Assembly (NCBI GenBank): GCA_003516025.1
Contig: CP023991.1
Location: forward strand, 360,001 to 392,000
Source: Candidatus Saccharimonadota bacterium
GTDB lineage: Bacteria; Patescibacteriota; Saccharimonadia; Saccharimonadales; UBA4665
DNA length: 32,000 nucleotides
Direction: 5' to 3'
In this document: positions 1 to 32,000 of the stretch, one piece after another
How the letters are laid out: the number at the start of each line of letters is the position of its first letter
How positions within the stretch are numbered: the first letter of the stretch is position 1
Translations under genes and position numbers: made by a program
The notes under the pieces: model-generated
The model's database searches: none
What the model was told of the DNA's origin: nothing
What the model saw: only the letters and a program-made list of their open reading frames with translations

Positions 1-1
1 G

Positions 2-2821
2 TTGATGAGTTCAGGCAATATTGTTGTAAAAGGGGCCCGCGAGCATAACCTCAAGGATATTGATGTTACGATTCCGCGCGAAAAATTAGTGGTTATAACG
101 GGTTTGTCCGGTTCCGGCAAGTCTAGCTTGGCGTTTGATACCATTTATGCCGAAGGCCAGCGCCGCTACGTTGAATCGCTCAGCTCGTACGCTCGCCAGT
201 TCCTAGGGCTCATGGAAAAACCGGACGTCGACCAGATTGATGGCCTCAGCCCGGCTATTTCTATCGACCAGAAATCAACCTCCCGCAACCCACGTTCAAC
301 TGTTGCAACCGTAACGGAAATTTATGACTATCTCCGGCTGCTGTTCGCCCGCGTTGGCGTGCCGCATTGTCCGATTGATGGCCGGGCGGTTACCCGCCAG
401 ACGTCAAATGCCATCGTAGATCAGGTTATGGCCTTGCCGGCTGATGCCCGCCTGATGATCCTGTCGCCAGTCGTAATCGACAAAAAAGGCCAGTTCGAGC
501 ACATTCCCGAACAGTTTACCCGGGCCGGTTTTGCCCGTGCCCGCGTTGACGGCGTTGTCTATGCCTTGGATGAATTCCCGGCACTTGATAAGAATTACAA
601 GCATAATATCGACATTGTGGTTGACCGCCTGGTTAACGATGAAGACAGCCGAACCCGCTTGTCGCAGTCCGTCGAACAGGCGCTCGACGTGTCCGAAGGC
701 CGCCTGGCGGTCGTAAATGCGGACACTAACGAAGAATTTAGTTACAGCCTGATGTACGCCTGCCCGGAACACCCGGAGCTGAAGATTCCTGACCTGGAAC
801 CACGGACCTTCAGCTTTAACTCGCCGCACGGTGCCTGCCCGGTTTGCACCGGCCTTGGATCCCGCATGGAAGTTGATCCTGAACTGGTGATTCCGAATGG
901 TAAATTGACAATCGCCGAAGGTGCTATCCGCCCGTATAACCGCATTAATGTCGATAACTGGTATATGAAGAAATTACAGGTAGTTTCTGAGCATTATGGC
1001 TTTAGCCTGCATGTGCCGACCGGACAATTGAGCAAAGAAAACCTGGACCGTATTCTGTATGGCACCGGTGATCAGACGTATAAGATCAAGATTGGTGCCG
1101 GCCGCTCGTTTAACAGTGTTTACGAAGGGGTCATTCCAAACCTGGAGCGCCGCCACAAGGAAACCGACAGCGAGTTTATCCGCCGAGACATTGAGCGCTT
1201 CATGCAAGAAAGGCCCTGCTTTAAATGTAAGGGTCTCCGCCTGCGCCCTGAAGTACTGGCAATTACGCTGCATGGCAAATCAATTATGGATGTCTGTAGC
1301 TTGTCGATTGATGACGCCCTCGGCTGGATGGACGAGCTCAGCCTGAGTGATCAGGAAAAACACATCGCCGAGCTCATTCTGAAAGAAATCCACGCCCGGC
1401 TGCGCTTTTTGAAGGACGTGGGCCTGAACTACTTAACGCTACTTCGTTCCGCGACTACTTTAAGTGGCGGTGAGGCTCAGCGTATCCGTTTAGCGACCCA
1501 AATTGGCTCCGGACTTATGGGCGTGCTCTATGTGCTTGACGAGCCGTCGATTGGTCTCCATCAGCGTGATAATGACCGTTTAATCGCGACGCTTAAGCAC
1601 CTTCGTGATCTCGGCAACACCGTTTTGGTGGTCGAGCATGACGAAGACACCATTCGCACCGCGGACTACTTGCTGGACATTGGTCCGGGTGCCGGTATCC
1701 ATGGCGGACATGTTATTGCCGCCGGTACGCCGGATGAAGTCGCCAGTAACCCTAAAAGCATTACCGGCCAGTACCTGTCGGAAACCAAAGTTATTCCCGT
1801 ACCGAAAAAGCGCCGGCCGGGCAATGGCAAGGAACTGGTGATCCGCGGCGCCCGTGAAAACAATCTGCAAAACGTCGATGTCACCATTCCGCTTGGTAAA
1901 ATGGTGGTCGTTTCCGGTGTTTCGGGTTCGGGCAAGTCGAGCTTGATTAATGATATTCTGGCTAAAGAATTGTTAGCCCGCCTGCACCGCGCCAACACCG
2001 TACCGGGCCGCCATGATGATATCGAAGGTATCAAACAGCTCGATAAGGCTATCATCATCGATCAAAGCCCGATCGGCCGTACGCCGCGGTCCAACCCTGC
2101 TACCTATACCGGTTTGTTCACGCCTATCCGCGAACTATTCGCCAGTACTCCGGAAGCAAAACTCCGCGGTTACGCTGCCGGACGCTTCAGTTTTAACGTT
2201 AAAGGTGGACGCTGTGAAAACTGTGCCGGTGACGGCATCATTAAAATTGAGATGCACTTTTTGCCGGACGTCTACGTCCCGTGTGAAGTTTGCCATGGTA
2301 AGCGCTACAACCGCGAAGCTTTGGAAATCCATTTTAAGGGTAAGACCATATCCGACGTCCTGGAAATGACCTGTGAGCAGGCCTTGGAATTTTTTGAAAA
2401 CATCCCCGGTATCGCCCGCAAGCTACAGACGTTAGTTGATGTCGGCCTTGGCTACATCGGTCTCGGCCAATCGGCTACCACGCTGAGCGGTGGTGAAGCC
2501 CAGCGTATTAAATTGGCGACCGAACTCAGTCGCCGCCCAACCGGTAAGACGCTGTACATCCTTGACGAACCGACTACCGGCCTGCATATGGCAGATGTCG
2601 ATAAGCTACTACACATGCTACACGCCCTGGTTGAAGCTGGTAACAGCATGGTCATCATTGAGCACAACCTGGACGTCATCAAAAACGCCGACTGGGTTAT
2701 CGATATGGGTCCTGAAGGGGGCGCTGGCGGTGGCCGGGTGATGGGCGAGGGAACTCCTGAGCAGATCGCTAAGATTGCTGATAGTTACACCGGCCAGTTC
2801 CTTAAGCGTATGCTAAAATAA
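2..2821 (+). CDS. uvrA: Excinuclease ABC subunit A (UvrA)
   Basis: 939-aa [11 protein letters not shown] box, Walker [15 protein letters not shown] and [10 protein letters not shown], two LSGGEAQRI(R/K)LA ABC signatures, CxxC zinc-finger pairs. Start is TTG at 2 or ATG at 5. Confidence 0.97.
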
Positions 2822-2865
2822 TACGAAAAGTTTTAACGGTACGAGCCTGCCTGGTATAAACGCTG

Positions 2866-3489
2866 CTATTTAGTGCGGCGGAATTTGCTGGTAACAGCGG
2901 CGCGGATTTTAGGATCTTTGAAGGCGTGATATAGCGTCGGGGCCATGAAAATGATGATTATTCCCAGCAATAGCGGTTCAATATACTTTTCAACGCCGGG
3001 AATCTTACTGCCAATAAAATAGCCGATGCAGGTAATGCTGACTGCCCAGGCGATGTCACCGATGGCGTCGTAAATCATAAATTGTTTGAGGGGCATTTTG
3101 CCGGCACCGGCGGTTACGGGCGCGAAAGTACGAACAATCGGGACGAAGTGGGCTACCAGCATGGTTTTGCTGCCATACTTTTCGTAAAACACTTCTGCTT
3201 TTTCAATGTAATCTTTGCGGAATATCAAGCTGTCGGGCTTACGGAACAGGCGCGGCCCCAGGCGGCTTCCGATATGGTAGCCGATGTTGTCGCCAAGAAT
3301 AGCGGCTCCGGCAATGACTGCGATTGTGAGCGGCAGATTAAGCGTGCCGCTGGCCGCTAGGATGCCCGCACTAAAGAGCAGCGTATCACCAGGGAAAAAG
3401 AAACCGACCATCATGCCGGATTCGGCAAAGATGATAGCTGCTATCAAAAACAGGCCGCCGGCTTCTACAAGATGGGTTACGTCGAACAT
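2866..3489 (-). CDS. DedA/SNARE-associated family membrane protein
   Basis: 207-aa polytopic ORF with a DedA-like core (FFPGDTLLFSAGILAA ... VAHFVPIVRTFAPVTAGAGKM). Confidence 0.88.
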   Translation of the reverse strand: MFDVTHLVEAGGLFLIAAIIFAESGMMVGFFFPGDTLLFSAGILAASGTLNLPLTIAVIAGAAILGDNIGYHIGSRLGPRLFRKPDSLIFRKDYIEKAEVFYEKYGSKTMLVAHFVPIVRTFAPVTAGAGKMPLKQFMIYDAIGDIAWAVSITCIGYFIGSKIPGVEKYIEPLLLGIIIIFMAPTLYHAFKDPKIRAAVTSKFRRTK

Positions 3490-3521
3490 ATACAGTAAGC
3501 GTACCAGTATCCAGGATTATT

Positions 3522-3530
3522 TGCTATACT
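3522..3530 (+). promoter_or_regulatory. Candidate extended -10 promoter element (TGCTATACT) for the L25 gene
   Basis: TGnTATAnT-type box 46 nt upstream of the ATG at 3576. The same TGCTA-type box recurs upstream of two other backbone genes. Confidence 0.4.
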
Positions 3531-3575
3531 ATAAGAACGTACAAATTATGTATTGTCAAGAAAGGACCACGAGAT

Positions 3576-4298
3576 ATGGCACAAGACAAGATTGCGCTCA
3601 CAGTAGAACCCCGTACCGTTACCGGTCGAGGCGTTAAGGGACTTCGCACCCAGGGTATCATTCCTGCGGTCATTCATGACCACGGTAAAGAATCTATATT
3701 GGTACAGGGCGACCAGCGCGTCCTGCTTAAGGCTTACATGGCTGCCGGTAAGCACCATGCTATCGCCCTGAAAGCTGGTACAAAAAACTATACCGCAATG
3801 ATTAAAGACGCAGTATTTGAACCAAAGAAGCACATGCTAACCCATGTTGTATTCGGAGCAGTATCGGCTACCGAAAAGATTGATGCTGAAATTCCTGTAC
3901 ATGCTGCTTACGCTGAAGGCAATGACGCTTCGCCTGCCGAACGCGCCGGATATATTGTTATCAGCAACGTTTCATTCGTGGTTGTTGAAGCTACTGCTAC
4001 CAACCTGCCTGACGTACTGACCTACGACGCAGAAAAGCTGGTAAATGTCGGTGACCACATTACTGTTGGTGAACTGACCGCTCCACAAGGCGTTGACATT
4101 AAGACCGAGCCGGAAACTGTCATCGCGACTGTCTACGAGCCAAGTGCCGTGGCTGCCGCTAACGACGCTGCCGGCGGTGATGCCGACGAGGACGCTACTC
4201 CAGAGACTGACAATGGCTCTCCTGAAGACGACAAAGATACGCAGGACGCTGAAAACCAGCCCGGTGGCAAAGCCGGCGCCCAAGCTAAGGGTGAATAG
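3576..4298 (+). CDS. rplY: 50S ribosomal protein L25 / general stress protein Ctc, with acidic C-terminal extension
   Basis: 240-aa ORF. N-terminal L25 pattern (LTVEPRTVTGRGVKGLRTQGIIPAVIH), Ctc-type second domain, D/E/A-rich tail. AAAGGA lies upstream of the ATG. Confidence 0.9.
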   Translation: MAQDKIALTVEPRTVTGRGVKGLRTQGIIPAVIHDHGKESILVQGDQRVLLKAYMAAGKHHAIALKAGTKNYTAMIKDAVFEPKKHMLTHVVFGAVSATEKIDAEIPVHAAYAEGNDASPAERAGYIVISNVSFVVVEATATNLPDVLTYDAEKLVNVGDHITVGELTAPQGVDIKTEPETVIATVYEPSAVAAANDAAGGDADEDATPETDNGSPEDDKDTQDAENQPGGKAGAQAKGE

Positions 4299-4341
4299 TC
4301 TACAGTTTTCACAGAACATTTCACAAGGCTTTTCACAGAGC

Positions 4342-4371
4342 AAAAACCGCAGTACGAACACTGCGGTTTTT
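4342..4371. terminator. Bidirectional rho-independent terminator between convergent rplY and the ABC exporter
   Basis: AAAAA-CCGCAGT-acgaac-ACTGCGG-TTTTT: a 7-bp GC-rich stem flanked by an A-run and a T-run. Confidence 0.75.
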
Positions 4372-4388
4372 GCATTTCACGGAGACTG

Positions 4389-6164
4389 TTAGTCCTCCAT
4401 GAAACCGCCGCTTTGGCGCTCCCAAAGTTTAGCGTAATTACCGCCGGCGCGGATCAATTCCTTATGGCTGCCTTCCTCGACAATCTTACCGTCATCCAGC
4501 ACGATGATGCGGTCCATTTTCTGAATAGTGCTGAGGCGGTGGGCAATGACAATAGCAGTGCGGCCTTCCATTAACTTCCAAAGCGCCTGCTGAATGAGGC
4601 CTTCACTTTCGCTGTCCAGAGCGCTGGTAGCTTCATCGAGCACCAGTATAGGGGCGTTCTTGAGCATGGCCCGGGCAATGGCAATCCGCTGGCGCTGACC
4701 GCCGGATAATTTAACGCCGCGTTCGCCGACCAGCGTTCCGTAACCGTCCTGTAGTCCGTCGATGAATTCGGCGGCGTGGGCGTCGCGGGCAATAGCGGCG
4801 ATTTCTTCTTTAGTTGCTTCAGGACGGCCGTAAGCGATGTTTTCGGCAATGGTGCGGTGAAACAATAGTGGTTCCTGTGGCACATAGGCGATGTGGCGAT
4901 GCAGGTCATCTTGCGTAATGCTGGCAATATTTTGGTTGTCGATTAAGATTTGTCCCGAGTCGACGTCAGAGAAGCGCAGTAGTATGCGGGTAAGCGTGGT
5001 CTTACCGGAACCGGAGTGGCCTACCAGGCCGACTTTTTCACCGGGTTTGATGCGCAGCTTGAGGTGTTCGAAAATGGCATCATCGGAGCCTTTGTGGCTG
5101 AACGTGACGTCTTTAAAAGTAATGGCACCGCGATGAATGCTAACCGGCTCAGGCTTAACAGGATCCTGGATTTCCGGCTTCTGGCCTAATATATTGACCA
5201 TTTCACGGGCATCGCCGAAGGCCCGGTTGTAGTTGCGCAGCGCGTTGTTACTGAAGGCGAACAGTGCGTCAACAATGCTAGCCGTATAGCTTAATATCAG
5301 GAATACCGTAGCGATATTGGCGTTGAAAAAGACAATGGTAACGACGGCAGCAAACAAGGCCAAGCTGGATATCGACCGGCTCAGGATGCCAAGGACGTTC
5401 ATCTGGCGGCGGTGGACGCGCGCGAATTCAGCCAGGCTACGGCGGGTGGTAATGGTAGCGTCATGGAAACGGTCATGCTCGTATTTGCCGCGGGCAAAAC
5501 TCTTAATGACCATGACGTTGCTGATGGCATCGGCTAAGTAACCGGTCTGACGGCTTTCATTAGCGGAGTGGGCGGCGCTCTTAATCCGGACCGGCCGAGC
5601 AATAAGCAGTGATGTAATGATGAACGTCGCTGAAAAAATCAGCAGGCCGGCAACGTATAGCGGGGCTTTGCCGATTAAAATCACCGAGGTGGCAACAATT
5701 CCGATCAGTAACGGATAGACTTGAAATATAGTCGTATCGGCCACCCGGATGTAGCCGCCAAGCAGTTTATTGGCCTGGGATACCAGTGAACCGCTGAAGT
5801 TGTTAGCGTGGAAGTCGGCGCTTTGGTCGAGCATGTGGTCGAATACCTCCTCGGCCATATGCTGTTGCGTGCGCATTTCCAGCTGCCAGGCAAACCAGTC
5901 GACGAGCCGCCATGCCAAAATGCCGCTGATGAGAACCACGGCATACAGGACCAGATCGTTGCCAAAGCTTTGCCACAACTGACCAGAAGTGTAATGGTGC
6001 TGATTAAGCTTATTGAGAACATGAGCCAGGATGAGTGGCGGAATATAGTTATTAATTGTTACCGTGATTGGCACGCTAACGAGCAGTCCGGCGAGGTAAC
6101 GCGGATAACGGCGTGCTTGACGCGTGTAATACGCGGCGACTTGATTGGTGTTTTGCTTTTGCAT
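4389..6164 (-). CDS. ABC transporter, fused permease/ATP-binding protein (MsbA/multidrug-exporter type)
   Basis: 591-aa ORF. N-terminal 6-TM exporter domain, Walker A GHSGSGKTT, signature LSGGQRQRIAIARA, Walker B ILVLDEATSALD. Confidence 0.93.
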   Translation of the reverse strand: MQKQNTNQVAAYYTRQARRYPRYLAGLLVSVPITVTINNYIPPLILAHVLNKLNQHHYTSGQLWQSFGNDLVLYAVVLISGILAWRLVDWFAWQLEMRTQQHMAEEVFDHMLDQSADFHANNFSGSLVSQANKLLGGYIRVADTTIFQVYPLLIGIVATSVILIGKAPLYVAGLLIFSATFIITSLLIARPVRIKSAAHSANESRQTGYLADAISNVMVIKSFARGKYEHDRFHDATITTRRSLAEFARVHRRQMNVLGILSRSISSLALFAAVVTIVFFNANIATVFLILSYTASIVDALFAFSNNALRNYNRAFGDAREMVNILGQKPEIQDPVKPEPVSIHRGAITFKDVTFSHKGSDDAIFEHLKLRIKPGEKVGLVGHSGSGKTTLTRILLRFSDVDSGQILIDNQNIASITQDDLHRHIAYVPQEPLLFHRTIAENIAYGRPEATKEEIAAIARDAHAAEFIDGLQDGYGTLVGERGVKLSGGQRQRIAIARAMLKNAPILVLDEATSALDSESEGLIQQALWKLMEGRTAIVIAHRLSTIQKMDRIIVLDDGKIVEEGSHKELIRAGGNYAKLWERQSGGFMED

Positions 6165-6387
6165 GGCACACTGCCTCCTGCAGTATGAATAATAATTTTT
6201 AAATGATTACGAAGAGACGGTTAGCGCTGCTTGGAAGCGGCAGAGACTGTCATTTCGAGGATATAACTGATGAACATTCGTGCCGCTCCTATTACTGTCC
6301 GGAGACAATTGCTAAATAATACAGTTAATCTTATAATACTTAATTTGGAAAAGCAAACCCTTTTCGCTTACACTACTACATATATCT

Positions 6388-8070
6388 ATGACAGAGTTCT
6401 ATCGCTCGCCAACTGAAACCAGCACTGAGACTACGACCGAAGATTCGGACGAGAAGTCGTCATCTAAAAAATCAAAGAAAAAAACCCTCGCGGTCGGTTC
6501 TTTAGGCGAGTTATCGGCAACCGGCCTCTTGGAGCAGCCAAAAGAGTCTAAACCGGCTCCGCGTATCGAGCTGTTGTTTGACCGCTTGCGCGAAGAAGCC
6601 GGCCAAAAACCGGACAAGTCTGAAGAATCGAAAGAGTCTCCGGCAGTTACTGCCGAGGCTGCTGAAACCGCTGACGTGGAGGTGCTGAGTCCGGAGGAAG
6701 AACGTGAGGTTATCAAGCAGTATGTCGAGGTGGCAAAACAGGAACTGCAAGCCGACATAGCAGCCGGAGACGCCGAAGCAGCGGCCGACGCCGCCTTACT
6801 TGAAGCTGTCGAAGTGAAAATGGCTGAAAATCCTGATATGCCCGTCGCTGAACTGCTTGATGAGGCCGAAGCGGAAATGGTTGAACGTATTGACGGCGAA
6901 GTGGAAAAATCCAGTGAGATCGCGCCTGAAGCCGGTAACGGCGAGCCCGAAGATGAAGAGGCATGGGCCAGCGGCGGTGCCGGCAATGGCGCGGAGCCGC
7001 CAATAAGTTCCAACGGCGGCGCGGCTGGAAGTGCAGGCGGCGGAGTGCCTCCCCGCGGGCCAGTCTATGATGGTGGCTCATCCGGTTTCTTTTCACCGGG
7101 CTATGCTCCTGGAACAACCTATAACACCGCGCCGGCCGGTACGTCGGTAGAAGCTCCTACGCAGGACATTACGGCTGAGCGCCGGGCGATGGCCCAGGGC
7201 GTGCTGGCAGGGGGTATCGTCGGCTACTTAGTGGGCCGCCGACGCGGCCGTATTAAGACCGAAAAACGCCTGCTGCCAATACAGCAGAAACTGGAAAAAC
7301 AGGTCGCCACGCTCCAGTCCGCTGTCGCGGCTAAAGAGCAGATAATCCGCCAGCGGGTGGCTGAAAAACGTCAGGCTTTGCCGACACCGGCCGAGCAGGC
7401 TCGTTTCGGGAATAGGCTGGCTACTCCAAGGGCTGAGGCGGTCCGTCCGGCAGCGCGGTCTTTTGCTGAAAGACGGCCGGTAGAACGGTTTAGGGGCGGT
7501 ATCATCGAAGCGCCGGCTGTTATTCTGGGCGCCGCCGCGGTGCTTCGCCCCGAACGAAGGACACAGGCGGCACGACCGGAACGTCCGGCCATCGACTTTT
7601 CGAAAAATGTTGAGACGTACTCTAAGCAGGAGCTTTCCCGGGCGGCTGAAAAGATTACAATCCAGGGCACGTCACTCAAGGAACTTGGCCAAGCTCATAA
7701 TCTCGATGAACGGGCGATTCGCCGGGTAGTCAATGAATTCGTAAAGGGTGGTAACGTCGCCGAAGCGCTCAACCGAGAAATGATTGTTAAGGAAAGCCGT
7801 TTCGAGCGTGATCCGAACTTGCGGCAAGCTGCTTCAGGTGGCACGGTAGACGCTGAAAATCCGGGAACTGCAGCCGGAGGTGTGGCTGGATCTGTTTTTG
7901 GTAACAATGGCAGCAGCGGCACGGATAAGGAGCGGGCAAGTAACACCACTAAACCGGCTCTCAGCGACGCGGCACTGGCTCAGATCCGCCGGCAACAAAC
8001 TATGCAGGTCGGTTTGGCGAGCGTGGGCATAATCCTCTTCTTTATTGTTGTCGTGGCACTACTCGTATAA
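6388..8070 (+). CDS. Hypothetical acidic, Ala/Glu-rich low-complexity protein with an internal and a C-terminal TM segment
   Basis: 560-aa ORF. Long E/A/D/S-rich N-terminal half, G/P-rich segment, TM-like GVLAGGIVGYLVG followed by RRRGR, C-terminal anchor VGLASVGIILFFIVVVALLV. I recognise no family. Confidence 0.6.
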   Translation: MTEFYRSPTETSTETTTEDSDEKSSSKKSKKKTLAVGSLGELSATGLLEQPKESKPAPRIELLFDRLREEAGQKPDKSEESKESPAVTAEAAETADVEVLSPEEEREVIKQYVEVAKQELQADIAAGDAEAAADAALLEAVEVKMAENPDMPVAELLDEAEAEMVERIDGEVEKSSEIAPEAGNGEPEDEEAWASGGAGNGAEPPISSNGGAAGSAGGGVPPRGPVYDGGSSGFFSPGYAPGTTYNTAPAGTSVEAPTQDITAERRAMAQGVLAGGIVGYLVGRRRGRIKTEKRLLPIQQKLEKQVATLQSAVAAKEQIIRQRVAEKRQALPTPAEQARFGNRLATPRAEAVRPAARSFAERRPVERFRGGIIEAPAVILGAAAVLRPERRTQAARPERPAIDFSKNVETYSKQELSRAAEKITIQGTSLKELGQAHNLDERAIRRVVNEFVKGGNVAEALNREMIVKESRFERDPNLRQAASGGTVDAENPGTAAGGVAGSVFGNNGSSGTDKERASNTTKPALSDAALAQIRRQQTMQVGLASVGIILFFIVVVALLV

Positions 8071-8085
8071 GCCAGTCAATCGTTG

Positions 8086-8091
8086 TATAAT
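8086..8091 (+). promoter_or_regulatory. Candidate -10 box (TATAAT within GTATAATAGT), 9 nt before the trhO ATG
   Basis: The exact 10-mer GTATAATAGT also lies upstream of uvrC at 9011-9020. Its closeness to the start codon implies a leaderless or near-leaderless mRNA. Confidence 0.4.
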
Positions 8092-8100
8092 AGTCGGGTT

Positions 8101-8991
8101 ATGCAGAAGATTATCCTTTATTATAAATTCGCTCCCATCAACGATCCGGAAGCGGTCCGTTTATGGCAGAAAACACTGTGCATTGCCCATAATCTCACGG
8201 GCCGTATATTAATTTCCAAACACGGAATTAACGGCACGTTGGGCGGTGATATTGAGGATCTCAAAGCTTATGTTAAAGAAACAAAGAATTATGCCGGCTT
8301 CAAAGGCACGCAGTTCAAATGGAGCGATGGCGGGCGCGAAAATTTCCCGAAACTATCAGTCAAAGTCCGCGATGAAATTGTGTCGTTCGGCGCGGCTGAA
8401 GAGCTGAAAGTAGATGAAAATGGCGTCGTTGGCGGCGGTACGCACCTGAAACCGGAAGAAGTCCACGAACTGGTCCAACAGCGTGACGATGTGGTGTTTT
8501 TTGATGGCCGCAACGCCTACGAGGCAAAAGTCGGTAAATTTAAAGACGCCATTGTTCCTGACGCCCGGACAAGCAAAGATTTCCTGAGCGAGCTCGACAG
8601 CGACAAATATGATGATATTAAAGATAAGCCGGTCGTAACCTATTGTACTGGTGGAATCCGCTGCGAAATCCTGAGCAGTCTTATGAAAAACCGCGGTTTT
8701 AAAGAGGTGTATCAAATGGATGGCGGTATCGTAAAATATGGTGAAAAATACGCTGATGATGGTCTGTGGGAAGGTTCGTTGTACGTATTCGACGACCGGA
8801 TGGGTGTCAAGTTTTCCGACAAGGCCAAAGATATTGGCGACTGCGCGCACTGCGGCGGCAAGACGAGCCGCTACACTAACTGCGCTAATCTGACCTGCAA
8901 TGACCTAATCGTGGTGTGCGAAAATTGCGCTGAAAAAACACTGTGCCCTAACTGCGTTAAACTGCCCGCGTCCGAGCTGGCTACCGCTTAG
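8101..8991 (+). CDS. trhO: Rhodanese-domain protein of the UPF0176/YceA family (tRNA U34 hydroxylase TrhO-like)
   Basis: N-terminal ILYYKF...[16 protein letters not shown] pattern, rhodanese active-site loop [10 protein letters not shown]-terminal Cys-rich tail. The ORF track starts at TTG 8083; I prefer ATG 8101 because the TATAAT box overlaps 8086-8091. Confidence 0.85.
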
Positions 8992-9011
8992 CTTTCAACT
9001 CCGGTCAGGCG

Positions 9012-9017
9012 TATAAT
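9012..9017 (+). promoter_or_regulatory. Candidate -10 box (TATAAT within GTATAATAGT), 8 nt before the uvrC ATG
   Basis: Same 10-mer as upstream of trhO. No Shine-Dalgarno sequence fits between the box and the ATG at 9026. Confidence 0.4.
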
Positions 9018-9025
9018 AGTTATGA

Positions 9026-10513
9026 ATGAACGCTGTACTGGAACAAAAACTTACGGAGCTCCCGCGCTCGCCGGGTGTCTATTTTCATAAGGACGCCGCC
9101 GGTGAGATTATTTATGTCGGTAAAGCGGCGGTGCTGCGTAACCGTGTGCGCCAGTATTTTCAAAAAAGCCGCAACCGCGACGTTAAAACCGATGCTCTGG
9201 TACGGGAAATTGCTGATACCGACTGGATGGTAGTCGAGAGTGAAATTGAAGCCCTGTTCCTGGAAGCTGAGATGATCCGCCGCTATATGCCGCGCTACAA
9301 CATACTTTTGCGCGACGACAAGGCCATGGCTTATATCCGGATTGATTACGATAGTGACTATCCTACGGTGAGCACTACCAGGCGGCCACTCGACGACGGC
9401 GCGCGCTACTATGGGCCGTATCCAAGTTTGACCAGCGTGCGAGTGGCACTCAAACTGCTGCGCCGCATTTTTCCGTATGCCACCCGGCAGCTGGCGGGGC
9501 AGAAACGGGCGACACTGCACTACCATTTGGGCTTGGATCCGGGCCTGGAGGAAGGCCGCACAACACTGGAAGACTACCGCTCGAATCTGCGTAAACTGAT
9601 GGCCTATATCGAGGGCAAACGCGTAACAATCATCCGCGAGCTGGAGCAGGAAATGAAGGCAGCCGCCAGACAGCAGAACTTCGAGGAAGCCGCTCACGTC
9701 CGTAACCGTTTAACCGCGCTGCAAAATTTGAATAAGCAGGTTATCTTTAGTGATAAAGAGTTTATGGATATATCAAAAGACCATGCTTTGAACGAGCTGG
9801 TTGACCTGCTGGGGCTGGGCACGTTCCCGCAGCGGATCGAAGGATACGACATTTCCCATATGTCCGGCACTGATGTGGTGGCCAGTATGGTGGTGTTTAC
9901 GAACGGCGTCAGCGACAAGGCTGAATACCGTAAGTTTAAGACGAAAAAAGACCACAACAACGACTTTTATAACATGCACGAAACGCTCAGCCGGCGGTTA
10001 AGTGATAAAAATATCAAAGCCTGGGGCCGGCCAAGTCTGGTGTTGATTGACGGTGGCAAAGGCCAGTTAGATGCGGCAATTAGGGCCCGGGAAGAGCAGG
10101 GCCGGCACCTGATTCCGTTTATTGGTCTGGCGAAGCGCGAAGAAGAAATTGTGATTCATAAAGAGCTGTCCAACGTTACCTTAAACATGGAGATATTACA
10201 CAAACTGCATGGTTTTACGACGGAGAGCGATGATTTTATATCGGTGCATCTGCCGCACAATACCAACTTGGTCAAGCTGCTGCAGCGTATCCGTGATGAA
10301 TCGCACCGCTTCGCCGTTAGCTACCACTCGGTATTGCGGCAGAAACGCCAAACTGCCAGTATTTTGGAAGAAATTCCGGGGTTTGGACCGGCTACCCGCA
10401 AAAAACTGCTCAAGGAATTCGGCAGTGTCAAGGGTATTAAAGAAGCCAACCAGTTCGCGGTGGAACAGTCGATAGGCGCTAAAAAAGCGGCAGTACTACG
10501 CAAGTACTTGTAG
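9026..10513 (+). CDS. uvrC: Excinuclease ABC subunit C (UvrC), short form
   Basis: 495-aa ORF. GIY-YIG motif (PGVYFHKD..GEIIYVGKA...LRNRV), UVR domain (FEEAAHVRNRLTALQ), RNase-H-like endonuclease domain, C-terminal HhH (IPGFGPATRKKLLKEFGS). Confidence 0.95.
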   Translation: MNAVLEQKLTELPRSPGVYFHKDAAGEIIYVGKAAVLRNRVRQYFQKSRNRDVKTDALVREIADTDWMVVESEIEALFLEAEMIRRYMPRYNILLRDDKAMAYIRIDYDSDYPTVSTTRRPLDDGARYYGPYPSLTSVRVALKLLRRIFPYATRQLAGQKRATLHYHLGLDPGLEEGRTTLEDYRSNLRKLMAYIEGKRVTIIRELEQEMKAAARQQNFEEAAHVRNRLTALQNLNKQVIFSDKEFMDISKDHALNELVDLLGLGTFPQRIEGYDISHMSGTDVVASMVVFTNGVSDKAEYRKFKTKKDHNNDFYNMHETLSRRLSDKNIKAWGRPSLVLIDGGKGQLDAAIRAREEQGRHLIPFIGLAKREEEIVIHKELSNVTLNMEILHKLHGFTTESDDFISVHLPHNTNLVKLLQRIRDESHRFAVSYHSVLRQKRQTASILEEIPGFGPATRKKLLKEFGSVKGIKEANQFAVEQSIGAKKAAVLRKYL

Positions 10514-12601
10514 TGACTGGTTAACGAATGCCAACTCCATTTGCAGGAGCCAGGCCCGTTGCTCTGCCTGCTTGGTAAAATGTGACGCGCCGCTTAAGGG
10601 GACGAACTGGTACGGGCAATTGTGTTCGCCCAGTATCCGCAGAAGTTCCAAGCTGTTGCCGGGTAGGACATTATCGTCGCTGAGGCCATGGATTAACATG
10701 ATAGGCCGGTAGGCTTTACTGGCGGCTTTGAGCAATGATGATTTATCGTATGCTTGCGCCTGTTCATCCGGATTGCCGAGATAGCGTTCGGTGTAGTGAG
10801 TATCGTACAAACGCCATTCCGTAACGGGCGCGCCACTGATGCTGGCGTGGATATCATGTGGGTACAAAACGGACAAAAATGCCGACAAATAGCCACCGAA
10901 CGACCAGCCGCGAACGCCGACGCGCGAGCCATCGAGGTCGGGAAACTGTACGAGCGCGTCATGTAATGCCGTGATCTGGGCGGCGGCAACCTCGGTGATC
11001 AGGTCGCTATGAATTTGACGTTCCCACTGCAAATCACGTCCCGGCGTGCCGGGCCCATCAACCGATAAAACGGCATAACCCTGGTCGGCCCACCATTGGG
11101 ATTCCAGATAGCTCCTGGAGCTGAACATTACTTCCTGATGGTGTGGTCCGCCGTAAACCTGTAGTATAACCGGTAATTTCGTCCCCGCGGCATGGTTTGC
11201 GGGCAGTACCAGGCTGGCCTGTAGTTTCTCGGTACCAACTGTGAAAAAGCGAGGTTCCGGCCAGCTTTTCGGGGCGGCAGCATGTGATGTTATGCGTAAC
11301 GCCTGTGGCTTGCCGGTGGCTCCGGATTGAAGCAGATACTGGCGCGTGCCACCAGCCATAACGGCTCCGGTAATGAAAATGAGGTCGTTGGAAATCAGCG
11401 CTGAAAATAATCCACCGGCCGGTGAAAGTTGCAAGTTCTTATTACTGCTGATGTGTTGAGCGAAAACCACCCGTTCCTTAGGATCGGGCGAGGCGGTGTA
11501 AACCACCCAGTCGCCGCAGGTGCCGATAAAATCATCAACATGATGGTCGGTGGGAGTTATAGCGGCGCCGTCGTATGAAATCCGGCGCTTTTCCTGGCTG
11601 GTCAGGCTAATGATGTGCCCGTCGCTATCGGCGTAAGGGAGCGGCTGCAATATGTCGACCCAGACCTTATCTTCTATATCATGCACGGAAACAGTCGCAT
11701 TATCTTCGATAACTTTGTGTAATTGCAACCGGCGTTGGCCGCGGCTCTGCAGGCTGATATATATGTCATTGGTTCGCCACTGGACATTGGTGAGATAGGG
11801 AAGAGCGGTTTTATCCCAAACTATTTCCTGGCGTTCGGATGAGTTCAGATGAAGTCTGAACAGCGAGACGACGGCGTTCGGTGTACCGGCGGCCGGATAC
11901 TTGAAGCTGTGTGGTGTTTCCAAGGAATTTTCCGAAACGGCGTAGGCGTCATGGACGGCAGTTTCATCGACACGGGCGGCTAGTAAATCCAGAGAGTCGG
12001 GGGACCACCAGTAACCGCGGTACCGCTCAAATTCTTCGGAGGCGGCGAACTCGGCCCGGCCCCAGAAAATGGTTTCCGATTCGTTGGCTACCAGTAGTTT
12101 CGGCTCGGCGTCACTGTGGCTGGCAACGGCCCACAACCCTTCGTGATTAACGAAAGCGATATGTGAGGAGTCAAAGCTGAAGCGCGGGTCGAATGCCGAA
12201 GATACATGGGCAAACTGCTCGGCTTGCAGCGTCCGCGTATTGATAAGCCAGAGACTGCCATTATAGGTAAAACACAGCAGTTTACCATCTTTCGAGGACG
12301 TATAACTGGTGATGCCCATCGAAGTCTCACGCAGGCGCTCGCGCTGGCGTTCTTCTTCGGGTGTCAACTGCGTGTCCGCGCGGTGGGTCAGCGGATCAAA
12401 CACTAACTGTTCGCTTCCGCTGCTGATTTCCAGCCGCCACAGGCTGTTGACGTTTGAAGTGCCGCTATCGGAACGGGTGAAATATATATACGCGGCGTCG
12501 TCGTTCAGCGTAAAGTTACGCGGCATGCCAAGGGTATACGAGTGGGTCCGGGCGAGTTCCAGGGCCTGTGTATCTAAGTTCATCGCTTGTATTGTACGCA
12601 A
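10496..12601 (-). CDS. S9-family serine peptidase (dipeptidyl-peptidase IV / prolyl oligopeptidase-like)
   Basis: 701-aa ORF. N-terminal beta-propeller-like region; C-terminal alpha/beta hydrolase with nucleophile elbow GWSFGGY, plus downstream D and H candidates (HGLSDDNV, SGASHF). Confidence 0.9.
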   Translation of the reverse strand: MRTIQAMNLDTQALELARTHSYTLGMPRNFTLNDDAAYIYFTRSDSGTSNVNSLWRLEISSGSEQLVFDPLTHRADTQLTPEEERQRERLRETSMGITSYTSSKDGKLLCFTYNGSLWLINTRTLQAEQFAHVSSAFDPRFSFDSSHIAFVNHEGLWAVASHSDAEPKLLVANESETIFWGRAEFAASEEFERYRGYWWSPDSLDLLAARVDETAVHDAYAVSENSLETPHSFKYPAAGTPNAVVSLFRLHLNSSERQEIVWDKTALPYLTNVQWRTNDIYISLQSRGQRRLQLHKVIEDNATVSVHDIEDKVWVDILQPLPYADSDGHIISLTSQEKRRISYDGAAITPTDHHVDDFIGTCGDWVVYTASPDPKERVVFAQHISSNKNLQLSPAGGLFSALISNDLIFITGAVMAGGTRQYLLQSGATGKPQALRITSHAAAPKSWPEPRFFTVGTEKLQASLVLPANHAAGTKLPVILQVYGGPHHQEVMFSSRSYLESQWWADQGYAVLSVDGPGTPGRDLQWERQIHSDLITEVAAAQITALHDALVQFPDLDGSRVGVRGWSFGGYLSAFLSVLYPHDIHASISGAPVTEWRLYDTHYTERYLGNPDEQAQAYDKSSLLKAASKAYRPIMLIHGLSDDNVLPGNSLELLRILGEHNCPYQFVPLSGASHFTKQAEQRAWLLQMELAFVNQSLQVLA

Positions 12602-12668
12602 CTCGCCGCCGTCATGCCAGACCGGATATAAAAAAGCTTACGCTTATTTAAATGATTTATCGGCCGCA

Positions 12669-12677
12669 TGCTACAAT
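12669..12677 (+). promoter_or_regulatory. Candidate extended -10 box (TGCTACAAT), 7 nt before the ATG at 12685
   Basis: CATGCTACAAT closely matches CATGCTATATT upstream of rpoD. Its position implies a leaderless transcript. Confidence 0.4.
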
Positions 12678-12684
12678 TAATCGT

Positions 12685-13050
12685 ATGAAAAGTCCGATAA
12701 CCCGCTTTCTCATCCGCTGGTTAGTATCAAGTTTAGGCCTCTGGATCGCCGCTGGTATTTTTACCGATTCTATTGACTATGAAGGCCGGGTCGGCGTCAT
12801 TATTACCGCTGGCTTTATCCTGGCGATTATAAACGTTTTTATCCGTCCGATCGTCGTAATCCTGTCCTTGCCGGCGATTTTATTCTCGCTGGGCCTGTTT
12901 ATGATCGTCGTGAACGGCTTCATGGTCTTTTTGGCCAGCGTGCTGTACGACCCGTTGCATATTAGTAACTTTTGGGTCGCAATACTTGCCGGTATGGTGA
13001 TCGGCCTTGTAAACTATTTAGTATCGGCAATTTTAGAAGAACGGAAGTAG
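12685..13050 (+). CDS. Four-TM membrane protein of the phage-holin-4 / DUF360 (YvlD-like) family
   Basis: 121 aa from ATG 12685 (the track ORF starts at 12652). Pattern GLWIAAGIF...AIINVFIRPIVVILSLPAILFSLGLFMIVVNGFMVFLAS is typical of this family. Confidence 0.72.
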   Translation: MKSPITRFLIRWLVSSLGLWIAAGIFTDSIDYEGRVGVIITAGFILAIINVFIRPIVVILSLPAILFSLGLFMIVVNGFMVFLASVLYDPLHISNFWVAILAGMVIGLVNYLVSAILEERK

Positions 13051-13060
13051 GCTACATACT

Positions 13061-13279
13061 ATGGACTTGAGCATTTTTAACTACATTACCATCGCGTCGG
13101 TCGTCCTGTTGACCATCCTGATACTTGTACAGACCCGTGGCGCGTCTTTGGGCGCGGGCCTGGGCGGCACAGCGGAGGTTAACACAACCCGCCGCGGCAC
13201 CGACAAGACGATATACCAGCTGACCATCATTACCGGCATTGTTTTCGCCCTGTCCCTGATCCTAAGCATATTAGTTTAA
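13061..13279 (+). CDS. secG: Preprotein translocase subunit SecG
   Basis: 72-aa two-TM ORF with a central Gly-rich loop (LVQTRGASLGAGLGGTAE...RRGTDKT), as in SecG. Confidence 0.78.
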   Translation: MDLSIFNYITIASVVLLTILILVQTRGASLGAGLGGTAEVNTTRRGTDKTIYQLTIITGIVFALSLILSILV

Positions 13280-13298
13280 ATAGAGACAATAACCGTTC

Positions 13299-15065
13299 AT
13301 GAGTCTAGACTTTAGTAAACGCAGGCTGCGCAAACGGCAGCGCCAGGTGGAGGCGATCGGTGTATCGGCTGAAAGTCTGGCTGAACGGCACTTTTTTCGG
13401 CGGCTTGACCGCCTGGTGGCAGTCCGGCGGTTTATTATCGGCTGGCTATTATTTTTCGTACTTATATGCGGCTGCCTGGTCGGGCAGATCCGGGCGCTTG
13501 ACGGCCATTTTCGGCATTTGAGCCCGGTCCCCGGCGGTATCTATACGGAAGGTATTCTTGGTGATTTCACCACTGCTAACCCGCTGTATGCCAGCGGTGA
13601 AGTTGATGAATCGGTAGCCAAGCTGGTGTTCGCCGGCTTAATGACCTATGACCAGCAAAATAAATTGGTTGGCGATATGGCCGAGGGTTATACGGTGGAT
13701 GCCACGGAAAAGATTTATACTGTTACGCTTCGCCCCAACCTCAGCTGGCATGACGGCGCGCCGCTAACGGCCCGTGACGTTCTGTTTACCTATAAAACCA
13801 TCCAAAATCCGGATACCATGTCCAGCCTCAACCAAAGCTGGAAAGATATTACAGTGGCCGCTCCTGATGACCGGACGGTAACGTTTACTTTGCCGAATCC
13901 GCTCAGCGCCTTTCCATATCAGATAACCAACGGTATCATCCCGGAGCATCTACTACGGGACGTCGCGCCAAACGAGTTGCGGTCAACTTCTTTCAATACG
14001 ATACAGCCTGTCGGTTCGGGACCGTTTATGTGGCAAAAGATTCAGGTGAGCGGCGATACGCCGGAAACCCGGGAAGAGCAGATCGCCCTGGCTCCATTTA
14101 CGAAATATCATGGTGGAGAACCAAAACTAGCCAGCTTTGTGATCCACGCTTTCCATGATGCTGACCGCATGGCCACCAGCTTTAAAAACCGGGAATTAAC
14201 AGCTGCCAGTTTCCTGGAGCTGCCCGGTGATGCCAAAGAAGATTCCAGTGTTCAGACAAAAGACCTCTTGCTGACTGCCGCCAATATGGTTTTCTTCAAG
14301 GAGAGTAGCACTGTGCTGGCGGATGCTAATGTACGCAAGGCGCTGGTGCAAAGCGCGAATGTTCCTGACATTATGTCGTCGCTAGGCTATGTTACCCGGC
14401 CGGTTAAAGGACCGTTCCTGCAAAGCCAGTCAAGCTATGACCCGACCTCAGCCCAGGCCGGATACGATGTTGCTGCTGCCGGTGCGTTGCTGGATAAGGC
14501 CGGCTGGATACCCGGCGCCAACGGTATCAGGGTCAAGGGCGGCGTCCCGCTTATGTTCTCGTTACTGGCTCAGGACACGCCAGAAAACAGGGTAGTCGCG
14601 CAGCGCTTAACCGGTGACTGGAAGAAACTCGGCGTCCAGGCCACGCTGCAGTTACGTGAGGACGCTGACATCCAAAGGTCTATTAACGACCAGAACTACG
14701 AAGCATTACTGTATGGTATTTCGATTGGCGTCGACCCTGATATATATGCTTATTGGCATAGTTCTCAAAAAGATCCCCGTTCCAACCGCCTGAACTTTTC
14801 CCAATTCAGCTCGAAAGTAGCCGACGCGGCCCTCGAAGGTGGTAGGACGCGCAACGACCTGGTGCTGCGCGCAGCAAAGTATAAACCGTTCCTGCAGGCC
14901 TGGCAGCAGGACACGCCGGCCCTCGGCCTGTACCAGCCGCGCTACCTGTATGCCACGCATGGTACGGTCTATGGGTTGGATGCCCGGACCATTAACACGG
15001 ACACTGACCGTTTCAACAATGTGGCTAACTGGCAAATTCGCCAGGCGCCGGTTAATGACCGCTAA
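13299..15065 (+). CDS. ABC transporter substrate-binding protein, family 5 (peptide/nickel type), N-terminally membrane-anchored
   Basis: 588-aa ORF. N-terminal TM (FIIGWLLFFVLICGCLV), then SBP_bac_5-like blocks (YTVTLRPNLSWHDGAPLTARDVLFTY, GSGPFMW). Confidence 0.88.
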   Translation: MSLDFSKRRLRKRQRQVEAIGVSAESLAERHFFRRLDRLVAVRRFIIGWLLFFVLICGCLVGQIRALDGHFRHLSPVPGGIYTEGILGDFTTANPLYASGEVDESVAKLVFAGLMTYDQQNKLVGDMAEGYTVDATEKIYTVTLRPNLSWHDGAPLTARDVLFTYKTIQNPDTMSSLNQSWKDITVAAPDDRTVTFTLPNPLSAFPYQITNGIIPEHLLRDVAPNELRSTSFNTIQPVGSGPFMWQKIQVSGDTPETREEQIALAPFTKYHGGEPKLASFVIHAFHDADRMATSFKNRELTAASFLELPGDAKEDSSVQTKDLLLTAANMVFFKESSTVLADANVRKALVQSANVPDIMSSLGYVTRPVKGPFLQSQSSYDPTSAQAGYDVAAAGALLDKAGWIPGANGIRVKGGVPLMFSLLAQDTPENRVVAQRLTGDWKKLGVQATLQLREDADIQRSINDQNYEALLYGISIGVDPDIYAYWHSSQKDPRSNRLNFSQFSSKVADAALEGGRTRNDLVLRAAKYKPFLQAWQQDTPALGLYQPRYLYATHGTVYGLDARTINTDTDRFNNVANWQIRQAPVNDR

Positions 15066-15126
15066 CGGTTGCGTTAACCGCCTGTTTACAGTACAATTAC
15101 CCGAGTAAATCAGCAGTTACCGACCC

Positions 15127-15213
15127 GCGGATGTGGTGAAATTGGTATACACGCTAGTTTCAGGTACTAGTGGGCGCAAGCTCGTGGAGGTTCAAGTCCT
15201 CTCATCCGCACCA
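15127..15213 (+). tRNA. tRNA-Leu (anticodon CAG), type II with long variable arm, CCA encoded
   Basis: Acceptor GCGGATG/CATCCGC, anticodon arm CTAGT-TTCAGGT-ACTAG, T arm GGAGG-TTCAAGT-CCTCT, 87 nt. Confidence 0.93.
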
Positions 15214-15217
15214 AACT

Positions 15218-15250
15218 AAAAGCCCAGGCATTTGTCTGGGCTTTTAGTTT
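15218..15250 (+). terminator. Rho-independent terminator after tRNA-Leu(CAG)
   Basis: AAAAGCCCAG-gcatttgt-CTGGGCTTTT followed by AGTTT. Confidence 0.8.
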
Positions 15251-15365
15251 GGTTTGAGCGAACATGAAACTCCAGTCGCGGAGGTGAGAATTGCCAGTGG
15301 GAATTCTCAAGGCAATCTTCCGATGCCAACTATGTTGGCAATAGTGAAGTTGCGGGGCTACGAAA

Positions 15366-15392
15366 GGTGGCCAAGTCCTCTCATCTTGCGGA
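15366..15392 (+). pseudogene. tRNA-Leu 3'-end-like fragment (degenerate T arm plus acceptor strand)
   Basis: CAAGTCCTCTCATC (15372-15385) is a 14-nt exact copy of tRNA-Leu positions 15193-15206 and 19076-19089. The flanking bases are degenerate and no cloverleaf can be completed. Confidence 0.55.
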
Positions 15393-15397
15393 TACAC

Positions 15398-15443
15398 TAT
15401 TGACATAAGAGTTATAATATATTATACAGCCACTGTCAATACC
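15398..15443. repeat. Inverted-repeat element, copy 1 (TATTGACA-28 nt-TGTCAATA)
   Basis: Shares TATTGACATAAGnGTTATA (18/19) and CTGTCAATACC (11/11) with copy 2 at 18882-18921. Confidence 0.7.
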
Positions 15444-15464
15444 CCTTGTGCTTAACCTGTGAAT

Positions 15465-15474
15465 TGCTTATAAT
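15465..15474 (+). promoter_or_regulatory. Candidate promoter -10 region (TGCTTATAAT) for the 528-aa beta-helix protein gene
   Basis: TATAAT at 15469-15474, 27 nt before the ATG at 15502, with AAGG between them. Confidence 0.35.
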
Positions 15475-15501
15475 TTGGTTAACTAAGGTAGAATTACATA
15501 T

Positions 15502-17088
15502 ATGGCATCACGATTACCAACTCCCGGTTCAGACGATGGTACTTGGGGTGATATCCTCAATGACTTCTTAAGCCAAGCCCATAACACCGATGGTTCACTT
15601 AAGCCACTCACACAGTCACAAATTCAGAATCTCACAGCCGACCTGGCCGTTAAGGCCGGCACTGCAGATCTCAACGCTAAAGTCAGTAATAGCGATCTTG
15701 ATACTAAAACTGCTGCACTAGTTGGTAACGCAAGCAGTACCACAAATAGCGCCCTGAGGGCGGCCTACGTCAATCTTGATAATCTGCCTGTGAATCCGCG
15801 CGACAATCCAGCCTGGAACCCAGCGCCTGGAGCGGATAATGGTGCGATGGTACAAGTAATCCTGGACAACTTATATGCTAACGGAGGAGGAACGCTGTAC
15901 CTGAATACGGTACTCAACACAAGCGTGGCATTAACTACGGGTAGCGGCGTTCGTATTATCGGTTCAAATCCGTTTGTTTCAGTTATTCGAGCACTGTCCG
16001 CCTTTCCAGCTAACACGCCAGTTGTCCGACTGGATCGCTCGGGTGGTGTTACCCCCGAGTTTTATAACCGATTAGAATCCATTACCATTGACTGTAACGA
16101 TATCGCTGATACTGGTGTTTACTCACAAAGTTGTCAAGAACAGGGCGGGCTGATTGATTGCCGGATCGTTAAGTGGCGTTCTAAAGGCATTCATTTAAAA
16201 GGCTCAGCAGTTATGCACTGCAATATGGATGACCTATGGGTTTACTCTTCTACGCAGGCCAGTCCTACTGGAGCGGTAGCCTTGACTATGGAGCAACTTG
16301 GTGGCACGGTCTCGGTACGTCGAGGCTCATTTATTAACACGGCAAATACTGCTGCATCTCAGGCGAATGGTGTTTATGTGCTTGGTTCCACGGCCGTCGC
16401 ATTCGATACTGTGCACTTAGAAGGGGGATCGATTGTATTAGATAACTCTAACGCGTCCGTCACCTCGGCCACCGGTCATTCCACGGTGCCTTCTTTAATT
16501 CGAGCAACTACGGCCACGAGCAGTGTCGAATGGAAGAACATTAGCCGGATGGGCTCGACGTATACGATCGAGGACAGCACTTCTGGAACCGCGCAATCGT
16601 ATACGGCAACGTCTGGTTCAACGGGTAACGGCGGGCTGGTAATCGGAACTAACGCCACTCTCGCCGATCTGCGGGTGATTTCGTCGGCAGGTAAATCGGG
16701 CACCGTTTCAATAACTGACTGGCTATCTCCAACCCTGGCGATTCTGGCGCGAGTACTGCGCTCGGGCAACATTGAATCGCGCGGCGACCGCTTCGTTCGA
16801 CGTAATGATGGCACTGGTGGCTACACTATTTCTAAATTAGACGGCGCAGTCCAGTGGGAAATGCTATGGGACAATTCAACCAGTAACTGGCTGCTTAGGA
16901 ATGCAGCAGGTACGAACGCTCTCGCTGTTACGCAAGCTGGGGCGATGAAGTTGTCCGTGTTTGTTTCGGCTAGCAGACCGTCGGCGGCGTCTTCTGGGCA
17001 AGGCGCAATGATTTTTGACTCGACGTTGAACAAGCCTGTGTGGTCTGACGGGACTAATTGGCGTGATGCAAGTGGTACTATCGTCTAA
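15502..17088 (+). CDS. Tailspike/tail-fibre-like protein with predicted right-handed parallel beta-helix (pectin-lyase fold)
   Basis: 528-aa ORF. The N-terminal LPTPGSDDGTWGDILNDFL motif and C-terminal GAMIFDSTLNKPVWSDGTNWRDASG motif resemble, from memory, phage tail-fibre / pectate-lyase-superfamily proteins. The central part is G/N/S/T-rich and repetitive, like PbH1 repeats. No signal peptide is visible. Confidence 0.5.
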   Translation: MASRLPTPGSDDGTWGDILNDFLSQAHNTDGSLKPLTQSQIQNLTADLAVKAGTADLNAKVSNSDLDTKTAALVGNASSTTNSALRAAYVNLDNLPVNPRDNPAWNPAPGADNGAMVQVILDNLYANGGGTLYLNTVLNTSVALTTGSGVRIIGSNPFVSVIRALSAFPANTPVVRLDRSGGVTPEFYNRLESITIDCNDIADTGVYSQSCQEQGGLIDCRIVKWRSKGIHLKGSAVMHCNMDDLWVYSSTQASPTGAVALTMEQLGGTVSVRRGSFINTANTAASQANGVYVLGSTAVAFDTVHLEGGSIVLDNSNASVTSATGHSTVPSLIRATTATSSVEWKNISRMGSTYTIEDSTSGTAQSYTATSGSTGNGGLVIGTNATLADLRVISSAGKSGTVSITDWLSPTLAILARVLRSGNIESRGDRFVRRNDGTGGYTISKLDGAVQWEMLWDNSTSNWLLRNAAGTNALAVTQAGAMKLSVFVSASRPSAASSGQGAMIFDSTLNKPVWSDGTNWRDASGTIV

Positions 17089-17231
17089 GCCCCGAATAGG
17101 CGCTATGGGACGCTCGTGAGTACTTATAACTTTTTACCCCGCACTATAAAATCCCAAAATAGCATAAGCATTGCGTTAGACTGTGTGTTATCATAAGCAC
17201 TAAGAAATGGTGAGGATTTAAACGAAAAACT

Positions 17232-18869
17232 ATGAGTAAAGTTGCGCATTATCTCCAGGAACATGTAACCGGGGAGGTATTGACCAGCCCTGACGCCCGC
17301 CGCTATTTTGCTACTGACGGCAGTATCTTCGCGCTTTTGCCCGCCATGGTGGTCTATCCGCAGGGCGAAAGCGATATCCGTAAAACGGCCCGCTTTACCT
17401 GGCAGCTGGCCGAACGTGGCCGGGTGATCCCTATGACCGCCCGCGGCGCGGGAACCGACCAGAGCGGTGCGGCGCTTGGTACGGGTATTATGGTGGCTTT
17501 TACGGCCCACATGAACCGCATTGTCGAGTTCGACAGTAAGTCCGGCGTGGTAGTGGTCGAGCCAGGCATCAACTATGGTAAATTACAGCAGGCTCTGCAA
17601 ACCCACGGCCGCTTTTTACCGCCATTCCCGGCCAGTTATGAGTACTCCACGGTTGGCGGTGCTGTTGCCAACAACGCCGCTGGTGAAAAGAGTGTCAAGT
17701 ACGGCTCTACCATCGATTTTGTGCGCAGTCTGCGCGTAGTCCTGGCTAACGGGGAAGTCATTGAAACCGGACGCCTCAACAAAAAAGAATTCAACAAAAA
17801 ACTGGGCCTTTCCAGCTTCGAGGGCGAGCTGTACCGTGCCATCGACACTTTACTCGACGAAAACAAGGCGGTCATTGAAAAGTCGGAACTGGCCGTCAGT
17901 AAGAATTCGACTGGTTATAACCTGCTCGATATCAAGCGCAAAGATGGCTCGTTCGATCTGACACCGCTGTTTGTCGGCAGCCAGGGCACTTTAGGTATTG
18001 TTACCGAAGTAACGCTGGAAACCGCCAATTACAATCCGCAAACCACGCTGGTTGCCGCTATGCTCGAAAACTTCGACGACCTGCAAGCCGCAGTGTCGGA
18101 AATCCGCGAAAAAGTGCCTGAGGCCAGCGCTATCGAGATGGTCGATAAGCATCTGCTCGAGATGGTTCAGACTATTAATCCGAACCAGCTAAAGGGTATT
18201 ATCGAGGCGCCATTCCCGGCCGCCGTGCTGCTGGTTGAACTGGACGAAGGCGGTGACCGGGCCCAGAACAAGCAGACCAAAAAACTGGAAAAAATCCTGG
18301 AACGCTACACCCAAAAAATTCAGGTTGAAACCGACCCGATTGACCAGGATAAATTGTGGAAGATCCGCCATGCGTCAGCTGCCGTCAGCGCGCATATTAG
18401 CGGCACCAAGAAAGCACTGCCAATTATCGAAGACGGTATCGTGCCACTGAACAAGTTCAAGCAGTATATCGAAGGCGTGTATGCGCTGTTTGCCCGGCAC
18501 CGCCTGGACGTGGCGGTCTGGGGCCATGCCGGTGACGCCAACTTACATTTGCAGCCGTTCCTGGACCTATCCGAAGTCGGTGACCGCCAGCAGGTTTTCA
18601 GCCTGATGAACGAATATTACGACCTGGTGATTGGCCTCGGCGGTTCGACCAGCGCAGAGCACAATGACGGCCGGTTACGCGGCCCCTACCTGGAACGCCT
18701 CTACGGCTCAGAGTTATATGCTGTATTCCAGAAGGTAAAACAAATTTGTGACCCGTACGGTACGCTCAACCCCGGTGTTAAGGTGAATGTGACGCTCGAG
18801 GGCATCAAACCGATGGTCCGTTCCCAGTTCAGCATGGAGCATCTGTACGACCATTTGCCGCGCACTTAG
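17232..18869 (+). CDS. FAD-linked oxidase (GlcD / D-lactate dehydrogenase family)
   Basis: 545-aa ORF. FAD_binding_4-like N-terminal half (VVYPQGESDI...ARGAGTDQSGAALG, GGAVANNAAG) and an FAD-oxidase C-terminal domain (GGSTSAEHNDGRLR, CDPYGTLNPG). Confidence 0.88.
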   Translation: MSKVAHYLQEHVTGEVLTSPDARRYFATDGSIFALLPAMVVYPQGESDIRKTARFTWQLAERGRVIPMTARGAGTDQSGAALGTGIMVAFTAHMNRIVEFDSKSGVVVVEPGINYGKLQQALQTHGRFLPPFPASYEYSTVGGAVANNAAGEKSVKYGSTIDFVRSLRVVLANGEVIETGRLNKKEFNKKLGLSSFEGELYRAIDTLLDENKAVIEKSELAVSKNSTGYNLLDIKRKDGSFDLTPLFVGSQGTLGIVTEVTLETANYNPQTTLVAAMLENFDDLQAAVSEIREKVPEASAIEMVDKHLLEMVQTINPNQLKGIIEAPFPAAVLLVELDEGGDRAQNKQTKKLEKILERYTQKIQVETDPIDQDKLWKIRHASAAVSAHISGTKKALPIIEDGIVPLNKFKQYIEGVYALFARHRLDVAVWGHAGDANLHLQPFLDLSEVGDRQQVFSLMNEYYDLVIGLGGSTSAEHNDGRLRGPYLERLYGSELYAVFQKVKQICDPYGTLNPGVKVNVTLEGIKPMVRSQFSMEHLYDHLPRT

Positions 18870-18881
18870 GCAGCTCTAGGG

Positions 18882-18921
18882 GGTATTGACATAAGCGTTA
18901 TATACACCTGCTGTCAATACC
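18882..18921. repeat. Inverted-repeat element, copy 2 (GGTATTGACA-20 nt-TGTCAATACC)
   Basis: Perfect 10-bp arms. Lies 13 nt after the FAD-oxidase stop and 88 nt before tRNA-Leu(GAG). Matches copy 1. Confidence 0.7.
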
Positions 18922-19009
18922 TTCTGACTTTTAACGGCTACGGGCTTGAGTTTTTAACTAAAAACAGATACGATAGGTGGGTTCTTTTACATTCCCAGGC
19001 GGTCAGTAC

Positions 19010-19096
19010 GCGGATGTGGTGAAATTGGTATACACGCTACCTTGAGGTGGTAGTGGGCGCAAGCTCGTGGAGGTTCAAGTCCTCTCATCCGCACCA
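19010..19096 (+). tRNA. tRNA-Leu (anticodon GAG), type II, CCA encoded
   Basis: Identical to the tRNA at 15127-15213 except for the anticodon arm (CTACC-TTGAGGT-GGTAG). Confidence 0.93.
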
Positions 19097-19137
19097 AGAC
19101 TATATATCGTATGGTATACTGTTTTGGTAACAATTCA

Positions 19138-19214
19138 GGGTGATTAGCTCAGTTGGCTAGAGCATCTCGTTTACACCGAGAGGGTCGGGGGTTCGAGTCC
19201 CTCATCACCCACCA
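19138..19214 (+). tRNA. tRNA-Val (anticodon TAC), CCA encoded
   Basis: Acceptor GGGTGAT/ATCACCC, D arm AGCTCAGTTGGCTAGAGC, anticodon arm TCTCG-TTTACAC-CGAGA, T arm GGGGGTTCGAGTCCC, 77 nt. Confidence 0.93.
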
Positions 19215-19221
19215 AAACAAG

Positions 19222-19250
19222 AAGGTTCCGCAAGGAGCCTTTTTGTTTTG
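19222..19250 (+). terminator. Rho-independent terminator after tRNA-Val
   Basis: AAGGTTCC-GCAA-GGAGCCTT (8-bp stem with one G-U pair, tetraloop) followed by TTTTGTTTTG. Confidence 0.8.
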
Positions 19251-19363
19251 GTTTACACTTTTCGCTGTGTACAGCTCGTCAGCATGACTTTCCCCGGATG
19301 GAGCTTAAGGTATTCATGGAAGTGTATCGACAGGTAATTCTTAGGTATGGTTGTTTGGTGGTG

Positions 19364-19397
19364 CCGCGGTGCGGTCAAGGTTCTGACCGCACCGCGG
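19364..19397 (-). terminator. GC-rich hairpin downstream of the SPFH gene (putative terminator without a U-tract)
   Basis: Perfect 13-bp inverted repeat CCGCGGTGCGGTC-aaggttct-GACCGCACCGCGG, 29 nt beyond the stop codon at 19426-19428. Confidence 0.5.
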
Positions 19398-19425
19398 ACC
19401 GGGGTAGTTCAGTGGTTCCGTCGGC

Positions 19426-20346
19426 TCAGCGCGGGGTGTTGGTCCCGGTGCTGGGGAGTACGAGCGCCGACTGCGAGCCAGGCCAGCAGGTGAAGCCGGC
19501 AGGCGGGGCCAGGTTCTTGTTGACCATCTTGTCCAGGATGTCCATGCACTGGCTGACCAGCACGTTGGGGTCGTTGGACACCGAAGCGGCCAGAGCAGCG
19601 TTGGCGGCAGCCTGGGCGGTGGCGGTCAGTTCGGCCTGCTGGGCGATGCGGGTCTGCGCGATCTGCGACTGCAGGGCGTTGACGCGCTCGTCGGTGTTGG
19701 GGTCCAGGTCGACCAGCGTGACGAGCACGTCGATGGCCTCGATCTGATCTCCGATCTTGGTGCCCACCTCCTTGGTCGTGTTCTCGGACAGCACCGCCAG
19801 GCTGGGTGCGGTGGGGTTGCCCTCCTCGTCGACGCCGAGCGGGTCGTAGTCGTCGAAGGTGGCGGTCAGCGCGGCACCGAGCTGGCGGGTCACCAGGTTC
19901 CTGCGGATGTCGTCCAGTTCACGGTGGTCCTGGTAGAGCGTGTCCGCCGCGTCCGTCAGGATGCGCCAGCTGATCGACACGTCGATGCAGGCGGTTGCCT
20001 GGCCGGTGATGCGGACCTTGAAGCAGTCCTTCTCGCCGTTGTGGACGTCGGTCTGCTTGGCGGCGTCGAGCTCGGCGATCTTGTTCCAGGGCAGGATCCA
20101 GTACGGACCGTTCGACATGGTGCCGACCGGGCGACTGAACGAGACCTCGACGCCGACCGTCTTTGTGGGCACGGTGTTGAACGACGCGTTCGCGGTGAAG
20201 GCGACGCTTGCCAGCAGCAGCACGAGCGAGATGTTCCGCACGATGCGGGATTCCCTGGGCCGACTGCGGCGGGTCGCGATCCAGCCGAGTAGCAGGATCA
20301 AGAAGAGCACGAAGGCGATGATCGCCAGGATGAAGGAAGGGGGCAT
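19426..20346 (-). CDS. SPFH / band-7 (prohibitin-flotillin-like) domain membrane protein
   Basis: 306-aa ORF. N-terminal TM (FILAIIAFVLFLILLLGWI), then an SPFH-like core (VPTKTVGVEVSFSRPVG...GPYWILPWNKIAELD...) and an Ala/Gln-rich coiled-coil tail (QSQIAQTRIAQQAELTATAQAAANAALAA). AGGAG lies 8 nt upstream of the ATG. Confidence 0.7.
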   Translation of the reverse strand: MPPSFILAIIAFVLFLILLLGWIATRRSRPRESRIVRNISLVLLLASVAFTANASFNTVPTKTVGVEVSFSRPVGTMSNGPYWILPWNKIAELDAAKQTDVHNGEKDCFKVRITGQATACIDVSISWRILTDAADTLYQDHRELDDIRRNLVTRQLGAALTATFDDYDPLGVDEEGNPTAPSLAVLSENTTKEVGTKIGDQIEAIDVLVTLVDLDPNTDERVNALQSQIAQTRIAQQAELTATAQAAANAALAASVSNDPNVLVSQCMDILDKMVNKNLAPPAGFTCWPGSQSALVLPSTGTNTPR

Positions 20347-20388
20347 GTGATGCTCCTGTAGATTGTGGGCGGGGCACAGAACTGAAAT

Positions 20389-20434
20389 CCAGTAGTGCTT
20401 AACAAGCTCATAAAAGCACGCTAAGCACTACTGG
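20389..20434. promoter_or_regulatory. Perfect 13-bp inverted repeat in the AT-rich leader of the SPFH gene (candidate operator or RNA hairpin)
   Basis: CCAGTAGTGCTTA-20 nt-TAAGCACTACTGG, 43-88 nt upstream of the start codon at 20346. Confidence 0.5.
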
Positions 20435-20768
20435 AAGAAACAAAAATATAAGAATTACGCTGTCAAAGTGCTTTGGAGTAATATAACTCAACAAAACCGT
20501 AAAATTATATAATAAACAATAAAAATATGCAACTATCCTAAAAGCTCAAACATGTTGAGCGCTTGGGGTAATGCCGGGTCCGTTTGCTCTCCAAGTTGGA
20601 GAAAACATACGGACCCGGCGGTGGGCGGTGGACGGTGCAGGCGGGGAACTCGAAGTTCCACCATGTGTGCCTGGGGGCGCCCTGGATGAGCGCCCGGGCA
20701 CGGTACCTGGCATGTTCACTGAAAATCCTTCCTGTTTGAGGGGAGTGAGACTGCGGGTTGCCGGCTTC

Positions 20769-21806
20769 TCAGACAAGTCTGCTCTGGAGAACGGCGTGCA
20801 CCTCTTCGGCGTGCGGGATGTACTTGACGCGCTGGATCTTCTTCTCCTCTTCTTGTTGCAGGAGGGTAGCGATCCGGAACGTGCCGTACTTCAGGGCCTT
20901 GTCGGTGGTCTTCTCCTCGAGGTCGATGCTCTTGATGACCGATCGGACGAACGGCTGATCACTCGAGTTGATGAAACACCAGGCCCAGGCCGGCGGCATC
21001 GTGGTCACGAAAATCTTGAACTTCGTGACGGCGAATACCGTGGATTCCCAGGCCGTGATCCGCAGGCGGATCATGAACACGGCGAGCAGCAGTAGGATGA
21101 CGCAGAAGCGCCAGACGACCGACCAGAGCAGCGGCGGCACCGACACGAAGAATAGCCCCATAACCGCGAAGGCCAGCAGCCAGAACAAGCTGAAGGCTGC
21201 GATCACGCACGGCGGAACGAGCCGCTTCAGAAGGACGATCTTGTGCTTGCGGGTGATGCACTCGATGATGTCGTCCTGTTCGACGATCTCGCGTCCGTTG
21301 TTGTCGGTTCTGCGCCGGGGCGCCAGCTTGGTGCGGAAGCGGTCCACGATGTCGTCGGGTGTGTCCCACTTGCGTTCCACGACGACCTCGAGCTTGTCTG
21401 CGTCCGGCTGGTTGCGGCGGTGCTCGGTGGCGGCACGCCGGAGGTAGAACCAGATCAGGCAGGTGTAGACCAGCCAGCTGATACTTCCGGTGATGACTAG
21501 CACTTGCGCGGGAAGATAGATCAGCCCCGTAAGAAAGCCGACCGCCAGCATCATGCCGAAGCCTGCCGGTACGGCGATCAACAGCGGATGCTTCCCCCAC
21601 TGGAGGTAGCGTGGCTCTTGAGGCTTTTTCTCCTTCGGAACCACCATGCCGGCGACGGCAGCTGCCGGTAGGGGTGCGGTGTCGTCGGGGCGGATCGGCT
21701 CGACCGGCTTGTCGGCCTGGCCTGCCGCCTGCTCACGGGACTGCATACGTGCGGCCACTGATGCTCGCGGATCGGAAGGCGGACGAAACCACTGGCTGTC
21801 GGGCAT
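20769..21806 (-). CDS. Polytopic membrane protein with C-terminal bacterial PH (bPH/YdbS-YdbT-like) domain
   Basis: 345-aa ORF. P/A-rich cytoplasmic N-terminus, two TM hairpins, and a C-terminal segment (WESTVFAVTKFKIFVTT...IKSIDLEE...KYGTFRIATL...VKYIPHAEEVHAVL) that resembles bPH domains. GGAG lies 9 nt upstream of the ATG. Confidence 0.55.
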   Translation of the reverse strand: MPDSQWFRPPSDPRASVAARMQSREQAAGQADKPVEPIRPDDTAPLPAAAVAGMVVPKEKKPQEPRYLQWGKHPLLIAVPAGFGMMLAVGFLTGLIYLPAQVLVITGSISWLVYTCLIWFYLRRAATEHRRNQPDADKLEVVVERKWDTPDDIVDRFRTKLAPRRRTDNNGREIVEQDDIIECITRKHKIVLLKRLVPPCVIAAFSLFWLLAFAVMGLFFVSVPPLLWSVVWRFCVILLLLAVFMIRLRITAWESTVFAVTKFKIFVTTMPPAWAWCFINSSDQPFVRSVIKSIDLEEKTTDKALKYGTFRIATLLQQEEEKKIQRVKYIPHAEEVHAVLQSRLV

Positions 21807-21969
21807 GTCTCAACTCCATTCTGTGAAGGAACATTGTCTCTACGGTACTTCCGGAGACGGTGCCTTATTTATATCAATCTATAAGATTTTTGGCTAGCAT
21901 TTAAATATATGACATAGTACACTTATACAAATTATTAGAAAGCTGGTAAAAAATACTTTATTAAGACAC

Positions 21970-22203
21970 TTAAGAATATAAGTTTGCAAATCGTTTATTG
22001 TTCGATTTCAATACTGATTCCTCTATTTCTTGGTCTTTAATTACCCGTGATCGCATCAGCATTGAAACCGGACAGAAAATCCGGCCTTGCTGCTCGCCGT
22101 CCAGTTTTATTACTGTCGAAGGCTTGTAGCCGCGAGGAAAACGTACGTTAACAGTTTCATCGGTAAAATAGAATCTTTTACATCGTTCTTCAGTATGTCC
22201 CAT
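21970..22203 (-). CDS. Hypothetical small protein (77 aa) encoded in an AT-rich patch inside the island
   Basis: Open for 77 codons from ATG 22203 in sequence that looks below 40% GC, where stop codons should be frequent. No SD and no family recognised. The start lies only 18 nt from the divergent ParA-like ATG. Confidence 0.3.
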   Translation of the reverse strand: MGHTEERCKRFYFTDETVNVRFPRGYKPSTVIKLDGEQQGRIFCPVSMLMRSRVIKDQEIEESVLKSNNKRFANLYS

Positions 22204-22220
22204 CACTGAAAGGGGGAACC

Positions 22221-23486
22221 ATGGTATCGGGATCATCCGACTCCGACCGTGGGTGGCAAGGGAGAGATCTGGGCAGACCGCGCCAGATAACCGCAGACAG
22301 CACCATCCAGACCCAAGGGGGAACGAACGCAATGGACAGTGAGTCCGAACGTCAGGTACCACCCGGCGGCTACACAGGCCTGCCGAAGCTCGAGTGGAGG
22401 ATGCGCCGGCTGATCGACCGTGACAAGGCCGTGCCGCCGAAGCCCAGCAAGAAGCAGCGCCGGCAGCTCGATCTCGAGGAGCGTCAGCTCAGCGAGAAGC
22501 AGGCCGCCGACGCGGAGTCGCAGAAGAGGGACCAGCTGGAAGCTGAGTCCATCGAGCGCATCCTGCAACTGGCCGACGAGGTCAAGCACGCCACGTGCGT
22601 GTCGGTCAACTCCAAGGGGAATGGCGGCACCACCACGACGCTGGTCAACATGGCCTGCGTCCTGGGCTGGCTGACCCGCACCCTGATCGTGGTCGTCGAT
22701 GGCAACCCCGCCGAAGGAACCTGCGCAGCTCTGCTGGGCAAGGACCACGGCGCGACCATCAATGTCCAGCAGGTGTCCAGCCAGCTGGAAGCTCTTCGCC
22801 GCAACGCGCGCACCTTCATCGAGGGTGCACGGCCCAACCGTTGGAACGTCCGCACTGTTGCGGCGCTCTCGACGGTGGCTGCGGAGAACAACCCGCTGCT
22901 CGAACCTGACAAGGTCCGGGATCTGATCCAGGCCTGCCAGGAGCACTTCGAGTTCGTCTTCGTCGACACGCCCAACGTGCTGACGAGCGAGGCGGGGCTG
23001 GCGGCTGTTCGCACTGGCGACGTGCTGGTGTTCCCGGCCAACCGGCAGACCAAGTTCTCGCTGCGGCAGCTCGGAACCTCGATGCAGTCGCTCCGCGAGA
23101 ACGGCCTGAAGGACAAGGTCGAGAACTCAGTGGTCGTCATCACCAACCTCGAACCCGAGGATGAGCTGGACGGCTACCGCAAGTTCATGAACCGCACCAA
23201 GATGGACGACTCGGTCATCCAGACCTACGACCAGGACTTCCAGGGCGTGTTCATGGGTGTGCCACACGACGATGTCATCGCACGTGACGATGTCGTCGAT
23301 GTCGAGGCCTGGAGCCAGGAGACGCGTCAGGCGTACTACGACCTGATCATCGCCTGGCTCGAGCAGGTCCTCAAGGAGCGCGAGCACCACGACAGCATGC
23401 CCGTTCCGCCGGAACTGGCAGCACAGAACGGCCACTCCGACAACCGGAGCATGGTCACCACGCACTATCCAGGGGGAGAGTCATGA
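22221..23486 (+). CDS. ParA/MinD/CpaE-like protein with degenerate deviant Walker A and a charged N-terminal extension
   Basis: 421-aa ORF. SKGNGGTTTT (22611-22640) occupies the position of the canonical deviant Walker A motif KGGxGK[ST], as in the typical xKGGvGKTT form; a ParA-like Walker B region follows (FEFVFVDTPNV...GDVLVFP). GGGGGAAC lies upstream of both ATG 22221 and the alternative ATG 22332. Confidence 0.65.
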   Translation: MVSGSSDSDRGWQGRDLGRPRQITADSTIQTQGGTNAMDSESERQVPPGGYTGLPKLEWRMRRLIDRDKAVPPKPSKKQRRQLDLEERQLSEKQAADAESQKRDQLEAESIERILQLADEVKHATCVSVNSKGNGGTTTTLVNMACVLGWLTRTLIVVVDGNPAEGTCAALLGKDHGATINVQQVSSQLEALRRNARTFIEGARPNRWNVRTVAALSTVAAENNPLLEPDKVRDLIQACQEHFEFVFVDTPNVLTSEAGLAAVRTGDVLVFPANRQTKFSLRQLGTSMQSLRENGLKDKVENSVVVITNLEPEDELDGYRKFMNRTKMDDSVIQTYDQDFQGVFMGVPHDDVIARDDVVDVEAWSQETRQAYYDLIIAWLEQVLKEREHHDSMPVPPELAAQNGHSDNRSMVTTHYPGGES

Positions 23487-23866
23487 AGGAGCTCTACGCG
23501 CAAGCCGTCGTGAACGTCTACGACGTTCTGGCAGTCGAAGCGCCGGCCACGCCAGCGCCCGGAGGCAACATCCAGGACTACGTGCCAACCAGCCCGAACT
23601 ACGGTCCGTGGAGCGGGTTGGTCCAGCCGGTGACCTTCGTCGGAGGCATCCTGCTTGGGCTGGCGGCGTTGATCTCGCTGCTGTTCCTGTTCTGGAACCT
23701 GTTCAAGCTGGCCGTCTCACAGGACGAGGACAAGGACCGCGGCATCATGAGGTCGATCAAGAAGAACCTCATCATCTTCGTGATCTGCGGCTTCGCCAGC
23801 ACTGTCCTGCTCTCGTTCTTCTTCGGCCTGCTCCAGCAGGTGGTCAACTCGTTCGGCTCGTCCTGA
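23483..23866 (+). CDS. Small two-TM T4SS-associated membrane protein (VirB2/VirB3-like topology)
   Basis: 127-aa ORF. Two hydrophobic helices (VTFVGGILLGLAALISLLFLFW and LIIFVICGFASTVLLSFFFGLL) around a charged loop. ATGA overlap with the upstream gene. Confidence 0.45.
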   Translation: MKELYAQAVVNVYDVLAVEAPATPAPGGNIQDYVPTSPNYGPWSGLVQPVTFVGGILLGLAALISLLFLFWNLFKLAVSQDEDKDRGIMRSIKKNLIIFVICGFASTVLLSFFFGLLQQVVNSFGSS

Positions 23867-23965
23867 CCGGGACGAGCAACGCTGCTACGCGGCTGCTCCC
23901 GGTTCTGGCAACTTTGCCGGGGGCAGCCCGCGTGGCCTGACATCTATCCGTTAGGGAGGTGAATC

Positions 23966-25057
23966 ATGGCAAATCCGGCATGTTGGATCCTGCCAGGGCT
24001 TTGTTCGAATGGACAAGTCGCTGGTGAGGGTAGCTGGCTCGGTGACTTGCTCTCGTTGTTTGACAGCGATGCCGCCGGCGACACCCTGCGTAGTGCTCTC
24101 GAGACCGTTCAGTCGACCCGACAGTTCGACCTCGGACTGGTGTCGTTCGTCACTACGTACCAGCAGCTGTTCGGCCTGATGCTGATCTTGTCGGTGCTAC
24201 TGTTCTCCTGGACGCTGCTTCGCCTGGCTATCAGCAACAGTAACGGCGAAGAAAGCGTTGCTGGCCTGTTGGCGCCGTTCAAGATCTTCGTTTTCGGCTC
24301 ATTCCTGCTCGTAGCGGGGTCTTTTATCCGTTACCTGGGTGAGCTGGCGACGTGGATCGCGAAACAGTTCCTGCGGGAACAGAACTGGGTCGACGACGTC
24401 ACCCGCGGCTTTTCGTTCGGCGGTTTCTGGGTCCGCATCATCGGCAAGGTGCTCAGCGGACTGCTTCGGTTGGAGATCGTTCCACTGGAGTTGTGGGTGC
24501 CGCTGTTCATCCTGATGGGTTTGATTACCTATAGTTTGACCGCTTTCCGGTCGAACTACGTCATGGGTAAGCCGAGCCGCTGGATGTGGGCTCTGTTACT
24601 GACCGCGCTGACCCTCAAGCCGGCACTGACGCTGTACTTCGGTATCGGCGGCGGGCTCATCATGAACAGTGATGCTCCTGAGGGCGACAAGTCGGTTATG
24701 GTGCTGGCGCTGCTGGCTACTTCGCTTTTTCTCTGGATGTTCGTCTTCATGGCGTTCAACAAGAGGATTCAGGCGTATGTAGACAACAGGGTCCAGGTCC
24801 GGGGTGACGTGCGCAATCGTCCTTCCGGAACTGGTCGCCAACAGGTGGAGGTCAACCGGACGTTCAACGCCCGGCAGTCCAACATCAACCGGTCGGCGCA
24901 GGGCAAGCACGGCCTACGGTCGGCACGACATGCGACCACGGACGCGTCACTGGGGGCCCTCGCCAAGAAGGCAGCCTCGAGTGGACATCCTGCGGTCGGC
25001 ACCACGGTCGTCATCGTCCACGCGTTCTTCAAGGGACGACGCAAGAAAAGCCCGTAG
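23966..25057 (+). CDS. Polytopic membrane protein, VirB6/TrbL-like T4SS channel component
   Basis: 363-aa ORF with about 6 TM segments and a basic C-terminal tail. GGAGGTG SD 5 nt upstream. Its position between the small TM protein and the VirB3/VirB4-like genes matches Gram-positive T4SS order. Confidence 0.5.
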   Translation: MANPACWILPGLCSNGQVAGEGSWLGDLLSLFDSDAAGDTLRSALETVQSTRQFDLGLVSFVTTYQQLFGLMLILSVLLFSWTLLRLAISNSNGEESVAGLLAPFKIFVFGSFLLVAGSFIRYLGELATWIAKQFLREQNWVDDVTRGFSFGGFWVRIIGKVLSGLLRLEIVPLELWVPLFILMGLITYSLTAFRSNYVMGKPSRWMWALLLTALTLKPALTLYFGIGGGLIMNSDAPEGDKSVMVLALLATSLFLWMFVFMAFNKRIQAYVDNRVQVRGDVRNRPSGTGRQQVEVNRTFNARQSNINRSAQGKHGLRSARHATTDASLGALAKKAASSGHPAVGTTVVIVHAFFKGRRKKSP

Positions 25058-25086
25058 GAATCACTGCGACTTTCTGAGGAGGTGAA

Positions 25087-26673
25087 ATGACTGGAGAAAG
25101 TCAGGATCTGACCCCTTTTCGCCTGGATAGTCCGGGTGTTCGGAAGGGTCGGATGTTCCGCGACGCGGGAATGGCTCAGATCGCATGGATGGTCACGATG
25201 TTTCTGGCTGTCTGTGTATCAGGCGTCCTGCATCTGCTGGTACCGGCTCTCGTGGCGGCAGCGCTGTTCTTTTTGGCGCTGCCTGGCGAGGACGGACCCT
25301 TCTTCAACCTGCCGCTGACATGGTGGCACGGATGGAGGATCAAGCGCCACGACAATGTTGTCTGCGAGGTAGATGACGCGGGACAGGCTGTTGGCGGGGC
25401 TATGCCTGAACTACTCGACGACTTGTTCGTCGATGACGTTTTAGGGCAGTTCGCCACCCTGTACGACGAATCGGGAGACACTGACACTGTCTACTGGAGC
25501 ACGGACGGGTGGGAGTACGCCAACGCTGACATGCCTCAGCGCCATGCCGCTCAGATGCAGGAAGCCGCCGCACTCAAGACGGCTATCTCGCAAACGGACG
25601 ACAACATCGCCTACGGGATGATGAATGGCCGGAGGCAGTTCGATCCGTCCGAGTGGGTTGAGGATCTGCGGCAGAATTACCTGCATGAAGACTTTGAGGA
25701 TGACTCGGGGTTGGACGCCGGTGACCGCAGGGCCAAGGCCAACCTGGACAAGGTGTTCTCTGACATGGTGGTGCGCAGACGTTCCAAGGGCCTGGCGCTC
25801 ATCGCCGTGACTGTCCCCCGGCCCCCTGAATGGGCAAAGCTGGTCGACAGTCCTGAGATATTCACCGTGGATCAGCTACGCCGATCGTCGCTCTACCGTG
25901 TGCTCAGCTCACTGGAGCGAGGTCTAGAGGAGGCTGGTTTCAAAGGTCTGAAGTTGTTTGGCAGGGAACAGTTGTTCCGGTACCTGTTCGGGGCGTGGAA
26001 CGTTCACTACCTGACGGGCGAGACGATTGCCCGCAACGAGACCTCTGGGTACTATCAGCTTCCCGGTGCCGACCCGACCGACCCGCCGCAGCTTGGCGAG
26101 GATGGTCGTCTCGTGCACGTGCGGCAGCCGTTCCCCCACCGAGTCAAGGTGGTTCGGAGCGGCCGCAGTGGCAGACGGTACGACACATTGCAGATGGATG
26201 ATGGAAGCTACCACTTCGTGGTGGTCGTCCGGAATTTCCGACGCAAGAGTGGCCTGCCCGGCGCTACCTACCCGCTGATCGTTGGACCGCACAGTCCTTG
26301 GATCATGCACACCCAGAACTGCAACACCGCTTCACAGCAGCTTGACAAGTTCCTGTTGCGAAAGAGGCGGAATCTGCTGATCGGTTGGTTCTCCAACCGG
26401 CGTGGTCTGGGAACGATGTACGAAGAACTCGCTGATCGTGAGCGGGTCGAATCCGAGAGGGGAGCGATCGACAAGATCCACATCTCAGGCTCCAAGCCTA
26501 TCCGTTCTGATCATCGCTTCACGGGAAGCGCGACATCACTGGAGGAACTTGGCAAGGTCTACGACGACCTGGTCGCGACTCTGCGACAAGAAGAACTGAG
26601 TTTCTACCGCGTGAAAGGACGTGCCAGATTGTTTCCGGCATTCCTGTTGGCCGTACTTGGCCCGCGACTGTAG
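25087..26673 (+). CDS. T4SS protein with a VirB3/PrgI-like N-terminal TM hairpin fused to a large cytoplasmic domain (resembles, from memory, actinomycete SCO6880-family proteins)
   Basis: 528-aa ORF. TM hairpin (IAWMVTMFLAVCVSGVLHLLVPALVAAALFFLAL), no P-loop. GGAGGTG SD. Lies immediately upstream of the VirB4-type ATPase. Confidence 0.45.
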   Translation: MTGESQDLTPFRLDSPGVRKGRMFRDAGMAQIAWMVTMFLAVCVSGVLHLLVPALVAAALFFLALPGEDGPFFNLPLTWWHGWRIKRHDNVVCEVDDAGQAVGGAMPELLDDLFVDDVLGQFATLYDESGDTDTVYWSTDGWEYANADMPQRHAAQMQEAAALKTAISQTDDNIAYGMMNGRRQFDPSEWVEDLRQNYLHEDFEDDSGLDAGDRRAKANLDKVFSDMVVRRRSKGLALIAVTVPRPPEWAKLVDSPEIFTVDQLRRSSLYRVLSSLERGLEEAGFKGLKLFGREQLFRYLFGAWNVHYLTGETIARNETSGYYQLPGADPTDPPQLGEDGRLVHVRQPFPHRVKVVRSGRSGRRYDTLQMDDGSYHFVVVVRNFRRKSGLPGATYPLIVGPHSPWIMHTQNCNTASQQLDKFLLRKRRNLLIGWFSNRRGLGTMYEELADRERVESERGAIDKIHISGSKPIRSDHRFTGSATSLEELGKVYDDLVATLRQEELSFYRVKGRARLFPAFLLAVLGPRL

Positions 26674-26706
26674 AAGCTCCTACCGATGACACTACGACGT
26701 GCGCCC

Positions 26707-26745
26707 GCTACGGTGGTGGTTGTTCCACTAAACCACCACCGTAGC
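26707..26745 (+). terminator. Perfect 15-bp stem hairpin after the 528-aa gene (terminator/attenuator-like, no U-tract)
   Basis: GCTACGGTGGTGGTT-gttccacta-AACCACCACCGTAGC, 34 nt after the stop codon. Followed by the palindrome AGTTGAAGTTCAACT and a T5 run. Confidence 0.5.
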
Positions 26746-26890
26746 AAGCACTTCAGACAAGCAGTTGAAGTTCAACTTTTTGTCCGAAATGCCACAGGGG
26801 CATTCGAACGTTAACAACTGAATTACTCCTCCCTGTGCACTTCGAGCCGACTTACATCATACCGACGACACACGAGAGCAGGTGAAAGAT

Positions 26891-28330
26891 ATGGCAAGGT
26901 CAGTACCGACGCGGGGCAGAAGTCACGACACGACAGTTGACGACACCACGCAGTTCGGGCCCACCCACACCACTGGTGGTGCCCAGAAGCGCGGAATACC
27001 ACTCTTCGTCAACGCCGACACCAACGAACCTGAGCCATTCGACCCCGCGGAACTGAAGGCTGAAGGCCGGATCAACTCCACCGTCCTTGGTGTTCTGGGG
27101 AACAAGGGTCACGGCAAGACAGCCACCTCAATCGCTATCGCACTGCGCTTCAGGTGGCGGCGTGCAGGCAACCGCAGGATGTCAATCTGTATCAATGACA
27201 TCAGGCGCAACAATGCCCGGCCGGAGTACGAGAAGCTGTGTGAATACCTTGGCGTTGAAGAGGTGTCGCTCGGCAACTTCCGGCTGAACATGCTGTCGCA
27301 GGATCTGAAGCTGAAGCCGTCGGAGCTTCTGACAATGGTTGCCCGCAGCTTGCAGTTCGAACTGGCGCGGCAACTGACTACCAAGGAGCTCAAGGCTCTT
27401 CGGTACTCGTTGAAGATGGTCCTCGAATTCTTTGAAGACGATGCCGAGCTGTCCACGCTCATGGCATGCATGCGTCGAATGAATGAGGGGATTGCCAGGC
27501 GCTTCCAGAATCAGATCGAGCAAGGCAAGGGTGACAAGTACGCTCGTCACCTCGCTAGGCTTGAAAGGGTTCTGGACACGAAGCCCCAGATCACTCCGGG
27601 ACTACTGGAAACGGCGCTTGAACTGGCTGACACCATCGAGAACCTTCTTGATGGCGAGTATGGCGAAATGTTCGGCGGGGATCACTCGCTGGCAAGCGTC
27701 ATGCATACGAACAAGGGACTCGTGGCGTTCGACTTTTCCGAACTGTCGGACGACGCGCTGACCCAGGTCCTGGCGATGATGTGGCAGGTCAAAACTTCGG
27801 CCATGCGCCGCGGCGACCACGACCTGTACTATGACATCGAGATTCACGACGAGAGTTACACGTTGTGGCGCAATCTCGAGTACGCCAGGTCGATGCACAA
27901 GTTCCTGAAGCAGGTCCGCGCGACGGGGACGTTCATCGTCATGAACACGCACCGCCTCAGTGACTACGAGACGGTAGGCAGTGAGAGCAGTGAGCAGTAC
28001 AAGCTGGCCACCAACATGATCGATGACATCGACATGTGGCTGCTTGGACGGCACACGCCCAGTGCTGCGGAAGACACCGCCAAGCGCCTCGACCTGACGG
28101 ACGAGGAAAAGCAGCGGTTGCTTCACCTGGAGCGCGGCGTCTGGGGACTGAAGATCGGCTCCGAGCCTGTTCGTTGGGTTTACATCGACCTGACGGACGA
28201 TGAAGCCGAAGTGACGTACTCCGACGACGCCAACCGCGAGAACACCGCTGAAGGCATGAACGAAATGCTCGCACGGGCGCTCGATGAAGAAGCTCAACAA
28301 GCCGCCCAGGAAGACCTGGCCATGGCTTAG
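26891..28330 (+). CDS. VirB4/TrsE-type T4SS ATPase (C-terminal ATPase-domain-sized)
   Basis: Walker A GNKGHGKT (27101-27121), Walker B-like IEIHDESYTLW (D-E at 27848-27853), downstream FIVMNTHRLSD motif. AGGTGA SD before ATG 26891; the ORF track starts at GTG 26882. Confidence 0.7.
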   Translation: MARSVPTRGRSHDTTVDDTTQFGPTHTTGGAQKRGIPLFVNADTNEPEPFDPAELKAEGRINSTVLGVLGNKGHGKTATSIAIALRFRWRRAGNRRMSICINDIRRNNARPEYEKLCEYLGVEEVSLGNFRLNMLSQDLKLKPSELLTMVARSLQFELARQLTTKELKALRYSLKMVLEFFEDDAELSTLMACMRRMNEGIARRFQNQIEQGKGDKYARHLARLERVLDTKPQITPGLLETALELADTIENLLDGEYGEMFGGDHSLASVMHTNKGLVAFDFSELSDDALTQVLAMMWQVKTSAMRRGDHDLYYDIEIHDESYTLWRNLEYARSMHKFLKQVRATGTFIVMNTHRLSDYETVGSESSEQYKLATNMIDDIDMWLLGRHTPSAAEDTAKRLDLTDEEKQRLLHLERGVWGLKIGSEPVRWVYIDLTDDEAEVTYSDDANRENTAEGMNEMLARALDEEAQQAAQEDLAMA

Positions 28331-28356
28331 CTACCGTGACATGAGGGGGAACTAAG

Positions 28357-28998
28357 GTGTCACGATCCAGGAAACGTCGATCGACTATCAGGTCGAGCCG
28401 CAGACGGCAGAATGGGCGAAAGCTGCTCTACTTCGTGCTGGCAGCACTACTGATAGCCGCGCTGGTGATGTTGCTGTCCTCAAACGACAGGATTTCATCC
28501 CCACCCGATGATCAGGCGACATCATCCACGTCCGCGCCCAACGAGGAACCGACGGCAAGCCAGCCTTCGGAGCCAACACCCGACGTGGAGCAGTTGAAGG
28601 ACAGTCTCGTCCGTTTCACGGAGGTCTACTACCGTATCCTGCCTTCGGACGGGCCGGATACTCGCAGGTCAGCCGTCGAACAACTGGGCATACCCATGTC
28701 CGAGACGGCGATCGACAGCATGGACTTCACGGTTTATGCCTACGAAGATCCCTTTGGCGCTTCAGATCGCTCTGAGGTGACTGAACAGGGAACGGTTGAC
28801 CTGCCGGCGATGCAGATACTGTCGGAGCTGGACGATGGAAAGCTGTTGTACGTAACAGCTCCCGTTGTACTGACTTCGACAGGACCAGACGGGCACACCG
28901 AAACCAGCACTTTCCTGGTGGGGACTGTCTGGCAGTGGGTGTCCGATGATGGCCGATGGGCTATGACCGCGTTTGGAGAGGAGGGATCATTGCAATGA
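28357..28998 (+). CDS. Membrane-anchored T4SS accessory protein (VirB8/TcpC-like topology)
   Basis: 213-aa ORF. Basic N-terminus, one TM (LLYFVLAALLIAALVMLL), S/T/P-rich linker, ~130-aa globular domain. GTG start preceded by GGGGGA. Confidence 0.4.
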   Translation: MSRSRKRRSTIRSSRRRQNGRKLLYFVLAALLIAALVMLLSSNDRISSPPDDQATSSTSAPNEEPTASQPSEPTPDVEQLKDSLVRFTEVYYRILPSDGPDTRRSAVEQLGIPMSETAIDSMDFTVYAYEDPFGASDRSEVTEQGTVDLPAMQILSELDDGKLLYVTAPVVLTSTGPDGHTETSTFLVGTVWQWVSDDGRWAMTAFGEEGSLQ

Positions 28999-30164
28999 AA
29001 AGCGCTGTGTCGGCTGTTATCGCCCTCATACTGCTTCCCATAGCACTGGTTGCTTCCTTTGCGATCGGTCTGACCGTTGGTGTTGGCGCGACGTCAGGTG
29101 ACGCTTCGTGTGTACCTGCTATCGCCGCTGACGCCAGTCCTCCACCGCCCGCGACCAGTAAAACGGCCGCCGGGACCGACCAGGAGGCCATCTTCCAGGC
29201 AGTTGTCGCCAAAGCCAATGGTGACAACAAGGTAATCCTGTCCATGATGCAAGGTTCATGGCTGGAAAGCCGCTGGAACCGCAATGCCTCTGACGGTGAA
29301 GCCTACGGGCCTTACCAGATCCAGATGCCCGGCGTCGTACATCCTGACGTCAGCATCGCTGAGGCTAAGGACCCCGTCTTCTCGACGAACTACATGTACG
29401 AGGAGTATGCCGAGAAGGCTCAGGCGGTCGATCCGAACCTCTGGATCACCGATCCGCAGTCAGCCGCGGAACTGACGGCGTATCGGGCGGAGCGGCCGAA
29501 GTACATCTACAGTGACAGCCGAAGTCAGGGGCCGGCGAAGGTTGCCGAAGCCTTTCGTGCCGCTGCGGACCTCTTGCAGGCCCACGGTATCTCGCTCGAC
29601 TTCGGTCAAACGGCTGCCGCACCGGCCGCGCCTGATGTACGGACGGTCGCTGCCCGTTCAGAGCCGGTCCAGCAGTGTGCTGCGGACGAACAGAAAGGAA
29701 AGGAGGCAGATGCTGCGCAGGTAAGCCTGGTTTCCAGTGGCTGGACTAAGCCGGTCACGGCTGACGGTGTGCGCTGCACCTCCGGTTTCGGGCCGCGCTG
29801 GAGTACGCAGCACAACGGCGTAGATCTCGCCAATGGTCGACTCGGCACGCCGATCTATGCCGCCGCCGGTGGCACGGTTATCGCGTCGGGGCCTGCCAGT
29901 GGCTTTGGTTGGTGGATCGTCATCGACCATGGCAATGGTATCGTCACGATCTACGGGCACATGAATGGCAAAGACCTCCTGGTCTCTGTCGGAGATGTCG
30001 TCACGCCTGGTAAGCCGATCTCGCGCATCGGCAATGAAGGTCAGTCTACTGGCCCTCATCTGCACTTTGGTGTCAAGGAAGGCGGCATCAGCGGCAAGAG
30101 CATCGACCCCGAGAAGTTCATGGCTGAGCGAGGTGTTGCCTTGTGCGACGGCTCCGCTGCTTAG
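28995..30164 (+). CDS. Bifunctional cell-wall hydrolase: lytic-transglycosylase-like domain plus M23 metallopeptidase (VirB1/PrgK/TcpG analogue)
   Basis: ATG 28995 forms an ATGA overlap with the upstream stop, and GGAGGG lies 9 nt upstream. N-terminal TM. SLT-like LESRWNRNASDGEAYGPYQIQ. M23 motifs HNGVDLA, IDHGNGIVTIYGH, GPHLHFGV. Confidence 0.8.
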   Translation: MKSAVSAVIALILLPIALVASFAIGLTVGVGATSGDASCVPAIAADASPPPPATSKTAAGTDQEAIFQAVVAKANGDNKVILSMMQGSWLESRWNRNASDGEAYGPYQIQMPGVVHPDVSIAEAKDPVFSTNYMYEEYAEKAQAVDPNLWITDPQSAAELTAYRAERPKYIYSDSRSQGPAKVAEAFRAAADLLQAHGISLDFGQTAAAPAAPDVRTVAARSEPVQQCAADEQKGKEADAAQVSLVSSGWTKPVTADGVRCTSGFGPRWSTQHNGVDLANGRLGTPIYAAAGGTVIASGPASGFGWWIVIDHGNGIVTIYGHMNGKDLLVSVGDVVTPGKPISRIGNEGQSTGPHLHFGVKEGGISGKSIDPEKFMAERGVALCDGSAA

Positions 30165-30520
30165 GCAGGCCTGAACTTCCATCACCCCGAGAGGATCCAC
30201 TCGCCAACAAAACAAAAACTTCATATGGGTTTGACGGCCATACGGTATGCCGGAAACGGTAAACATTGTATGGCCGCGCGCGGTTCTCATCCAGGAATTA
30301 CCTGGAGCTGCGCTAGAGGAATGTTTTAGAGTTCCTCGCCTGCAAAAACACCAACGGCCGCCGGGTCCGTGAATGTTCTCCTCTGGAGAGCGTTTAAAAC
30401 CCGGCAACACCCGAAGGATTGAAACACTACTAACAAGTTTAAATTTTTCGGATGTTGTAACATGATATGCCAAGCGCCTGTTCCGCATTAAGGGCTTGCG
30501 CTGAAGCGCGTATTAGTCCA

Positions 30521-30529
30521 TGCTATATT
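30521..30529 (+). promoter_or_regulatory. Candidate extended -10 box (TGCTATATT), 5 nt before the rpoD ATG at 30535
   Basis: CATGCTATATT parallels CATGCTACAAT at 12667-12677. Implies a leaderless rpoD mRNA if 30535 is the true start. Confidence 0.35.
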
Positions 30530-30534
30530 CCATT

Positions 30535-31650
30535 ATGAGTGAACACGCGACAATGCCCGATGCCGATGAACCTTTGGCAGCCCATGATTATATGCTGGAA
30601 AGCGAACGTGACGAGCAAGAAGCGGGGGAAGAATCGTACGAGTCTGTAGTGTCTACTGACTTGGTGCGGGTTTACCTCCGTGAGATTGGTAAAACGGCAT
30701 TACTGAGCGCACCGGAAGAGGTTGACCTGGCTAAGCGTATAGAGGCCGGGTTATTCGCCGGCAAGATAATCGATTACGCGCAATCCGGCAGCGTAGTCAG
30801 TGAAGATACGGCTGAACTCGCGCCAACTATGGATCGAGTGCTTGACGGCTCCGGCTCTTCGCCGAAACAAACGTTGAGGGATCTTCAGGCGGTTAAGCGT
30901 GATGGTGAGCAGGCGTTAGACCATATGGTACGGGCTAACTTACGCCTGGTAGTATCCCAGGCCAAGCGCTACACCGGGCGGGGGCTTAGCTTCCTCGACC
31001 TTATCCAAGAAGGAAATGTCGGCATGATGCACGCCGTAGAAAAATTTGATTACACCAAAGGCTTCAAATTCAGCACCTATGCCACCTGGTGGATTAAGCA
31101 ATCAATTAGCCGTGCTATAGGTGACAGGGCGCGCTTGATACGGCTGCCAGTCCATCTGCATGAAAAAATCGTCAAACAGGGCCGTATTGTACGTGAACTC
31201 GAGCAGACCGGGCAAACCGTAACCGATGAGATGATCGCTGAAGCAATGGGGGGAATTACAGTCGAAAAAGTGCGCGAGTATCGTGACTTGGCGCGTGATC
31301 CAGTCAGTCTGGACCAGCCAGTTAGCAGTGGTACTTCAGGCCGGCTCTATAATGAGTCCTATGTCGGGGATTTTATCGCCGATAAAGTAACGCCGTCCGC
31401 AGAAGCGGAGCATCATCTTACTGAGATGCAGGATGCGATCGGCGGCTTGCTGACGTTATTGCCCAATGACCGGTTACGCCTGATAATCACGCTTCGTCAT
31501 GGCTTGGACGGCGAGAAGCCGCGCACGCTTGATGCTATCGGTGAGCAGATTGGCCTAACCAGAGAACGTGTCCGGCAACTGGAAAAGATAGCCATGAAAT
31601 CACTGCAGGCACATGCTACCAACAAAGGTATGCATGACCTGCTGCAGTAA
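30535..31650 (+). CDS. rpoD: RNA polymerase primary-like sigma-70 factor (RpoD/SigA group)
   Basis: Region 1.2 (DLVRVYLREIGKTALLSAPEEV), region 2 (NLRLVVSQAKRY...LDLIQEGNVGMMHAVEKFDYTKGFKFSTYATWWIKQSISRAI), regions 3 and 4 (TLDAIGEQIGLTRERVRQLEKIAMKSL). The alternative start is ATG 30520. Confidence 0.93.
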   Translation: MSEHATMPDADEPLAAHDYMLESERDEQEAGEESYESVVSTDLVRVYLREIGKTALLSAPEEVDLAKRIEAGLFAGKIIDYAQSGSVVSEDTAELAPTMDRVLDGSGSSPKQTLRDLQAVKRDGEQALDHMVRANLRLVVSQAKRYTGRGLSFLDLIQEGNVGMMHAVEKFDYTKGFKFSTYATWWIKQSISRAIGDRARLIRLPVHLHEKIVKQGRIVRELEQTGQTVTDEMIAEAMGGITVEKVREYRDLARDPVSLDQPVSSGTSGRLYNESYVGDFIADKVTPSAEAEHHLTEMQDAIGGLLTLLPNDRLRLIITLRHGLDGEKPRTLDAIGEQIGLTRERVRQLEKIAMKSLQAHATNKGMHDLLQ

Positions 31651-31653
31651 GTA

Positions 31654-32000
31654 TTAAAGTGGATGAGTCAGCCGCCACTGTAGTGTCGGCTGCGTGAGGG
31701 TGTCTTTAGTATAGAACGTTGAGCTGTAGCTGGTGCCGGCATAGTCGAGCTGCAGTTTACCAACAGTAGTACCGGCAGTGGCTGGCGCCTTGATACTGCC
31801 AAGATCGGCTTTAGGAGAAAGTGCCGTTCCGCTCCAGGCAATCGTATCAACATTGTCTTTTGCTATCACGTCAGTGCGTGAACCCCATTCGGTAGTTACG
31901 CGCCCAACCACCTGGCCGGCATTCAGGACATGGACATTCTGGAATTGCGAGACTGCGGATTGTACTAAGGGAAGCGTGTCACGCAGGGCCTGGCCGCGGG
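31654..32000 (-). CDS. 3' part of a gene running off the window; C-terminal domain resembles PBP5-type D-Ala-D-Ala carboxypeptidase
   Basis: The frame stays open from 32000 down to the stop at 31654; the track shows only the GTG-initiated 85 aa. KAPATAGTTVGKLQLDY resembles the PBP5 C-terminal beta-sandwich pattern. Weak call. Confidence 0.35.
   Translation of the reverse strand, partial: RGQALRDTLPLVQSAVSQFQNVHVLNAGQVVGRVTTEWGSRTDVIAKDNVDTIAWSGTALSPKADLGSIKAPATAGTTVGKLQLDYAGTSYSSTFYTKDTLTQPTLQWRLTHPL

Follow-up and report, generated by a model that had tools for sequence, protein, structure and literature searches.

What is the GC-rich block that lies between a tRNA-Val gene and a sigma factor gene in this Saccharimonadales chromosome, and where did it come from? 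We analysed the block within a window of 32,000 nucleotides. The first-pass annotation had described an abrupt high-GC island in a backbone of about 50% GC. Its spot counts of 68%, 58% and 43% GC were reproduced exactly (0.683, 0.583 and 0.433), and the 16 of 20 G/C third positions that it sampled in the ParA-like gene are consistent with a GC at third codon positions (GC3) of 0.84 over the whole gene. GC was 0.592 across 19251-30220, compared with 0.524 in 1-19250 and 0.525 in 30221-32000; the flanks are thus at 52%, and the sharp jump is strong at third codon positions and modest, some 7 points, in total GC. GC3 was 0.65-0.92 in the nine island genes (mean 0.78) and 0.48-0.65 in 13 flank genes (mean 0.57; one-sided Mann-Whitney, p = 6e-5). 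Tetranucleotide distance switched at both edges, in the same places as GC. As also annotated, the SD sequences of the island genes are strong (GGGGGA, GGGAGGTG, GGAGGTG), while most backbone genes have none. These results confirm that the block is a genuine compositional island.

The guess that the backbone belongs to a CPR-type organism was borne out by UvrC. This protein had more than 8000 relatives; the 120 listed were 76-88% identical, and those listed with an organism name were nearly all Ca. Saccharibacteria or Saccharimonadales, which places the backbone in Saccharimonadales (Saccharibacteria, CPR). On the left, ARAGORN and Rfam matches identified tRNA-Leu(GAG) (19010-19096) and tRNA-Val(TAC) (19138-19214), both on the plus strand. 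The final backbone sequence before the island is the terminator of this tRNA operon, a palindromic hairpin (inverted repeat) with flanking A/T runs (19211-19252), and the island starts after it, as first described. The order FADox-tRNA-Leu-tRNA-Val is kept in two relatives, L008 and L009, and the window terminator is homologous to one that lies 3' of a tRNA-Val 3'-end copy in L008. In L008 the 3' end of tRNA-Val is truly duplicated, but the copies flank another segment, about 250 nt long. On the right, a sigma-70 family factor (30520-31650, plus strand; Pfam regions 1.2, 2, 3 and 4) has the GC3 of the backbone (0.55). GC returned to the backbone level directly past the final stop codon at 30164, where the edge had been drawn; the conserved non-coding element of the module, however, runs on to about 30456, which places the functional right edge some 240 nt past the earlier coordinate. 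With this element the island spans 19253-30456 (about 11 kb; 59% GC). We found no att repeats, recombination scars or transfer machinery at the island, for which the tRNA does not serve as an att site. Searches of its proteins with Pfam and NCBIfam revealed no integrase, relaxase or T4CP domains.

A GC-rich block from another organism could in principle have been mis-joined to a Saccharibacteria contig at the tRNA genes, which are classic mis-join points. A JGI metagenome contig and a Logan contig, both independent short-read assemblies, contain the island and end in or at tRNA-Val. However, they are 100% identical to the window (from 19138 or 19168 to 30346), so that the 1.0-Mb record and both assemblies agree base for base over 19138-30346, and the JGI contig (18,639 bp) continues through the sigma factor gene. 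Unrelated samples yielded four further Saccharibacteria-type contigs that contain the module with both junctions, and two of the related contigs, L005 and L014, share with the window the right terminal element and a Peptidase_S11 neighbour. An assembly chimera is an unlikely source of the island, and we give a mis-join a negligible probability.

The island genes comprise one for an SPFH protein and eight that make up a T4SS-like module, a content already proposed from the sequence alone and upheld by Pfam, NCBIfam and fold matches. The SPFH/Band_7 membrane protein (306 aa; 19426-20346, minus strand; Pfam Band_7, E 6.6e-10) has an N-terminal transmembrane (TM) segment; its gene has the highest GC of the island genes (GC3 0.92) and lies outside the left terminal element of the module. 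Transcribed divergently from the main operon, hyp345 (20769-21806, minus strand; GC3 0.83) encodes a 345-aa membrane protein with about four TM segments in a TM scan. BLASTP found homologues in L004, L005 and L014; L003 has a 321-aa positional counterpart with a Pfam match to bPH_2 (bacterial PH), for which BLASTP gave no confirmation. The first gene of the main operon, kept in every module copy, encodes a MinD/ParA/CpaE-like protein of P-loop fold (421 aa; 22221-23486, plus strand) with a weak match to Pfam AAA_31, matches to NCBIfam CpaE_hom_Actino, MinD and ParA, and an apparently degenerate Walker A motif (KGNGGTTTT).

The remaining genes are all on the plus strand. A VirB2-like T4SS pilin candidate (127 aa; 23483-23866) has two hydrophobic helices in the TM scan and matched Pfam T4SS_pilin (E 7.7e-4, below the curated cut-off) and the NCBIfam ICE pilin-like family Mbov_0395 (E 1.4e-5). 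It is followed by a polytopic VirB6-like candidate (363 aa; 23966-25057) with about 5-6 TM segments in the scan and no Pfam match, whose family HMM hit a 625-aa membrane protein of a Streptomyces T4SS cluster (E 1.4e-4). The next protein, VirB3-like/SCO6880-like (528 aa; 25087-26673), combines a large soluble domain with an N-terminal TM hairpin at a VirB3/PrgI-like position. By its place in the cluster it corresponds to the SCO6880-family protein of Streptomyces, which itself has weak PrgI and EccE matches; hhalign against SCO6880 proteins gave a collinear, weak alignment (E 0.015). Two of ten family members weakly matched NCBIfam SCO6880_fam (E 0.06) and one of ten VirB4_plasma (E 0.1); the AlphaFold model of the window protein had a pLDDT of 34.

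Downstream lies the gene for a P-loop ATPase resembling the VirB4 C-terminal domain (482 aa; 26882-28330), which likely starts at the ATG at 26891 (479 aa). Its Walker A (GHGKT) and Walker B (DIEIHDE) motifs are invariant across relatives. The AlphaFold model (pLDDT 79) had as its best PDB fold match the VirB4 C-domain of T. pseudethanolicus (4ag6; E 1e-10, TM 0.71), followed by HerA and TrwB. The protein weakly matched NCBIfam VirB4_plasma and had no match in Pfam, where 3 of 76 relatives match AAA_10. A bitopic protein kept in module copies (213 aa; 28357-28998) has an N-terminal TM segment and an extracytoplasmic domain in the TM scan, and no significant family match in Pfam or NCBIfam; its size and topology suggest VirB8. 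For VirB2, VirB3, VirB6 and VirB8 the assignment is weak or made by position. The operon ends with a membrane-anchored cell-wall hydrolase (28956-30164; likely start 28995, 389 aa). Its N-terminal domain is conserved and bears an ES...GPYQIQ motif, and its C-terminal domain is an M23 peptidase (Pfam Peptidase_M23, E 1e-27). In relatives the N-terminal domain is kept and the C-terminal domain is swapped for NlpC/P60, NlpC/P60 plus M23, or VanY. The family HMM matched a Streptomyces SLT plus NlpC/P60 protein (E 3.8e-20).

The island also holds two conserved, undescribed structured RNAs with strong covariation. One, of about 140 nt and three helices (26690-26827, plus strand), lies in the gap upstream of the ATPase gene. 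Of its 37 pairs 21 showed compensatory changes, 94% of cells were paired compared with 32-47% in slid controls, and the MFE z was -7.2. A covariance model found it once per module, at 109-132 bits on the plus strand and at most 30 bits on the minus strand. The other is a 3'-terminal element present in two copies, downstream of hyp345 (20524-20740, minus strand; nhmmer E 1e-46; fold z = -5.7) and at the true right end of the island (30220-30456, plus strand; nhmmer E 2e-59; fold z = -4.9). It has 21 pairs, 12 of them compensatory, with 87% paired compared with 31-52% in slid controls, and the right copy also lies 3' of the hydrolase gene in L003, L005, L014, L019 and L006. Neither RNA matched an Rfam family.

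Did the island come from an actinomycete? The first-pass annotation had read its genes and SD sites as Actinomycetota mobile DNA and had raised the capture of a secretion apparatus from a host lineage. The known hosts of cultivated Saccharibacteria are Actinomycetota. The SD sites are strong, GC3 reaches its maximum in the SPFH gene, and in 72,556 plasmids all 39 matches to the ATPase and all four to the SPFH protein, whose homologue search covered plasmids, were from Actinomycetota. Gene order also parallels the plasmid and chromosomal Cmd/SLP2/SCO6871-6884-type T4SS-like clusters of actinomycetes, for example Streptomyces cmdABCDEF and the genes SLP2.19-23 for conjugal transfer; PMC2782261 describes CmdB and the SLP2 genes as VirB4-like and needed for plasmid transfer. 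Island and clusters have in common a pilin-sized protein, a large polytopic protein, a SCO6880-type protein of about 500 aa (likened by position, the sequence matches being weak) and a VirB4-like ATPase of about 500 aa, with a bifunctional cell-wall hydrolase adjoining; the homologues on plasmids were all from clusters of this kind. A distant common ancestor of the two families is supported by HMM matches of the ATPase (8.7e-15, at about 25% identity) and the hydrolase, and by a weak one of the VirB6-like protein.

The resemblance does not point to a recent transfer. Identity to actinomycete proteins is low (24-27% to Streptomyces homologues for the ATPase, 32-38% for the SPFH protein), whereas the closer relatives (31-68%) lay on Saccharibacteria-type backbones in 9 of 9 contexts examined. 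In a distance tree and identity matrix the Saccharibacteria copies formed one group with Streptomyces as outgroup, and of the 149 representatives listed besides the window's own protein, 147 had a mid-GC amino-acid composition and two, at about rank 130, an actinomycete-like one. The actinomycete plasmid clusters, annotated as 'SCO6880 family protein', 'type VI secretion protein' and T4CP, have a coupling protein beside the ATPase that is missing from the island. The 528-aa protein and ATPase genes are separated by 150-300 nt with the structured RNA in island copies but abut in Streptomyces clusters, where this RNA was not found. Conversely, the MinD/CpaE-like gene, the divergent membrane protein and the structured terminal elements are extras of the island, whose carriers are CPR genomes. 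With the nearest relatives of Saccharibacteria type and the actinomycete homologues at about 25%, recent capture of the island from an actinomycete host is unsupported, and we consider it quite improbable; for the SPFH gene alone, searched against plasmids, it may still apply.

Where, then, does the module reside? At least four further Saccharibacteria-type contigs hold the same gene order as a GC-rich insert, at differing sites: L003 (module GC3 0.63 versus flank 0.37), L024 (0.66 versus 0.37), L023 (0.71 versus 0.50) and the Saccharibacteria MAG L006 (0.59 versus 0.50), where it directly follows tRNA-Leu. L023 carries it between uvrC and a rhodanese gene, two genes separated by 35 nt in the window and by 8 nt in L008. 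In a comparison with relatives lacking the insert, as suggested at first pass, L008 (UvrC 86% identical) and L009 (80%) keep the order uvrA...FADox-tRNA-Leu-tRNA-Val, and have other genes and no module past tRNA-Val. Relatives of at least 38% identity formed only 10 clusters in 5.8 billion proteins, compared with more than 8000 clusters for UvrC, and patterns covering clades A and B gave one match in 185,579 GTDB species genomes. By these sequence searches the module is rare among close relatives.

In carriers of higher GC the module blends in. It was near the flanks in L004, L005, L014 and L019 (flank GC3 about 0.70; differences +0.03 to +0.10) and slightly lower in L015 (flank 0.77; -0.05), these backbones being judged on 1-2 flank genes apiece. 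Module GC3 partly follows carrier GC3 (slope 0.32, r 0.72, n = 10, not phylogenetically independent), and in the lowest-GC carriers it exceeds the backbone by 0.27-0.30. Simple amelioration after a single ancient transfer is at odds with copies so old (25-68% identical to one another) that yet retain this excess. The window copy nests with L005, L014 and L004, whose flanks are homologous to the window/L008 backbone (histidine kinase 58%, Peptidase_S11 46-48%). Since the right-side Peptidase_S11 is shared by the window, L005 and L014, vertical inheritance inside that subgroup is possible.

This pattern bears on another explanation, a vertically inherited T4SS of the lineage's own whose GC is held high either by GC-biased gene conversion or by selection on expression, codon use or SD sites. 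Partial tracking of carrier GC3 is also what a long-resident module with a maintained offset would show, GC is elevated in every low-GC carrier although the copies are deeply diverged, and the shared right-flank neighbour fits as well. PMC11665869 describes a T4SS as essential and as conserved across the Saccharibacteria, and the canonical CPR cluster has similar parts: a pilin, VirB6, a VirB4-N-like protein beside VirB4 and downstream hydrolases (bioRxiv 10.1101/2025.01.22.634366). Against this, the module occupies differing sites inside otherwise conserved synteny and is very rare relative to backbone genes, and Pfam misses nearly all of its ATPases, whereas a standard VirB4 profile retrieves the canonical VirB4 in 80% of CPR genomes (bioRxiv 10.1101/2025.01.22.634366). 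A native system therefore seems unlikely, if less so than capture from an actinomycete. We favour, with some reserve, an accessory, laterally transferred T4SS-like cassette that spread within Saccharibacteria and reached this chromosome from a donor of higher GC. Such a cassette family would reside in Saccharibacteria and move among them into different chromosomal sites, appearing compositionally native in carriers with flank GC3 near 0.70 and as a GC-rich island in lower-GC carriers such as the window. As the window copy nests among those of higher-GC carriers, the donor was probably a higher-GC Saccharimonadales. Insertion probably occurred by recombination after DNA uptake or through a recombinase acting in trans, which is conjecture on our part; natural transformation of Saccharibacteria has been reported (PMC11665869).

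The cassette core would span about 9.9 kb (20524-30456) as two divergent transcription units, each ending in the same structured 3' element. It may form a minimal monoderm-type T4SS-like envelope machine, with a motor made of the VirB3-like/SCO6880-like protein and the separate VirB4-C-domain ATPase, a VirB2-like pilin, a VirB6-like channel protein and a VirB8-sized bitopic protein. The membrane-anchored muralytic enzyme would open the peptidoglycan and the MinD/CpaE-like protein could serve in positioning, alongside one extra membrane protein. Because it has no coupling protein, relaxase or integrase, the cassette is not a self-transmissible conjugative element. From resemblances of fold and topology, its most likely role would be that of a channel for contact-dependent translocation or uptake where epibiont and host meet.

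Several known systems resemble the cassette in part. Like tRNA-adjacent islands and ICEs of tyrosine recombinases, it lies beside a tRNA gene, deviates in composition, is absent from relatives and varies in locus; unlike them, it starts past the tRNA terminator and has neither a tRNA 3'-end duplicate on the far side nor an integrase. With monoderm conjugative T4SSs (ICEBs1 Con proteins, pCF10 Prg/Pcf, pCW3 Tcp and the mycoplasma ICE) it shares a VirB4 fold, best matched by the Thermoanaerobacter VirB4 C-domain, a small pilin-like protein with weak matches to the mycoplasma ICE pilin-like family, and a membrane-anchored muralytic enzyme of two domains. It differs in lacking a relaxase, T4CP, integrase and oriT-like feature, and in having VirB4 as a C-domain-only protein with a separate protein upstream. 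The canonical CPR-clade T4SS of Patescibacteria, which is MPF_FATA-derived and essential in Ca. Southlakia epibionticum, is likewise chromosomal, has no relaxase, and includes VirB2-like pilin(s), VirB6 and VirB3/PrgI. Its VirB4-N-like protein (TrsD) beside VirB4 and its downstream hydrolases can be likened to parts of the island, and both systems are presumed to act between epibiont and host and not in conjugation. The canonical system, however, is near-universal and its VirB4 is found by standard profiles, whereas the island module is rare, variable in site, and compositionally foreign in low-GC carriers, and has an ATPase that escapes Pfam.

The GC-rich block that lies between the terminator of tRNA-Val and the sigma-70 gene rpoD (19253-30456) deviates from its surroundings, with sharp edges, in GC content, GC3, tetranucleotide distance and Shine-Dalgarno usage. 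The first-pass annotation had described a high-GC island from 60-nt spot counts. We obtained the same counts (0.683, 0.583 and 0.433), and the island itself was borne out, with a GC content of 0.592 in 19251-30220 compared with 0.524 on its left and 0.525 on its right. The step in total GC is thus only about 7 points; it is large at third codon positions, where GC3 was 0.65-0.92 in the nine island genes and 0.48-0.65 in thirteen flank genes (Mann-Whitney p = 6e-5). Tetranucleotide distance to the flank profile agreed with the proposed island, doubling between approximately 18-19.5 kb and approximately 30-31 kb. The strong Shine-Dalgarno sites that had been read in the island were also present, with AGGGGGAA, GGGAGGTG and GGAGGTG preceding its gene starts. 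When all starts of the window were compared, a recognisable Shine-Dalgarno was absent from most backbone genes and a strong one preceded nearly every island gene, and the signals for translation initiation appear to differ between the two gene sets.

On its left, the island is bordered by tRNA-Leu(GAG) (19010-19096), tRNA-Val(TAC) (19138-19214) and the hairpin terminator that follows the latter (19211-19252). Two independent short-read assemblies were identical to the window across 19138/19168-30346, and one of them continued through the sigma-factor gene, which makes a chimeric contig very unlikely. The contigs from these assemblies (L001 and L002) end in or at tRNA-Val, at window positions 19138 and 19168; these breaks could be due to tRNA-Leu copies of similar sequence in the vicinity or to differences between strains at this junction. 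An att-type search detected no direct repeat of at least 9 nt common to 18990-19450 and 30100-30560, and no copy of the tRNA 3' end was found at the right junction of the island. An 11-nt A/T-rich inverted match between the junctions was judged to be due to chance. Pfam and NCBIfam searches of every island ORF returned no relaxase, coupling-protein, integrase or transposase domain. The island therefore carries neither the relaxase and type IV coupling protein of a conjugative element nor an integrase or recombinase flanked by att direct repeats.

The gene content proposed in the first-pass annotation, a T4SS module with an SPFH protein, was recovered as a VirB4-fold ATPase, an M23 hydrolase and a Band_7 match. 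The leftmost gene encodes the SPFH/Band_7 membrane protein (19426-20346, minus strand; Pfam E 6.6e-10). The core module (20524-30456) begins with a 4-TM protein (20769-21806, minus strand), which is divergent from the rest. Next come a MinD/ParA/CpaE-like protein (22221-23486), a two-helix protein of 127 aa that matched T4SS pilins weakly (23483-23866) and a protein with 5-6 TM segments (23966-25057). The protein encoded at 25087-26673 has 528 aa and carries a TM hairpin at its N terminus; after it come a P-loop ATPase (26882/26891-28330), a bitopic protein of 213 aa (28357-28998) and a hydrolase that is anchored in the membrane and has M23 as its C-terminal domain (28956/28995-30164). An AlphaFold model of the ATPase (pLDDT 79) places this protein in the VirB4 family. 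Its best Foldseek match was 4ag6, the VirB4 C-terminal domain of Thermoanaerobacter (E 1e-10, TM 0.71), ahead of HerA and TrwB, and its Walker A and B motifs are invariant. At the sequence level the match is weak (NCBIfam VirB4_plasma E 0.003), and the protein corresponds to the VirB4 C-domain only. Pfam returned no match for the ATPase of the window, and AAA_10 was matched by only 3 of 76 relatives.

The hydrolase, with an M23 match at E 1e-27, supplies the peptidoglycan-hydrolase function of VirB1. The two-helix protein matched T4SS_pilin at E 7.7e-4, which is below the curated cut-off, and an ICE pilin-like family at 1.4e-5. The 2-TM pilin, the 5-6-TM protein, the N-terminal TM hairpin and the bitopic 213-aa protein have topologies that fit T4SS parts, and comparison of the island membrane proteins with VirB3, VirB6 and VirB8 gave no significant family match. 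In the MinD/ParA-like protein (22221-23486), the Walker A motif reads KGNGGTTTT, so that the usual GK[ST] lysine is missing; the protein may serve in positioning without being catalytic, like TadZ/CpaE. The AlphaFold model of the 528-aa protein, built from 3 sequences, was not usable (pLDDT 34), and a PDB profile search with this protein found nothing. A scan for consensus promoters and terminators performed at chance level and was uninformative. We conclude that the island is real, is foreign to the backbone of the window, and is a T4SS-like cassette.

The backbone had been guessed to belong to a CPR-type epibiont, and this guess proved correct on UvrC relatives and on synteny. The source contig measures 1,005,782 bp. 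More than 8000 relatives of UvrC (9026-10513) exist; identity to it is 76-88% for the 120 listed, and where these have an organism name, it is nearly always Candidatus Saccharibacteria or Saccharimonadales. Two relatives without the island at the tRNA-Val locus, L008 and L009 (UvrC 86% and 80% identical, respectively), share with the window the order uvrA - VTT - L25 - ABC - hyp - rhodanese - uvrC ... SBP5 - FAD oxidase - tRNA-Leu - tRNA-Val. Two backbone ORFs, 6388-8070 (560 aa) and 15502-17088 (528 aa), had no Pfam match. The former raises GC locally (0.59 at 6501-8000), and its identity to the L008 counterpart is only 45-48%; the protein evolves fast and may belong to the cell surface.

We then asked where else the module occurs. 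A word-indexed search of 5.8 billion proteins returned only ten clusters of ATPase relatives at 38-66% identity, the next being Streptomyces at 25%, while an exhaustive profile search gave 509 representatives at E <=1e-3 and 96 at <=1e-30. The ATPase is rare relative to UvrC, and peptide patterns covering all copies of at least approximately 36% identity found one module locus only among 185,579 GTDB species genomes. Scanning viral contigs with the DNA pattern of the terminal elements (below) and with the ATPase alignment returned nothing. We examined the contigs encoding the closer ATPase relatives, together with two more distant ones from the profile search. In every one of them the order was ParA-like protein, pilin-like protein, polytopic protein, ~500-aa protein, gap, ATPase, ~200-aa protein and hydrolase, and the flanks of the module were Saccharibacteria-type. 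One contig, L006, is a named Saccharibacteria MAG. L023 has a uvrA...uvrC block whose UvrA is 75% identical to that of the window, the histidine kinase of L004 is 58% identical to one beside tRNA-Val in L008, and the Peptidase_S11 gene located a short way past the sigma gene of the window is also found in L005 and L014 (46-48% identity).

The site occupied by the module varies. It follows tRNA-Val in the window and tRNA-Leu(TAG) in L006, and in L003 and L024 it lies in yet other contexts. In L023, it is placed exactly between the uvrC and rhodanese genes, which are separated by 35 nt in the window and 8 nt in L008. Synteny with related genomes, the comparison suggested in the first-pass annotation, thus yielded relatives lacking the module at the tRNA-Val locus (L008 and L009) and one carrying it at uvrC/rhodanese (L023); an exact empty site, with tRNA-Val directly followed by rpoD, was not found. 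The differing sites and the scarcity of the module indicate that it is accessory, rare and mobile in the Saccharibacteria group.

Other traces of variation were seen at these loci. In L008 (18846-19160), the intact tRNA-Val is followed, ~250 nt downstream, by a second copy of its last ~24 nt and of a window-type terminator. The arrangement resembles an attL/attR pair enclosing a short remnant and indicates that another element integrates at tRNA-Val in the clade. The tRNA-Val neighbourhood of L009 (19697-21572) contains a LAGLIDADG-like ORF, an Imm26-like gene and an inverted tRNA-Leu(GAG), and two small genes lie between the rhodanese gene and uvrC in the same contig (8627-9916). From these sequence comparisons, we consider the tRNA-Val and rhodanese/uvrC loci, which are module sites in other genomes, to be variable spots. 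In L006 (2942-5064), two extra GC-rich genes, one of them weakly sortase-like (E 0.0026), separate tRNA-Leu from the module.

Actinomycetes are the hosts on which Saccharibacteria live, and the first-pass annotation had proposed cross-phylum capture, possibly from a host lineage. Some homology does point that way. Among 72,556 plasmids, the 39 that matched the ATPase (24-27% identity) and the 4 that matched the SPFH protein (32-38% identity) were all from Actinomycetota, including 34 Streptomyces plasmids for the ATPase. The Streptomyces loci start with an NlpC/P60 (or SLT+NlpC/P60) hydrolase, a 113-116-aa protein, a ~260-aa protein and a 622-625-aa membrane protein, and continue with a 506-aa 'SCO6880 family' protein and a 516-aa ATPase, mis-annotated as 'type VI secretion protein', directly followed by a T4SS coupling protein. 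HMMs of the Saccharibacteria families detected the Streptomyces ATPase (8.7e-15, with tblastn matches down to 7e-11), the SLT+NlpC/P60 hydrolase (3.8e-20) and, weakly, the large membrane protein (1.4e-4). The HMM of the 528-aa family did not match the Streptomyces SCO6880 protein; hhalign gave a collinear alignment that was not significant (E 0.015, probability 3%), and NCBIfam SCO6880_fam was matched weakly (E 0.06) by 2 of 10 family members. SCO6878, SCO6880 and SCO6881 resemble CmdB, CmdC and CmdD, of which CmdB is VirB4-like, and related SLP2 plasmid genes are needed for conjugal transfer (PMC2782261). The cassette is probably in the same deep family as these actinomycete Cmd/SLP2 systems.

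The data do not favour a recent event. With amino-acid composition as a proxy for the taxonomy of intermediate ATPase relatives, an actinomycete-like composition was absent from 147 of the 149 representatives listed (the window's own excluded). The Streptomyces clusters have a coupling protein, whereas the Saccharibacteria cassette has none, and the cassette has an RNA-bearing gap before the ATPase gene that the Streptomyces clusters lack. Recent capture from actinomycetes is disfavoured because of the ~25% identity, the composition, the missing coupling protein and the RNA-bearing gap. A host actinomycete was thus not supported as the source of the event that created the island: identity is ~25%, and the closer relatives are in Saccharibacteria-type contigs. 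The sequences would be compatible with an ancient transfer between actinomycetes and Saccharibacteria, in either direction. We conclude that Saccharibacteria are the group in which the cassette family resides and moves, and that its kinship with actinomycete conjugation machinery is ancient only.

Base composition was then compared across carriers. In ten loci, GC3 was 0.59-0.80 for the module and 0.37-0.77 for flanking genes. The module exceeded its flank by 0.30 in L024, 0.27 in L003, 0.21 in L023, 0.17 in the window and 0.09 in L006. In L004, L005, L014, L015 and L019, where flank GC3 is approximately 0.7, the difference was -0.05 to +0.10, these higher-GC backbones being judged on one or two genes each. 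In a distance tree, in which Streptomyces forms the outgroup, the ATPase of the window nests among copies from higher-GC carriers (68% identity to L005, 62% to L004 and 58% to L014). Most simply, the cassette would be native to higher-GC Saccharimonadales and would have been handed to lower-GC ones, including the window genome. The module copies are old (25-68% identical), so one ancient transfer does not explain the GC excess in the lowest-GC carriers. Either transfers from unsampled donors are frequent, or some force keeps the module GC-rich.

Two structured RNAs accompany the module. The first, of ~140 nt (26690-26827, plus strand), lies within the 150-300 nt that separate the 528-aa gene from the ATPase gene, and is found in the same gap of L003, L004, L005, L006, L014, L015/L018, L019 and L023. 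Its conservation across ten module copies exceeds that of the flanking proteins. RNAalifold predicted three helices with 37 pairs, 21 of which show compensatory double changes; 94% of cells were paired, compared with 32-47% with slid partners, and none of 500 shuffles reached the observed values. The MFE z-score was -7.2. A covariance model found this RNA exactly once per module, scoring 109-132 bits in sense and at most 30 bits in antisense, and found nothing in the backbone or in the Streptomyces loci. Rfam 15 contained no family matching 18800-30700 at E <=1, and permissive scans of this RNA and of the terminal element gave only chance matches to miRNA or CRISPR-repeat-like hairpins (E 0.7-10). 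The RNA is a candidate cis-regulatory leader of the motor gene.

The second RNA, of ~200 nt, ends the main transcription unit (30220-30456, plus strand) and the divergent unit (20524-20740, minus strand). As both units end in the same element, inverted copies stand on either side of the core. The element also follows the hydrolase gene in L003, L005, L014, L019 and L006, and the divergent gene in L005 and L014 (L005 12188-12437 and 2018-2248; L014 10009-10163; L003 13396-13550). It folds into a GCCGGGU/ACCCGGC stem around a small hairpin, followed by a terminal hairpin, which is long and has a U-rich tail. Covariation supports both parts, with compensatory changes in 12 of 21 pairs; 87% of cells were paired, whereas slid controls gave 31-52%. 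The RNA lies on the sense strand, as conserved G-U pairs indicate. We considered transposon-type TIRs and rejected them as the leading reading, given these G-U pairs, the compensatory changes and the lack of a transposase. On their sequence, we read the elements as putative structured 3' ends or terminators insulating the cassette, a role as recombination sites being the alternative. A 26-base gapped pattern of the element gave four matches in a whole-metagenome scan, all in DNA of 62-77% GC. We attribute them to chance, as they lacked support from an nhmmer profile, other features of the element and homologues of window genes; three were near-identical to each other, in coding-like sequence.

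The terminal elements do not enclose the SPFH gene, which is placed beyond the left one. Both in the window (19426-20346) and in L005 (561-1475), an SPFH/Band_7 gene of very high GC3 (0.92 and 0.87, respectively) is found just outside this element. The two were rejected as orthologues, since BLASTP gave no alignment, and judging by sequence they are analogous neighbours. The history of the SPFH gene could be separate from that of the rest of the island.

The hydrolase keeps its N-terminal domain across module copies, while its catalytic C-domain is M23, NlpC/P60, NlpC/P60+M23 or VanY (genes compared: window 28995-30164; L003 12115-13251; L005 10894-12147; L015 2753-4234; L019 5065-6204). We speculate that swapped C-domains would suit a target that is the variable wall of host bacteria.

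As read here, the module consists of a VirB4-fold motor, a muralytic enzyme and membrane proteins of T4SS-like topology in two divergent transcription units, and Pfam and NCBIfam domain searches returned no DNA-processing or coupling functions in it. Its proteins would form a channel in the cytoplasmic membrane together with a short surface structure that is VirB2-like; the hydrolase would open the peptidoglycan locally, and the MinD/CpaE-like protein would position the complex. Such a machine could carry cargo (protein, DNA or other) between the epibiont and the cell to which it is attached; alternatively, it could import cargo, as in ComB- or Ced-type systems. A more far-reaching reading, which we consider improbable, is that of a previously unrecognised Saccharibacteria-specific T4SS-like mobile cassette, integrase-less and relaxase-less, with its own structured RNAs as leader of the motor gene and as paired 3' ends, spread between epibiont genomes, a GC content held by a maintaining force, and the role of an exchangeable host-interface organ with swapped muralytic domains. 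Were this so, GC-biased gene conversion or expression-linked selection would keep the cassette GC-rich in any carrier, and exchange of M23, NlpC/P60 and VanY would adapt the machine to the cell walls of different hosts.

If the module is an accessory second T4SS-like cassette, sizeable functional modules move between reduced genomes, CPR machinery is linked to the poorly understood actinomycete Cmd/SLP2-type systems, and a natural presence/absence experiment on such machines exists at the epibiont-host interface. Inducible expression tools are still to be developed in the phylum (perspective article). The leader and terminal RNAs are concrete, testable regulatory candidates, and a cassette that is consistently GC-rich in carriers which differ widely in GC makes an unusual compositional pattern that needs explanation. 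What stands out is the combination of a whole machine mobile between reduced epibiont genomes, an unexplained GC excess, no recognisable mobility genes and two new RNA motifs.

VirB4 is found in ~80% of CPR genomes, as a CPR-specific clade within the monoderm MPF_FATA; its clusters lack relaxases and have VirB2-like pilins, VirB6, PrgI and a VirB4-N-like protein nearby, and 49 of 2474 CPR VirB4s fall into other classes and were interpreted as acquired independently (Quinonero-Coronel et al., bioRxiv 10.1101/2025.01.22.634366). The canonical CPR VirB4 is near-universal and retrieved by a standard profile, whereas the ATPase of the module is rare relative to UvrC and, in the window, invisible to Pfam. 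The module is similar in logic to the canonical CPR T4SS but differs from it in distribution, mobility and composition.

Follow-up and report, generated by a model that had tools for sequence, protein, structure and literature searches.

A compact actinobacterial-type T4SS-like gene cassette with a structured RNA element in a Saccharibacteria chromosome

Relaxase-less T4SSs have already been described in Saccharibacteria and were shown to be essential there (Wang 2023; Quinonero-Coronel 2025; PMC10633639, PMC12102498), so the presence of such a system is in itself no novelty in this phylum. In Patescibacteria, genes for VirD4-like proteins usually lie at a distance from virB4 (PMC12102498). 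The canonical cluster of S. epibionticum (SEML1_0006-0019), located next to dnaA, encodes a 612-aa VirB4 (KEGG K12063), a PrgI-family protein, two membrane proteins of ~1000 aa, and six pilins with strong PF18895 matches. Streptomyces has a chromosomal gene set without a relaxase, cmdABCDEF (SCO4126-4131), that is paralogous to SCO6878/6880/6881 and to the transfer genes of SLP2, and cmd mutants show defects in sporulation and chromosome segregation while plasmid transfer is normal (PMC2782261).

The window, by which we mean the whole 32,000-nt stretch of Saccharimonadota DNA analysed here, carries seven co-directional plus-strand ORFs between 22221 and 30164 (Table 1). All seven had been called in the initial annotation and were confirmed, positions included, and the topologies (two TM helices, five or more TM segments, a TM hairpin, and two single N-terminal anchors) also fit its labels. 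The mechanical start of the hydrolase ORF is 28956, while its Shine-Dalgarno site and public gene calls favour 28995; the ATPase ORF starts at 26882 (GTG, the mechanical start) or 26891, giving 482 or 479 aa. The genes had been described as tightly coupled: ATGA overlaps do exist at 23483 and 28995, and a strong GGAGG-type Shine-Dalgarno site precedes each of the seven genes, but a 208-bp conserved non-coding spacer lies between the 528-aa gene and the ATPase gene, and operon coupling is thus uneven. Together the seven genes make up a single conserved cassette, in which a structured RNA precedes the ATPase gene.

Table 1. Features of the cassette and its upstream neighbours (window coordinates).
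Feature	Position	Strand	Basis
SPFH/Band7 membrane protein	19426..20346	-	Pfam Band_7 6.6e-10
Polytopic membrane protein, 345 aa	20769..21806	-	TM segments, homologues in same place
Divergent intergenic region, AT-rich, putative promoter	21807..22220		GC 0.377
ParA/MinD/TadZ-like P-loop protein, 421 aa	22221..23486	+	AAA_31 9e-4
VirB2-like pilin-like protein, 127 aa, 2 TM helices	23483..23866	+	T4SS_pilin 7.7e-4
Polytopic membrane protein, VirB6 position, 363 aa	23966..25057	+	Position and topology
VirB3-like TM hairpin and large cytoplasmic domain, 528 aa	25087..26673	+	Topology and position
Structured non-coding RNA element	26676..26819	+	Covariance model R1
VirB4-type ATPase, C-terminal (motor) domain only, 479 aa	26891..28330	+	Fold and profiles
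Bitopic membrane-anchored protein, VirB8-like position, 213 aa	28357..28998	+	Topology only
SLT-like and M23 peptidoglycan hydrolase, 389 aa	28995..30164	+	Peptidase_M23 1.1e-27

The locus had been read as the core of a monoderm-type T4SS, which was borne out by the fold of the ATPase and by the pilin-like and M23 matches. The AF2 model of the ATPase (pLDDT 80.6) has the VirB4 C-terminal domain (4AG6/4AG5) as its best PDB match (E = 9e-12, TM 0.70), the profile matches 4ag5 at 5e-4, and the ATPase motifs are intact, GHGKT (Walker A) and HDE (Walker B) being invariant. The modelled structure shows the predicted motor of the cassette to be a VirB4 C-terminal-domain ATPase. Profile searches gave hits for the M23 domain, for the pilin-like protein and for the ATPase (NCBIfam VirB4_plasma, 0.003), but none in Pfam at E ≤ 0.1 for the ATPase and none for the 363-aa protein. 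The Pfam VirB4, AAA_10, and TraG models do recognise the canonical class of protein.

This ATPase belongs to a deep Saccharibacteria-type clade of 67 or more clusters (50% identity). Its only relatives beyond Saccharibacteria are T4SS ATPases of the SCO6880 type from actinobacterial plasmids/ICEs, the nearest being Streptomyces proteins labelled ‘type VI secretion protein’, and the Streptomyces homologue matches TIGR00929 VirB4_CagE positions 437-754 at 3e-18. In PLSDB, each of the 39 plasmids with a match to this ATPase is actinobacterial. The Streptomyces ATPases are encoded after an SCO6881-like membrane protein and an SCO6880-family protein and directly before a T4CP, with a hydrolase (SLT+M23 or NlpC/P60) and a TrwC relaxase nearby. 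Unlike the S. epibionticum cluster, the window cassette lacks a PrgI-family protein, a pilin array, and a giant VirB6, is not near dnaA, and differs in gene sizes and order. Judging from these sequence comparisons, the cassette is distinct from the secretion system known so far in Saccharibacteria and is best classed as an actinobacterial-type version.

The pilin-like assignment of the 127-aa protein, which has two hydrophobic helices, draws on Pfam T4SS_pilin (Table 1), on Mbov_0395 (pilin-like conjugal transfer protein) in NCBIfam at 1.4e-5, and on an hhalign match to a Streptomyces 109-aa protein (E = 0.0016), all scores being below curated cut-offs. The VirB6, VirB3, and accessory labels of the initial annotation fit the topologies, their basis being topology and position, and our searches returned no significant profile or structure match for the VirB6-, VirB3/VirB4N-, and VirB8-like assignments. 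The 363-aa protein, with five or more TM segments, has no sequence match in Pfam, NCBIfam, or PDB and aligns with the Streptomyces SCO6881-like protein over a 29-column TM match only; its position and topology are VirB6-like. The 528-aa protein, with an N-terminal TM hairpin (27-69) followed by a large soluble part, corresponds in place and size to the Streptomyces T4SS protein of SCO6880_fam (1e-146) and may be equivalent to the VirB4 N-terminal domain; its homology scores are weak (hhalign E = 0.031; VirB4_plasma E = 0.1 and SCO6880_fam E = 0.4, for one family member each), and its structure model has a pLDDT of 34. The 213-aa protein, kept in all cassettes, has a single N-terminal TM helix (19-46) joined through a Ser/Pro linker to a globular domain (~130 aa); it has no profile match to solved structures, and its topology suggests a VirB8-like role.

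The ParA-like protein also matches, in NCBIfam, CpaE_hom_Actino (TIGR03815, septum site-determining protein) at 1e-4 and MinD and ParA at ~1e-3. Its P-loop lysine is lost in the window (KGNGGTTT, compared with KGG..K[ST] in relatives), and its dN/dS is 0.48-0.60 in the window lineage vs 0.25 for L008-L011, from which we infer that the cassette may be decaying in part in this organism.

The last gene is shown by its domain match to encode a predicted cell-wall hydrolase with an M23 endopeptidase domain, secreted or anchored through one N-terminal anchor. It had been labelled SLT+M23: the M23 part has the Pfam match given in Table 1, and the SLT part draws on motifs of the N-domain common to the loci (an invariant Glu in LESRWN and a G..Q motif) and on weak Pfam matches of one family member (SLT_2 1.3e-4, SLT 2.4e-3), the sole PDB match being the lytic transglycosylase MltC (E = 1.1). 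While this N-domain is kept, the C-domain is swapped between loci (M23, NlpC/P60, VanY, NlpC/P60+M23, or GDSL-lipase+VanY).

In the RNA element upstream of the ATPase gene (~145 nt), two hairpins lie side by side and the ..TTAACA tail is invariant. The covariance model found it at the same place in 13/13 cassettes whose spacer was searched, 5 of which were outside the building set of the model. Covariation is strong: compensatory changes occur in 25 of 30 base pairs, and 92% of cells are paired, compared with 33-45% in slid controls and 0/500 shuffles. The signal is strand-specific (143 bits on the plus strand vs 30 on the minus strand), with G-U pairs conserved. No Rfam match was found for the element, and no conserved small ORF; it is a previously undescribed structured RNA and a new finding.

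The same seven-gene order was found in 14 Saccharibacteria-type loci (named ones being L003, L004, L005, L008, L009, and L011-L017) at several chromosomal sites. The window, L008, and L011 carry the cassette at the S11-peptidase/LemA site. In L012 and L017 it lies between uvrC and a rhodanese gene (these two genes are only 35 bp apart in the window), and in L003, L004, L005, and L016 it occupies other sites. Its GC content exceeds that of both flanks wherever both are usably long, one side being uninformative in three short contigs. In the window, GC is 0.59-0.60 over 19215-30164 vs 0.52 on both sides, and the excess sits at third codon positions (GC3 0.65-0.92 vs 0.48-0.65 in housekeeping genes). 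The cassette thus looks accessory or mobile in character. The core genes were shown to be under purifying selection (dN/dS 0.19-0.32 for the VirB6-like, 528-aa, and ATPase genes, rough values since dS is near saturation).

The initial annotation had reported no relaxase, coupling protein, or integrase, and this holds throughout: none of the window's large ORFs gave a match to these domains, the 8 kb beyond it gave none either, and none was found within about 10 kb in the related loci examined. Nor were att or oriT-like repeats flanking the block, or pseudogene remnants, found, so that a truncated ICE is not supported. The initial annotation had left open a truncated ICE or a retained machine, favouring the latter. 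The recurrent gene order free of DNA-processing genes, the core dN/dS, the higher GC, and the swaps of the hydrolase C-domain argue for a retained machine, as does the covarying RNA in the operon; the ComB precedent named there for relaxase-independent function holds as a loose functional analogy only.

With moderate confidence, we regard the cassette as a functional, compact, T4SS-like machine of the cell envelope that resides in the chromosome of an ultrasmall Saccharimonadales bacterium, belongs to the actinobacterial ‘SCO6880/Cmd’ lineage, and stands apart from the canonical T4SS of Patescibacteria; the separate cassette and its RNA are what is new beyond the relaxase-less T4SS known before. 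The 363-, 528-, and 213-aa proteins would build a cytoplasmic-membrane translocon round an ATPase hexamer in VirB6-, VirB3/VirB4N-, and VirB8-like roles, and the pilin-like protein would form a short conduit or fibre. The hydrolase might open the cell's own peptidoglycan or that of the actinobacterial host on which the bacterium grows, the ParA/TadZ-like protein could position the machine, and the RNA leader may set how strongly the ATPase gene is expressed compared with the structural genes. Most likely, the machine would serve to pass proteins or other cargo between epibiont and host upon contact, rather than for conjugation.

It is unlikely that the cassette supplies mating-pair formation to a working DNA-transfer system whose T4CP and relaxase lie elsewhere in the genome, and that it thus still conjugates or moves DNA out of or into the cell. 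The homologous actinobacterial systems are conjugative, the distance of VirD4-like genes from virB4 is common in Patescibacteria (PMC12102498), and the varied sites and foreign codon usage fit mobility; however, besides the genes missing from the loci and the repeats missing around the block, relaxases occur in only 103/3,035 Patescibacteria genomes, and the hairpin element behaves as a strand-specific RNA. We think it rather improbable that the cassette, as a domesticated T4SS relative, works within the cell itself, in its envelope or its cycle (division, budding, or chromosome segregation). Streptomyces cmd is a precedent (PMC2782261), and the cassette starts with a ParA/MinD/Ssd-like protein, yet the pilin-like protein and the secreted hydrolase with its domain swaps suggest an outward role, towards wall or partner cell, the spread over sites and genomes looks accessory, and S. 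epibionticum grows and divides without it. Quite improbable is a divergent copy of the canonical Patescibacteria T4SS, which belongs to the same phylum and shares a monoderm derivation, a VirB2-like pilin, a hydrolase after VirB4, and the lack of relaxase and T4CP at the locus (PMC10633639, PMC12102498); the architecture, protein sizes, Pfam recognition, and location described above differ, the best non-Saccharibacteria relatives are actinobacterial rather than a Patescibacteria clade, and the S. epibionticum proteome contains one VirB4-fold protein only. A dead remnant of a conjugative element integrated beside tRNA-Val, which had lost integrase, relaxase, and T4CP, is largely refuted and highly improbable, despite the GC-rich block adjoining tRNA-Leu and tRNA-Val and the lysine loss and raised dN/dS of the ParA-like gene: all cassette ORFs are intact in the window and in the related loci read, core genes are constrained, an identical reduced gene set at unrelated sites in distant genomes would not arise by independent decay, att repeats and pseudogene space are absent (intergenic gaps ≤420 bp), and the covarying RNA is maintained.

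As to the neighbours, rpoD (30520-31650) does follow the GC-rich DNA as first described, while the block reaches back to ~19.3 kb, where it adjoins the two tRNA genes, and includes two extra minus-strand genes. The SPFH/Band7 gene (GC3 0.92), also found 5' of the cassette in L001/L002 and L008 and missing from the other loci, is a peripheral neighbour and no core part. The 345-aa membrane protein has homologues (23-40% identity) in the same place in L004, L005, L008, and L011, and its gene is an eighth conserved, divergently transcribed gene of the closer cassettes; the L004 homologue matches Pfam bPH_2 at 1.6e-4, and the protein probably carries a bacterial PH-like C-terminal domain. We infer that the AT-rich region between this gene and the operon, flanked by genes of ~0.6 GC, is a promoter region. 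The 8 kb downstream of the window contain S11 peptidase, LemA, M48, and LigA genes. The UvrA of the window shows 83-93% identity to named Saccharimonadales/Saccharibacteria MAG proteins among its matches.

The seven-gene cassette, which comprises in order a ParA-like gene, a gene for a 127-aa pilin-like protein, a gene for a 363-aa VirB6-like protein, and the genes for a 528-aa protein, an ATPase, a 213-aa protein and a hydrolase, is supported as a retained type IV secretion system (T4SS)-like machine without DNA-processing genes, as preferred in the initial annotation, in that its order is conserved and none of the cassette loci contains a relaxase, a coupling protein (T4CP) or an integrase. 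All seven co-directional open reading frames (ORFs) were recovered, together with both ATGA overlaps and a GGAGG-type ribosome-binding site 5' of every gene. By hydropathy, the 127-aa protein has two transmembrane (TM) helices and the 363-aa protein has five or more; the 528-aa protein has a single TM hairpin (residues 27-69), the 213-aa protein and the hydrolase each carry one N-terminal anchor, and the ATPase has no TM segment.

Positions of features in the window and in related loci (the L numbers listed denote related cassette loci; scores are those of R1, the covariance model of the RNA element, for loci outside the model)
Feature	Locus	Position	Strand	Remark
560-aa ORF	window	6388-8070	+	
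uvrC-rhodanese junction	window	8991-9026		35 bp, empty
tRNA-Leu(CAG)	window	15127-15213		
528-aa ORF outside the cassette	window	15502-17088	+	directly after tRNA-Leu(CAG)
tRNA-Leu	window	19010-19096		just before GC-rich block
tRNA-Val	window	19138-19214		just before GC-rich block
GC-rich block	window	~19.3 kb-30164		
SPFH/Band7 gene	window	19426-20346	-	inside GC-rich block
Hairpin	window	20573-20619		contains left arm of inverted repeat
Inverted repeat	window	20598-20630/30349-30381		33 nt, 76%
345-aa membrane-protein gene	window	20769-21806	-	inside GC-rich block, divergent from operon
Cassette, seven genes	window	22221-30164	+	
ParA-like gene	window	22221-23486	+	
ATGA overlaps	window	23483; 28995	+	
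RNA element	window	26676-26819	+	
Perfect 15-bp stem	window	26707-26721/26731-26745		RNAalifold
Long interrupted stem	window	~26750-26800		RNAalifold
ATPase start, most likely	window	26891	+	ATG; 479-aa form in public records (P0001)
Hydrolase start, most likely	window	28995	+	
rpoD	window	30520-31650		
Two genes before cassette	L003	2161-5064		
RNA element	L003	9708-9870		
RNA element	L004	9826-9974		
RNA element	L005	9754-9920		
RNA element	L008	8516-8676		
Hydrolase gene directly to S11-peptidase gene	L008	12147-12456		
RNA element	L009	2876-3047		
RNA element	L011	6310-6458		
Hydrolase gene directly to S11-peptidase gene	L011	9885-10221		
Cassette	L012	4876-13252		between uvrC and rhodanese gene
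RNA element	L012	9783-9972		
RNA element	L013	2910-3081		88 bits
RNA element	L014	301-461		28 bits
RNA element	L015	1197-1329		20 bits
RNA element	L016	9839-9974		36 bits
Cassette	L017	5222-15301		between uvrC and rhodanese gene
RNA element	L017	9823-9966		43 bits

Direct profile matches of the cassette proteins were weak, with the exception of the hydrolase. The ATPase matched NCBIfam VirB4_plasma at E=0.003 and nothing in Pfam at E<=0.1, and the profile of its family matched the Thermoanaerobacter VirB4 (4ag5) at 5e-4. In a fold search with the AlphaFold (AF2) model of the ATPase (pLDDT 80.6; alignment of 13 sequences), the VirB4 C-terminal domain gave the top PDB matches, through four chains of 4AG6/4AG5 (E=9e-12 to 3e-10, TM 0.70) that outranked DndH-C, HerA, TrwB, and TrwK. 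The family shows no variation in Walker A (GHGKT) or Walker B (HDE). Judging from these matches, the protein belongs to the VirB4 family and has only the C-terminal motor domain in its polypeptide, and the earlier assignment as a VirB4-type ATPase agrees with both 4AG6 as the best fold match and the 4ag5 profile match.

The 127-aa protein matched T4SS_pilin at 7.7e-4 and the NCBIfam pilin-like protein of Mycoplasma integrative and conjugative elements (ICEs) at 1.4e-5, below the curated cut-offs. The product of the first gene showed matches to AAA_31, MinD, ParA, and CpaE-Ssd at ~1e-3 to 1e-4, and its likeness to TadZ/CpaE lies in its best named matches, which include the actinobacterial CpaE homologue Ssd (1e-4). 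Its P-loop reads KGNGGTTT (residues ~131-139), compared with KGG[SA]xK[ST] or GKAGKT in its relatives, and the loss of the P-loop lysine was seen in the window genome only. The window ParA-like protein may be an inactive or repurposed ATPase. An atypical P-loop is also a feature of TadZ proteins. A Tad/Flp pilus was rejected because the motor is of the VirB4/HerA/FtsK type and no T2SS_E or TadB/C matches were obtained; unlike Tad pili, the cassette has a VirB4-type motor and lacks a TadA/GspE-type ATPase, TadB/C, and a prepilin peptidase.

The 528-aa, 363-aa, and 213-aa proteins gave no significant match in Pfam, NCBIfam, or the PDB sequences. The word-indexed homology search for the 528-aa alignment returned three proteins, and the structure model from three sequences reached a pLDDT of 34. 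Because these searches gave no significant match and the 528-aa model failed, the labels VirB3/VirB4N-like, VirB6-like, and VirB8-like are drawn from topology and position. Both fit for the VirB6-like and VirB3-like candidates, with short or weak hhalign matches, and the 213-aa protein, for which no profile match was found, is bitopic like VirB8. The 528-aa protein has the place, size and TM hairpin of the SCO6880-family protein. Alignment of the 528-aa protein with the SCO6880 family by hhalign was weak (E=0.031 over 84 collinear C-terminal columns), and NCBIfam SCO6880_fam was matched by a single member of the 528-aa family at E=0.4. A "Rosetta-stone" comparison of this family with the N-terminal parts of the longer ATPase homologues P0117 and P0089 yielded no significant match.

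The hydrolase had been described as an SLT+M23 protein. Its Peptidase_M23 domain is firmly matched (1.1e-27), and a VirB1-like cell-wall hydrolase is thus present in the cluster, but the SLT part is only probable. The N-terminal domain carries, family-wide, an invariant Glu in LESRWN and a G..Q motif (YGxYQIQ); a single member of the family matched Pfam SLT_2 (1.3e-4) and SLT (2.4e-3), and the sole PDB match of the domain was the lytic transglycosylase MltC, on the LESRWN/G..Q motif, at E=1.1. We consider this domain probably SLT-like on the strength of its motifs. The common N-terminal domain is retained, while the C-terminal domain differs between loci: M23 in the window, L012, and L016; NlpC/P60 (in a version listed as NlpC/P60(+CHAP)) in L003, L004, L008, and L011; VanY in L009; NlpC/P60 plus M23 in L013; and GDSL-lipase plus VanY in L017. 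This swapping may be an adaptation to different cell walls.

Neither a relaxase domain nor a T4CP (VirD4/TcpA/FtsK-like) turned up among the large ORFs of the window, within 8 kb downstream of it, or in the related cassette loci, and the large ORFs of the window contained no integrase domain, in line with the module proposed initially. The remaining large ORFs of the window are housekeeping or unknown (UvrA, DedA/VTT, L25, an ABC exporter, rhodanese, UvrC, an S9 peptidase, a holin-like protein, SecG, SBP_bac_5, an FAD oxidase, and RpoD), and an S11 peptidase, LemA, an M48 peptidase, and LigA are encoded in the 8 kb past rpoD. The contig with the window measures 1,005,782 bp. The window UvrA is 83-93% identical to many proteins, and the named ones belong to Saccharimonadales/Saccharibacteria metagenome-assembled genomes (MAGs), except one labelled Limnocylindrales. 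The GC-rich DNA does end with the cassette, as had been claimed, but it is wider than the module, starting upstream just after two tRNA genes. Its GC content is 0.59 versus 0.52 outside, and the excess is carried by third codon positions (GC3 0.65-0.92 in the block versus 0.48-0.65 in housekeeping genes), GC1 and GC2 being similar. GC3 was 0.92 in the Band7 gene and 0.90 in the pilin-like gene, and went down to 0.65 along the operon. The divergent 345-aa membrane protein is kept in the closer cassettes, with a bPH_2 domain in one member. No att-type direct repeats flank the block, and none involve a tRNA end. A 33-nt inverted repeat, located in the intergenic regions bracketing the cassette and the divergent membrane-protein gene, was left uninterpreted because the match is within chance expectation for the seed length. 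Scans for promoter and terminator consensus sequences gave counts no higher than those in shuffles.

The order ParA-like, pilin-like, polytopic, ~500-550 aa, spacer, ATPase, ~130-210 aa, and hydrolase recurs in L003, L004, L005, L008, L009, L011, L012, L013, L016, and L017, and parts of it in L014 and L015, which are short contigs. Across the cassette loci, identity to the window ATPase runs from 66% down to 28%. A HMMER scan of 1.84 billion cluster representatives returned 1961 ATPase relatives at E<=1e-3 (246 at E<=1e-30). When the best 150 were placed in a neighbour-joining tree, the window ATPase belonged to a clade of at least 67 representatives of mid-/low-GC amino-acid composition, which contains the L012, L016, and L017 ATPases, and 41 of the other 82 are of actinobacterial-type composition. 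Judging from the scan and the tree, the ATPase family is old and diverse in Saccharibacteria-like organisms, and a "rare/patchy" distribution, as seen from ~10 word-index matches, was softened by the 1961 relatives. Among GTDB species representatives, the single ATPase relative was in a Saccharibacteria MAG. The genome and metagenome contig scans, which rely on a handful of exact peptide patterns, found only 1 and 3 loci, and neither these counts nor that of the word-index search are a measure of rarity.

The position of the cassette varies. It lies beside S11-peptidase/LemA genes in the window, L008, and L011; rpoD stands between the cassette and the S11-peptidase gene in the window alone, and in L008 and L011 the hydrolase gene is directly followed by the S11-peptidase gene, with no rpoD. 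The uvrA, VTT, ABC, rhodanese, and uvrC neighbourhood is common to the window, L012, and L017 (L25 also in L012). Divergent copies of the cassette fill the junction between uvrC and the rhodanese gene in L012 and L017, two other Saccharimonadales contigs, whereas this junction is empty in the window, indicating that the cassette occupies alternative chromosomal sites. Yet other gene contexts were seen in L003, L004, L005, and L016. In L003 (Saccharibacteria MAG CAZKIA010000001) the cassette comes after tRNA-Leu(TAG) and two extra genes, one for a 416-aa protein with no match and one for a 289-aa protein with a weak sortase match (0.0026). The cassette is 2-17 GC points above both flanks wherever both could be judged (L003, L004, L008, L012, L016, L017, and the window), one usable flank being absent in L005, L009, and L011. 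These are signs of an accessory, movable unit, and its movement without an integrase could possibly proceed via recombination after natural transformation.

In an otherwise tightly packed operon, every copy has a spacer of 155-300 bp 5' of the ATPase gene, the nucleotide sequence of which is visibly conserved though the proteins are only 30-60% identical. RNAalifold predicted two adjacent hairpins in it, followed by an invariant ..TCG..C.TTAACA tail, and this RNA element of ~145 nt was present between the 528-aa and ATPase genes in 13 of the 13 cassettes searched. Standard pairs occupied 92% of the cells in an alignment of 11 sequences (33-45% in slid controls; shuffle mean 74%), and compensatory changes were found in 25 of the 30 pairs (2-11 in slid controls), which none of 500 shuffles reached. 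The model R1, built from 8 loci, recovered the element in 5 further loci, each time directly 5' of the ATPase gene. An RNA on the operon strand is indicated, in that R1 scored 143 bits on the + strand versus 30 bits on the - strand and that several G-U pairs are conserved. The motif is new and has no match in Rfam. The idea that the 208-bp spacer of the window encodes a small conserved protein was rejected, since base pairs are conserved and reading frames are not. We infer that the RNA is a cis-acting leader or processing element setting ATPase expression.

The nearest ATPase homologues outside its own clade were Streptomyces proteins named "type VI secretion protein" at NCBI (phmmer E=7e-8 to 5e-6, ~25% identity), and when 72,556 plasmids were searched by tblastn with the window ATPase, the 39 records matched were without exception actinobacterial (34 Streptomyces, 2 Kitasatospora, and 1 each from Nocardiopsis, Rhodococcus, and Leifsonia). 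The actinobacterial SCO6880-type conjugative T4SS is represented by Streptomyces plasmids and ICEs, e.g., pSMg1-2 (NZ_CP011666), SCO6871-6884, and the SLP2 transfer genes. The Streptomyces order is small proteins (one weakly pilin-like), a ~620-aa SCO6881-like membrane protein, a SCO6880-family protein of ~508 aa (1e-146), the ATPase, and the T4CP, and the ATPase homologue matches positions 437-754 of TIGR00929 VirB4_CagE at 3e-18. Both systems have a stand-alone ATPase made of the VirB4 C-terminal domain, preceded by a ~510-aa TM-hairpin protein and a polytopic membrane protein, with small pilin-like proteins upstream and a bifunctional SLT/M23 or NlpC/P60 hydrolase in the cluster (NlpC/P60 in pSMg1-2; SLT+M23 in L006, an actinobacterial-type locus with an 1866-aa TrwC relaxase nearby). 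Unlike the window cassette, which has the 213-aa gene at that place, the Streptomyces T4SS has a T4CP right after the ATPase, and it includes a TrwC-type relaxase. The ParA/TadZ-like gene and the structured RNA spacer are extra in the window cassette; the RNA is absent from the Streptomyces systems, which have no spacer because the SCO6880-family gene, in the position of that of the 528-aa protein, overlaps the ATPase gene there. The window VirB6-like protein is about half the size of its Streptomyces counterpart, and outside the ATPase any sequence similarity barely reaches or falls below the detection limit, the M23 domain being the sole match of the window proteins to the Streptomyces T4SS in pairwise BLASTP. 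Judging from the nearest homologues, gene order, and plasmid matches, we regard the cassette as a relaxase/T4CP-free counterpart of the actinobacterial SCO6880-type T4SS.

Saccharibacteria and other Patescibacteria live attached to host bacteria. The most likely role of the cassette is contact-dependent transfer at the epibiont-host envelope, an overall explanation that we hold to be rather probable. Its rivals are all improbable, the least so being conjugation with factors encoded in trans; it fits the likeness to plasmid-transfer genes, and the recurrence of one gene order without relaxase or T4CP from locus to locus weighs on the other side. A cell-cycle role comes next, in the manner of cmdABCDEF (SCO4126-4131) of Streptomyces coelicolor, a chromosomal, co-transcribed, and relaxase-free operon of the same T4SS lineage, which encodes the VirB4-like CmdB along with CmdC and CmdD, similar to SCO6880 and SCO6881, and the loss of which affects sporulation and chromosome segregation, not plasmid transfer (PMC2782261). 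Cmd shows that the actinobacterial T4SS lineage can be domesticated for a non-conjugative role, but it belongs to another phylum, and no ParA-like gene, hydrolase, or RNA leader is reported for it (PMC2782261).

Membership of the canonical Saccharibacteria system is less well placed. That T4SS, with VirB2-like pilins and no recognizable coupling or relaxase proteins, is essential for the epibiotic growth of Southlakia epibionticum (PMC10633639), and in a survey of 3,035 Patescibacteria genomes VirB4 was found in 80%; these proteins make up a clade that lies inside MPF_FATA, and a relaxase hardly ever accompanied them (PMC12102498). The central idea of the initial annotation had therefore already been published, and a relaxase-free T4SS in Saccharibacteria is not news; the cassette itself, a distinct variant of actinobacterial type, was not found described in the literature searched. 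The S. epibionticum cluster (SEML1_0006-0019), which adjoins dnaA, encodes a 612-aa VirB4 (KEGG K12063) whose structural neighbours bear the names TraC/TraG/DUF87, a 293-aa protein (a TrsD-like protein is listed for the canonical cluster), a VirB3 of the PrgI family (PF12666), two membrane proteins (998 aa and a VirB6-like one of 1088 aa), six pilins (three scored against PF18895, 1e-11 to 1e-15), and hydrolases of 643 and 1113 aa. The proteome has one VirB4-fold protein and one ParA (Soj), and the window cassette is absent from it. The two systems share the host group, a monoderm conjugation ancestry, a pilin of the VirB2 type, which monoderms do not usually have, cell-wall hydrolases encoded after the ATPase, and a locus with no relaxase or T4CP (Wang et al. 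2023; Quinonero-Coronel et al. 2025), and both are thought to act at the epibiont-host interface. The distinguishing features of the S. epibionticum cluster are all absent from the window cassette. In contrast to the canonical system, the window has no PF12666 match, one weak pilin-like gene, and a VirB6-like protein of 363 aa, and its ATPase is not recognizable by the standard models that detect the canonical VirB4. By these sequence comparisons the cassette appears distinct from the canonical T4SS. The monoderm MPF_FATA systems (pCF10 Prg, pIP501 Tra, Mycoplasma ICE) resemble it in their general parts list of VirB4, VirB6-, VirB3-, and VirB8-like proteins, and a bifunctional hydrolase, but their VirB4 is full-length, they include a T4CP, a relaxase, and adhesins, and they have no ParA-like gene, and the matches of the cassette to their profiles (pilin-like 1.4e-5, VirB4 0.003) are far below curated cut-offs. 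ComB of Helicobacter pylori, which works without a relaxase or T4CP, is a functional precedent, but this diderm VirB2-B10 machine with outer-membrane core proteins shows no sequence or architectural likeness to the cassette, and DNA uptake in Saccharibacteria has been attributed to type IV pili and ComEC (PMC10633639). Decay is the weakest rival, with a dN/dS (Nei-Gojobori; window, L008, L011) of 0.48-0.60 for the ParA-like gene on the window lineage versus 0.25 for L008-L011 on one side, and on the other 0.19-0.23 for the 528-aa gene, 0.20-0.32 for the ATPase, and 0.25-0.28 for the VirB6-like gene, all rough values since dS is near saturation (1.1-1.8), together with gaps of <=420 bp between genes within the GC-rich block, which leave no space for pseudogene remnants.

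Beyond a transfer role at the epibiont-host envelope, we put forward tentatively, with doubt outweighing confidence, a joint reading in which Saccharimonadales carry, beside the canonical T4SS, an undescribed second T4SS-like cassette that is actinobacterial-linked, mobile, RNA-controlled, and host-tuned. Such a cassette would be descended from, or common to, the plasmid-transfer machinery of Actinobacteria, the phylum parasitized by these epibionts, and would have shed the coupling protein and relaxase. It would travel from one Saccharibacteria genome to another as a seven-gene unit, complete in itself and distinct in codon usage, would be controlled by a dedicated structured RNA leader, and would be tuned to host walls by the swapped catalytic domain of its hydrolase (M23, NlpC/P60, VanY, or GDSL lipase). 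If so, it would be a host-range or host-penetration device, and the swapping of a wall-degrading domain between genomes makes it a candidate host-range determinant. The epibiont lifestyle is already known to depend on one T4SS. A second one, of different architecture, apparently accessory, and akin to the transfer systems of the host phylum, would be a natural comparison for the function of relaxase-free T4SSs. It would also offer a defined RNA element testable as a regulator, and would extend the little-studied actinobacterial SCO6880/Cmd lineage past Actinobacteria.

Two further ORFs of the window, neither with a Pfam match, lie outside the GC-rich block. The 528-aa ORF directly after tRNA-Leu(CAG) is rich in Ser/Thr/Asn/Gly. 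The 560-aa ORF separates the ABC-transporter gene from the rhodanese gene; the N-terminal half of its product is acidic and of low complexity, two TM segments are present, and its GC content of 0.57 is above that of its neighbours. It looks like a further insertion, as nothing separates the same two genes in L012 and L017.

Follow-up and report, generated by a model that had tools for sequence, protein, structure and literature searches.

A predicted structured RNA element between an SCO6880-like gene and a VirB4-type ATPase gene in a T4SS-like operon of Saccharimonadota

The spacer between two genes encoding a 528-aa membrane protein and a VirB4-type ATPase is predicted to contain a folded RNA element of ~135 nt, consisting of helices P1 and P2 and, less certainly, P0 and P3. 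This element matches no described RNA family and represents a new result of the present analysis. It probably contributes to regulation or processing of the operon mRNA. The gene pair is located in a chromosomal T4SS-like cluster without a relaxase, within a 32,000-nt window (the whole stretch of DNA analyzed here).

The T4SS-like operon occupies positions 22221–30164 of the plus strand, on which all features described below are located, and embeds the pair among secretion-type genes. Its first gene encodes a ParA/CpaE-like ATPase (22221–23486), followed by a pilin-like protein (23483–23866; T4SS_pilin 7.7e-4 and Mbov_0395 1.4e-5, each below its own cut-off) and a polytopic 363-aa membrane protein (23966–25057), at most a candidate VirB6. 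Downstream of the pair lie genes for a lipoprotein (28357–28998) and an M23 peptidase (28956–30164; 1e-27); relatives encode NlpC/P60 in place of the latter. The presence of a VirB4-type ATPase, a pilin-like protein, a polytopic membrane protein and a peptidoglycan hydrolase in one operon corresponds to a monoderm (MPF_FATA-like) T4SS cluster, and this gene order is repeated in the related loci L001–L005, L021, and L025. The operon encodes neither a coupling protein nor a relaxase, and a relaxase or T4CP domain was detected neither in the window nor in the sequence flanking the related loci (2–21 kb depending on the contig).

Two ORFs border the spacer, 25087–26673 (528 aa) and 26882–28330 (482 aa when read from GTG), and the database copy of the ATPase comprises 479 aa (P0004). 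A Shine-Dalgarno (SD) sequence AGGTGA at 26880–26885 is followed 5 nt further on by the probable true start codon, ATG 26891. The intercistronic spacer therefore spans 26674–26890 and measures 217 nt, not the 208 nt given in the first-pass annotation, which had correctly recognized the spacer and its lower GC content (50.7% as opposed to 59.2% and 58.3% in the flanking genes). That annotation also described every other junction of the operon as tight. With gaps of -4, 99, 29, 217, 26, and -43 nt in order, the spacer is the largest, but one gap of 99 nt is present as well.

Across loci, the predicted element is anchored 3–16 nt past the upstream stop codon. In the window, its 5′ end exhibits the single-stranded motif M2′ (TACCGATGA, 26681–26689, 8–16 nt past the stop codon), followed by the P0 5′ strand GACGtGC (26696–26702), which is predicted to pair with 26806–26812. 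P0 is 97% paired, with pair 28/191 occurring as CG and UA in four sequences each, UG in three and AU in one, and most sequences assign it a low thermodynamic probability. The hairpin P1 (26707–26745) corresponds to the perfect 15-bp stem reported previously, which is confirmed here with arms at 26707–26721 and 26731–26745 and a 9-nt loop carrying a CCAC-type motif. Among the perfect short-range inverted repeats of the window, this stem is the longest. Compensatory changes occur in 6 of 13 P1 pairs. P2 is a long helix at 26748–26792 (26748–26768 with 26772–26792) which is 92% paired, compensatory changes being seen in 13 of 18 pairs. The palindrome AGTTGAAGTTCAACT (26763–26777), likewise noted before together with the T5 directly after it, forms the tip of P2, while the T-run belongs to the P2 3′ strand and is not conserved. 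A candidate hairpin P3 (CGAAaTGCC / GGCATTCG, 26785–26806) overlaps lower P2. Since the 3′ strand of lower P2 serves as the 5′ arm of P3, the two helices would be mutually exclusive, and manual reading of the alignment reveals one position (A to G) which co-varies with its partner in both. P3 is usually 2–10 kcal/mol worse than lower P2, which dominates the predicted ensembles. The P0 3′ strand and the conserved tail M1 (GAACGTTAACAA), together at 26806–26817, close the element, and CCGATGA, AGCACTTCAGA and CGTTAACAA are its conserved unpaired sequences. The tail and the start codon of the ATPase gene are 17–115 nt apart among loci, a range that leaves out L001 (149 nt), where the ATPase start is mis-called. 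In silico, accessibility of the ATPase SD sequence is not low and remains unchanged upon blocking the 5′ 40 nt, which, together with the variable linker, does not support a simple translational switch.

A spacer of 150–300 nt occurs at the same junction in each of the 15 distinct related loci, whose ATPase identity falls to as low as 31%. A covariance model (R1) yields one strong match per locus in 14 of them, always on the plus strand and inside the spacer, with scores of 101–140 bits apart from L007 (63 bits) and L026 (51 bits). The first-pass annotation had stated beforehand that a lack of conserved spacer structure in homologous loci would speak against its reading; the structure is retained. 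Across 13 sequences, 92.7% of the pair positions are paired, compared with 31–46% when partners are slid, in an alignment which is derived from the covariance model and leans toward the modeled structure. Compensatory changes were identified in 20 of 37 pairs, many of which may stem from few evolutionary events, as the ~15 loci fall into two or three clades. The covariation score is 0.444 as opposed to 0.05–0.10, a value reached by none of 500 shuffles. G-U is tolerated far above A-C within the helices (56 vs. 22 positions on the plus strand), which argues for a strand-specific signal as expected of RNA, and RNAalifold energies are -36.7 for the plus and -33.2 for the minus strand. Taken by itself, the window spacer gives the more stable fold on the minus strand (-91 vs. 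-71 kcal/mol); its plus-strand RNA scores z = -4.3 against shuffles, of which 0 of 200 are as good.

Searches of the window against Rfam 15 returned three tRNAs only, with chance miRNA-hairpin matches in the spacer (E at least 0.26), and 11 other loci gave no Rfam match. The element thereby resembles orphan structured RNA motifs (Rfam “cis-reg” or “sRNA” candidates; e.g., PMC5737381), which combine several helices, covariation and a fixed context with no known ligand or partner, but it is located between two cistrons of a secretion operon instead of a 5′ UTR and is extremely rare (~15 loci). A conserved multi-helix fold with covariation, as in a riboswitch aptamer, is also present, a likeness that concerns structural conservation only. 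An adjacent expression platform was not found, given the linker length, the lack of a terminator and the unaffected SD accessibility.

Structural modeling supports the assignment of the downstream product (26891–28330) as a VirB4 C-terminal-domain-type ATPase, in agreement with its initial description as a Walker-motif ATPase of that size. In the 479-aa form, Walker A (GNKGHGKT) is found at residue 70; the D-x-E-x-H-D-E block is invariant. In Foldseek, the AlphaFold2 model (pLDDT 79) matches best with the T. pseudethanolicus VirB4 ATPase domain (4AG5/4AG6; E 1e-10, target TM 0.71; E 1.2e-10 for 4AG6), followed by R388 TrwK, HerA and TrwB, the model spanning only about one third of TrwK (target TM 0.29–0.34). 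A Pfam search of the 479-aa protein gave no match, and its best score with a curated VirB4 HMM is 15.3 bits (NF045975 VirB4_plasma; cut-off 590). The link to TIGR00929 (VirB4_CagE) is only transitive, through the Streptomyces relatives P0014–16, which match positions 437–754 of 792. No VirB4 N-terminal domain (CagE_TrbE_VirB type) is present on the same chain, which is 479 aa long as opposed to ~600–900 aa.

The upstream protein (25087–26673) was correctly described as a TM hairpin plus a large P-loop-less domain, as its hydropathy shows a single hydrophobic stretch (residues 27–69) and Walker A is absent from its sequence. Its family is very rare (3 clusters among 5.8 billion proteins; 21 representatives among 1.84 billion). 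Intermediate sequences connect it remotely to the actinomycete SCO6880 family. The HMM NF042935 (SCO6880_fam; cut-off 60 bits) gives no match to the window protein even at E ≤10, but matches the intermediate P0037 with 30.6 bits (E 1.6e-7, positions 117–463 of 477) and the L007 homolog with 19.8 bits (E 3e-4). The N-terminal TM hairpin, the length of ~500 aa, the lack of a P-loop and the position directly upstream of a VirB4-CTD-like ATPase gene are all SCO6880-type features. The proposal of a VirB4 function split across both genes thus holds for the downstream part, as modeled, whereas for the upstream protein a relationship to VirB3 or the VirB4 N-terminus is no more than a candidate reading. 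Comparison of the 528-aa family with pGO1 TrsE and TrsD by hhalign (probability <1%) and HMM searches of PDB sequences gave no significant match, and Pfam matches in family members are faint (PrgI 0.014 on the TM hairpin, CagE_TrbE_VirB 0.03, TraC_F_IV 0.1), with EccE also matched (2.6e-4). The AlphaFold2 model (pLDDT 34.5), built from a three-sequence alignment, is unusable.

An SCO6880-type protein followed by an ATPase is a standard layout, already annotated on 460 actinomycete plasmids; the “split VirB4” arrangement is therefore not new. Pairs on actinomycete conjugative plasmids or ICEs (e.g., S. griseorubiginosus NZ_CP107769) share the gene order of the window, with a ~500-aa TM-hairpin protein lacking a P-loop and a ~480–515-aa ATPase corresponding to the VirB4 CTD only. 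The window ATPase matches their ATPases with E values of 1e-10 to 7e-8, but identity is only 24–27%. Annotations of the actinomycete ATPase read “type VI secretion protein,” TraC or ATP-binding protein. On the Streptomyces plasmid L023, the one actinomycete junction read, genes for a VirD4-like coupling protein and a MobF relaxase lie behind the pair, neither of which is found nearby in the window. With a 1-nt overlap between the two L023 genes, the window-type spacer looks like a lineage-specific insertion; such a tight or overlapping junction is found neither here (217 nt) nor in any of the clade relatives (150–300 nt). In the comparison with SCO6880-type pairs proposed in the first-pass annotation, L023 shows an overlap, and R1 searches of the Streptomyces plasmid and of pGO1 gave no match. 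A similar neighborhood has been described in Frankia, including MinD/ParA, a small TM protein and NlpC/P60 (bioRxiv 10.64898/2026.07.10.737749).

There is also precedent, in a passage of PMC12102498 (citing Guglielmini et al., 2014), for a separate protein remotely homologous to the VirB4 N-terminal part being encoded just upstream of the VirB4 ATPase, and VirB3-VirB4 fusion proteins show that a VirB3-like TM hairpin can be joined to VirB4 sequence. A candidate likeness is offered by TrsD/TrsE of staphylococcal pGO1 (MPF_FATA), where an extra VirB4-N-terminal-related gene precedes the ATPase. Unlike in the window, however, TrsE is a VirB4 of full length (672 aa) that retains its N-terminal domain, TrsD comprises 227 aa, and the two genes lie 14 nt apart as opposed to 217 nt. 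The T4SSs of Patescibacteria (Saccharimonadia) share with the window a chromosomal, monoderm-type and relaxase-less organization with pilin-like genes and peptidoglycan hydrolases (PMC12102498). Their VirB4 proteins are recognizable with standard VirB4 profiles, whereas Pfam does not detect the window ATPase and an NCBIfam VirB4 model gives it only 15 bits. That study reports no VirB3-VirB4 fusions for Patescibacteria and describes no structured intergenic RNA. The related locus L005 derives from a MAG labeled Ca. Saccharibacteria, and the window itself lies on a contig of ~1.0 Mb.

The 5′ end of the element may additionally pair with the operon leader. A conserved leader segment upstream of the ParA-like gene (22124–22166), comprising leader M1 (ACGTTAACA, 22145–22153) and leader M2 (TCATCGGTA, 22157–22165, the reverse complement of M2′), is complementary to spacer positions 26680–26713, at a distance of ~4.5 kb with four cistrons between. 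Complementarity of 23–34 bp (-29 to -35 kcal/mol) is present in 7/7 loci holding both regions and is equaled by 0–3% of shuffles, but by 13% in L002. Compensatory changes are seen in L004/L005 and L001, and in L025 an unrelated pair of sequences is still complementary. Covariation is thin in the six-sequence alignment (three pairs; reached by 39 of 500 shuffles). Taken as hints, these data are compatible with a long-range RNA pairing, in which leader M1 and spacer M1 would both compete for the P0 5′ strand. Long-distance pairing gates expression within one transcript in the 5′-3′ fold-back inhibition (fbi) of hok mRNA and in the Min Jou interaction of phage MS2. As in these systems, a short conserved terminal sequence is complementary to a distant internal element and rivals local helices, but here the pairing would span four cistrons, and the complementarity may instead be a DNA inverted repeat.

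The same complementarity could be accounted for by a separate or excised sRNA whose 5′ seed UACCGAUGA acts in trans on new operon leaders, thereby feeding back on the ParA-like gene and the operon and not on the adjacent ATPase cistron. The anchoring of the element behind the upstream stop codon at a variable distance from the downstream start fits an sRNA, as do the unaltered SD accessibility after blocking of the 5′ end and the seed-like motif, which is unpaired in the consensus and complementary to the leader ~56 nt upstream of the ParA-like start. Such an sRNA appears unlikely, however, as pairing in cis explains the complementarity equally well and a scan of the window and manual reading of the other spacers revealed no conserved -10, promoter or terminator, which also speaks against the internal promoter suggested at first.

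If the spacer were a plain operon boundary or attenuator, its hairpins would serve as a partial terminator or as a stabilizer of mRNA 3′ or 5′ ends, setting the ATPase level without switching, in line with the initial idea of subunit stoichiometry. The stems are indeed long and stable, the prevalence of lower P2 would fit, and the apical P2 hairpin precedes T5 in the window, L001 and L010. Good U-tracts are often missing from actinobacterial terminators. We nevertheless regard a boundary as quite improbable, as neither a stabilizer nor a terminator would need the conserved unpaired sequences, the multi-helix build or the leader complementarity, and as the U-run is not conserved (none in L004, L008, and L007; CTTCTTAT in L002, L021, and L022). 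An intrinsic terminator or terminator-type attenuator is not supported, since the terminator scan finds none in the spacer and the U-run, being P2 3′ strand, is absent or broken in most loci.

A signal at the DNA level is very unlikely. It would involve inverted repeats on either side of the 4.5-kb block that extends from the ParA-like to the 528-aa gene, inversion or regulator sites, or ssDNA hairpins (oriT, single-strand origin or promoter). Although the complementary segments equally form an inverted repeat, M1 holds the palindrome GTTAAC and the cluster is T4SS-like, the repeats are imperfect with G-T positions, the orientation is the same in all contigs and the helices show the RNA-like strand specificity given above. 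Moreover, no recombinase, HTH regulator, relaxase or coupling protein was found in the window or the surveyed loci. An oriT, one of the roles considered initially, is not supported, with no relaxase or T4CP nearby and with the candidate ATCCG not conserved in the distant clade, and an oriT-like relic is unlikely, as the covariation includes G-U pairs that only the sense strand can form. A short leader peptide could begin at the conserved ATG in CCGATGA / ATGAAGAAGATGA, and its translation through P1 and P2, possibly by re-initiation behind the upstream stop, would then control the fold as in classical attenuation. This is highly unlikely, for although this ATG lies 7–17 nt past the stop in 11/13 spacers (+24 in L022, +28 in L007) and SD-like GGTGG or GAGGTG occurs 4–9 nt upstream in several, L022 and L007 lack an ATG at that position, indel lengths are not multiples of three, and the small ORFs (7–55 codons) share no frame, length, conserved stop or peptide and differ in frame relative to the helices. 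A regulatory or processing RNA remains the best reading of the spacer; of the roles initially proposed, terminator-type attenuator and internal promoter are not supported and an oriT relic is unlikely.

The overall reading, a cis-acting regulatory or processing module in an SCO6880-type and VirB4-CTD pair with a replaced junction and leader pairing, appears moderately probable. Its basis is the computed conservation, covariation, strand bias and absence from Rfam, from which we infer transcription, regulation and mechanism. The usual overlapping junction would have been replaced in a rare lineage by a conserved ~135-nt structured RNA, located on the sense strand and presumably transcribed within the operon mRNA. 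Alternative pairings of lower P2 and P3 may occur within the element, while its single-stranded 5′ motif and the P0 5′ strand could pair with the conserved segment of the operon’s own 5′ leader, so that the leader’s state would bear on what becomes of the downstream part of the transcript, be it stability, processing or transcription read-through. In this way, the element may act in cis to uncouple the ATPase cistron from the upstream genes in its expression.

The operon-like gene run occupies the + strand at 22221-23486, 23483-23866, 23966-25057, 25087-26673, 26882/26891-28330, 28357-28998 and 28956-30164, with successive junction gaps of -4, 99, 29, 217, 26 and -43 nt. The product of 25087-26673 (528 aa) contains one hydrophobic stretch at residues 27-69, enough for a transmembrane hairpin, and sequence inspection reveals no Walker A motif; the protein encoded 3' of it carries GNKGHGKT and an invariant D-x-E-x-H-D-E block. 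The database copy of this ATPase is 479 aa long and starts at ATG 26891, 5 bases 3' of AGGTGA, so that the spacer (26674-26890) measures 217 nt. The first-pass annotation had given 208 bp, although it had rightly recognized the spacer and its lower GC content (50.7%, as opposed to 58-59% in the flanking genes). Its core observation, a P-loop-less 528-aa protein and a Walker-A ATPase separated by low-GC DNA with a perfect 15-bp hairpin, is confirmed, and the claim that all other junctions are tight holds insofar as 217 nt is the largest gap, but a 99-nt gap is also present. The hairpin (26707-26721/26731-26745) is the longest perfect short-range inverted repeat of the 32-kb window, and the palindrome described alongside it lies at 26763-26777.

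For the downstream ATPase, Pfam and NCBIfam give no more than one match of 15 bits, with a VirB4 model from mycoplasma. Its AlphaFold2 model, built from a 10-sequence alignment (pLDDT 79, pTM 0.78), retrieves the isolated C-terminal ATPase domain of Thermoanaerobacter VirB4 as the top Foldseek match in the PDB (4AG5/4AG6; E 1e-10, TM 0.71 on target), followed by HerA, DndH, R388 TrwK/VirB4 and TrwB. The closest named relatives are Streptomyces proteins of ~515 aa annotated as "type VI secretion protein," which cover only positions 437-754 of 792 of the TIGR00929 VirB4_CagE model. Given this top match and this coverage, the downstream protein is an ATPase of the VirB4 C-terminal-domain type without the N-terminal domain.

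The 528-aa protein shows no Pfam or NCBIfam match, and its family is extremely rare: a collection of 5.8 billion proteins holds three clusters of it, and one of 1.84 billion holds 21 representatives; a second, word-indexed search with an 11-sequence profile returned the same three proteins and added none. Its distant members bridge to the NCBIfam model SCO6880_fam, which the homologue P0037 matches over nearly its whole length (E 1.6e-7) and the homologue in locus L007 with E 3e-4. The AlphaFold2 model of the 528-aa protein, from a three-sequence alignment, reaches a pLDDT of only 34.5, too low to be usable. No match was obtained between the family HMM and PDB sequences, nor, using hhalign, between the family and pGO1 TrsE and TrsD. 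A possible homology of the SCO6880-type protein to VirB3 plus the VirB4 N-terminal domain has a precedent in TrsD, reported as a remote homologue of the N-terminal part of VirB4 (PMC12102498). Faint Pfam matches among family members comprise PrgI (0.014, at the transmembrane hairpin), CagE_TrbE_VirB (0.03) and TraC_F_IV (0.1). Furthermore, the middle domain of SCO6880-family proteins (L023, the Streptomyces griseorubiginosus plasmid NZ_CP107769, 6475-7998; L007, 102-1196) gives near-threshold matches to Pfam EccE, a membrane component of type VII/ESX secretion (E 2.6e-4 and 4e-4; 21.8 bits against a 23.7-bit cut-off), which hints at a module common to actinobacterial T4SS-like and T7SS machines.

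ATPases of this kind are found on 460 actinomycete plasmids, and among the top-listed plasmid matches most have a "SCO6880 family protein" gene under the match start. In Frankia chromosomes the same neighborhood comprises TraC, SCO6880 family, DUF6112, MinD/ParA and NlpC/P60 genes (bioRxiv 10.64898/2026.07.10.737749). Based on these plasmid pairs and the Frankia neighborhood, a layout of two genes is normal for this T4SS lineage and has been annotated before. The proposal of a VirB4 split over two genes is half right, the ATPase being of the VirB4 C-terminal type by Foldseek, and it describes a known arrangement. In the S. griseorubiginosus plasmid the paired genes overlap by 1 base (TGATG), in contrast to the 217-nt spacer of the window, and a VirD4-like coupling protein and a MobF relaxase are encoded 3' of the pair.

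Gene order is common to the window, L001-L005, L021 and L025, while the genes around the cluster differ. A divergent membrane protein gene comes first, then genes for a ParA/CpaE-like ATPase, a pilin-like protein and a ~365-aa membrane protein; the gene pair follows, and after it a lipoprotein gene and one for a hydrolase of the M23 or NlpC/P60 type. Neither the window nor the flanks of these loci contain a relaxase, coupling protein, integrase or recombinase. One locus belongs to a MAG that carries the label Ca. Saccharibacteria, whereas every one of the nearest annotated relatives is from an Actinomycetota plasmid (24-27% identity), and scans of genomes, metagenomes and viruses with the ATPase profile added only three loci. 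The protein side is ordinary, placing a very rare chromosomal secretion cluster in the known actinomycete family of SCO6880 plus VirB4-like ATPase. The divergent gene at 20769-21806 (-), encoding 345 aa, is kept in all loci that reach that far; its product looks membrane-bound, is neither a recombinase nor an HTH regulator, and has a homologue in L004 with a bPH_2 (bacterial PH) domain. For the ParA/CpaE-like gene (22221-23486) database starts differ (421 aa versus 384 aa), and in L001-L003 the annotated start lies ~100 nt 3' of a conserved GGGGGAACCATGG start site.

Elsewhere in the window, three tRNA genes are located at 15127-15210, 19010-19093 and 19138-19211, two of which are directly followed by long hairpins (15210-15253, 21-nt arms, 95%; 19211-19252, 19-nt arms, 89%) that are likely terminators. 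The T4SS-like cluster starts ~1.5 kb downstream of the tRNA pair, with no integrase present. An AT-rich palindromic region at 15398-15441 (TATTGACATAAGAGTTATAATATATT) contains TTGACA and TATAAT boxes that look perfect; the unannotated ORF downstream of it (15502-17088, 528 aa) has no Pfam match. A UvrC ORF and a convergent DPP-IV peptidase gene (9026-10513 and 10496-12601 (-)) overlap by 18 nt at their ends; the UvrC ORF is only 495 aa long and contains GIY-YIG, UVR and RNase H-like domains, with no C-terminal HhH region detected.

Between the paired genes, 150-300 nt are found in every distinct related locus, and the spacer sequences can be aligned from just 3' of the stop codon to a tail, CGTTAACAA. 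RNAalifold recovers the 15-bp hairpin (P1) and a long helix (P2), whose tip is the palindrome and whose 3' strand is the T-run, with compensatory changes in 19 of 31 pairs; leaving out the most distant sequence adds a closing helix (P0) that pairs GAYG with CRTT. A covariance model of the element (R1) finds one strong match per locus, always on the + strand and within the spacer (101-140 bits; 63 bits in L007), its other matches being weak minus-strand readings of the same hairpins in reverse (at most 35 bits). In L026, a locus found via its SCO6880-like protein, R1 detects the element with 51 bits (E 1e-9); neither the Streptomyces plasmid nor pGO1 gives a match. R1 does not detect the element in L025 either; by eye, this locus shows two long hairpins, the motif ACGTGC and, as a tail, CCTTAAAC, arranged as in the element. 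In a 13-sequence alignment, fitted to the R1 model and drawn from few clades, 92.7% of pair positions are paired as opposed to 31-46% with slid partners, 20 of 37 pairs show compensatory changes, and the covariation score of 0.444, against 0.05-0.10, is reached by none of 500 shuffles. Spacer and hairpin structure are therefore kept across related loci, as the first-pass annotation had asked of homologous loci. Rfam 15 contains no match to the element in the window or in 11 loci, and the spacer is a real, conserved and undescribed structured RNA candidate. A distant clade carries an extra covarying hairpin 3' of the motif (L005, 5885-5935; L006, 3090-3150; L008, 2590-2640; L010, 3060-3125), with arms CTTCCGCA...TGCGGAGG in L006 and CTCCGAT...ATCGGAG in L005; its 3' arm resembles a Shine-Dalgarno sequence, but not the one used by the ATPase gene.

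An alternative hairpin, P3, can form in all 13 sequences and pairs CGAAaTGCC with GGCATTCG in the window (26785-26806, +). P3 uses the 3' strand of lower P2 as its 5' arm, so that formation of one helix precludes the other. At one position of the shared strand the window clade has A and the distant clade G, and a manual reading of the alignment rows finds the partners changed from U to C in both P2 and P3. Constrained folding places the two states 2-10 kcal/mol apart, with P3 favored in L021, L005 and L007. The alternative pairing suggests a switch, with few independent events behind it.

The long region 5' of the ParA-like gene (21807-22220) is conserved as well. It comprises 414 nt that are strongly conserved in the window and L001-L005, with several invariant blocks, a CCGGA...TCCGG hairpin (22068-22085) and, by our own reading, a candidate promoter not called by the promoter scan (TTGGCT, 21890-21895; 17 nt; CATAGT, 21913-21918); it resembles a ~300-nt leader or else another non-coding RNA. 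Ms1-like RNAs have been proposed beside the MinD/ParA genes of the related Frankia cluster (2026 preprint). The leader contains the only other exact ACGTTAACA of the window (22145-22153), in the same orientation as the spacer copy, followed 4 bases 3' by TCATCGGTA (22157-22165), the reverse complement of the spacer 5' motif TACCGATGA (26681-26689). In each of the seven loci that have both regions, RNAduplex predicts a duplex of 23-34 bp (-29 to -35 kcal/mol) between this leader segment and the first ~40 nt of the spacer; shuffling the spacer gave an equally good duplex in 0-3% of trials, or 13% for L002. In L004 and L005, leader CATTGGTT and spacer AACCAATG amount to two compensatory changes, L001 has leader CGCACATT and spacer GATGTGCG, and L025 again forms a 14-bp duplex from unrelated sequences at the same relative positions. 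From the joined segments RNAalifold recovers both helices. At the level of sequence the complementarity is clear and its covariation suggestive only, because 89.6% of positions are paired (24-50% when slid) but compensatory pairs number only three and 39 of 500 shuffles reach the observed value. The 5' strand of P0 can pair with either tail copy, the leader's or the spacer's own, and the unpaired TACCGATGA could serve as a toehold for the leader.

Blocking the first 40 nt of the spacer in silico left the predicted accessibility of the ATPase Shine-Dalgarno sequence, which is intermediate in all loci, unchanged, and sequestration of this site showed no consistent effect. Moreover, the element is anchored 3-16 nt from the stop codon of the upstream gene, and the linker to the ATPase start codon varies from 17 to 115 nt. 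Due to the unchanged accessibility and the variable linker, a simple translational riboswitch is not supported by these predictions. Conservation, covariation and complementarity form the basis from which anything further about the element is inferred. The reading we favor is a cis-acting RNA module that took the place of translational coupling of the two genes. It would govern how the ATPase portion of the transcript is processed, how stable it is or whether it is read through to, possibly via pairing with the leader; its main rival is a processed small RNA acting in trans on the leader. A more specific form of the cis-acting reading, which we regard as possible but rather doubtful, joins intercistronic element and 5' leader into a two-part long-range RNA switch within the operon. 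Here, the unpaired motif just 3' of the 528-aa gene stop would offer a toehold to a leader segment located 4.5 kb upstream, in which the 3' tail of the element occurs a second time. This segment would displace P0 and alter the equilibrium between lower P2 and P3. How the ATPase half of a split VirB4-like motor is expressed, processed or stabilized would then depend on the leader state and also on ribosomes terminating on the upstream gene.

The leader-spacer complementarity could instead represent a DNA inverted repeat, but the cluster contains neither a recombinase nor a DNA-binding regulator, the orientation is the same in all contigs and the G-U tolerance of the helices is strand-specific. 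Taken by itself, the window spacer folds better on the minus strand; a minus-strand RNA was rejected as the alignment gives the plus strand more standard pairs (456 versus 422 of 505, with 56 G-U versus 22 A-C positions) and the better RNAalifold energy. The sense strand is favored but not proven by these comparisons. The region appears non-coding, and a leader peptide was rejected, as ORFs from a conserved ATG vary in frame, length (7-55 codons) and stop position. Among the functions first suggested for the spacer, an internal promoter lacks a conserved -10 at proper spacing, and TTAACA fails as a -35 box with the start codon within 17-28 nt in L004, L007 and L022. A terminator-type attenuator formed by the palindrome and T5 was rejected on an empty terminator scan and on a U-run 3' of the P2 tip that is missing or broken in most loci and paired within P2, and an oriT is unlikely because no relaxase lies nearby. 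A dispersed repeat or MITE is likewise unlikely, since each locus has a single copy, invariably at this junction, and the 155 kb scanned contain no other. A T-loop, k-turn or C/D-box for CCGATGA and a MOBP-type nic site (ATCCG), assessed by eye, were dropped as unconserved.

The RNA side is new, being a covariation-supported structured RNA described in no database, and the element is rated as belonging with orphan structured RNA motifs. It stands in place of the usual translational coupling of the motor halves and appears matched to a sequence in the operon leader. If functional, it would add one more RNA family to Rfam-type resources and be a rare case of RNA-level control within a type IV secretion operon. 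It would also help to show how uncultured bacteria, represented here by a contig of roughly 1 Mb and with one relative labelled Saccharibacteria, adjust the amount or timing of a secretion ATPase. The two-part switch, if true, would be an RNA-RNA control not described before, acting over a long range inside one operon on the ATPase of a secretion system in uncultured bacteria with small genomes.
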